This document shows, piece by piece, positions 1 to 64,000 of a DNA stretch of 64,000 nt (positions are counted from its first letter, which is position 1; each line of letters opens with the position of its first letter). This DNA comes from Eledone cirrhosa (lineage: Eukaryota): contig OZ024745.1 of NCBI GenBank assembly GCA_964016885.1, positions 61,752,001-61,816,000 on the forward strand. The letters are read 5' to 3'. Both the position numbers and the translations under genes were made by a program. The notes beneath the pieces are model-generated. The model was not told the origin of the DNA. It was given only the letters and a program-made list of their open reading frames with translations, and did no database searches.

Positions 1-1875
1 GCTGGTGTAAAGTATACTTATACTTCGATAGCTTTTAATGCTCAGGCATTCATTAGAATTTACACAGGATATAATTAATAGGTTTATCACCAATACGTCA
101 ACATTTATACCCACATAAACGAATATTTAACAATCTCATTGAATATAAGCGTAAGTACTGGTGTGCAAATTGCAAGTAGACATGTTAAAGGGCATAGTAA
201 TTCATACAGCTATAAGCCGTTCAGTTACTTGTGGCTAAATGTTTAACATTGCATTGTAAAATTAGATTATGATTTTGCTTAATATGAAGACGGGCAATTG
301 ACGGAGGCTGGATTAGAGCGGCTCACAAAATGCTTTGCACTATTCCAGCTCTTTGTGATCTGTGTTCAAATTCCGCCGAAGTTATCCTAGCGTCGCAACA
401 TTTCAAGGGCCATTAAATAAGGTACCAGTGCAAAGGGCGGACAGTTGGCGAGATCGTTTGAATGCAGGACGGTTTACGGTATTTGTTGCATCATTTTGCA
501 TTAGGAGTTCCATACCTGTCATGGCACCACCCATCCCCCATGGAAAGGATTGGAGTATCATCATGTACACATCCTTAGTTAACCACGAGATCCATGGTAA
601 TCAAACTGATAAGAGTATGCGATACCTGGTGATGTTGATGATGATTACGATAACATATTGAAAAAGAAAGTTTGTTTAAATTTAAACATTATCCAATATT
701 TATCTCTGGTAGTTTTTCGGTATTCAGCATGACGTGTACTGTAGAGATTTGCAATTTTAGTAATATCTGTCGTTTTATAATATGATAACATCACCAAACT
801 CCTTCTTATTCTGTTACATTTACAGCCTTTTCCAAATGTATCATTGAAAAACAACTTTTATTTTTTATGTATCCATTTGTTTTAACTTGCATTTATATAT
901 AGAAATATTTGTATTATGTTTGCAAATGTAGATAATGTAATGTCATTTTCTCTAAAACTACGCATTATAAAACTGCTTTATGCGGTGGTTATTCTTTTGT
1001 TTTCAAAATAGTAATATTTCTGTCTGTCTAAGTATTCTTCATATTTTCTGATCATATGTGATACATTTCTCTTTATGTTACTTGAGGATTATCTTGTGCC
1101 ATTTGAGTTATTTTATTTGTTTCATGTCGTAAAACATTTTTCACCTCTTCAAGTTTATTCTTACAGTCTTCCTTTCTTCATAAGCTGTCCTTTTCTTTAA
1201 CATCATGTATTGATTATTTAATCTCAAAAGCTTCCATGACCAAATAAACACAAACGTATGAGAAGAGATTCAACTCACGTAGATCTGATACTTTACTGGA
1301 AATTCGCATCCAGCTTAGTGCTGTGGCTTAAGGATCATAATTCCCTGTTGTACTCACTGGTCAAGACACTAAATTAAACTGTTGAAAATATTTAGTTGTA
1401 TATAGGTATTGCTGTAGGGTACTGAAAACAATTATAATAAGAATTCTGAAAAGGCTGACTCACTCAAAATGACATTCAAAGTTTCAGCATGACATTCAAA
1501 GTTTCATTTATTAAATAGCTATGGTAGACGTGATGGGCGGAACTCATTACTCTTTTCAGGGACATTGACATGTGAGAGGAAACCTGTTTCAGAGTGAAAG
1601 TTATCCTCAGGGAACCTAAACATCATTGAATCTCTTAAGAGTTAAGTCGGCAAAGGATTAACTCTACACCAATCCATTGTTATCTACGAACATAATTAAA
1701 TGCAATAACACCTGACCCCTCAATAAGGTGTTTATGCCATTGGCTTGTCAACGGTGAACTCAGTCCACACGGTATCAAGGTATTACATACATATACCTAC
1801 GCGTAATTGCCATTCTCCCTACATAATGTATGCAACTTTCAGAAATATTCCCCGACTATATACTCCAACAAATCT

Positions 1876-1975
1876 AATCTGACATATAGATGTTCTCCGA
1901 AATCTGACATATAGATGTCCTCCGAAATCTGACATATAGATGTCCTCCGAAATCTGACATATAGATGTCCTCCGA
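1876..1975. repeat. 25-bp tandem repeat x4 (AATCTGACATATAGATGTCCTCCGA)
   Basis: Four consecutive units starting at 1876, 1901, 1926 and 1951, with one mismatch in the first. Each unit contains the hairpin GACAT-ATAG-ATGTC. Confidence 0.95.
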
Positions 1976-2569
1976 AATAAACCATAAGTTCTATAACCAG
2001 AACCTAAAACAATCAAACCTAAGCCCTGGAAACACCAATTAACCTAATCTAAAAACTATTCCGTTTAACGAACCGAAAATTCCGTAGTCACAGGGTTGTC
2101 TAGTACAAACCATAATCCGCTTAACGAATCAATAAACCCGAACAAATTAACAAAATGATGCCACTCGCAGGCCTAGCAATGAATGACCAATTAAAACCGA
2201 ATATACATTCACATTAAAAAATTGGAAACAACTTGCCACCTTAACAAACGACAGAAAAAGACCGTACATTAAATATAAACATAATTTCAAACAGATTAAA
2301 CAATACAAGATAACGCAGAGAAACATAGAATGAATGAAACTCGAATCAGGAAGCCATTACAATCCAAATAAAACACAATTTTAGAGATTAAGGTATAAAA
2401 AATATCATACATAAATAAAAGTTATTAAAAGAATATCTCATCGAACTACCGCCACTTGCCTAAACTGAATACTAACCCATACAATCACTAATACTCTTTT
2501 ATTCCTAATTAAACCATTTTTCAACTGTGAACATTTTTCAACTGTCAGCATTTTCTATTCCGTTTACCA

Positions 2570-4680
<2,111 letters not shown>

Positions 4681-4709
4681 ATGTGTCTGTTGATTTGGCA
4701 TATTGTTGA

Positions 4710-5262
4710 TTAGTTTAAGAGAAGTTCGAAGATAATAGTAAGATATGCACTCAGTATTTTGAATCTGTCTGCAGAATTCCCTAGACCTTTGTCACTTAGC
4801 AGAACCTTAATGACTTTAGCTATTAAAGAATCTCCCTTTTCTTTAATTCTATCGAGCATGAATGACCCCCCCACTGATTTTATAGACATCTGCTAGCTTA
4901 AGAGAAACTTATTGACAAGGAATGGTATGCCATCCGGAACCTGTTTATAGAATTCTGTCTGCCTTTGTTACTCTAAAAACATAAATAAATATAAATTAAC
5001 TATAGCTATGTAGAATTAGCTTTTAATGAATTCCCTTCTCTATCAACCAATGACCTGCACCCATCCCACTCCCACCCTCTCCTACCACTTGTAGAGACCT
5101 ATAAATACCATATTTATTTTTTGATACCCAGATTCCTGATGATTTCTAATGAATGAAACAGTTCTAGTCCTGTAGAATCTCATCTATATTAAAACTGTTA
5201 TACTCTGCTATGTATTGAGTACCTTACTTACTGTGGTTACCTCCGATTCAACCCGGAATAAC
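4710..5262 (+). mobile_element. Degenerate Penelope-like element 3' end (HHR + tail) abutting (TA)n
   Basis: The HHR is followed by the tail GTATTGAGTACCTTACTTACTGTGGTTA..CCGA, which recurs at 25841-25890 (+) and 47811-47858 (-). The 5' boundary is uncertain. Confidence 0.5.
5130..5180 (+). ncRNA. Type I hammerhead ribozyme fold (PLE-type)
   Basis: Helix I AGATTC/GAATCT; core CTGATGA at 5136-5142; helix II TTC-taat-GAA closed by T.T; GAAA at 5155-5158; helix III CAG..CTG; cleavage triplet GTA. Confidence 0.75.
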
Positions 5263-5460
<198 letters not shown>

Positions 5461-5835
5461 ATGTCACTTCCTGACACATTTAAAACATATAAATATGTAC
5501 ATAGTTCACACCAAAAGTTATATGGAACAGAAATAACGCGCAGTATTTATTCAATGCGAGTCACGTCTCATTACACCAAAGAAGATTTATCCATTTGATT
5601 TAAAAAAAAATCGATATAATGGACCTCACCCATCGAAGGCAATACTTTTGCATAGTTGAATCCCAAGGCTCAAAACAACAAAAGAATATATATATATATA
5701 TACGATAGTTTCCATTTATTTAATATCGTATGTCTTTTAGACTTTTCGTATATCTACTCCAAAAACTTGTCGAGTGCTTTATAGCAGTTATAAAATATTT
5801 ACTTGTTGTATCCCAACAATTTTAAATAGAACTTT

Positions 5836-5879
<44 letters not shown>

Positions 5880-5908
5880 GATCAAAAGATGGTTAAAAGA
5901 GTTCCATG

Positions 5909-5979
5909 TATTTTATTATGCGCATTTCAAAAACAAATATCATCATGAGATGACATTTGCGTTTTCGTCAGATAAAATA
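5909..5979 (-). ncRNA. Type I hammerhead ribozyme fold, canonical core
   Basis: Minus strand reads TATTTTAT CTGACGA aaacgcaaatgtcatc-tcat-gatgatatttgttttt GAAA TGCGCA TA ATAAAATA. This gives an 8-bp helix I, a ~15-bp helix II and a palindromic minimal helix III. Confidence 0.88.
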
Positions 5980-6304
5980 GGGAGACATGACATGAAGGTA
6001 AAAAAACACTTGTGAATAGTGCAGTTTTAAATCAACATATGAAAAGTAATTTAAGATTGATGTGTGATATTGGGAAAAAAATGAGGAGGGGTCGGAAAGG
6101 ATGAAAAAGAGGAGGAGATGAGAGTAAAGAATGGTGGGGGAGGAGTATAATAAGGAAGGATGAGATAGGAAGAGAGATGAGAAAGAGAGAGATAGCCTTT
6201 ATAACTGAGAAAAAATATATATTGTTTCACAGAGAGAGGTTAAAAAGCCGTTGGAAGATAATATATAATTTAAAAGAATTTGAAAATTGATGAAGAGAAA
6301 AAAA

Positions 6305-6462
6305 ATTAAGAATAATATTAAATTAAAGTTTGTATTTTGAAGGGTTTAATAATATGTGCGATGAAAAGAAATTGTTAATATGTATTAAGAATAATATTAA
6401 ATTAAGGTTTGTATGTTGAAGGGTTTAATAATATGTGCGATGAAAAGAAATTGTTAATATGT
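6305..6462. repeat. 79-bp tandem duplication within a probable PLE remnant upstream of the 5909 HHR
   Basis: ATTAAGAATAATATTAAATTAA..GTTAATATGT occurs twice, with about 2 mismatches. Confidence 0.85.
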
Positions 6463-6606
6463 ATTATTAAAATAAAAATATTAATGTTATTAAGGATATA
6501 ATGTGAAAAGAAGTAGAAGAGTGGATGAACTATGAATTTAGAGGAATTAGTTAGTGTTTAAGTTTATCTGCATTGCTTTATTGTACTACAATAAAACTCA
6601 CCTCCT

Positions 6607-7006
<400 letters not shown>

Positions 7007-7058
7007 GTAAAAGGGAAACAGAAATAACAACACAATCAGTGCAATATATGGAACAATT

Positions 7059-7240
7059 GGGATTAGCAGTATCGGTAGAGGGTCGGACGCCATGCTTTCC
7101 AGCATAGTTACGTCCCTTTACGATCTGATGTCAAATCCTGCCGAGGTTGACTTTGCCTTTCAGCCTTACGGGGTCGATAAAATAAAGTACCAGTAATGCA
7201 CTGGGTAATTGCTGGCCTTGTGCCTAAAGTAGAAACAATT
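7059..7240 (+). mobile_element. tRNA-derived SINE
   Basis: Matches the window consensus: TGGCAGTATCGGT (A-box-like), GAGTTCAAATCC (B-box-like, degenerate in this copy), GCCTTTCATCCTTACGGGGTCGATAAAATAAAGTACCAG body and AGAAACAATT end. Confidence 0.9.
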
Positions 7241-7258
7241 ATATATATATATATATAT

Positions 7259-7371
7259 AAAAGAAATAGGATTTCGCTTCAAGCATAGCTTTATACAATA
7301 TGTATAAATATTTCGTATATATTTATACATATTGTATAAAGCTATGCTTGAAGCGAAATCCTATTTCTTTT
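7259..7371. repeat. Perfect 53-bp inverted repeat with 7-nt loop
   Basis: Arms 7259-7311 and 7319-7371 are exact reverse complements; loop TTCGTAT. Confidence 0.92.
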
Positions 7372-7476
7372 TTTATTATAAGTTGAGCCAACTTATGCAG
7401 CTTCATATGCAAATGAGCTTAATCACCTCATTTACACAGACGAGAAAAGTATATATTCTCGCCTGTCTTCTAGTCC

Positions 7477-7591
7477 ATTTGAATTAGCTCGACGAATTAA
7501 CGGAGCCGAATATATCAAAGGAATGTATTGAGTTAGAAACCCAAAATGGTCACTATATTCGGCTCCGTTAATTCGTCGAGCTAATTCAAAT
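7477..7591. repeat. Perfect 38-bp inverted repeat with 39-bp spacer
   Basis: ATTTGAATTAGCTCGACGAATTAACGGAGCCGAATATA (7477-7514) and its reverse complement (7554-7591). Confidence 0.92.
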
Positions 7592-7726
7592 TTAGAGAAA
7601 ACCCGGCTGCTATTTTTAGTGGCGTGAGTTTGCGAGACACGCTCAGTTCTGGCACCATGCGCGTTATATACGCACACTATCCAGTTTTTTAATATACTTA
7701 GAAGTGACCAGGATACTAATAATTCT

Positions 7727-7808
7727 TCACCCGGTGATGAGCTAGAATTTTGGTATTCCTCTTCACAATTAATATTGCGAAACAGAATTATCAAAACTGT
7801 CCGGGTGA
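7727..7808 (+). ncRNA. Type I hammerhead-like fold, C3G core variant
   Basis: TCACCCG GTGATGA GC..GC GAAA CAG..CTG TC CGGGTGA: 7-bp helix I and a GUC triplet, but the core reads GUGAUGA. Confidence 0.65.
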
Positions 7809-7999
7809 TTGGTAGTTACCACAATTCTGGTTTGTATTTATTTTTCTTGATTTATTCTTAAATTGAGTCTGGCAAACCCTATTATCTGTAGTTAGTATTC
7901 TTTTAACCTTAGCGAATCTGGTCCCTTACGATTTGAACACATATATGTATATGTCTGTGTTCGTTTTTCTTTTTTGTTCAGTTATATATATATATAGGA

Positions 8000-8094
8000 A
8001 AAGAGTCAGGACCCCGACGGCTGAGCTCCGGCCGTTTCGATAGCTAGATCCGAACGCGTTATGGTCCACATGGTTCCTTACCCCACTTTCTTTG

Positions 8095-8097
<3 letters not shown>
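8000..8097. mobile_element. Rearranged PLE-type fragment (HHR 3' half on -, element tail on +) between TA tracts
   Basis: The minus strand has GAAA CGGC cggagctca GCCG TC GGGG. The segment CGTTATGGTCCACATGGTTCCTTACC matches the reverse complement of 23727-23752. Confidence 0.6.
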
Positions 8098-8150
<53 letters not shown>

Positions 8151-8469
8151 GGATAGTGATATTGTGAAATCAAAAGTCACAAACAGACGACAGAAAGGTG
8201 ATAACATTGTGGGAAGAAAGAACGATCCTCGACAGAGAAAACATTAATCGTCCAGCTGCCACAGAAATGTGTGGTGAAAGTACAAGACACAATAACCAGT
8301 GTTATTCGACGAAAAACACGGTGGAAATTTGAATGTAGGGACATATAGAATGTATGGAATACGTAAACCATAAACCATAGTCCTGCAATCAGAGAGAAAT
8401 CTGATTGAGTCGTGTCAGTAAATGTAAATTTTAATCGAATACACAGAGGCATGTTATATATATATAAAT

Positions 8470-8817
<348 letters not shown>

Positions 8818-9232
8818 GTTCAATCCAACCTTTAGGTACTGCTTAGTAATCATTTTGATCAACTTGCCGATTCCAGTGTTGTTCCGAGCGAATCAATCTG
8901 GATATTTGAGGCTTGAGGATTCCATTTCTAGTCCCATTGTAGAAAGAACTCCAATTTATCCATTGTTATACCTGTCTAGATGCATTGTAGATATAGCTCT
9001 AGCGATTTGATCTAGAATTTGTTTCAACATTCAGCTTCATCCTTTAATTCTTGACGTACGTTTGTGTCTCATTCATTAGTATAAATAAGCAAGTTGGCGG
9101 TCAGTCAAGCAGACGCTAGAGGCTGCCATTGACTGCGACTTTATCAATACTTTGCGGAGTTAATTAGTTAATTAGATGTCAGTAACGTAATCGAAATGCT
9201 CCCAGATTGCTGTATATATTCTTTAGCTTGGT

Positions 9233-10116
9233 GATGCTTAAATTTCAGGGTCTTCCTTTTAAAATTCGACATTATCAAACCCAGCCTCGTCAACATAAAT
9301 CTCAAAACCGTGACCCTCACCCTGATTCTCGTCATAATCAGTCTCAATCCCCTTTCATCAATTTCAATTTCCCCAGCGTCAACTTTAATAACGCTATTAA
9401 TGCTGCAGCGATATTTTTTTTTTTAAATGAAGAGTAAAGCATTAGCATCAATCATAACAAACCGCAGCAGTGGAAAGGAATGTAAACATTTTAATGTTTT
9501 CGAAATTAGGTTTCTATAAAGGAATTATTGCATGACCATAAATATAAACATATTTACATAGGAAAATATACAACACAACAACGGTAAAACCAATAACATC
9601 AAATTAACCTTTTATTCATTATTCACATTTCTGAAATCTCTTAAAATATTCTTTAGAAATCGGAATAATCGTCTATCGGATAAAATAATCGAATAAATGG
9701 TTAAAATATATGATGGATTTTTGATTTGTCGTGTTAAATATAGTACAGTATATAATCTTTCGTAAATATATGCATATTTTCGGTAATGTAGGGTGGTGCA
9801 ATTTATTTATTCAAAACTTGTAATCCTTCGCAAAACTATGTTGTACAATTCTGAGACAAGTAATCACTGATGTAAATGTCTCAATCTTCAAAACGAAAAA
9901 AAAAAAAAAAAAAAAAAAATATAAATACAAATCGCCCCATCCTACTATAGCTCCCAAATTAAAGTTGACGATGATGGAATTTAAAGTTGAGACTGAAGAT
10001 AAGGTGATTGAGCTTGGTGATAACGAGATTAAGGATGGTGATGAAAAATTTGAGACTGACGTTGTTGAGTTTGGTAATGACGAATTTGAGCAGGGAATCC
10101 TGAATGTTCTGCATCT
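9233..10116. mobile_element. Old foldback/MITE-like element with degenerate ~155-bp inverted arms
   Basis: The reverse complement of 9233-9389 aligns loosely with 9958-10116 (shared ATTAAAGTTGACG start and CCTGAA..GCATC end). The arms are built of ~21-nt subrepeats. Confidence 0.5.
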
Positions 10117-12046
10117 CATCCAAACTGAATGCCAGCTATGTTTCCAATAATAAACCAATTTAGAATATAAAATAGAAGTCTAATTGTATTTCTCAGACAG
10201 TTGAAAAATCGACATATTACCCATAACTTTGTTGTCAATATTTGGTGATGCATTTTGAACATGAAAACTTCTACTCAGAATACTGCTTGGAGTTAAAAGA
10301 TGTATACACTCGTCCTTTACTAAAAGTGAAATGCATTAGGATAAATAATTTCTAGATGGTGTCTTTTCTTAAGAGAAAGAAAGCTTAAGATGGAAGCTTT
10401 CCAGGAAAATCTCTCTTTTAACACACATAAAATTCGTATTGTAGACAAATGTCAAAGTTATAAATATGTTAAATAAAGAAAAACAAAATAACATGATGAC
10501 ATATAAGATATTTTAACAATTACCAATAAATTTTCTTAGTAAGGTTTTTGTAACTTTTTTTCTCAGCAAGATAGTATTTGATCAACTCTTATAAAAACAT
10601 TGAGAGATGCTGCGATTCACCATGATAGAAATTGGAGTGTTATAAAAATCATATAATAAAGCCTCCAGCATTAAAGAATATTTATCATTAACTTATTTCC
10701 ACCGGAGGTAGTAAAGGTATTTCATCAGTTAAAGTATATAAATTTGGTACAAAGATTTATTTCATTTCTCAATCATTCCTTCCTCCCATTCTTATTGTTG
10801 TTGTTGTTTAGTCCCCAATCACCTCAAAGCTATTTTCTTCAGTTAAAATATCTACATGATTATACATGATTATGCAATTCTACTAACATCTAGCAGATAT
10901 TCCCTCGTTAGCTCTCGTAGCATAGAATGGTGAATTACAATTTTCTATCGTTTGATTTTACAACTAAACATACTGAATCAATGAGAACCTTCGTTAGATA
11001 TTTCAAAGTGCACCAGACTGATTCCATCGAAATAGAAACTTAACTGGCAGAGTCAGTAAAATATAATCCAACTTTATTTCCGTTACTAGATTACCAGAAT
11101 AGTTGAGAATAGAGAGTATAATGGCATTTCAAGAACATCTGCCATATAAAGCACTACAAGATTCTTAATATTTCTAAGGATATTAATAGACCTCTAAAGA
11201 CATGTAGGTACATTAAAAATTAAATGGGTCAAACAATGTAGGAGATCAGCTCGTTCTATTAAGTAACGCTCAGAAACGTACAGGTATTCGACTTGCACAT
11301 AGTTTTGCGTATCACAATGTCTTGTTCTCTCTGTTTAACTGAACACACACAAAATATAAGCTTTTGCTAATATAACATCTCAATATTCAGACAGCATCCC
11401 CAAATGTAATTCCTGCTAAGGAACAATTATGATTGGCAATATAGAAACATCATTCACGTAGCGTAATAGGTTATTTACCTGTCTGCCAGAATGATAGAAT
11501 CCTTGGCACAATGAAATGCACAAAGGGGAGAAAAAAAAATGATGTAAATAATTTATCAAACACTCAAATGATAATAATTTCTCCATTTCTTTGTCTCCCA
11601 GTACTTGCATACACCCAGGCAAACATTCAGACATACACATTTATATGTCTATAATTGTATGTAGCCGTGTGAGTGTATGTGTGCATATGGAAAGTATGTA
11701 TTTATGTGTTTGTAAGTGTGTGGGCGTAGCTTATTGGTTTCTTGATAGAATTTAACATACGTGGTCTTAGGCAATCATCCAGTCTAAATTGCTTTGCTGT
11801 TAGTTAGTTTGTTCATATCAACATTGTTTTCGCTGAAAACTATTAATATGAAAGTTGTCAACCAAGCTTGGCCTTGCCTGTTCTGGTCAGGTCGATACTG
11901 CTACTTCACACAATAAGTAAATGTATAGATACACACAAATATAGACATATACATTCACATACACGGTGGTTGATATTTATGTATGGAATATATACATATA
12001 TAATATATATGCATATATATATCAGCATCTTTCTATACTACCAAAT

Positions 12047-12047
<1 letters not shown>

Positions 12048-12137
<90 letters not shown>

Positions 12138-12300
12138 TACACGCACACACATACACACACACACACATATATATATACATGTGTATATATATATAAATGT
12201 ACATGTATGTATGTATATCTGTTAACATAACTACAAACAGATTTATACACAGATATCCCCCCCCCCCCCCCCCGCCCCCCTCTCTCTCTCTCTCTCTTTT
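12048..12300. repeat. (CA)n, poly-C and (CT)n simple repeats
   Basis: Direct reading. Confidence 0.9.
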
Positions 12301-12899
12301 TTTTTTCAGTATTATTTGTGATATACTCGTGGGGTTGGACAGCGAAAATTCTTTCAGCAAGATGTTTCAGTAACACGTTCGACTGTGTTGTCGTCGGATG
12401 GAGCTGCTCGGCAGGATGGGGCCAACAAGTCTGTTGCAGTTAGTGAAGGTCAGTGGAAATTATATGAACTGTTAACAACAGCTGTCGATGCATCGTTGGA
12501 GACTAAGCAATTCGTTTTACCATGCTGTATTGTTTATGACTAGCGCATTTAACGGTGTATGAAAACTGACGTGATTATCTTCCTTCATAAAATGGGTAGT
12601 CAAGCTATTTTGTAATTCCAAGATATTTTATTAAATAGAAATATTCATGAATGAAGCAAGAGAAATATTAATACAAAGGTGGTATAAATATTCCGAACAA
12701 GGTTTCGCCATTGGTAATTCTCAGATGTGAAATACTTTCTACAGAATGTACGTGTATACATACATACATGAACACATATATAAAACCTTATATGCATATA
12801 TACATATTACAAATATACGTACAAACGTACATATATACATTCATATATACATACATGCAAGCCTTCACATACGTATATACACATGGATGTATATACACA

Positions 12900-12967
<68 letters not shown>

Positions 12968-12973
<6 letters not shown>

Positions 12974-14880
12974 TTTAGGAATAACCAAAGAGTGCTTAGA
13001 AATACATTGTTTTATTTGCTAACAGTGAATGAGGGTGTCACTCAGCATGATGAAAAAACAAACCAAGCATAGATACATCAATTCACAAGCAGTGCAAATA
13101 CATGATTTACAGGCAGAGTATGAAAGCTTGTAAGCAGGAGTCAGTAAACAGAAAAGTTGGTTAGCTGTGGTGTAGCTTTACAGGCAGGATTGTTTATAGG
13201 AAAAATGGTGCACTCCAGTGGTATCGCCTTGTAACAGGTTGATTTCTCCATGTCCGGCCACCACCTCTATCTATTGGTTCCAGTTCCAAGCATTAGGCGA
13301 CATAATACTAGGTTTCCAAATACACGCATAGAAGATTTCTCTACAGAGGCAGTCTGCAACAAACACCTTAAATTCAAAACAGAATACAATGAAGTGAGGT
13401 AAAGCAGAGTACATGCACTGCTGGCACTCCAATGAAGGAAGTGGAAATAAAACGGGTCCACAGTCTTCACGTTCGGTTACGCAACCCAACATCCCACGTG
13501 AAATACACAGTATGGCCCAGTCTCCATCGGGCTAAAATGCCATACCATATGTAAATATACTACAGCAAATGCTATTCGTAATGGCTAGTTAGTCTCGTAG
13601 ACAGAAAGCGTATATAGAAAACTCCGCCTATGGAATTACCTAGGGCAGAGTGAAGGAAAAGTAGTTATGGTTAGGTTAATAGGCGAGCTTATTAGAAAAA
13701 GTGTAAATTTCTGGTGTGTGCAAGCACTGCAGACGATATAGTAAACTCACGGCTAGAACTACCGATGACAACAATGTTGTTTACATGTCCACCACGTGGT
13801 TTTCGTGTAGATCAATCTGGAGGTTGTAATCTTTTCACAGTAGGGTATAACCCCTCCTGGGTCGGCTGGAAGTCAATATCTACTGTCGCACGTTGCCTTT
13901 AATGTGATTTTATAATTATTAACCTAACCACCACTGCTTTTCCTTCACTCTGCCCTAGGTAATTACTTAGGCGGAATTTTCTATATACGCTTTCTGTCTA
14001 CGAGACTAACTAGCCATTACGAATAGCATTTACATATGGTATGGCACTTTTGTCCGATGCCGACTGAGTCATACCGTGTATTTCACGTGGGATGTTGGGT
14101 TGCGTAACCGAACGTGAAGACTGTGAGAGATAGCAGATATTGTTGACCCGTTTTATTTCCACTTTCTTCATTGGAGTGCCAGCAGTGCATGTACTCTGCT
14201 TTACCTCACTTCATTGTATTCTGTTTTGAATTTAAGGTGTTTGTTGCAGACTGCCTCTGTAGAGAAATCTTCTATGCGTGTATTTGGAAACCTATTATGT
14301 CGCCTAATGCTTGGAACTGGAACGAATGGATAGAGGGTGGTGGCCGGACATGGAGAAATCAACCTGTTACAAGGCGATACCACTGGAGTGTACCATCTTT
14401 CCTATAAACAATCCTGCCTGTAAAGCTGCACCACAGCTAACCAACTTTTCTGTTTACTGACTCCTGCTTAGAAACTTTCATACTCTGCCTGTAAATCATG
14501 TATTTGCACTGTTTGTGAATTGATGTATCTATGCTTGGTTTGTTTTTTCATCATGCTGAATAACACCCTCATTCATTTCTTGCTCTCCTCTCTCAACCTC
14601 CTTATGATCTATTGCACCATTTATCTGATAAACCTTTGACGTAATTTTTTATGACATTATATGTATCATGTATTGTGTGTTGCTCTATACAGCGCTGGAC
14701 TGGGACTCTTCTACTTGTCCTTCTTCCTTGTTCTGGTGACTAGGCTCGATGGAGCCTGCAACCTTTGATATATTTTTGTTTATAGGCTCCGATGATTCCT
14801 GCCCTAGGGTATGGATGAAACACTGTTAGCAAATAAAACATTGTATTTCTAAGCACTCTTTGGTTATTCCGAAACTTATA
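12968..14880. mobile_element. Long palindromic element A: arms 12968-13681 and 13917-14880, 235-bp spacer
   Basis: The arms are highly similar reverse complements with several indels. The right arm has an extra ~245 bp (14576-14820). A (TA)n tract abuts the left end. Confidence 0.9.
14786..14830 (+). ncRNA. Type I hammerhead-like fold, U4C variant, at the outer tip of palindrome A
   Basis: GCT CCGATGA t TCC TGCCC-ta-GGGTA t GGA t GAAA CACTG TT AGC, followed by AATAAA. Confidence 0.6.
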
Positions 14881-14985
14881 ACGGCTGTGTAGTATACTAG
14901 TTATCCTACATTGAGCTAAAACCACACTGACACACGAAGGACAATATATCTGTGCGTCTGTGCACATTAGTATAATTGTCAACGA

Positions 14986-15435
<450 letters not shown>

Positions 15436-15464
15436 CAGACAGTGTTTCGATTATTTTGATAAAT

Positions 15465-15571
15465 TAATTGTTTCTACGTTAGGCACAAGGCCAGCAATTA
15501 CCCAGTGTATTACTGGTACTTTATTTTATCGACCCCGTAAGGATGAAAGGCAAAGTTAACCTCGGCGGGAT
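15465..15571 (-). mobile_element. SINE 3' half
   Basis: Reverse complement of the SINE body and tail. Confidence 0.85.
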
Positions 15572-16139
15572 TATTTTGATAAATTAATAACGTACAGTAA
15601 TACATTATATTACTGTATGTTCTGGGTTCGAATATCTGAGTCCTTCATTTTCGGCCGTTGGAGAGTCGATAAAATAAAGTACCAGTTATTTACTGGTATT
15701 TATCCAGTTGACTATACCTATCAGCAAGATATTTTTGAAATTTTGTCCATGTTACCAATCGTTATATTCAGTTATCATTTAGCCCCAGGTCAAGCCGACC
15801 TGTAGCCAAAAAGCATTCACGCGATCCCAATTTCGTCTGAGTTTCAAGAAATGTTTGACTGTAATATTATTTACTATTTGAAGAAGGTAGTGTGTAGTTT
15901 GAGGGAAATGTTGCTCCTATTTCCAGCAGATAGATCGATATCGTAGAGATGTACTCTTGTTGGATTGTCAGTGTGTTAGTTGTAGTAGTTTAACTTGAGG
16001 TCAACCCTGATGGAGCAGCCAGTCGGTTGAATAATGAAACGTGACCCCCAGATGCATCCTCCCAGTAATATCCTGAAACCGTCAAAAACATAGATTACAC
16101 GCTAACATGCAGTAATGAAAGGTTTGTGGTATAATGTGA

Positions 16140-16600
16140 TAACCTAGACTTATTGTATTAATTCCAAATTTTTGTTTTCCTTTTTATGCGCATGTAGATT
16201 CCGATGTCGGCTATAAGGGAGGTGGGTAAGGCGATAATTGCTGTTCATCTGCATATGTCGTTGGTCGTGTGTATCCTCGCCGTGTTTGGAGCTACTGAAA
16301 AAGTTGCAGCTATTTCTGTTTGTTTTTGAAATGTTTATCTGGAGGGAATAATGATTAGAGTGTTCTTTGAATGTTGTTTTAGAAGTGGTCCGAGGAGTTA
16401 TATATACATCTTGGTGTTTGGAGGTGAGTTCTCAAGTAGTGAATCTTGCATTGACTCCTGCTACTGTTCTTTTCGTATGTACAGGTGTTCTCTCAATTTT
16501 AGAATCTTTGTTTCGTTGTGCAGATGACCTGTGTGTGTGGTCTTCGTACAATCTGCTTTGACGCGTATTGCACTACATGTGTGTTCTTTTTAGTTTATTT
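16140..16600 (-). pseudogene. Possible highly decayed Penelope GIY-YIG endonuclease remnant
   Basis: Frameshifted minus-strand pieces resembling YIG-x-T-x2-TFKER-x3-H and a terminal C-x-H-K/R. Weak, judged by eye. Confidence 0.25.
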
Positions 16601-17140
16601 TGGTTTGTTGTGGAGATGTTAAGGGCCATAGCCAGCCTAGAATAATTCATTATGGATCACATATACTGTTTGTATATCATAACAGGTGGCGCGTTGGCAG
16701 AGTCGTTAAAACATCCGATAGAATGCTTTGCAGTATTCGTTACGGCTCTCTTCTTTCTCAGTTCAAATCCAGCTGGTCAGCTTTGCCTTTATATACATAC
16801 ATATAATTTTATCTCACTTGAATAGAATATGTAAGGTATTTATTTTTATTTGATCGATTCTAGGGGGCTATTCTAACAGAAATGGAATATTCTTCGTCTA
16901 AAGAAATGGTCGCACATCTATTAAATACTTTAATTAAAATCCTTGTTAAGCTTTCTATATTTACACATATTATTTGTGCAATTATACTACTATCATGATT
17001 GGACATATACCCATTGGATTAAACCCTTAACTGTTTATTACCTGCTGTGGACCATAAAATCACGTTGAAAATCTTCTTTGCCCATATATGGTTATATCAT
17101 GAACTCACTTCTCGGTCCCATCCGATGACTTCGTCTCAGT

Positions 17141-17764
17141 TTGGCAATATCGGTAGAGGCCCTTGCCATTCTGAGTTCAAATCCCGCCGAGGTTAACTTT
17201 GCCTTTCATCCTTACGAGGTCGATAAAATAAAGTACCAGTAATACACTGGTGATTTGCTGGCCTTGTGCCAAAAGTAGAAACAATTATATATTATGTATT
17301 TTATATAATTATATATTTACATATTGTTTTGTGTTAGGTTTTAAACAACTCTAGTATTTTCCAGCTCCTCACGTGCAAATCATAACCAGTGACTAATATT
17401 CATGTTACGAATATATAATCAATGTGGTTGTATTCATAGTCATTGAGCGATCTTCTAATTCCTTGTTTTACTCAACCTTTTCCTCAATCACGTGCATGTG
17501 AAACTTTCTTTCTTCCTCTTTCGTTCTTTCGTTCTTTCATAAAATAAAGTACCAGTAATGCACTGGGTAATTGCTGGCCTTGTGCCCAACGTAGAAACAA
17601 TTATATATATACGCCATACTTTGCAGTACAGTTACGCCCCTTTACGGACTGAGTTCAAATTCCGCCGAGGTTAACTTTGATTTCATCTTTACGGGGTCGA
17701 TAAAAATAAAGTACCAGTAATGCACTGGTTAATTGGTGGCCTTGTGTCATAAGTAGAAACAATT
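17141..17764 (+). mobile_element. Cluster of SINE copies/fragments (17141-17288, 17538-17602, 17611-17764)
   Basis: Matches to the SINE consensus; the first copy has an internal deletion. Confidence 0.88.
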
Positions 17765-17797
17765 ATATATATATATATATATATATGAAAAGATTCA

Positions 17798-17901
17798 GGA
17801 CTCCGACAGCTGAGCTCCGGCCGTTTCGACAGCTAGATTTGATCTAAAGCCCAGTATTCGAACGGCGGGAATATAGCTGAACTTATCAAAGGGTACAGTC
17901 C
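17798..17901 (-). ncRNA. Type I hammerhead-like fold with compensatory U3-A8 core
   Basis: Minus strand: GGACT..CCCT TTGATAA G..CAGCTA-(long insert)-TAGCTG.C GAAA CGGC cggagctca GCTG TC GGAGTCC. Confidence 0.6.
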
Positions 17902-18157
17902 TTATACGGGCAGACAGTCAAAGCAAAAAATCGTAAAAGCTGTTTTTGTTTTTGTTTTTCTCCGGGAGTGGTCAATAATATTGGTGGGTGGGGGCGGTAC
18001 CTTAGGTCAAATGGTTTAGTCCTGCTAAATGTCGTGTATATTATCTATTGCCCTCTTGGCGGCGAGGAGCTAGAGAGGCGAAAAGCAAGAGGAAATGGGT
18101 GGACTTACTGACCTGAAAGTGCCAAGCCAGTCAGTCGCGCACACACATTTTTAAGAG

Positions 18158-18302
18158 TGGCAGTATCGGTAGAAGGTCGGACGCCATGCATTGACGCAAA
18201 GAGTTACGGCCCTTTCCATTCTGAGTTCAAATCCATCCTTACGAGGTCGATAAAATAAAGTAGATAATTGCTGGCCTTGTGCCAAAAGTAGAAACAGTTA
18301 TT
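18158..18302 (+). mobile_element. SINE with internal deletions
   Basis: Consensus match. Confidence 0.85.
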
Positions 18303-18664
18303 AAGAGAGAATTTATCCTCATCAACTATTTCTAATCTGTAGAAATGTTATTGTGCTTAACATCAAACGAAGAGGAAAAAACCAACGAGGGAAAATATAA
18401 TTTCGGTGTATTTAAGTCTAATTTTCAAACTCTAATAAATCTACCCTTAATCTTAAAGATATTACTAATTATTTCTGTTATCGTACTGTTGTAAGTTAGC
18501 TAAGGCTCTATAGTACCCTCTCTACTGCCCCAAGTATCGTGTACTTTAGTGGGTTACGGTCCACCTGCTTTTTTACTACACCCTATCTGATATATATATA
18601 TACATATATATATATATATGTTTGTGTGTGTATATATATTCATTTTATTAAGTCGAAATAGTGA

Positions 18665-18703
18665 GTCTAGTTACTCTGGAGTTTCACCTGTTCATCAAAG
18701 GGT
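18665..18703 (-). ncRNA. Minimal hammerhead-like motif, degenerate
   Basis: Minus strand: TTGATGA AC-ag-GT GAAA CTC-ca-GAG TA. Helix I is not convincingly paired. Confidence 0.35.
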
Positions 18704-18932
18704 TATCATGTATATATATATATATAGTATTAAGGGTGCTATTTATGGTTATGTATGCAATAAAACCTTTAATGGTAATATATTATATATACAAGCCCTA
18801 AATAGTGAAAGATAGTCATTAATTACTATCCTATTACCAGTAAGATAAATAGCTCAATGTAATAACATCAGTTGTTTTACAGAGCAGTTATATAGAGATT
18901 ACAATAATCAAAGTTCAGTTTAAGTCATTTAT

Positions 18933-18981
18933 TTGCTTACAATTGTTTTCTCCAAACCGAGGTTTGGATTCTTCGGAGCAA
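18933..18981 (-). ncRNA. Hammerhead-like fold in the left arm of palindrome B (G12A, probably inactive)
   Basis: Mirror of 19959-20007, but GAAA reads AAAA. Confidence 0.6.
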
Positions 18982-19958
18982 CTATTTACTGATCTATAAC
19001 ATACTTGACCTCCTTTTCAACCCAAGAGACACATAAAACATATGCGCGTATTGATCAACAGTGGGGTGACATTCATCAAAAGATATAGCATGGCAATTTA
19101 CATATAAAGGTTGCAGGATAAAAATAAAAACAAGAATGAAAATAAAAATGAAAATAAAGATAAACATGAAGCGTTGGCAGTCTATGAAGATAAAGCAAGA
19201 GGAAAGTTTAGAGTAGTCAGTGCATGAAACAATCTCACGTGTAGCATGCACGCGTGTCTTATTTATACATGATTAGATTGCGTCAGAATGATATTTGCAG
19301 GGTCAGGCAGTTGAAGCAGGCAATCGATCTTATTATGTGGGTTGAATTATCAAGTCATTTATTCTCATACATCTGTATGATATACAGTCTCGGATGCAGG
19401 GGAACACCAAAATATCAAAAACTTTCAACATACTATAAACCTTATTGTATCGTAGGCAAAGCCGTACCACTGTCTTCGCTCACACCACCACTCACATAAT
19501 CCATGAGACGCGATATATATAGAGAACACGTGTCTATCGTATAATTCGCGGTGGTTCAGCATATAATCAACATATTATCAATTGACTTGATAATTCAACC
19601 CACATAATAAGATCGATTGCCTGCTTCAACTGCCTGACCCTGCAAATATCATTCTGACGCACTCTAATCATGTATAAATAAGACACGCGTGCATGCTACA
19701 CGTGAGATTGTTTCATACACTGACTACTCTAAACTTTCCTCTTGCTTTATCTTCATAGACTGCCAACGCTTCATGTTTATCTTTATTTTCATTTTTATTT
19801 TCATTCTTGTTTTTATTTTTATCCTGCAACCTTTATATGTAAATTGCCATGCTATATATTTTGATGAATGTCACCCCACTGTTGATCAATATGCGCATAT
19901 GTTTTATGTGTCTCTTGGGTTGAAAAGGAGGTCAAGTATGTTATAGATCAGTAAATAG

Positions 19959-20007
19959 TTGCTCCGAAGAATCCAAACCTCGGTTTGGAGGAAACAATTG
20001 TAAGCAA
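19959..20007 (+). ncRNA. Type I hammerhead fold, U4C variant, right tip of palindrome B
   Basis: TTGCT CCGAAGA a TCCAAACC-tc-GGTTTGGA g GAAA CAATTG TA AGCAA, then AATAAA at 20007-20012. Confidence 0.8.
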
Positions 20008-20038
20008 ATAAATGACTTAAACTGAACTTTGATTATTG

Positions 20039-20240
<202 letters not shown>

Positions 20241-20277
20241 CCTCACCCTTCACTCACTAACTCTCTGCTACTACCTC

Positions 20278-20535
20278 TCCTACTTCCTCCCGTTTGACCT
20301 GTGCGTAATTCTTTTCTCACGCACGCTTAACCAGGCTGGTTGTTCCTTTTTTCTCTCTTGTCTACTTATGTTCACCGAATTCAGGGACTGGACTCCTTCT
20401 TCCTCCCGTTTGACCTGTGCGGAATTCCTTCCTTGCTCACATTTCGACTAGGTTTGATGGTCTTTATTCTCTCTCGTTCACGATTTCACCGAACTTATAT
20501 TCATAGAAATCTGGGACTTGACTCTTTCTTCCTCA
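20278..20535. repeat. Degenerate ~117-bp tandem repeat (2-3 units)
   Basis: CTTCCTCCCGTTTGACCTGTGCG occurs at ~20283 and ~20399, and TTCACCGAA..GGACT.GACTC.TTCTTCCTC occurs twice. Confidence 0.6.
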
Positions 20536-20751
20536 CTTTTCGTTGCATTACCATCTTTGATTGTTTACAGTCTCGCTCGTTCCCCTTATTTACGTGTCGC
20601 AACGACTTTCTTTAGCCGTTGCTCGCACCACCCCAAGGTATATGGTCTTTAAAGCGATGAAATACCAATGAAGGTTGGAAGATCACTGATGGAGGACTAA
20701 CTTTATTCATATGTAACCCATTTGCAACCACGCAGCCCGTTTTATTTTCAT

Positions 20752-20808
<57 letters not shown>

Positions 20809-21602
20809 GCAAAACATGCACACACACACGCGCGCACACAAATACACAGAGAAAGAGGGAGAGAGAAAGGGTGAGAGAGGGAGAGAAAGGGGGATAGAGA
20901 GCAATGTTTATAAATATACGTATGCATAAATTATATTAATATAACCTTTTTTACATAAAGTTAAGATGGATAGCAGCTAAAATATTCTCTTTCACACGTA
21001 CATGTTTTTTTTCTCTCTCTTCTGGTTAAAATCAGTGTTCGTGCAATTACATAAATAACATTTTCGGACAGTAAGGGAGATTGGAGCAAATGAAATATTG
21101 ATCGAAATTGATAACCAAAAACTTTTCCAGTTTTTGATAGAATAATTTGTTGAAAGATTTAAAGACAAAGATGAGATCCTGTGGGATGGTTACTGATTCC
21201 GACAAGCGGAAGTGATTAAGGAGAAAAGAACATGTGTGAATTTAAAGTTGTCTACACGATCTATACACTGATTAGACACTTGTGATATAACTCTTGACTG
21301 TTGGCTACTTTTCAAACTTTCTATTAAAACTAGTTTATATGCCGCTATTTCATTGATTCTTCTTTTAGGCATAGTTAATTATTTATGTGAAAAATAGCAT
21401 AGATTTTCCGATACATCACATATTATTATTACTGGTACTGAAGACCCTGGTGGGATTTTAAATTGGAGTGTTCGGGAACATGCATGGTTAAAAGTTAAAA
21501 AGTTCGGTCCGCAAAATCGTGGTGCCGGGTTCGATACAATTTTGTAACGATGTGTGCAAATATCATATTGATGACGAGTGCTCAAAATTCTGCAATCACC
21601 CG

Positions 21603-21649
<47 letters not shown>

Positions 21650-21680
21650 TAATTTAATATATCAACTAACATAAGCGCAC

Positions 21681-21935
21681 AGATGTACGCTAATGCCAGC
21701 AAATACACAGGTTATGTCATAGTACCTAGGTGGTTCAATGCAGGAGGATGCAGAACAATAATATAAAAGACGTAAAATAAGAAAATTTAAAAAAAAAGTT
21801 TTATGAATTCTCGACAGTTAGATTACGTAACTGTCTTTATCCCATTGCAGAAACTAATTAGTTGGAGTGAAAATTTAAGTAAGTAAGTTAAAATTTTTAA
21901 AAAAAAACTTTTAAAAACTTTTTTCTTATTTTACG

Positions 21936-21945
<10 letters not shown>
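21681..21945. mobile_element. PLE-type fragment of the 43764-44328 family, with inverted tail and HHR 3' half
   Basis: AAAAGACGTAAAATAAGAAAA (~21765) is inverted at ~21920-21941. GAAA CTAATTAG TT GGAG lies at ~21850. 21681-21790 matches 44201-44310. Confidence 0.7.
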
Positions 21946-21987
<42 letters not shown>

Positions 21988-22084
21988 GCGCGCACAGACA
22001 CACACACACATATATATATTCCATCCCTCTCCAGTTAAGAATAGATAATGACAGATAGTGACACGGAGGAAGTGTACTAGACTG

Positions 22085-22215
22085 ATACTTTTTTTTATCG
22101 AACTGGAAGGGATGAAAGGTTGACCTACGGGGGATTTGAACTCAGGGACCAGAGAACCAGAATGAATACCACAAAGCTCTCTATGTGCCATTCAAACGAC
22201 TCTGCCAATTCGCTG
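22085..22215 (-). mobile_element. Older, diverged SINE copy
   Basis: TTTTATCGA..GGATGAAAGG..GGATTTGAACTCAG..TCTGCCAAT. Confidence 0.65.
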
Positions 22216-23412
22216 ACATAAAGTAATTAGATTGACGAAATATTTAAATTTCATTAATTACAAAATTATTTCAGTGAATTTAAAACTGAAATCGAATTGA
22301 AATAATATATATGGAAATAGTATGCAATAACCTTTGTTAAGGCAAGTATATTACTATTCATTGAACGATGCTAGTACAATGATGAAACGTTGGATATAAA
22401 CGAAATAACTTTGCATAAAATCGAAAAATCATTATTTATTGCATTTATATACTCTGTTTTGCTACGACAAAAGTAGAAGAATAGTAGATATGTAATCCAA
22501 ATGTAAGTATTACAGTCTGGATTTTATTCAAATATGAAGCAATTGCATTTAGAACACTATGGTAGGCGTTGGCTTTGTCGTTTTGTAAGAACTTTATATT
22601 GGTTGCAGTATGTTGTAAAGAGGGACATTGTCACAATTCTTCTTCTCTGTGAGTAAATTTATATAACGTCTACTAATATATACACAATGCTACACTTTGC
22701 GGGGTGACAGGGAAAACCCTCATTTTATCGATCACAGTATTTTACAGGCATAACACCGGTCATAAAGGAACGGGCGAGATTTGAACTTTGAGAAAATTGA
22801 ATTGTACAGTTGATGCAATGAAAAAGCAAAATACATTATGAATAGTCAAAATAGGACATATACATATGTTGTGATGTTCATTCATCGAACTGATTTTTAT
22901 ATAGTCCATGTGTCAAAAAAAAAAAGGTCGTAAATTCGATGCAAAAAGAAATTACTTCTAACCTACGGAGTATCTTTCCTAGATTTAGAAAACATTTCTT
23001 TTCAATTTAAAGAATGTTACAACACTTTTATATTGGGAAATGATATATGATGATATCGAAAGGTTCCTGTCTTGCACAAACGTATTAGCATTAAGACTGA
23101 AGTAAAATGATATCTCAGAAGGGAGAAGATATATTAGAGGGAATGTAAGAGAGGAGGCTACTGGGAAAGGTGGGGGTAGTCAAAGAATGAGAAAAACATG
23201 TATAAGAGATAAAAAGAGAAGGAAGTCCATTAAATATTGTAATGAGAGTATTCTGAAATGTAACCCCACCTTCTACCTTCACAAACATATCCTTTGCTCA
23301 TATACGTCTATCAAGTATCTCATTCTTATTCTAGCTGCAAAGGGATGCAAATACATTTATATATTGTATGTATAATATATAAGGTGCATATATATATATA
23401 TATATATATATA

Positions 23413-23570
23413 CCGAATTACCCGGCGTCGAAGATGCTACTTTTTTCATAAAATAAGTCACAAAAATCTACCATGCGTCTTGGAGGCCGAAGGTTGTTTT
23501 TCAAATTTTTGTTTGTCAAAATTAGGGTGCGTCCTCGAGGACGAAGCGTCTTCGGCGCGGGGAAATACGG
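23413..23570. mobile_element. Tc1/mariner-superfamily (Tc2/pogo-like) MITE
   Basis: Imperfect ~25-bp TIRs CCGAATTACCCGGCGTCGAAGATGC / GCGTCTTCGGCGCGGGGAAATACGG, flanked by TA on both sides. Confidence 0.75.
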
Positions 23571-23647
23571 TATATATCATATAATATATATATGTATACA
23601 TGTAAATATGTTTATATATATATACTATATATAATGCATATATATAT

Positions 23648-24088
<441 letters not shown>

Positions 24089-24154
24089 GTATATATATTT
24101 GGTTTCTGAATTTGTTTAGCAAGATTCTTTATCTGAAAACGAGTGTTGAAACCG

Positions 24155-24337
24155 ATATTGTTATGCTTTGGGAGGGTCATGTTGCCAATAAGAAACAATC
24201 GTCTGGTTGTGGAACCAACCAACCGGAAATTTATAAATTCCTATATTTATAAATTTAATTTATAATAAATTGAAGTGAAAGCTACTGGTGCGTGTGTTTC
24301 TTATTGGCAACATGACCCTCCCAAAGCATAACAATAT
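24155..24337 (+). mobile_element. Short element with perfect 43-bp terminal inverted repeat
   Basis: 24155-24197 is the reverse complement of 24295-24337. The spacer holds GAAA TTTATAAA TT and AATAAA. Followed by (TA)n. Confidence 0.8.
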
Positions 24338-24346
24338 ATATATATA

Positions 24347-24388
<42 letters not shown>

Positions 24389-25006
24389 CGAGATGTTTCT
24401 TCAAAACATCTACTTACGCACCATGTAGATCCTTCAGGTTTTAGTACTATATTCAAGAGCTGTACGTCTTTAAACACTAAGTGCGATATCTCGGGCTTAC
24501 ACTTATTGTTGCGAGAGGGATTTGGAGCAATACACAGTGACATTGTATTTGCATGTTGGTCCAGCTCTGAATACGAAAATTTAGTGTTAGCCACCTAGGA
24601 TCATTCACACAGACACAAATGAAGACACAGGGACACAGACTCACATATACAAATACACCCATACACAAATATATATATACCACAGCAAATCTCGTCCGTC
24701 TTCGGTCTATTGAGTAAAGTTTTAATTCTCTCAGCCACTACCATTGAGACAATCATCTTGGTGTAACCTTATTGGATTGTTTCACGTACCAAATTACTTT
24801 TACACAGTTTGGTAAATATAGCTGAAAGCAATAGAGCAGGCAGGTGACGACAATTTCCTTTAAAGGACCAACAATCAGATTAGCTCTTATTTCAGTTTCG
24901 TCCTGTGTTTCATATTTCATTCCCCTTTGAGTCAATTCTTTTTAACTCAGCTCCCGAAGAAATACATATTTTGAAATTAAATATAACAAATCAATTTCCC
25001 ATCTGC

Positions 25007-25140
<134 letters not shown>

Positions 25141-25593
25141 ATATATATATAACTCTATAAATGTAAGCATCTCAATGAAAAGATAAAATATTAATAAATT
25201 ATCTAGTCAGAGCAGTATTAAAATATATTAAACTAAGCAAAATCTCTTGGGAGGGGGCGGTAATAAACTAAATCGGCTAAAATAAGTCAGGTTTTACTTA
25301 TATAATACCCCAACCATGGTTTCTGGAACTCAAAGTACAACATCGGCAATTCCAAGTCAGTTGGATAACCAATATTGAAAGAATTTCAGTTCCTTTATCT
25401 AGAGGTGAATTCTTGCTTACGAATAAGGGAAATATGTATCATACATACAATGTCGTTGCTAGACCTCATAGTGAACAACGTGTTGCACCGCGGAAATTAT
25501 TAGGAATATATCCCACTTAATGTATTAGGACAGGAATATGTTGACGCTGGAAATAGCAGCCAAAACTGTATAAATCAGCTCAACAATGATAGA

Positions 25594-25890
25594 GCAGTAA
25601 GATACTCAATACATCAGTAGAGTGTAAACATCAAGATCAATATAGAAATGGTTTCTACAGGAGTAGAACTGTTTCATTCAGAAGAAATCACCAGGAAAAC
25701 CGACTGTCATTGTAAAACTGTTGTACGTTATGTTTTCTGGTAGTTAGGGAAGGTGGCTACCCTCGAATGAACCTCATCTCCAAAATAACCACTTCCCCCA
25801 ACCTCCAGAAAACATAAATACATGTTTACACTTTAGTAATGTATTGAGTACCTTACTAACTGTGGTTAACCCCCGACTGAACCCGAAACA
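25594..25890. mobile_element. Small degenerate palindromic PLE-type element of the 5130 family
   Basis: The reverse complement of 25594-25630 matches 25822-25860, and that of 25722-25756 matches 25789-25822. The right arm lacks the HHR. Confidence 0.65.
25650..25701 (-). ncRNA. Hammerhead-like fold homologous to 5130-5180 (A6G, probably inactive)
   Basis: Minus strand: GGTTTTC CTGGTGA tttcttctgaat GAAA CAG ttctactc CTG TA GAAACC. Confidence 0.6.
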
Positions 25891-26479
25891 TTTAATTATT
25901 TTAACTCCCAGGAGACTAAAAAGCATTTAAATTGTAAGTTGAACTTACAAACCCGTTTTTGCAACCCCGTTTTTGTTTTCTATATGAAAGCACTCCGATC
26001 GAGTGCTTCTGGCGTGGTCATTTTTTTCAATTTAAATCAATGCAAACGTGTGTTCCCTGTAGATGGTCACGCCTGGCTTATGTTTTCGTTGATGTGATGT
26101 CACACGTCACTAAAAGTTGAGGGATACTACTACTACATACACTTGTGTCCAGCAATGTGATATTCTAGCACGTCATACAGAACTTTCCATTACAGGTAGG
26201 CGAATTCCTGATGAGGACGCGGTTCCTCGCCAAATTACGTAATGCATAATAACATTACCTAATTTCTGCACATGGTGGTTCCACTCGGACCACCGCCAGC
26301 AGAAGAGAATCGTAGAAACTAGTGCATCGGTCCAGGAATCTACATTTTCCTACCCACACAAAGTCGTCTTCCTCACCGATTCACGTATGTGTATACTCTA
26401 ATCGGTTGGGTTGGAATTTTAATAATTCGGACAGTGAGTGAGGAAATGGCCGTAGTTGTGTACATTCTATTCGATAAGT

Positions 26480-26490
26480 TTCGTCTATTA

Positions 26491-26556
<66 letters not shown>

Positions 26557-26673
26557 TAAAAAAATAATGAATAAAACAATGAAACAGTTCCTTATATTAA
26601 ACAAAAAAAGTTCATTATTTAACGATCGTTTCTAGGACATATATGTGTTAGAATTGGCATGCATATAATTTGC

Positions 26674-26731
<58 letters not shown>

Positions 26732-26753
26732 TATATATGCGAACACACACACG

Positions 26754-26819
<66 letters not shown>

Positions 26820-28040
26820 TACATTATTACAGGCACAGTCATAGCTCCATTACATACATGTATCTTTTGAATATTTCTGCATTTATTCTATTGTATTTCT
26901 TTTCACTTTTCCATTCTTTGTTTTTCCCTGTCATCGACAAGCAGATAGAATGCACACAACCACGTCTTTCGCATACGTACACATATTACAGATCTTTTTA
27001 TATACATACATACGCATATACATACTGCATGCATACATACTTGCACATACATACATACGCACATACATACTACATACATACTACATACATACATACTTGC
27101 ACATACATACACACGCATACATACACACATACACACACATACATGCATACATACATGCATATATACATACACACACATACATATATACATAGACATGCAT
27201 ACACACGCATACATACATACGCATACATGTATACATACATGCATATATACATACATTCATTCACAGGCATGCATATACATGCATATATACATACATACAT
27301 ACATACATACACACACATACATACACACATATATACATACATACATTCACAGGCATGCATATACCTGCATATATATATACATTCAGACACACACATGAAT
27401 ACATACACACACATACATGCATACATACATGCATACGTACATACATACATAATATTCTACCGGTTATTAATTTTCAAATATCTTTCTTACACACTCGAAC
27501 ATATACTTTGTCAATGACTATTACTAACAGTGCCAGTACCACACATCCTTCTACTCATCATTATTACCATAATCTCTCCTTCATTTATTCACATATTCCT
27601 TCAAATTTTCCTCCAATCATTCTCTCTTACTCATGTGATTTTTCAACTAACTTGTATCGTTATCTTCTTTAGTCGCTGTCCATCTTGAAATATACGTCAA
27701 AATTATATTTTACCATAAAAAACAATTTTCAAGATGTTAATGTGTTAATATGATGGAGGATTTTTTTTACTCTAGCTGTAGTTACTTTTGATTTTCTTTG
27801 CCACTAAGTATTACTAATGCTGTCATTTCTGTCTTATTTGATAATTCATATTCTGACGCGGCTATGAACATCCACGCAAGATACATATATACCTCCATAC
27901 CTCAATACATACATACACACATACATACATACATACATACATACATACATGCATATAATACACACATATATTACACACACACACATACACAGAAACACAC
28001 ATGCACAGACACAGACACACACACAAATATATATAAATAA
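26480..28040. repeat. (TA)n, (CA)n and (CATA)n simple-repeat region
   Basis: Direct reading; interspersed with short unique segments. Confidence 0.85.
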
Positions 28041-28412
28041 CGAATAAAACCAGCGAAATGGATAAGAGGTCTCTCTGCCTTTTGGCTGAGAATATGTACG
28101 TTCGTATCTCCTCAATTATCTTGTGCTGCGATATTGATAAGAAGCTAAGAAGTTTTATTTTCTTCTATACTTATCTGACAGCGCAACATTGAGTTGGCTA
28201 TACAGTAGTGGGGACACTATTGTGTTAACCGAAAATGCGACAGTGAACTTATGTTTGGTAGCACACAAATTGTAACATGTAAAACTACATGTTGGTTATG
28301 AACGTAAATAAGACAGAAAATGAACAGATCGGGACCAGCCAACAGGATGGGTATATTCCTGTCGTACACAACTCCTCTGTTGCGGGGAAGCTCAATTAAT
28401 TAAAAAGAAAGG

Positions 28413-28511
28413 GATGAAGACACAACCGTGGTACAAAAAATGAACTCTAAAGGCACTCAGTTAAAGTCTATTCTCTATGCTAATCCGATTGCTAGACAAA
28501 TTCTTCAGATC
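28413..28511 (-). repeat. Dispersed repeat fragment; inverted homologue at 42700-42805
   Basis: GATCTGAAGAATTTGTCTAGCAATCGGATTAGCATAGAGAATAG is shared between the two sites. Confidence 0.8.
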
Positions 28512-29847
28512 TCAATATAGTAGCGAATTTATTAAGGTTTTTATCATATAGAAACACCTTTTGACAATGGCTATTGTTTCTAGGATTCACATGTGGAGAA
28601 CACTAGCAAAAGACTTCTGGTCATAAATGAATGTCATGTACACACTTAGGTCACAACGTTTAATACAACATATAAATTGAGGCAGGAATTAGAAACAAAC
28701 AATTGTATGAACAAATCTTTAGTAATTTTCTGACAAATTTCAATTATTCTGAAAAGAAATTTGAGGCTTTCCTTTTGTTGTTGAAATGTTTCGATTCTGG
28801 ATTTTCACTAGGTGAACAAATTATCTGCAGTTTTGCAATTAGTGATACAAAAGAGAAAGGGAATTTGAGTGTGAGTTTACGTTAATCGAAACAATTGAAT
28901 ATTATCGCAATGCAACAATCTCCATACACAAACCTTAATTAACATTGAATGAGAATTGGTCGACTGTTTTATAGATACAACACGTCAGAAAAATTAGAAC
29001 TCGCCAAAAGTTCATATTTTTAGTGAATATAACATTTTCGAATAAATAAATATCCTTTTGATATATCTGAGAGTAGAGATTTCGTTTCTCACATGAGCAC
29101 AATCATGTCGTATAATTCTCTCCTTTTTCAGACAAGGGGTGTATATTTGTTCATCTGTACTTGATATCTACAGCTATTAGACTCATTATAGCATACTGTG
29201 TGTCCTTCTGGACGTGAGTAATTATTACATATAAGACATTGTAAGTACAGACAAATCAACTCACCCACCCACTTTGGGGTGGGTGAGAGATGCCGTCTTT
29301 TGTGAAAATGGGTATAGTCTTCATTATGTAAAATCTCCCCATTTTGCCTCATTTCTCTCCGTTTTGGGGCACTTCTTTTCACCGTTTGGATTTTCAGAGG
29401 TTGACAAGTCTGTAAGTAGCCAGGTTATGGGTTTGTAGCTTGGGGATTTTATTGTTTTTTTAACTCCGTCAGCTCTAGGGTCTTTTAACATTCCAGTGAT
29501 TATGTTGCCACCATTTTATGTTTGCTTGCTAAATATTTCAACCAGACATTTTGGACTTTGATTCTTAACAATGCCTTCTATTTATTATTTGTTTTCTAGC
29601 ATATAGAATAATTCATGAATATATATCGACTTATATGATTATTCAGGGATTGTGTTTGTTGTTTTAAACATTATCGTTCTGTTGATTCCTTCTACCGCTG
29701 GTACTAAATTGATAGAACCGGTTGCAACGGTAAGCTTTGTCTAACAAAATCAAAGAGCTTTACTTAAGGTTTGAGTCTTTTTGATTTAAGGAGGATCTAC
29801 TGTTTTCTGTTTAGATGTTCTTTGATTTCAGATACTTCTATATTTGT

Positions 29848-29952
29848 AATAATTGTTTCAAATTTTGGCACAAAGCCATCAATTATCCCAGTGCATTACT
29901 GGTGCTTTATTTTATCGACCTCGTAAGGATGAAAAGCAAAGTTAACCTCGGC
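29848..29952 (-). mobile_element. SINE 3' half
   Basis: Consensus match. Confidence 0.8.
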
Positions 29953-30001
29953 GTGTAAGGTTTGTGTAGAATAAGTGTTGAATAAGTTTTTGTGTAATAT
30001 A

Positions 30002-30383
30002 CTCTCGGGTCCCAAATAATAGGAGGTAGGATAAGCGGGGAGGGTGGAAAATCGGTAATTTTTTCTAGGTTCTCTCCGTTGTTTTTTTTAAAAGCCAGAA
30101 TCAATCGTTTTGTTTACATATGGAGACTCCAACCTATTCTATTTATTTTATAACGTAAGGGATTTTTAGTAATCTACATTTTGGTCATATATAATGCTTT
30201 TTAAAGTCTAAAGAAAATTAAATGACGCATGAATGCTGCCACTTAAAATAAGATTTCGCCGGATATAGATTAGCAAAATTTAATAAGCGGGGGTGGGGTT
30301 GGAAGAAGAGTGTGGGGGAGTGTGTGGAAAAATCCCAAAACTTAATCAGCAGTTAGGGTGGACGATTATTTGAGACCCGAGAA
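30002..30383. mobile_element. MITE with ~19-bp TIRs and TA target duplication
   Basis: TA-CTCTCGGGTCCCAAATAAT ... ATTATTTGAGACCCGAGAA-TA. Confidence 0.7.
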
Positions 30384-30619
30384 TATGCGCTCTGTGTATT
30401 TTTTGTGTTATAGCTGTGATGTAAACATATGTTGTATGTGGTGTTGTGTAAGCTGTTGCGTAAATTATGTGCTGTGTGTTTTATTGGTATATAGAGTATA
30501 TGATGTGCGTGTGTGAGTATGTGTGTTTGTGCGTGTGCATGTGTTTTCATTATTGTCGACATTTTATATTGTGCCTGTCGCATTGTGTGTGCTGTTGTGT
30601 AATATAACTTATATGTATG

Positions 30620-33157
30620 TATTGGTGTATAGAATATGTGGTGTTTATCTGTAATAGTGTATAGAATATGTGACGTGTGTGTGTACTGGTATATAGAATA
30701 TGTGACGTGTGTGTGTACTGGTGTATAGAATATGTGACGTGTGTGTGTACTGGTGTATAGAATATGTGACGTGTGTGTGTGTACTGGTGTATAGAATATG
30801 TGACGTGTGTGTGTACTGGTGTATAGAATATGTGGTATGTGTATGTACTGGTGTATAGAATATGTGACGCGTGTAATGTATTGATGTATAGAATATGTGA
30901 CATGTGTATGTACTGGTGTATAGAATATGTGACGTGTGTGTGTGTGTACTGGTGTATAGAATATGTGAGGTGTGTGTGTATTGATGTATAGAATATGTGA
31001 CGTGTGTGTGTGTGTACTGGTGTATAGAATATGTGACGTGTGTATGTACTGGTGTATAGAATATGTGACGTGTGTATGTACTGGTGTATAGAATATGTGA
31101 CGTGTGTATGTACTGGTGTATAGAATATGTGACGTGTGTATGTACTGGTGTATAGAATATGTGACGTGTGTATGTACTGGTGTATAGAATATGTGACGTG
31201 TGTATGTACTGGTGTATAGAATATGTGACGTGTGTATGTACTGGTGTATAGAATATGTGACGTGTATAGAATATGTGACGCGTGTATGTACTGGTGTATA
31301 GAATATGTGACGTGTGTATGTACTGGTGTATAGAATATGTGACGTGTGTGTGTATTGATGTATAGAATATGTGACGTGTGTGTGTGTGTACTGGTGTATA
31401 GAATATGTGACGTGTGTATGTACTGGTGTATAGAATATGTGACGTGTGTATGTACTGGTGTATAGAATATGTGACGTGTGTATGTACTGGTGTATAGAAT
31501 ATGTGACGTGTATAGAATATGTGACGCGTGTAATGTACTGGTGTATAGAATATGTGACGTGTGTATGTACTGGTGTATAGAATATGTGACGTGTGTGTGT
31601 ACTGGTGTATAGAATATGTGACGTGTGTGTGTGTACTGGTGTATAGAATATGTGACGTGTGTGTGTACTGGTGTATAGAATATGTGGTATGTGTATGTAC
31701 TGGTGTATAGAATATGTGACGCGTGTAATGTATTGATGTATAGAATATGTGACATGTGTATGTACTGGTGTATAGAATATGTGACGTGTGTGTGTGTGTA
31801 CTGGTGTATAGAATATGTGACGTGTGTGTGTATTGATGTATAGAATATGTGACGTGTGTGTGTGTGTACTGGTGTATAGAATATGTGACGTGTGTATGTA
31901 CTGGTGTATAGAATATGTGACGTGTGTATGTACTGGTGTATAGAATATGTGACGTGTGTGTGTGTACTGGTGTATAGAATATGTGACGTGTGTGTGTGTA
32001 CTGGTGTATAGAATATGTGACGTGTGTATGTACTGGTGTATAGAATATGTGACGTGTGTATGTACTGGTGTATAGAATATGTGACGTGTGTATGTACTGG
32101 TGTATAGAATATGTGACGTGTATAGAATATGTGACGTGTGTGTGTGTACTGGTGTATAGAATATGTGACGTGTGTGTGTGTGTACTGGTGTATAGAATAT
32201 GTGACGAGTGTATGTAATGGTGTATAGAATATGTGACGTGTGTATGTACTGGTGTATAGAATATGTGACGTGTGTGTGTACTGGTGTATAGAATATGTGA
32301 CGTGTGTATGTACTGGTGTATAGAATATGTGACGCGTGTAATGTACTGGTGTATAGAATATGTGACGTGTGTGTGTACTGGTGTATAGAATATGTGACGT
32401 GTGTGTGTGTACTGGTGTATAGAATATGTGACGTGTGTGTGTACTGGTGTATAGAATATGTGACGTGTGTGTGTACTGGTGTATAGAATATGTGACGCGT
32501 GTAATGTACTGGTGTATAGAATATGTGCCGTGTGTATGTACTGGTGTATAGAATATGTGACGTGTGTATGTACTGGTGTATAGAATATGTGACGTGTGTA
32601 TGTACTGGTGTATAGAATATGTGACGTGTGTGTGTACTGGTGTATAGAATATGTGACGTGTGTGTGTACTGGTGTATAGAATATGTGACGCGTGTAATGT
32701 ACTGGTGTATAGAATATGTGCCGTGTGTATGTATTGATGTATAGAATATGTGACGTGTGTGTGTGTACTGGTGTATAGAATATGTGACGTGTGTATGTAC
32801 TGGTGTATAGAATATGTGACGTGTGTATGTACTGGTGTATAGAATATGTGACGTGTATAGAATATGTGACGCGTGTAATGTACTGGTGTATAGAATATGT
32901 GACGCGTGTATGTACTGGTGTATAGAATATGTGACGTGTGTATGTACTGGTGTATAGAATATGTGACGCGTGTAATGTACTGGTGTATAGAATATGTGAC
33001 GTGTGTGTGTACTGGTGTATAGAATATGTGACGTGTGTGTGTACTGGTGTATAGAATATGTGACGTGTGTATGTACTGGTGTATAGAATATGTGACGTGT
33101 GTATGCACTGGTGTATAGAATATGTGACGTGTGTATGTACTGGTGTATAGAATATGC
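30620..33157. repeat. Minisatellite, ~32-bp unit TACTGGTGTATAGAATATGTGACGTGTGTATG, roughly 80 copies
   Basis: The 32-bp period was read directly. Variants of 34 and 36 bp (extra TG) and 18-bp short units occur. It explains the three long minus-strand ORFs. Confidence 0.97.
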
Positions 33158-33331
33158 GGTGTGTGAGCATGTGTGTGTGTGTGCTATAGTTGTGGACACA
33201 CTGTACTGTACGCCTTGTCGAGTGTAATATCCATTCTGTGTGTTGTTGTGTAGAGCATGGGTTGTATAAAATATGCGTTTCTAATGAATAGTAGCAGTAG
33301 TAGTGGTCGTGATAATAATAGTAGTAGTAAC

Positions 33332-33520
33332 AATTGTTTCTTCCTTTCGCACAAGGCTCAATAATTACCCCAGTACATTACTGGTACTTTATTTTATCGA
33401 CCACGTAAGGATGAAAGCAAAGTTAACCTACACGAGATTTGAACTCAGACCGTAAAGAGCCGTAACTCTATGCTGCAAAGCATGGTGTCCGATCCTCTAC
33501 CGATACTGCCAATCCACCAC
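33332..33520 (-). mobile_element. SINE, full length
   Basis: Consensus match. Confidence 0.9.
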
Positions 33521-33767
33521 CCTAGTAGTAGTAGTAATAATAATAGTAGTAGTAGCGGTGGTAGAAGTAGTAGTAAAAGTAGTGGTAATAGATGTAGCAA
33601 TCGTAGTAATAGGAACAGTAGTAGTTGTTTGTAGGGGTAACAGATGTAGTATTAGCAGGTGTACTACTACTACTTACTACTACTACTGCTACTACTACTA
33701 CTACTACTACTAGTATTATTATTATCATTATTATTATTATTATTATAATTAGTAGTAGTAGTAGTGC

Positions 33768-33950
33768 GGTGGATTGGCAGTATCGGTAGAGGGTCGGACA
33801 CTATGCTTTGACGCATAGAGTTACGGCCCTTGCCATTCAGAGTTCAAATCCCGCTGAGGTTGACTTTGCCTTTCATCCTTACGGGGTCGATAAAATAAAG
33901 TACCAGTAATGTACTGGTTAATTGCTGGCCTTGTGCCTAAAGTAGAAACA

Positions 33951-33953
<3 letters not shown>
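33768..33953 (+). mobile_element. SINE, full length, with (ATT)n tail
   Basis: Consensus match with intact A- and B-box-like motifs. Confidence 0.92.
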
Positions 33954-33993
<40 letters not shown>

Positions 33994-34255
33994 GTAGTAG
34001 TAGTAGTAGCAGTAGCAGCAGTAGTAGTAGCAGTATTAGTAGTAGCAGCATCAGCAGCAGTATGTGCATAGATGTTATTGAAAGTAACATAAACATTCCT
34101 GGTGACTTGATAAACCAGACCTAATTACTCCTTTCTATCATCTTATTTAAACCGTTACTCATTCCAGCTTTACAACTTATGTATAACTACCAATGTCTCG
34201 GGGCAAGGTATTTCATTTGACAAATCCCGAGCCATGTATAGCGTGAAATATTTCG

Positions 34256-34256
<1 letters not shown>

Positions 34257-34317
<61 letters not shown>
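34257..34317. repeat. (TATC)n tract (also at 34937-35019 and 40840-40917)
   Basis: Direct reading; these tracts separate the LINE copies. Confidence 0.95.
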
Positions 34318-34936
34318 AGCCGATCTGTGGGGCTGTGTCGAACAACTGCTGTCAAGGGTGGGACCGATCCGGTTGACCACCGAGTCTATTGTAATGATCA
34401 AGTCGCCTCCCCTCTTCAAAGATGAAGCAGAGGCGGTGTTTCTGTGCGTAATAGCCATGGCGAAAGAGGTTGTATGGTGGACGCGTCTGAAAGGACTGAG
34501 GTCAGGCACCTTTCTCTCTGGCCAACAACTGGTCCGTTTCTTCCGATATCATTTCGGAAGAAGGATCAGGATGGAGAGAGAGGTGCTGCACCCCAGCCGT
34601 TTCTATGAAAGATGGGTGAAAGTGGCGAGAATGGCCCGTGTGAATGGGCCTTCACTCTACATCAGACTATAGGTGAGGAAGATGAAAGACCAAGGGAGCA
34701 CCCCTTCTCTGTGCTCCTGAGGAGAAGGGTTGCACACTTTTTTCGGGGGTGTGTGCGACCCCCCAAGGCGCCTCCTCTCTATTGAGGATTTTGTTATAAA
34801 TTTTATTTTTTTTTATATCTTATTTTATTTTTATATATTGTTATTGCCTCCTCCTTATTGAGGACGCCTTTTTGTGTAAACTCCCCCCTTTGTACTTGTC
34901 CCACTTTTGATGCCCTAGTGGCAAATAAAAGAAACA
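34318..34936 (+). mobile_element. 5'-truncated L1/Tx1-type LINE, diverged subfamily
   Basis: Encodes ..EAVFLCVIAMAKEVVWWTRLKGLRSG..RWVKVARMARVNGPSL, homologous to the ORF2 C-terminus at 40222-40638. Ends in AATAAA plus (TATC)n. Confidence 0.92.
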
Positions 34937-35019
<83 letters not shown>

Positions 35020-35435
35020 ATGGATCCAGCTGTCGTCTGTTCTACAGTGTGGATGTAATTCACTTCGCGCAGAAGTTTTGTTCAAATTTATTGCGGAAAT
35101 TTTGTGAGTTCAAATTTAATTTTGATACGATTGTGTAGCTTGACCCCCCGTCTGAACTGTCAGGCGGTGGGTCAGCTCATCTTTACCCCTCCTAGAGGTG
35201 AAAAACCTGTTTTAAAAAATTTGGTGGCAAAACATTTCAATCGTCTAACAGAAATGTTAAACGCAGCGAACGAAAATAGTGGTGGGGGGGGGGGGGACAC
35301 AGCGGTAAGAGTTGTAAGCTCGCACGCTTTAGACCCCCTTCCTTCCCAACTAACGTCATAGAGAAGGAAGGAAAAATTAAAATAAAAACAGACGAATCTG
35401 CGGAGAAAAAAAATGACGAAAACACAAATCTGGAC

Positions 35436-37153
35436 ATGGATTCCAACAACGAAAAAAAAAAATTTGAAAAATTGCATGACAATACTAATAACACAAACAA
35501 AGACACAACAAACACAAAAATAACATTTGAAAATAACACCATAACAGAAAGCAAAGCAGACGACAAGATTTCATTTGCACAGACAACAAAGAAATCTTTG
35601 ACTTATATACCCGAAAATATTTCAGATGTGGCACGAAGAATCACAGACGCCAAACAATACATAAGTGAAGGAGAGAATGGTATTTTATCGGTAAAAATGC
35701 CTCAAGAATTCACCAAAGACATTGAAAGCCGAACGGTCAAGTTCCGCACCATCAACAACACTACAAAAAAACCTGAACAGCCTTCTCAAGCAGATATCAA
35801 AACAGTACTCACAGAAGTACTTAACGAAACCACTTTCATAAGAAAAGACAGACTGTATGGAAGCCTAGCAATTATCATGAAGAACGAATCGGCGGCAAAA
35901 AAATGTGCTTTGTCACCGATTCGTTCGAAAAATTTTACCTTTTATCCATCTTATATGGGTAAAAGAACTCAACGCATATGGCTGGATGCAATGATGCCAG
36001 ATGTGGACTACTGCTGGCTCATAGCTGGCTTCATCGATCCAGTGAATGACAACGTGATTTCCATTGGGAAAACCACAGGCAATGCGTTCAGTGGAACAGG
36101 TATAGAGCTGGTAGTGCAAATGAAGCCTGAACGCATCGCCCAAATATCCGACAGAATCCTATTAGAGGGCCACGGGTATATAAACATTAGCGTGGAGGGG
36201 AAAGGCCGTACTGCCATATCTGTGCAGGAAGAGGGCACCTGAAGGCCGCTTGTCCCCAACTCAACAAAAAGAAAACCCTGCTACCAACACCAGCTCCACC
36301 ACCACAACAGATAAACAAACAACAAAACTCAGTCCCACCCAACCCGTCCCTCAGTAAAACCACACCACCACCACAACACAAACAGTCACAACACATTACC
36401 CCAAAATAAAATACAGGCCCACCCAACCTCTCACTCAATAAAACAACACAACCACCGCAGACACAACACACAACACAGTCTAACATAGTGACATCCATCT
36501 CCCCCACAAAGAAAACCAACACGGAAACATTACCACCAAACATACCTCTTCCCTCCAACACTGAAGATAACCCAACGAATTCGGAGGAAGAAACGGAGTC
36601 CTTCAGACAGATTAAAAGGAAAAAAAGAAAACATGTGCAAAACACACAAGGCCAAACAACCCCCACCCAAATCTCAACACAATCCAACAAAACAGAAAAC
36701 ACCCCTCCAGCAACAAACAAAACCAAACCTGCCCCTCCCCTCTTCGAAACACTCACACCATCCGAAAAAAAGACATTACACTATACTTACATCAACAGAA
36801 ACAATAATAAATTAAATGAACTCATATACAATAATCCTTCGGTACAAACCGAAGGTGTAAACTTTGTTTCCTCAGAAAACTACCCACATTTAAAATTAAT
36901 AAAGATCCCAATGAACCTCTACCAAAAACTAAAAAAGGATTTTAAGGAGGACGTAGGACCACCCTCTGTCAAACCCATAAACCGCGTCCTACTAAAAAGC
37001 TTTCCCCCTCCCCTTCCCCTCCCCAACACAACTCCAAACATCCCAACCCCACCACACACTGACGACCCCACACCACCACAAGACATCCCTTCACCCAACA
37101 CCCCCGACCCCATGGAAGTCGTGCAACCCGAACCCCGGGAAGCGGAAAGGTAG
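35436..37153 (+). pseudogene. LINE ORF1 (Gag-like, CCHC zinc knuckle), disrupted
   Basis: After a frameshift near 36200, 36212-36253 reads CHICAGRGHLKAAC (CX2CX4HX4C). There is an in-frame stop at 36407 and a Pro/Thr-rich tail. Confidence 0.75.
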
Positions 37154-37186
37154 GTCTCTACACTCTCCTTTGGCTCTGCCGCCCAC

Positions 37187-40100
37187 ATGGATGTGTTAAG
37201 AGTAGGATGTTTGAATGCACGTGGCCTGGGCTCAACTTGGAAGCAAGCAAAACTTCTAAATGACCTCAGGTCATGTAGTATAAATGTAATGGTTATCTGT
37301 GAGACTCGAATCAGCGTCGTGCGGCAGCTGGCCCCCACCTTCGATGACTTTGAGGTGCATGCATCTCTCTGTCAACCTGGAGGTGGGGGTGGGGTTGTCG
37401 TACTGCTGCAAAAAACACCTGGGTCTTGCCGTACAGGTTGTGCACTCGGACCCGGAGGGTCGTTTGTTGGTGCTAGACGTTGGCAGTAGTGAAAGTGCGG
37501 CATTGAGACTGGTCGCCGTCTACTCCCCTTTCGGAGCTGAACGGCCCGACTTCTTCCAGCGTTTGGAGACTTTTCTGGGAACGTCGCGTTCCCTGCTTCT
37601 AACGGGGGATTGGAATGACATCCTAGATGCACGTTGGGACTATGCAGGAGCATGTCCTAATAGAGGGGGGTGTAACAGCCTCAAGGGGTTACTCGACCGT
37701 TTTAACTTGGTCGATAGATATCGACTAGATTTTCCAACCGTGCCTACCTGGACTTGGAGAAACCACAGTGGTCAATCTAGATCGTACTTAGATAGATTCT
37801 TAGTTAGAAGTAAGGATAGGGACATATTAAGCTGTCCAGAAATGCGCACGGTTGGCTACACGGACCACAAATTAGTGACCTGCGTAGTCAATCTCGAGAA
37901 AACACATAAACAGGGTCCTGGTTACTGGAAACTTAATTTGTCTTTACCGGCAAAAGAGACTTACAGAAACCGGATTAGCAGATTAGTTAAGGAGAGGTTG
38001 ACGGGTGCAATCGTCAACAACCGATGGTGGGCATCTCTCAAAAGAGAGATTAGAACAGAATCAATAAGTTATAGCAAGATGTTAGCTGCCGATAGGAATA
38101 GAAACGAGAAAGAATTAACAGGTAAATTAGAAGAGGCAATCAAGAGCGAAGATGTGGCCAGAGTGCTGGCATCGAGGACGGCCTTGAACCAGTTTTTCGA
38201 TGCAAAGCACGAAGGCTGCGTCATTCGAAGTAAAATACGTGCTCTAGGTAATGAGGGGGCCAAAGCCGTTGGATGGGCCCGCGTGACAGAAGCTAAGAGT
38301 GGAAATCGATCCACCATCCGGTCGTTGCAAGACGAAGATGGACGGGTGATCCGGGAGCCTAAGCAGATGTGCGAGGCCTTTCAAAGGCACTTTGCCCGAT
38401 TGTTCGGGGGAGGCGAGGGTCGGGGCGGGGGCGTGGATTTTGGTCCATACCTCGACGGCCTGCCGCGTCTCTCGAGCGAAGAGGCAGAGTCCTGCGAGGG
38501 ACCAATCTCGGCTGATGAGATCGGAGATGCGCTGAGCCAATGCAGCAGACGCAAATCTCCAGGTCTCGATGGTATACCTTACGAACTTTATTTAGCAATG
38601 CCGGTCTTCTTCTCCGAACTCCTCGAAGCGCTCTACTGCAATTGGCAGCAGAACGGGAGAATTCCTTGTTCTGTAGCCAAGGGCGTAGTCACGCTGGTGA
38701 GGAAGGACGAGAACAAGGGGGATAGTATAAATAATTTTCGGCCCATAACCCTGCTAAACACAGAGTTAAAGATTTTGGCCAAGGTGTTAGCAAAGAGGTT
38801 GGCGCTTGTCGTGGGTGGCCTGGTGGGAGATGCGCAGACATGTGCTATCCCATCCAGGTCCATTCACGATAACCTCCACCTCATGCGATACATCATAGAG
38901 AGGGTTGGCAACAAACCCGGCTTCGGTGGGGCCCTGATCAACTTGGATCAGTCTAAGGTCTTCGATAGAGTCGACCATGGTTACCTGGATGCGGTGCTAG
39001 TGGCGGCTGGGTTCGGTCCTGTTTTCAGAGGCTGGATAACTGCCTTACATAGCAAACACATCTGTTCTAGGATCAAGGTGAACGGCTACGTTTCGAAGCC
39101 GTTCGAAATCACACGATCCATTCGACAGGGGTGCCCTCTCTCATCCCTTCTGTACGTATTGACTCTCGAGCCTTTACTGAGGAAGTTGGAGTTGTTGCAG
39201 GGTATCCCCCTGGAACCAGGATTGAGCAAAGCGGTGTCGGCCTACGCCGATGACGTAACAGTAATGGTATCGACCGACTCGGAGATCGAGGCGATCGGTA
39301 CCTTACTGGAGGAGTACGAAAGGTTGTCAGGAGCGAAACTGAACCGGGAAAAATCCATCGGGCTGCAACTCGGAACGTGGAGAGGCAGACCGATGCCTCA
39401 TGACGGTGTCGTCGGACACTGGACGGAGGGCCCGGTAAAGTTGCTTGGGGTCTGGTTTGGACCGGACCTCCAGGTGGAAAAGAACTGGAACGAGGTTACG
39501 AACAAGGTGTTTGCACTAACCCAGAAATGGGCCAAGTTGTAAGCTGTCCCTAAAAGGCCGGGCGGAGGTGGTGAACATTTACATAGCGTCCGTCACTTAC
39601 TACCGCCTGACTGTCGTGCCTTGCCCTAAGGAAACACTCACCACCATGGAACACATGCTCTTCCAATTTCTTTGGAAGAAGCGCCCTCCTATGGTGAGAA
39701 GATCCATCTGCTGCCAACAACCGTCGAAAGGAGGGCTGGGGATGCCGTGGTTGATGATGCGTAGGCACGCATTAAGGCTACGGCACCTACAGGTATTCCT
39801 CACTGGTCAACCGGTGTGGGCTCCGTTCGTGAAACGAGCCTTTCCGAGACTCGTCTTGCTCACCGAGCTACAGTCCTGGGTCAAGCAAAGATCCGGAAAA
39901 CTGGGAGACTGGCACACTGAGTGTGCTCAGGCGCTCAGGGCTCTCTGGCAAGCGGGCCAGGCCATCGGTGGAGAATCCACCTCATCATTCTATAGAGGGC
40001 TGGTGGCTAGCAGGGGCGATGACACCCTTGGAGAGTCGCTGGACATGGAAGAAGACGAACTGGCCAGCCTGTTCGGTAGGACTTTCGGCCCAGGACCAAT

Positions 40101-40638
40101 GGACAACTTCCAGAAGTCACTGGCCTGGCAGTGCTAACGGGGGGCTCTACCCGTTCGAGAGAGGCTCTACAGACACGGGCGCCCGGGCAGGGATCCCTCA
40201 AAAAAGATTTGCCCTAGATGCGTGCGTCACGAAGAAACCGTTGCGCACGCATTGGTGCAATGTCCGGGCATGGCTGATCTGTGGGGCTACGCCGAACGAC
40301 TGCTGTCGCGGGTGGCGCCGATTAAATTGACCGCCGAGTCCGTGATGACAATCAAACCGCCTCCCCTCTTCACAAAGGAAGCAAAGGCGGTTTTTCTGTG
40401 CGTAATAGCCATGTTGAAAGAGGTTGTTTGGTGGACACGATTGAAAGGTCTGAGGTCAGGCAACTTCCTCTCTGGCCATAGTCTGGTCTACTTCTTCCGA
40501 TATCACTTCGGAAGAAGGATAAGAATGGAGAGAGAGGTGCTTGGCCACAGGCAGTTTTATGAAAGGTGGGTGATAGTGGCGAGAATGGCTCGTGTAAATG
40601 GGCCTTCTCTGTATACCATCCTGTGGGTAAAGAAGTAA
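37187..40638 (+). pseudogene. LINE ORF2: APE endonuclease + reverse transcriptase + CCHC, disrupted
   Basis: APE motifs CLNARGL, ICET, VYSP, GDWN, SYLDRF and TDH; RT motifs SPGLDG, FRPITLLN, LDQSKVFDRV, RQGCPLS and YADD; zinc motif CPRC..ETVAHALVQC. Frameshifts at ~37410 and ~39540, stop at 40135. Confidence 0.93.
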
Positions 40639-40839
40639 AGGAGAGGGGAGCACCTTCTCCATGTGCTCCCCGGGCAAAGGATTGCACACTTTTTCGGGGG
40701 TGTGTGCAACCCCCATCACGTCCCCTCCCTTTTGAGGTTATTTTCGATTATTTTCATGTTACACCCTTTTTAGTCGATTATATGTAAACTCCCCTTTGTA
40801 TTTGTCCCTTCTTTTTATGCCTTTATGGTAAATAAAGAA

Positions 40840-40914
<75 letters not shown>

Positions 40915-40917
<3 letters not shown>

Positions 40918-42177
40918 AGCGTCCGTCACCTAATACCGCCTGACTGTCGTGCCTTGCTCTAAGGAAACACTCACCACCATGGAACGCATGCTCTTTCAAT
41001 TTCTTTGGAAGAAGCGCCCTCCTATGGTGAGAAGATCCATCTGCTAGCCAACAACCTTCGAAAGGAGGGCTAGGGATGCCGTGGTTAATGATGCGTAGGC
41101 ACGCATTAAGGCTACGGCACCTACAGGTATTCCTCACTGGTCAACCGGTGTGGGCTCCGTTCATGAGACGGGCCTTTCCGAGACTCGTCTCGCTCACCGA
41201 GCTGCAGTCCTGGGTCAAGCAAAGATCCGGAAAACTGGGAGACTGGCACACTGAGTGTGCCCAGGCGCTCAGGGCTCTCTGGCAAGCGGACCCGGCCATC
41301 GATGGAGAATCCACCTCGTCATTCTATAGGGGGCTGGTGACTAGCAGGGGCGATGACACCCTTGGAGAGTCGCTGGACATGGAAGAAGAAGAACTGGCCA
41401 GCCTGTTCGGTAGGACTTTCGGCCCGGGACCAATGGACAACTTCCAGAAGTCACTGGCCTGGCAGTGCTACCGGGGGGCTCTACCCGTTCGAGAAAAGCT
41501 CTACAGACACGGGCGCCCGGGTAGGGATCCCTCGAAAAGAATTTGCCCTAGATGCGTGCGTCACGAAGAAACCGTTGCGCACGCATTGGTGCACTGTCCG
41601 GGCGTGGCTGATCTGTGGGGCTACGCCGAACGACTGCTGTCGCGAGTGGCGCCGATTCCATTGACCGCCGAGTCCGTGATGACAATCAAGCCGCCTCCCC
41701 TCTTCACAAAGGAAGCAAAGGCGGTTTTTCTGTGCGTAATAGCCATGTTGAAAGAGGTTGTTTGGTGGACACAATTGAAAGGTCTGAGGTCAGGCAACTT
41801 CCTCTCTGGCCATAGTCTGGTCTACTTCTTCCGATATCACTTCGGAAGAAGGATAAGAATGGAGAGAGAGGTGCTTGGCCACAGGCAGTTTTATGAAAGG
41901 TGGGTGATAGTGGCAAGAATGGCTCGTGTAAATGGGCCTTCTCTGTATACCATCCTGTAGGTAAAGAAGTAAAGGAGAGGGGAACACCTTCTCCATGTGC
42001 TCCCCGGGCAAAGGATTGCACACTTTTTCGGGGGTGTGTGCAACCCCCATCAAGTCCCATCCCTTTTGAGGTTGTTTTTGATTATTGTCATTTTATACCC
42101 TTTTTACTCGGTATTATGTAAACTCCCCCTCTGTATTTGTCCCTTCTTTTTATACCTTTATGGTAAATAAAGAAATA
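40915..42177 (+). mobile_element. 5'-truncated second copy of the same LINE family
   Basis: Closely matches 39583-40840. ORF 41076-41960 is intact where the first copy has a stop. Confidence 0.95.
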
Positions 42178-42306
42178 TATCTATACCTATGTATCTGTCA
42201 CATTTGACCTCACACGCATATTCACATACATGTACACATATATACATACCCATATAGACAAATTCATTCATTATGCAATGAATATGTGCTTTCACATCAA
42301 TTCGTA

Positions 42307-42386
42307 AAAATAAAAAGATATACTATGTTTGTGTGTATATATATATATATATATATACACACAAACATAGTATATCTTTTTATTTT
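42307..42386. repeat. Perfect 80-bp palindrome centred on (TA)n
   Basis: AAAATAAAAAGATATACTATGTTTGTGTG-(TA)n-CACACAAACATAGTATATCTTTTTATTTT. Confidence 0.92.
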
Positions 42387-42487
42387 GTATGTCTGTATGT
42401 ATGCACGTATGTATGTATGCATGCATGCATGCATGTATGTACGTATGTATGTATGTATGTATGTATGTATGTATGTATGTATGTATG

Positions 42488-42546
<59 letters not shown>

Positions 42547-43119
42547 CATATATATATATATATCATATATGTATCATATATTCTAATAACAAATCAATAT
42601 CATATATTTCTATTTACTCTATATTTGTTCATTACTTTTCGGTAAAAATTGAAGGCAAGGTGCTCATGTTTGTTTATCAGTTTGGTCGTGCCTAGAGTAA
42701 GATCTGAAGAATTTGTCTAGCAATCGGATTAGCATAGAGAATAGCGACTTTAGATTAACTGAGTGCCTTAGAGTTCACTGTTTGTACCGCGGTTGTGTCT
42801 TCATCTTAGTTTCTCTTATAGCTGGCGATTGTATACATCATATATTTCCTCGGCAATTGTAGATTGCACGCTTCAAATCTAATCTTTGACGGTTGATCAT
42901 AATCTTTCTGGAAGGGCAATGGTGAGTGACGTATGATCAAATTTGCTTATATCGCTGCAATCATGTCACACTTTCCTTCTTAGTCTCTCTCCCTCTCTCA
43001 CATGTTCTTTTACCCTCTCTAACATATACTTATATACTGTATGTAGTATTTTTGTTTCCTTTCTTATCGAATATTGTATGTAAATTATATATATTATATA
43101 TATATCATACGTGTATGCT

Positions 43120-43452
<333 letters not shown>

Positions 43453-43642
43453 TATATAAGTATAGATATATAGATATATACATACATTTGTTATGTAAAA
43501 ATAAAGTAGCGTTTTATTGCTAAAAACACGGATAAAAGCATATATACATGTGTTCACAATCAGGAACTCATAAACACATACATATTTACAGTCACATGTA
43601 ATTGATCTGACACACCGATAACTGTATCAATACTAGTATGTA

Positions 43643-44328
<686 letters not shown>

Positions 44329-44387
44329 ATATATATATATTGCCTCATCTGACACACCGATAACTGTATCAATACTAGCATGTATGC

Positions 44388-44418
<31 letters not shown>

Positions 44419-44425
44419 CGTGTGC

Positions 44426-44602
<177 letters not shown>

Positions 44603-45015
44603 TTATATTGTATTGATTTTTATACATTACATTTTGCTCTGGTACTTACATAGAGCACTCTTCACTTCTATGACCTTTTCTGTTTTCAACGGAAATTTCA
44701 ATACTTATATATAAATATATATATATGTGTGTGTGCATGTATATATATATACTGTATATACATATATATATACATATATATATCCTGTATATATATATAT
44801 ATACAGTGGCGGACTGGGTCTACAAATATTGGTTACCGGGAGATGAAGGGGGCCCACCTATATATAGAATTCTATCATTTAATTTTTGTAATGAATAAAT
44901 AACATTTTCAAAAAATACATAAGTGGAAACAAAACAGAGAAATCTAATTTTTTGCGGAAAAATATCTTACTTTTTCCAATGAAAAATATTACGTATTTTG
45001 CGAAAGACTTTCAAT

Positions 45016-45188
45016 AATTGTTTCTACTTTTGGCACAAGGCCAGCAATAACCCAGTGTATTACTGGTACTTTATTTTATCAATACCATAATGATGAAAAG
45101 CAAAGTTAACGTCGGCGGGATTTGAACTCAGAATGGCAAGGGCCGTAACTCTATACGTCAAAGCATGGCGTCCGACCCTCTACCGATA
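45016..45188 (-). mobile_element. SINE
   Basis: Consensus match. Confidence 0.9.
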
Positions 45189-46056
45189 ATGATCTTTGGT
45201 CTTTCACACTCACTAAATATATATATGCGTGTATATGTGCGTGTATATGTGTGTGTGTGTATGTTTGCATGCATGAATACACTAAGCTTTAGATATATAT
45301 ATATATTATTTGTTTGTTAAAATAATCAAATTAAATTAATTCAACAGTTAAACACACATAGGAATAATAAGGTTGACAAGTCGACCCTAAATATGACTAA
45401 TAGTTCTAGGAAAGCCATGAACGACACATCTTTTTAACTTTGACTTTGAAAGTAGGTTTATAATTATTAATCTTCATTGCACTTCTGTAGCTGTTTCGGT
45501 GGCCTATTTGGAAAAATCATAAACGGTGGTGATTCTGATCTGAAGTTCGATCCTGGTCGGGAGTAGAGTTCCTGGTAAACCTTTTCAATTTTTTTCTATG
45601 AGATGTAAAATGAAAACGATTACATGCACCTCTCGACAAGATTGTACCCAAGTCTAGGATCTCCACCGTCTCTCGTACCTATCACTAGTCCACTGAAACA
45701 TGTACTGAAACATCTACTGAAAATTCATACTTACAAACCTACTTTCATACTTATAAACCTATTTTCAAAATTTTGAATAGAGAATGACGTGTCTTTCTTA
45801 ACGTTATTGCTCCTACTTAAGGTCGACTTCTAAGTTATTTGGGTGTTCTATAAATTTACGTTCTCGTTTTGTTTCTCATCTATCTAGACTATATTTTAAC
45901 CTGTGATCAATGTTTCATTTCTGTTGCACCTCATTTTCCCCCTACCCCTTTCTCTTTCTTTCTGCGATATATATGATTTGGGTTTACCTTATTCATATAT
46001 ATGTTTGTGCATGTCAGTTACAGTGATTGGCATTATATATATATATATATACACAC

Positions 46057-46350
46057 AATGGTGGACTGGGTAAAAAAATATTGGTTGCCAGGAGATGAAG
46101 GGGGCAATTAAGTTTCCTTGGTTTATTTATTTTTAAAAATATTTTATTCTTTCTCTTAGACTTCGGTATTTTTTGAAAGCAAAGCATTGGCCCCTAAAAT
46201 ACTACATTGGACTCTGCAATGCTACTGTGGGTTCCTGAAATGCTAACGTGGGCCCCTGGGACCCACTTGTCATTGAACAACCTAGCAACCTGGCCACCCC
46301 CCACATAAACTAGAGGCAAAGAAACATCCCTATGATTTAATCCACCATAC
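46057..46350. mobile_element. Possible hAT-like MITE; related left end at 44804-44860
   Basis: CA(A/G)TGG(T/C)GGACTGGGT..GGAGATGAAGGGGGC is shared. AATCCACCAT at ~46339 is an imperfect inverted end. Confidence 0.4.
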
Positions 46351-46430
46351 AAACAAACTTTGCTGACCACCATAGGAACTCCTGACTTTATCATACAGCA
46401 TGTATTCATTATTCCATTAACATTACAAAG

Positions 46431-46515
46431 GGTGTGACGAGCCGCGGATTACAGGGTCAGGTCAGATCGATACAGATCGAATCTTCAGCTGTTCAGAGGC
46501 GAAACGCGCGTCACC
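46431..46515 (+). ncRNA. Type I hammerhead-like fold, C3G variant
   Basis: GGT GTGACGA GCC..GGC GAAA CGCGCG TC ACC, then AATAAA at 46520 and (TA)n about 45 nt later. Confidence 0.68.
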
Positions 46516-46565
46516 AACCAATAAACGCAATGAAGGAGTAACCAATCGTCCTTGTTATCTTATTT

Positions 46566-46567
<2 letters not shown>

Positions 46568-46606
<39 letters not shown>

Positions 46607-46645
46607 GTAGATATGTATATATATATATATATATATATAATGTAG

Positions 46646-46690
<45 letters not shown>

Positions 46691-46694
46691 GTAG

Positions 46695-46755
<61 letters not shown>

Positions 46756-46797
46756 GTAGATATGTATGTATATATATATATATATATATAATGTAGC

Positions 46798-46848
<51 letters not shown>
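46568..46848. repeat. Compound repeat [AATGTAGATATG(TA)n] x5
   Basis: Direct reading. Confidence 0.9.
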
Positions 46849-46849
<1 letters not shown>

Positions 46850-47385
46850 GTGATTGGAGTATTAGACTCACAATGGTGAGATTAAGAGTTTATTTCCCAG
46901 TGTCGTTGTGTGTGAAATTCGAATCATGTTTGAGGTGCAAAACCCATATAGCATTCGGAATATTATATACCCTATGGCAGTGATGTGTTGTTCCAGTTTG
47001 GATAATGCCTTTTCTATAGATTTAAGGCTGTTTTCTAATTTACTCTTATGAGTTGAGGCATACGGCGGACCATGTGATTACATGCACCTCTTCGACAGGA
47101 TTGAACTCAAGACTGTATATACAATTGTTCCAAGTGATTTGATATGCACTGACAGCGAGTCGCAAACGAAGTTTAAGTGTAACAGCGAGACCATGGGTAT
47201 GGTCTTTTCGAATGTATGTTGCAAATCTACACTGATTGCTTTATTTTCTGTCTGTTAGAAATGTGATATCCCGATTTTGTAGTCCATATCAATTGTCTGG
47301 GTTTACAGTTATTTTCTGCGTTTGAAATTTTTGTACATGTTCTAAAAATCTAAATCCAATCAACGGTCCGATGGTTTATTTACAA

Positions 47386-47572
47386 GGTGGATTGGCAGTA
47401 TTGGTAGAGAGTCGGACGCCATGCTTTGACGCATAGAGTTACGGCCCTTGCTATTCTGAGTTCAAATCCCGCCGAGGTTAACTTTGCCTTTCATCCTTAC
47501 GGCGTCGATAAAATAAAGTACCAGTAATACACTGGGTAATTGCTGGCCTTGTGCCTAACGTAGAAACAGTTA
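47386..47572 (+). mobile_element. SINE, full length
   Basis: Consensus match. Confidence 0.92.
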
Positions 47573-47904
47573 TTACATTAACCTCAATGCTTACAGAGTG
47601 TTAAGCCGGAATTTGCGAGGTACAGAGTTCGATCCTGTGTAACGACTGCGGAAAAATTTTCTCCGTCTATGGGGTGATTTTTTACCAATTTTCTAAGATA
47701 TTATTTATAGAAATCGATTACAGTTATTTCCTGCCTTTGGAATTTTCTGCCTAAGAATGCCCCCCCCCCCACCCACATTTATATATATATATACATATAT
47801 ATAAGTTTATCTCGGTTTCAATCGGGGGCTAACCACAGTAAGTAAGGTACACAATACATAAAAAAAAAAAATATATATATACATACACACACACACACAC
47901 ACAT

Positions 47905-47954
<50 letters not shown>

Positions 47955-48082
47955 CAAGGAGGAAACAACAAACAGAGGTCCAAAAAGTCTTATTAGTTTC
48001 ATGATTTATATAGAAAAGGGAAAGAAAGCTCGATGTGTCAGGCAGGTCTAAGCCCTTCTTCAGAGAAATAGAAGTAAAGGAT

Positions 48083-48113
<31 letters not shown>

Positions 48114-48122
48114 CACACACAC

Positions 48123-48154
<32 letters not shown>

Positions 48155-48321
48155 ATATGCAAGGCGATATATTAAAATATATAGCGGCACTCCGTCGATT
48201 ACGTTGACGAATGTTCTAATTGAAACGATATGCAACGTAAAATAAAGTACCTTGCTCACCGGGAATCGAACGCGCGACCTTGAGACGAATACCCTAAGTA
48301 CGACGCGACGCGTCTTCACTC

Positions 48322-48366
<45 letters not shown>

Positions 48367-50982
48367 CGTACACACACACATATATACATATATATACACA
48401 CACACATATATATACATATTTATATATACACATATATATATATACACATATGTATATATTATATATATATGTATATATTCAAGCACTTTCATGTTAATCA
48501 TAATTATATGTAGATCATTTGTTTTTATATTTCACTCTCTCTTCATGCAGATTCCACTCGATACCGGAAAATTCACACATATTTAATATTTTTCATTTTT
48601 CTCGTATTTAGGAATTTCATACTTTTAGAACCCATTTTGTTCGTATTTTTTTTTTCTAATGTTTGATTCATTGTTTTCTCTTTCACTGCCTCCTTGTTTT
48701 GGTGGCTTGTATATTTCTTTTTGTCATTCTTTCTCATAATTTTAGTTATTGCTTTGAAGTTTTCTTTTCTGTTGCTTTCATTTCCACTTAGCGTTTTAAA
48801 ATGGCTCTCAAGGTTCATTTCGCTGAAAGTTTTATATTCTGTTTTCTGTATTCTTCAACACACATTCAAAAGTAAACTTAACGCGTTGGTCATAGAAAGC
48901 ATAGATGCTTATATATAATTTTTTAAACCTTCATCTTCTTATGTGTGTTTGCTCATGTGAATATGTATGTCTAATTTTTCTCTTGTTTTGATAATATTTT
49001 CTCGAATCAATGTTTCCCTGACTCTCGGGATATATATAAATATAAAAGTTGACTGACAACATGTCTAGTTGAAAAATGTTTCATATTTAGGAAACATATT
49101 TATAGTAATTGCCAATGATAAATGTCCAATTTGATTTCAGAGAAAACTTGATATGAAATATTTTTTTTTACTCTCAAAACGTTACCCCAAGTTTATAAAA
49201 AAATCAGATAAGCAATAATATATAAATGAACACCAACTAAAATAATCCACAAAATAAACCAAAAGAAATAAATTTAATTAAAAAATTCATTTTTTCACAA
49301 AGTTGGTGCGAGTTTGAATCCAAGCCAATAGCAATCGGTGATTTACTAGCTTCTAGTTTGTTTTTGAGACTGCTGCTATGATCGCATTTCAGAAACAACT
49401 TAATCAAGTTAGTAGACATCACAAATCCCAGAAGCAATAACAACAACGACAACGAGAATAATAACGAAATTGACAGTAAAAAATAAACAACAAATATAAT
49501 TTTCATCACTTTTTTTGTAAACGGGGAAAAGGCCCCCAAACATTTGGTATATCAATTGATCGTCTAATAAATAATATAATGAAAAGATGATATTCCTTAT
49601 ATGCCTTATATGATTCATTTGATTCATATAAGCTATATTTAAAATTTCTATTTCTCGTATGTATGCACAGACACATACACAAACATACAGATGCACACAC
49701 ACACACAAACATATATACATATACAACTAGACACTCTTACATTACAAATTAATTTTCAAAAATATACTAAATTAGATTTCCTTACTACATTCTCAAAATC
49801 ACCCACATTTGTTTATTCCACCATAAATATTCTCCTCCAATGAAGAATCAAACAGGAAAGAGAAAAATATGTAGAGTTTACAGAACAATTGTTTTAAAAA
49901 TAATCGTACGACAGATTATTTTTAAAATTTAGTAAAAATAGAGATGTGAATTCACATTGAAAATAAGAAAAATTACTCTCCTGTCTATTTCTTTTAATTT
50001 ATAATATTCACTTTGGTTGAAATTTCGATTATTCTTCCCCTTGAATTTCTTCTTTCCCTTTCATATTTATTGCAATGTATGTACTTACTTCACTTTCATT
50101 AAATCTGTTATTTAAAAAATCTTATTTGCTCTAATCACATATTAACAAACGTAGTAAATATTAATAAACCCAGATGTAATTATTCTTTTATTTTCCAACT
50201 TCAGATCCATTAATAGAAGGAATAAACTATAGACATTCCATGGAATGGTTAATAACAGCCAGGAAAGAGGATCAACAGATAGAAAACCGAGTATGAACTT
50301 AGACAATTGTGTCAAAATTGAAAACGTAGATCCCAACCCTACGATAGGGAATGTCCGACATTTCTTTGTTGAACAATGTAGCTACAACTAAATAAATAGA
50401 ATTCGAATGACATCATTTGAAAATATACATAGCTGACAAGAAGCAATTATTAACAATGAAGTAACTGATATAAAGAGATAGGGTTTAGTTCCTGTATAAC
50501 TAATAAAGGACTCCGACTCTAGGTTGTTTGTCGAGTCACTGATCACGCATCAAAACCCCTTTCGCCTGGCTATTCCACCCATCCCCAAACTATACTTTCA
50601 TACGTTTCATGACCGCATACTCATCAACAAAGTGCTTCCAAGACCAACAAAAAATAGTCCCTCATCGTTGAAGTGCTTTGCTTCAAACTTCAAGCATGGC
50701 ATACAAGAGTATATGAAATTAACGTACACCACTATGCACAATTTCGATTTCTGATTAATCTTTATAGATGAGAAGAGAGTGATAGATTGGCAGAATAAAA
50801 TGCTTTTGCGGTATTTGGTCTGGGTTCTTTACATTCTAATTTCAAATTTCACCAGAGACAACTTCACCTTTTATCTCTATAGAATAAAGTAGCAGTCAAG
50901 TATTGGGGGTGGTTTTATCGACTTAGCCAAAAATTAGAAATCAACTTCCGCCAAAATTAGAAATCATTATTTATTTGGATTG

Positions 50983-51371
50983 CCAAGGGTGGTGCATTGG
51001 CAGTATCGGTAGAGGGTCGGATACCATGCTTTGACGCATAGAGTTACGGCCCTTGCCATTCTGAGTTCAAATCCCGCCGAGGTTAACTTTGCCTTTCATC
51101 CTTACGGGGTCGATAAAATAAAGTACCAGTAATGCACTGGGATAATTGCTGGCCTTGTGCCAAAAGTAGAAACAATTATTTATTTGGATTGGCAGTATCG
51201 GTAGAGGGTCGGACGCTATGCTTTGCAGCAAAGAGTTACGGCCCTTTATGGTTTGAGTTCAAATCCCGCCGAGGTTAACTTTGCCTTTCATCGTTACGGG
51301 GTCGATAAAATAAAGTACCAGTAATACACTGAGATAATTGCTGGCCTTGTGCCAAAAGTAGAAACAATTAT
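50983..51371 (+). mobile_element. Two tandem SINEs (50991-51180, 51186-51371); older diverged copy at ~50785-50930
   Basis: Consensus matches. Confidence 0.92.
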
Positions 51372-51930
51372 TTATAGATGAGAAGATAAGCTTATTAATT
51401 ATACACCATGGCACAGGAAAAGCTCATTCATTGGCAATGTAGTCGCTTAATTTGTTGACTAATTAATTTGATTATTTATTTACTTATATATTTATGCACA
51501 ACGTATATTAAATGAACTAAAAAAAATTAATTTTGTTATGCATCAAATATTTTTTGAGATAAAAGATTATTTTGTGAAATGTAATCAATTGTAAGCACAT
51601 TTTTATAGATATTCATGGCTTATAATTTTATAATGTGTTTGTATACATGCATTAAAAAAATCAAGATAAGCGAACACAGGCTATGTTGCGCTTAAAGTAA
51701 TTAAGTAATTAACAACGTTATCAAATGAATGTATAGTTATGTAAATGAGACTGTTTAGAAATAAATGTTTATATTCTATCAAATTACTCCAAATAGAAAT
51801 GACAGTATCCTAATATTTGTCTAGTCACAAATATTAACAGAATGTGTTTGTAGTTTTTTAACGTTTAATAGCGAAGCCTATAATTTAAAGATAGGAGGCG
51901 TACTACATAAAAAAAAATCAGGTTACCAGA

Positions 51931-52007
<77 letters not shown>

Positions 52008-52103
52008 GTTTGTATATGTATAATAAAGCCAAAACAATGCAGGTATAGACATAGAATAAAGAATGCAAATGCAAAAGATATTTATTTAGATTTATTTAAA
52101 TGT

Positions 52104-52138
52104 CCTTAATTTTCGAGATAATATCTCTTCTTCGGAGG
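52104..52138 (-). ncRNA. Minimal hammerhead-like fold, U4C variant
   Basis: Minus strand: CCT CCGAAGA a GAGAT-att-ATCTC GAAA AT TA AGG, followed by two AATAAA. Confidence 0.5.
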
Positions 52139-52218
52139 GAAGTAAAGCAGTTAAACCAGTGTTCTAAATAGCTTGCCAATCCTCCTATATATATATATAC
52201 TTGTGTATATATGTAGGC

Positions 52219-52365
<147 letters not shown>

Positions 52366-53789
52366 ATGTATAGTTAGGATATTGGTTGTAGATAATGTTG
52401 AAATACGTTTTTGGTTTCAGTGTTTCTGTTGATCCAAGTGTTGTAGGCTGATATTGTGCTAATAGCTATGACAAATGGCGTGTTTCATTTATGGTACTTA
52501 TATAAATGATGCGTTTTGTATCATATTTGATGTCTTTGGGTGATGGTGAATTGAGTTTTAGTTGGAAATGATGGGTTTTTTTTTAAAGTGTGGATTTATG
52601 AGCCATAGAGGGAGGTATGTTATTTCGATTATTCACAATAGCAGTTCTTGTGGCTGGTGCTACCGATAATAACTCATCTTTTATAGTTTTCCATTAAGCA
52701 ATTTAATTGGATTTAGTTTTCATTATTGCTAATAGTAAGAGGAATAATGACAGGCAGCCGATTCCATCGGCTGTTTATTTAAAAACGAAATACATTTAGG
52801 AAGTATAAATTTTGACCAAGAAATCCAGAAATAGGCCGAGATCATTAATTTTGATTTTAAACAGTAGCAAGAAGAACAAAATACGGATGGAATGAAGATT
52901 AAGTTCTAAACAAACCTCACTGATAAAGTATTTTTTGCTCTGGCTTTCAATGTTTTGTAAATTAGAGTTCAATATGTCACATTCCATGAAACTCATTAAA
53001 ATCTGTCTAAATTATAGAGAAATTCATAATAGGATTTTGATTATAAGAGTCTTAGTTCGCCAAATGGATAGGGTGTCCGAGGGAAAGCTGAAATTTTGAA
53101 ATCACGCTAGTACGTCACCAAGTATTCATTAGATCAAATGAAAAGAGCTGCAGCTTGATATTATTTTAGTTGAGCCCAAGGTCAGCCCTGATAGTGCAGA
53201 TCTATGATGAGATGTCATTCAAGAAATGACCATTCCTAATATTTTCAAAAATAAGGTGTCTCGGACGGCATTATCCAATGTGCTATGGCATATGCTCGTA
53301 GATGAGTTTTAGTTGCTGTTTGTATCCTATTGAATTACAACATGGATGCTCTCTCATTGGCACGAAATAGGTGAGAAGATTACAACTGTAATCATCCTTA
53401 ATACTGTGTCTAAATTTGCTTTCTGTTTAATTATAATGCTCTAATGAATTGAAATCCAATCAAGTCTTATAATCGGATTCGTTCTCCAGGGCGTCCTATA
53501 TAATCATGCTACTATACGAAGACAGGTACATCAGTTATGATACTGATCACTATTAGTCATTAGACTCACTTCTACCACCATAGATTCTACTGCAACATTT
53601 GGTTTATACGGTGTCTATGTCTAATTAATCTATATTGAAGCACAAAGTGAATTATTTTTCAGAACGCTCCATATATTTTAAACATGACTTCTCAGTATAA
53701 ATGCGAAACTGATGCGTCTATATCGCACAGATATGATGAATTTCCTTAAATTTAGAGATCCTTGACCGAGCTTTATAGGGAAAAATACC

Positions 53790-53790
53790 A

Positions 53791-53860
<70 letters not shown>

Positions 53861-54068
53861 ATAATAATAATAATAATAATAATTGTTTCTACTTTAGGCA
53901 CAAGGCCAGCAATTACCCAGTGCATTACTGGTACTTTATTTTATCGACCCTGTAAGGATGAAAGGCAAAGTCAACCTCGGCGGGATTTGAACTCAGATCG
54001 TAAAGGGACGTAACTATGCTGGAAAGCATGGTGTCCGACCCTCTACCGATACTGCCAATCCACCGCCA

Positions 54069-54145
<77 letters not shown>

Positions 54146-54522
54146 ATAATAATAATAATAATGATAATAATAATAATTGTTTCTACTTTTGGCACAAGGC
54201 CAGCAATTATCCAGTACATTACTGGTACTTTATTTTATCGACCCTGTAAAGATGAAAGGCAAAGTTAAGTTCAACGGGATTTGAACTCAGACCGTAAAGG
54301 GACGTAACTATGTTGGAAAGCATGGCGTCCGACCCTCTACCGATAATAATAATAGTAATAATAATAATAATAATAATAATTTTTTCTTATATAGGCACAT
54401 GGTCAGCAATTTTTGGGGAGGAGAAAGTCGATTAAATCGACCCCAGTGCGTGACTGGTATTTTATTTTATCGACCCCGTAGGGATGAAAAGCAAAGTTAA
54501 CCTCGGCGGGATTTGAACTCAG
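53790..54522 (-). mobile_element. Three SINEs (53880-54066, 54174-54345, 54385-54522) separated by (CTA)n(ATA)n tracts
   Basis: Consensus matches. The third is a different subfamily and is interrupted at its B-box by a LINE 3' end. Confidence 0.9.
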
Positions 54523-56310
54523 ATATTTCTTTATTGGCCACAAGGGCTAATTTGAAGAAAAACATTACAGACGGCACAGAACGGTACAGGACGATACAAA
54601 GTGGGTTTCGGCCGTGTAAAAATGATTATAACAAGAAGATAGACATATCAAAAAAATTCAAACAACAAAAATTCCCCAATAGTGGGGAAACTTCCGATGG
54701 TCGCTCGTGGCGAAAACCACACAAAAGACCACGGCCACCCTAACCATCAGGGCAAGCGCACTCTCTCACTTTTCCACTCCTCAGTCTACAGGCGCATACT
54801 CAGAGCGGGACCGTTCACTCGGACCAGACTCACCACTTTCACCCACCTTTCAACAAACTTACTAGAAGACAGCACTTGTCTCTCCACCCTGATTTTCCTC
54901 TACAAGTGAAATTTGAAAAAGTTAATCAGGGATTCGCCGAAGAGGAAAGTGTCCGTCTTCAATCTTTTCAACCTTGTCCACCATACAATCTCTTTCGCCA
55001 TGGCTACCAGGAAGATGAAAACTGCCTGCCCTTCCTCCTCCTTAAAGGAGGACGGCGGGGCTATCTGCAAATGAACTCAGTCGATAACCGGATCCGTCCT
55101 TCACGTGACAGCAAATGTTCGACATAGCTCCACAAGTCAGTAATGCTAGGACACTGAACGAGTGCGTGCACAACGGTTTCGTCGCTCTGTGCGCATCTCG
55201 ACAGGTCTGGCTGACGTCACTTCCGTGCCTGTAGAGCTTATCTCGAACCGGCAACGCTCCCCGGTAGCACTGCCAGGCCAGGGATTTCTGGATGTTGTCC
55301 ATAGGCCCCGGGCTGAAAGTTCTCTTGAAGAGAGCGAACAGCTGATCGTCTTCGACGCCCAGGGTCTCCCCGGGAACGTCGTCACTCTTCCCCTCCACTA
55401 GTCCGCTATAGAAGGCCGAGGTGGATGTTCCACCGATACTAGTGCCCAGCTGGTAGAAGGCTGTGAGCGCGTGGAGACATTCCAGCTTCCAAGCGCTATC
55501 CCTCCGTCTTTTCATGATCCAGAACTGCAGATCCGTTAATGAGACGAGCTGGGGAAAAACACGTCTGGCAATTCGGTGACTACACCTGTTCACCGCCAAA
55601 GAAGCACCAGAGATGTCGCAGCCTCAGCACGTATTTGCGCATCGTCAGCCACGGCCTGCCCACCCCTCCACACAACGGGTGTTGACAACAGATGGATCGT
55701 CTGACCATAAAAAGCGGAAGAGGAGGCGCTCCATTTTTGTCAGAATTGGGCCGGGACAAGGCAACACGGTTAGGATGTAGCAGATGACGGATGCGATGAT
55801 CACATTCGCCACCTTTTCCCGACCTTTCAGAGACAGCTTCCTCTCGGCCCATTTCTGGGCGAGAGAGGCCACCCTGTTCGTCACCTCGCTCCAGTTTTTC
55901 TCCATCTGGAGGTCCGGACCGAACCAGACTCCGAGCAATTTAACTGGTCCTTCTATCCAACGCTCCACGACTCTGTCGGGCGTCATGGACTTGCCTCTCC
56001 AGGTGCTGTGCTGCAATACCACCGACTTTTCCTGGTTTAACTTTGCTCCTGTCACTGCTTCATATTCCTTGAGAGCGGTGCCGTGCATCTGGACATGTCC
56101 GGCGCTTGACATCACCATGGTGACGTCATCGGCGTAAGCCAATACGGATCTCCAACATCCTAGTTCGCGTGGGACGGCTCTCATCACCTCCAATTTGTGC
56201 AGTAACGGCTCTAGGGCCAATACGTACAAGAGTGACGAGAGAGGACCACCCTGACGCACCGAGCGCATGATGCTGAACGGCTGTGACAGATGACCGTTCA
56301 CCTTCACAAC
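54523..56310 (-). mobile_element. 5'-truncated, decayed L1/Tx1-type LINE of a related family
   Basis: SVRQGGPLSSLLYVLALEPLL, YADD, GPVKLLGVWFGPDLQ and PGPMDNIQKSLAWQCYRGALP. The 3' end reads AATAAAGAAATATCT, like the plus-strand copies. Confidence 0.92.
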
Positions 56311-56353
56311 TGAGAATATATCTCAGAAACAATAATGAAAGAAAATAAAAATG

Positions 56354-56390
<37 letters not shown>

Positions 56391-56392
<2 letters not shown>

Positions 56393-59300
56393 CCCCGTGA
56401 CCAAGAAATACCGGGATGGCGGCGGGCGGGGAATAGCCGTGGCTCTAGGGGAGGACGACCCCTCTAGTCTTGGTTGACACTCGTCCTAGAAGTGGTAACA
56501 CGAAATAATTACCCCTTGGCGGTTAAGGATAAAACGCAACAAAATAAAGTAAATGTCAAATGATAAAATCTCATACCGGATCGGCCGTCACCCGGGTCAA
56601 AAAGGTCCACGTCCCTCAGAGAGGAACCAGACTGGAGTCGAAAAATCAGCTAATGGTTCAAAACTTCCTATCACTTCGGAGCTGGAGACCTCTCATAACC
56701 GGAATACTCCCACTGTTGGCCCTCCATGCTCACCACCAAGAAATCCAAAGAAAAAGAGAGAAAAATGGTCAAGGGAAGACAATAAAGAAGTCCTTGAGGC
56801 TTTCTACACTGCCATGTAATACCCATCAATAGATCGAATACAGAACAGACATATATCAACTGGAAAAAGAAACATCCCTAAAACAGAGGCTATATTGACA
56901 GTAACAAACTAGCCAATATACGAAGAAATATTGTTAAAAAAAAAGTTACTAACTGATATAGAAATTGATCAGATCAAGCAATTAGCACAAAGTCAGCGAA
57001 GGGAAAATGAAACATGTGTCAGTGAAAACGAGGTAAATTGTAACACTTCGAATCCCAGGGTTGGGGCGGAATCACTGACAGCAGAACAAATTAAAGAAGG
57101 GATCGAAAAAGTGGAGGGAGTGCATGCTCAAAATGAAACTGAAAATGAAAACAATGAGATTGTAAATGATAAAGAAATGAATGAGAATGAACTTGCCAAC
57201 TTGAAGGATGAAATTATGATCGAATGGATGAAAATGAAAGAATCTGACATGGGGTAACGAGACACTCTCCCTAAGATCCAGAACTCCAAACAGAACCAAA
57301 AGATAATACACAAGACTAACATAATTCTCAAAAACATTATCATCACAAACAAACTAAACATTACTGATCTAAATTATCTCTATTATGCATCGGCTAAAGT
57401 CACCACTCACTTATGTGGAGTGAAAATGAAAAAAACAAAGGAATTCACACAAGAAACCTAATTGGCAAGAGAACATCAATCGCCAAATAAACCTTCTCCG
57501 ATCTGACATAGACATTTTAAGAAACTAAAAAGTAGGTGAACATGTTAAACAAACTAAACTTAGAAAATTGAAAAGAAAATACAGTATAAAATCAAAAAGT
57601 GGTATAGACATGCTGATAGAAATAATCAAGCAAAAAGTGTCGGCCAAAGCTGCTCGTATAAGGCGCTTTGAAAAACGATCTAGATTCTATAAGGACAATA
57701 ATATGTTCAAAAACAACCAAAGAAACATCTACAGAAAAATTGGCAAGTCAACAATAACTGCTAAATACCACCCAAGGAGGAAGTGCAAGAATTCTGGGAA
57801 AAGATCTGGGCCGAAGAAAAAGTTCATAATATACATGCCCCATGGATAGACAGACAAATGAAAGATACAGCTCACCTTGAGGAACAAACATGGGAAAATA
57901 TAACAGTTGAACAGTTGCGTTTGGCTCTTAGAAAAACCAGCAAATGGAAATCCCCAGGAAAAGACAAAATACCAAATTTTGGGATAAATGCCTTCACAGA
58001 GTCTCATGAGCTGTTAGCCCAACTTTACAATGAAATAATTAAGGAGCCAGAAAAGATACCATCATGGCTAGTTAACGGCATTACATTCCTACTTCCGAAG
58101 AATGATGAGACAAACAATCCAAAAAATTCCAGACCGATAACTTGCTTGACCACAATGTATAAAAATTTAACATCACTCCTAACTGAATATACATATAACC
58201 ACCTGATAACAAATGATCTATTTCCCAATGAGCAGAAAGGGTGTAAATGAGGCTCATATGGCTGTAAAGATCAGCTTTTGGTTATCAAAATGATACTGGA
58301 AGATTGTCATAATAGAAACACAAATCTATCAATTGCTTGGATAGATTATAAAAAAAGCATTTGGATTGAAAAATGTTTAGAGATTTTCAAAATATCTCCC
58401 GTTGTCAGGAGGTTCCTGTCATTCAGTATGAAGACATGGAAAACGACACCCCTTTTGAATAGTGAAAAGAAATCACTGGACGCTGGAGAAGTTAATATTA
58501 ATTGTGGAATTTTTCAGGGAGACTCTTTATCACCGCTTTTATTCTGCATCGAACTTATACCATTAAGTAAAATGCTCAATGAAACAAAACATGGATATAA
58601 AGTCTATGACAAAACCATTAATCACTTGTTCTACATGGATGACCTGAAACTATTTGCAAAAAATGATGAACAATTGCAAGGGCTATTATCCCCTGTGAAT
58701 CAGTTCAGTGATGACATTAAAATGGAGTTTAGACTAGATAAATGCGCCAAAGCAACGTTCACCAGAGGAAAGTTGCTGAAAAGTTCAGACATTAATCGGG
58801 GGAATGTGATAAGAGAACTTGATCAAGAGCAAACTTACAAATATCTAGGTGTTTGTGAAGGAGACGGAATCAAGCACTCGACAATGAGGGAAAGGATAAA
58901 GAAGGAATATTACCGCAGAGTAAGAGCAATCTTAAAAACGGAATTGAATGCAAAGAATAGGATCGATGCCATAAACACGCTTGCCATGCCAGTAGTAACC
59001 TACCATTACAATGTCATCAAGTGGTCAAGCACAGCGATTCGTAGGCTCGATACAAAAATTAGAAAATTCGTAACCATGCACAGAATGCATCACTCTAAGG
59101 CAGATACAGATAGAATATATCTCTCTAGGAAAGAAAGAGGACGTGGGTTAATCCAGTTAGATATTGCGTTGAAAACTGCAACAATTGGATTATCTACATA
59201 TCTAAGGGAATCACATGATTGGATGATCAAACTCGTTTTGAAACACGAAAGGATCAAAAGATCATACACCATTACAAAAGATGCACAAAGATACAGTAAT

Positions 59301-60332
59301 GGACTAAAAATTTCAAAAGTTCCATTTACTGCTGAAATGAAAAACACAGAAAAATCAAAGCAGGTAAAAGTAACTGCAAAGAAAGAACTGCTACAGAAAC
59401 TGGCTAAGAAATGGGTAGAAAAGCCTCTGTATGGAAAATACCCAGAAAGAGCTAACAATCCTGATGTTGACAAAACTTTAACCCATCAGTGGTTGGCATC
59501 CTCTGGACTGAAATCGGAGACTGAAGGACTGATTATATCAGCACAAGATCAGTGTCTGCCAACAAAAAATTACAAAGCCAACATAATAAAAAATGGATGC
59601 AACCCATTATGCCGTGTATGTAAAAAACAACCAGAGACCATTGATCATATAATTTCAATGTGCAGTCCTATAGCACCAACCGAATACCTAAACAGGCATG
59701 ACAGAGCTGCACAATACATACATTGGATAATGTGTAAGCATTTTGACCTGCCCCATCAAAAGAATTGGTGGGAGCATCAACCACCACCCATACTTGAAAA
59801 AGATCACATCTCAATCTTGTGGAACTTTAGCATCCAAACAGACCGAAAAATAGATGCAAATAGACCTGATATAATACTGAAGGATTTTAAAAAGAGGGTA
59901 TGCCTGCTAATTGATATGTCCGTTCCAATAGACAAGAATGTATCTATAAAAACATTTGAAAAATTGAGCAAGTATAAGTACCTGGAGATAGAAATTGGAA
60001 AAATGTGGAAATTGAGAACTAAAACAATACCAGTGGTTGTAGGCGCTCTAGGAATGATACCTAAGGGGTCTAATGATTACTTATCGCAAATCCCAGGAAA
60101 TAAACCCGCGTATAGGAGAAATACAAAAGATAGTTCTAATGGGAACTGCCCATCATATACTAAGAAAGATTCTGTCAATATAAGTACATCACAAGTCTAA
60201 ACACCTAAAGATGCACGTGTGTGTATGTATGTATGTTCTTTCTTGAACATGGCGGACCTTGTTGTCTCTTGAGGTCACTGGTTGTGACTTGGTGATAACT
60301 CGTAAGAACATAAAGCAAGATAAATGCAACTG
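56391..60332 (+). mobile_element. Near full-length R4/Dong-clade non-LTR retrotransposon (RT + CCHC + REL endonuclease), disrupted
   Basis: N-terminal REKWSREDN; RT motifs WKSPGKD, RPITCL, EQKGC, GIFQGDSLSP, FYMDD and YKYLG; CRVC..ETIDHIISMC, RHD, RPDII, KLSKY and PVVVGALG. Flanked by (TAA)n on both sides; several stops and frameshifts. Confidence 0.9.
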
Positions 60333-60362
60333 TAATAATAATAATAATAATAATAATGATAA

Positions 60363-62715
60363 TTGAATATGGGAGCAGGATGTGGAACACAATAGTCAGG
60401 CAGTGTGGATTAAGACAGTGCGAAAGGAGATTAGTGAACAAGCACACCAACAAACTGATTTGAGTATCACAGTTGAAACTCTTAAAGGCAGGCCAAAAAA
60501 CTAACCAACTGGAAATCACCAGGCCCAGATGGTGTGCAGGGGTATTGGATTAAAAGTATAACATTCTTCCACCCGAAACTGACAACCATGTTCAATGACT
60601 GCTTGATGTCGGGTGAGGTACCAGAGTGGTTGACAAAAGGTACCACAGTTCTGGTAATGAAAGACCGAATCAAGGGTAATGATGTTACTAACTATAGACC
60701 TATCACATGTCTGTCCGTAATGTGGAAACTGTTAACAAGCATTGTGTCTGAAGAAATCTACCATCACCGCCACATAAACGACTTGTTAATGGACGAACAG
60801 AAAGGATGCCGAAAGAAGTCCCGTGGTACAAACGACCAGTTACTTATTGATAAGATGGTAATGAGGAATTGCAAGAGGAGACATACAGGTCTTGCCATGG
60901 GATGGATAGATTACAAAAAGACATTCGACATGGTACCTCATTATTGGATAATCAAAAGCCTAGACATCTTCAAGGTGGCAGATAACATCAGACAGTTGTT
61001 GAGCAAAAGTATGAAGTCCTGGGAAACAGATTTAACATCGGGTGGAGAATCCTTGGGAAGATCAAGAGAGGTATCTTCCAGGGAGATAGTTTGTCCCCTC
61101 TGCTGTATGTCCCTGCCCTGATAGCTTGTCCATTATATTGCGAAAAGTGAGAGCAGGATACAAGTTGGGAAAAGGAGAGCTTACCATCAACCACCTCCTC
61201 TTCATGGACGATCTTAAACTCTTTGGGAAGAGTGAGAAGGAGTTGGATGTACTTGTTGACACTGTGCGTATTTTCAGCAATGATATATGTATGGAATTTG
61301 GTATTAATAAGTGTGGTGTCCTAGTGATGATGAGGGGTAAATTGAGCAGAAGCAACGGAACCCTGGTACCAACAAGTGAGATGATAAAGGAAATTGACAC
61401 TGAAGAAGGATACAAATATTTAGGTGTTCTGGAGGCAGATGACACCAAGAACAAAAAAATGAAGGAATTGATAAGATCTAAGTACATAAGGAGAGTAAGG
61501 AGCGTATTAAAATCACATCTAAATAGTAGGAATGTCATAAGTGCAGTGAATTCCCGAGCTGTGTCTATTATTAGGTACAGTGCGGGAATTCTGAAATGGA
61601 ATGTTGCTGAACAAAAAGAAATGGATAGGAAGACTAGGAAGCTATTGACTATCTACAACATGTTCTACAAGAGGAGTGATGTCGATAGACTCTACTTAAA
61701 AAGATCTGAAGGTGGAAGAGGTCTTATCAGCATAAAGGACTGTGTTCAGATGGAGAAAAACAACCTGCACAAATACGTGACTGACAGTAGGGAGCCAATG
61801 CTCAGAATTGTACTGAAGGAGAAGACAATAGACCAGGGGATGTCCAAGGAGGAAATAACAACAAGGAGGAAGAGCAACCTTCATGAAAAATCCCTTCATA
61901 GTACCTTCTTTAAGAAAACTGAATTTAGAAATCCACAGACATGGAACTGGTTAAAAAGAGGAGACGTTAAAAAGGCTACAGAAGGAATGCTAATGGCTGC
62001 GCAAGAGCAGGCCCTCAGAACGAAGTGGTTGAAACACCATATTTACAAGGAGGAGGCTAGCCCATTGTGTAGGATCTGTGGAGAGAGAGAGGAGACTGTG
62101 GCTCACATTGTATCCGAGTGTAAACACCTAGCCCAGACTCACTATAAAGGCTGGAGACATGATGTGATAGGCAGCGTGATCCACTGGCACCTATGCAAAG
62201 TAAACAATTTACCACATTCTGAGAAGTGGTATGAGCATAAGTCAGAGTCGGTGATAGAAAACGATCAGGTGAAGGTGCTGTGGGATTTTAGGATTCAGAC
62301 GGACAAGAAATGAGAACACAATAGGCCTGACATGGTGGTTTTGGACAAGGAAAAAATATCGCGCCGGATTGTAGATGTAGCCTGTCCATTTGACACGAGA
62401 GTGCAAGAAAAGGAGAGGGAGACAATTAACCAATACCGGGACTTAAAGTAGGAGGTAAAAAGGATTTGGAACTGCCATGAAGTCAGAGTCGTCCCGATTG
62501 TCATAGGCGCACTAGGTACTATTTCAAAGAGTTTCCAAGGATGCTTAAAGAAAATTAGTCCAGCCCCGCTTTTTGGAATACTTCAAAAGTCATGCTTGCT
62601 GGGAACAGCAAGAACCCTCCGATACGTCCTGAATATCTGAGGCTGCAGGTAGCGGCTTGATATTCATTTCAACAAACTTTCCAGTTAAATAACATCAATG
62701 ACTGAGACTCAAAGA
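60363..62715 (+). mobile_element. 5'-truncated second R4/Dong-clade element of a different family
   Basis: YRPITCL, EQKGCR, WIDYKKTFD, FMDD, YKYLG, CRIC..ETVAHIVSEC, RHD, RPDMV and PIVIGALG. Lies between (TAA)n tracts. Confidence 0.9.
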
Positions 62716-62743
62716 ATAACAACAATAATAATGATAATAATAA

Positions 62744-62910
62744 TAATTGTTTCTACTTTTGGCACAAGGCCAGCAATTACCCCAGTGCATTACTGGTGCT
62801 TTAAGGATGGAAGGCAAAGTTAATCTCGGCAGATTTGAATTCAGAACATAAAGGGACGTAACTATGCTTGAAAGCATGGCGTCCGACCCTCTACCGTACT
62901 GCCAACCCAC
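62744..62910 (-). mobile_element. SINE
   Basis: Consensus match with a small deletion. Confidence 0.88.
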
Positions 62911-63819
62911 AATAATAATAATAATGATAGCCACAGTAATAATTGAGAAATTACTTTCAGGATTCGACCTCATATCGTAGTTTCACTCTTCTACACAATT
63001 AAGCCATTCGACACAGATTTGATTGATATGTTATATGTTCGAATACTTTCCAATTTATATAACAATTATAGGTGTGACTGTATAAGGATGAATATTGAAA
63101 TAACAGATCTAATTTTCTCTGTTTACCAATAAAACAAAGCTGACATATTCTGCAATATAATATTCATTATTGTACTTTAGAAAATCCATATTTTACGTCA
63201 GAAATCAATATATTGTTGGTAATTTTATTGAGAAGACTTAATGAAAAAGTGCCAGATTTGTTTCTAAGCTACGATTTGAAGTTAGGCACTCAAAGTAAGA
63301 AATTGTGATCTGTTCTGTGTCTCAGAGTTCAGGAGCTGTTTGCCTTATAATATTACTTTTGCATAACATTAGCTAGTGACTAATAAATTTATATTAAAAT
63401 GAGTCCACAACTGTTCTTCGATTTCCTGTTATATATATATGTTTTGATATAAGTTTGACAAAGTTTGACAAGCGATGTTTCAATATCATTAATAGGGATT
63501 CGGGCTTTGTATATATGCTTTGTAAATACAAACGAAAGACACAGAACTCCAGGGTCATCGGCCGTTGAGATGTACTTTGACAGTTTAGGCCCCTACTAAC
63601 GGTACTGCTGGTCGACCCGGAGTCACAGCGTCTGACACAAGCCAAACGTTGTCCAGTAGAGTAAAAGACGAGAGGCAAAACATTAATTTATTGCAATTAA
63701 ACTACAAGTACACATAAAATGTTATGTGACGTTACAGTATGAAAGTCTCATAAAGGAAACAAAGAAGGAAAAAAGAAAGGAAGAAAAACATAACAAAGAA
63801 AGATATCGTTTTAAAAATG

Positions 63820-63845
63820 TAATATATATATATGTACATGTATTA

Positions 63846-63912
<67 letters not shown>

Positions 63913-63960
63913 CATATATGTATATATATATATATGTGTGTGTGCATATATATGTGTATG

Positions 63961-63993
<33 letters not shown>

Positions 63994-64000
63994 GTCTATA
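63820..64000. repeat. (CA)n/(TA)n microsatellite
   Basis: Direct reading. Confidence 0.95.

Follow-up and report, generated by a model that had tools for sequence, protein, structure and literature searches.

Penelope-like elements (PLEs) that carry an endonuclease (EN+ PLEs) are described in PMC8557442 as inserting with an inverted, 5′-truncated copy and with a tail on one side only. The same paper calls the way in which the inverted copy and the tail are formed unresolved. In its section 11 an RWK and a DKT motif, a CxCX5C linker, a missing CCHH motif, a CxxC and a CxH motif, a hammerhead ribozyme (HHR) and a (TA)n target are given as hallmarks of the Hydra clade, with a length below 3 kb as a tendency and not as a rule. 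Self-priming was proposed as the origin of PLE inverted repeats in PMC3846280. According to PMC11167929, the protein of a PLE from Anolis cuts and extends both strands in vitro and is predicted to form a dimer; it initiates at two internal positions of the RNA, which mark the borders of the tail, and a repeated signal does not figure in the account given of these sites. HHR cleavage was dispensable for in vitro insertion by this element. Here we describe how a long palindrome in the genome of Eledone cirrhosa compares with these systems.

The window, that is the whole stretch of DNA that was analysed, comprises 64,000 nucleotides (assembly GCA_964016885.1, contig OZ024745.1, positions 61,752,001 to 61,816,000 of the forward strand). 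A preliminary description of the window had reported a palindrome with arms of ∼715 and ∼965 bp around a 235-bp spacer, and these values hold: self-alignment yields inverted arms of 714 bp (12968–13681, minus strand) and 964 bp (13917–14880, plus strand), and the exact arms leave a spacer of 235 bp (13682–13916). The arms of this palindrome A are 90.8% identical if gaps are counted and 96.1% identical by substitutions in the core alignment; the divergence consists of 3.9% substitutions and of indels of 3, 14, 19 and 247 bp. Both outer ends lie in (TA)n runs (12909–12970 on the left, 14990–15079 on the right) and are of different construction. The left arm passes directly into (TA)n without a tail, whereas the right arm first continues for ∼110 bp. 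This one-sided tail (14878–14989, plus strand; 14881–14989 if counted from the end of the arm) is absent from the preliminary description. It matches the beginning of the following unit in tandem donor elements and stops in (TA)n just short of the position of the donor's second hairpin (see below). The central junction bears no TA run, and the two copies meet head to head at 13916/13917 with an overlap of 1–2 nt.

A genome search with the right arm returned 1652 first-look candidates, of which 40 were scored. At other loci the spacer sequence occurs in the opposite orientation and collinear with the arm, and the element extends more than 1.2 kb further 5′. The left arm and the spacer therefore form a single copy, and the right arm represents another, shorter one. 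The left arm is the 3′ portion of an untailed, 5′-truncated copy of a family that we call family A; the spacer continues the element's 3′ UTR by another 235 bp and belongs to this longer left copy, and the right arm derives from the identical 3′ UTR region as a further 5′-truncated copy. A tblastn search of the window found no part of the element's ORF. A complete family A unit of 4685 bp is present at locus L042, where an inverted untailed copy is followed by a short pLTR with tail, a decayed ORF with RT and GIY-YIG domains, a 3′ UTR of ∼2 kb, the HHR, the tail and (TA)n. The related family B, which forms a second palindrome in the window, has an intact ORF of 826 aa at locus L220.

Motif reading of these ORFs gave a single frame with RT first and GIY-YIG as its C-terminal domain in A (L042, decayed) and in B (intact). 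Both carry RWR, with R replacing the K of RWK, and DKT in place of DKG. The EN has no CCHH motif and is preceded by a CxCX5C linker, and CxxC and CxH motifs lie past its core, as in the Hydra clade; in the decayed L042 copy the linker and EN motifs read CNC-X5-F (the third C is lost), CNLC and CPR. A canonical HHR motif is predicted in the pLTR and could be parsed in 48 A and 45 B copies. The preference for (TA)n seen at both ends of palindrome A also agrees with the flanks of the other loci. With 4685 bp (A) and ∼4700 bp (B) the units are longer than the 3 kb below which Hydra-clade elements tend to stay. By eye they resemble Hydra-1_Obim. No Pfam family was assigned to the ORF pieces or to the intact B ORF, homologues carry PF26215/PF28514 and in one case PF00078, and a PDB sequence search with a 40-sequence profile gave 0 matches. 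A partial tandem (pLTR), an inverted 5′-truncated copy and a one-sided tail were found together at A loci L042, L120 and L126 and at B loci L172, L219 and L220. From this we have next to no doubt that palindrome A is a PLE insertion: it consists of two 5′-truncated Hydra-clade copies, head to head in (TA)n, and represents a known clade in decayed form. Two other classes were considered and rejected. Non-LTR retrozymes are short non-coding HHR monomers in tandem, and the arms here come from the 3′ UTR of a coding element of 4.7 kb; a MITE or foldback DNA transposon, whose terminal inverted repeats are fixed and enclose a constant body, does not fit arm lengths and spacers that vary at every locus, nor asymmetric ends. 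The intact Hydra-type ORF of L220 (2724–5201 of the locus, minus strand; G000:C2 near 230.085 Mb) bears an asparagine-rich stretch between RT and EN that resembles the N-rich inserts of Adineta PLEs.

An HHR-like motif at the right tip of palindrome A, parallel to one in palindrome B, had been noticed before, and we could identify it as a type I hammerhead motif (14786–14830, plus strand) with its counterpart at 19964. Its order is GCT-CCGATGA-stem II-GAA-AC-ACT-GT-T^AGC, with the core CCGATGA at 14789, GAAA at 14817–14820 and predicted cleavage after GUU at 14827. The fold is conserved in homologues, as stems I and II are kept in 40 of the 48 parsable family A copies; the corresponding tally for family B (10/45) is a parsing artefact and was not used. 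Few parsable family A copies (3/48) have the CCGA core that the A tip shares with B, and most (40/48) have CTGATGA; in family B this U4C variant is fixed, with 45/45 parsable copies. U4C reduces the in vitro activity of a viroid HHR (PMC3088659, seen in part). Rfam searches of the window, of 14500–14990 and of the B junction returned no HHR or other meaningful match.

The left arm had been described as lacking 14576–14820, which would remove the ribozyme core exactly up to GAAA. The deletion is real and lies at 13026/13027 of the left arm, and it measures 247 bp (14576–14822 or 14574–14820) instead of 245 bp; CA at both breakpoints, a microhomology of 2 bp, had been counted twice. It removes most of the left-arm HHR and stops 5–7 nt before the predicted cleavage site. 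Among the loci compared, the deletion junction occurs at palindrome A only, and other pairs keep the HHR in both arms. The ribozyme is therefore not lost by a programmed removal; the deletion probably arose later, by decay.

Palindrome B (18727–20046) has a left extension, the tail, of 167 bp (18727–18893), a tailed arm (18894–19360) and an untailed arm (19580–20046). By exact arms its spacer measures 219 bp and not the 225 bp given earlier, and it is carried by the tailed copy. In A it lies on the untailed copy; the two spacers are therefore not equivalent parts. The view that A is unrelated to B holds for the spacers, which show no similarity (local scores of 23 and 31, compared with 105 in the HHR-tail region), and fails for the rest: the HHR and tail regions can be aligned, and the ORFs are 67% identical across 220 aa of RT. 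A and B are thus sister families of Hydra-clade PLEs with a common insertion layout, which supports the earlier suggestion of a shared mechanism of formation and a link to PLEs. Some further features of family B were seen. The family is young, with arms 0.7% apart, and its tailed copies have 5′ ends that cluster at −53 to −78, within HHR stem II. In the window, the tailed B arm has one altered base in the GAAA half of the HHR core (18930–18980). At 20042–20110, 33 TC units separate the untailed end of B from (TA)n; the element itself ends in two. Shorter TC runs occur at other B ends (119 exact matches with at least four units; a separate (TC)n tally captured some of the ends only). The run could stem from slippage during priming or from expansion at a later time.

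The window contains several other repeats. A 180-bp interspersed repeat with A- and B-box-like motifs lies at 7060–7239 and in at least 14 more places (among them a tandem at 50950–51375, 53884–54523 and an inverted pair at 33312–33973); by eye it is probably a tRNA-derived SINE, and ARAGORN found no tRNA. A LINE with matches to endonuclease, RT and zf-RVT covers 35280–42199 (plus strand) and 54801–56322 (minus strand). Its 3′ 1.28 kb is present in tandem duplicate (39583–40862 and 40916–42199, 95%) across an (ATCT)n run, and a relative with 66% identity lies at 54801–56304. Two RT-bearing LINE pieces follow each other at 57765–62310 (plus strand), and a 32-bp minisatellite of ∼79 copies occupies 30614–33156.

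The similar spacers of A and B had been taken as a sign of a shared mechanism with a preferred spacer of ∼230 nt, coupled with removal of the ribozyme core from one arm; a broad distribution of spacer lengths would speak against it. We collected loci by exact tail patterns, which match 198 times for A and 396 times for B. The A sample comprises 79 loci (the first 80 listed tail matches that had not already been collected, minus one duplicate); for B, 60 loci (59 by list order and one hand-picked tandem) minus two duplicates and the hand-picked one left 57. Spacers were determined by mapping to the reference; an estimate by self-BLAST, noisy where (TA)n extended the arms, led to the same conclusion, and the spacers of L104 and L121, which have internal switches, are rough. 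The distribution is broad. Family A spacers range from 5 to 3299 bp (n = 42, median 269, interquartile range 87–720) with 3 between 200 and 260 bp, and family B spacers from −8 to 3518 bp (n = 34, median 528) with one in this range. When partners were shuffled, no excess appeared at 200–260 bp (A: 4 observed versus 2.6, p = 0.27; B: 0 versus 1.9), and in sets selected by the untailed end only 2/24 A and 0/6 B spacers fell there. What remains in favour of a rule is that 235 and 219 bp lie within 16 nt of each other, as do 2.5% of random pairs of an A and a B spacer. This agreement is uncommon and needs no rule; 235 bp is also close to the family A median. There is thus very probably no preferred spacer length, and with the spacer on different arm types in A and B and with a private deletion, the combined reading of preferred spacer and ribozyme removal is highly implausible. 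In the model proposed below, two copies are truncated at different points and the spacer is the difference between the two truncation points.

A constant feature of these insertions is the combination of ends. Among the loci selected by the tail, 43/79 in family A are head-to-head pairs, 26 are solo, and at 10 loci the inverted piece extends to neither of the ends; the corresponding numbers for family B are 39/57, 13 and 5. The partner is untailed in all 43 A pairs and in 35 of the 39 B pairs. The other four B cases are tandems whose far end proves to be untailed: the tandem of L174 ends without a tail, and L179, L204 and L218 run on in tandem as far as such an end. We also sampled by the untailed end (80 A and 30 B loci, partly the same loci as before). 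A complete partner was found at 37/80 A and 10/30 B loci and was tailed in every case, never untailed; 26 A and 7 B loci had no partner, and the rest were truncated or ran past the retrieved DNA. Complete pairs accordingly have one tailed and one untailed end in 82/82 tail-selected and 47/47 untailed-selected cases, the two sets overlapping. Two independent adjacent insertions, to which (TA)n as a common target might lend itself by clustering copies, or a fold-back artefact of the assembly are scarcely credible explanations of such pairs: adjacent insertions do not fit a central junction of palindrome A that lacks a TA run, an artefact does not fit arms that differ by 3.9% and several indels, and neither accounts for a layout that recurs at 82 loci with exact end points and strictly one end of each kind.

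Another route to inverted arms is self-priming, in which a single cDNA turns back on itself and serves as the template of the inverted arm, as PMC3846280 proposed for PLE inverted repeats. Several observations can be read in this way. Arms are more alike within than between loci, with median divergences of 3.8% versus 8.1% for A (23 hand-listed pairs) and 0.7% versus 5.2% for B (21 pairs), though the partner is the nearest tailed arm in only 9/23 A pairs (17/21 in B). The copies abut closely, with median gaps of −1 and 0 nt, and the spacer measures 5–24 nt in 6/42 A pairs. However, a fold-back copy cannot contain sequence that is absent from the first strand. At palindrome A the spacer is present in the left copy only and the tail in the right copy only; each copy has sequence absent from the other, so neither arm need have been copied from the other. 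The untailed copy is the longer one in 28/43 A and 20/35 B pairs, and 13/37 tailed partners start at or after position −20, so that they barely or not at all overlap the untailed arm. Most pairs contradict fold-back, which would need an additional switch of template to RNA to remain tenable, and we regard it as decidedly improbable. The lengths of the two arms are correlated (Spearman 0.40 in both families), which indicates that the truncations are not fully independent; the model proposed below does not explain this. The 5′ ends of the tailed arms are denser near the first start site (6 in the −20 to +9 bin, 5 in the next and 1–3 further 5′), a suggestive pile-up that would be expected if both enzymes shared one RNA.

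In the tandem donors both end points lie directly before the same motif, which consists of ATAAC, one base, GCTC, an inner stem-loop, TT and GAGCT. The two copies of this bulged hairpin are spaced by 112 nt (A) and 167 nt (B), matching the lengths of the tails. At palindrome A, hairpin 1 occupies 14884–14916 (plus strand), 4–7 nt 3′ of the untailed end point. In family A the hairpin reads GCTC, inner stem-loop, TT and GAGC, and the copy at palindrome A has GCTG. At the collected loci of this genome, 115 of 257 distinct RCTC...TTGAGY strings contain an inner stem of at least 3 bp, compared with 14 when shuffled. Two further families of this genome (C and G), among those listed, likewise have their ends directly ahead of the motif or a tail beyond it. 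Across 36 motif clusters of the genome, our own parser placed an HHR 7 times upstream of the hairpin, twice downstream and 4 times on the opposite strand, which is a weak link between the two motifs and was not counted as evidence.

Three more hairpin-bearing sequences were noticed in the window. A stub of a third HHR family at 5133–5263 (plus strand) has a CTGATGA core at 5136, a hairpin at 5202 and a tail up to 5262, followed by (TA)n; elsewhere this family ends at −13 to −5 or +55 to +62 relative to the hairpin, often head to head. A relative of it on the minus strand (25596–25885) has two closely spaced hairpins (25623 and 25595) and an inverted tail piece (25822–25885). Another abundant hairpin family is represented at 23724–23793 (minus strand, hairpin at 23785) and at 18511–18580, with 21 identical instances among the loci collected.

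Outside this genome, we searched metagenome contigs with an alignment of 40 proteins and obtained 77 loci; the match reaches the N-terminus in 47, of which 46 have enough upstream DNA. The motif lies upstream of 30 of these 46 related ORFs, with none on the opposite strand, one inside an ORF and 0.6 after shuffling. A looser scan of 37 of these loci gave two hairpins in 23, one in 9 and none in 5. Inner pair 1 is Watson–Crick in 51/57 instances (35 C-G, 15 T-A, 1 G-C) versus a shuffle mean of 29.4 and maximum of 41, and inner pairs 2 and 3 in 33/48 and 23/31 versus shuffle means of 13.8 and 8.0; the instances were anchored on sequence alone and include related elements, which inflates the covariation. 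The outer stem is almost invariant in sequence. In a manual count, 13 of 15 readable metagenome element ends lie within ∼10 nt before a hairpin (L265 and L294 judged by eye; the count covers ends away from contig edges), and the ends of L272 and L276 are the two exceptions. On the 3′ side of the hairpin the sequence reads GAGCACT in 48/57 instances (metagenome loci L261–L321 and the published consensi in PMC8557442, File S7) and GAGCTA in families A and B; the near-palindrome GAG-YR-CTC may be a separate site for protein or pairing. By eye, the published consensus of Hydra-1_Ajap (PMC8557442, File S7) starts with two copies of the hairpin, and those of Hydra-2_Amil and Hydra-2_Ajap contain one each. 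The hairpin is not mentioned in the portions of the main text of PMC8557442 consulted for this purpose. A literature search, which covered sources other than subscription journals and part of PMC11167929, found no publication on the twin hairpin.

Taken as a whole, these observations are best explained by two-ended priming from two start sites on the RNA with the cDNAs joined head to head, a reading that we hold to be probable. The GIY-YIG domain would cut both strands within (TA)n, and hairpins 1 and 2 would place a pair of proteins on the RNA. One target end would prime right before hairpin 1 and give rise to the untailed arm; the other would prime right before hairpin 2 and yield the tailed arm, and the tail would equal the distance between the hairpins, 112 nt for A and 167 nt for B. 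Each cDNA would truncate early at its own point, and repair would join both cDNA ends into a head-to-head pair. The greater likeness of arms within a locus and the behaviour of the Anolis protein in vitro agree with this reading. Against it count the copies without an inverted partner, about a third (26/79 A and 13/57 B), the inverted pieces that reach neither end (10 A and 5 B loci), the correlated arm lengths, the partner that is the nearest tailed arm in only 9/23 A pairs, and, in the metagenomes, the 2/15 ends that do not precede a hairpin and the 5/37 loci that show none. That the hairpins act as a positioning signal on the RNA, with binding and start sites deduced from genomic ends, is a step we favour with somewhat less confidence. 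A hairpin pair that places two RT-EN subunits throughout the Hydra clade, so that both cut ends of (TA)n are primed at once, one per hairpin, has in our view even chances of being correct.

The hairpins might instead act on DNA, in EN recognition or in the resolution of an intermediate, with the tail resulting from EN-mediated resolution. PMC8557442 attributes the tail to such resolution, the D. virilis tail is required for EN recognition of plasmid DNA according to PMC11167929, and an almost invariant outer stem is what a protein site would show. Yet covariation in the inner stem, together with variable loops, argues for a folded single strand; since the inserted DNA does not include hairpin 2, this hairpin must act on the template; and the start sites of the Anolis element were mapped on RNA at the borders of the tail (PMC11167929). 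We therefore consider action on DNA unlikely. The palindrome A locus itself is an ordinary decayed PLE insertion. If the reading of a hairpin pair on the RNA is true, it would explain the PLE tail, the inverted arm and the rule of one end of each kind together, and would supply a telomerase-related RT that initiates internally on its RNA with a minimal cis-signal. Because a conserved twin hairpin lies behind both end points, the rule is strict and the young family B has an intact ORF (L220), the formation of inverted copy and tail is now open to the existing in vitro assay.

In comparison with the published HHR system, the hammerhead described here has the same short stem III with a small loop and differs in the U4C core, found in the copy at palindrome A and in all parsable B copies. 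Pairs of HHRs on opposite strands, ∼100–700 bp apart, had already been noted there, i.e. the distance is variable. In L1 twin priming, both target ends prime on the RNA and the product is an inversion without duplication; here, in contrast, two fixed starts near the 3′ end would give a duplicated inverted arm. The Penelope elements of Adineta vaga (PMC3846280) are similar in their head-to-head inverted pLTR with an optional tail on one of them and in the microhomology-mediated deletions of decayed copies; self-priming was proposed for them, and the present counts argue against a simple fold-back. PAc, the Poseidon element of Anolis carolinensis (PMC11167929), likewise has two starts that bound the tail, an AT-rich target and an HHR upstream. 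It belongs to another clade, and its starts lie within one AC-rich stem-loop inside the ORF, whereas in the Eledone families the hairpin is repeated upstream of the ATG and each end is placed ahead of a separate copy. With the Hydra clade as described in PMC8557442, families A and B have in common the order of RT and GIY-YIG, the motifs, the 3′ HHR, the (TA)n target, the inverted copy and the one-sided tail.
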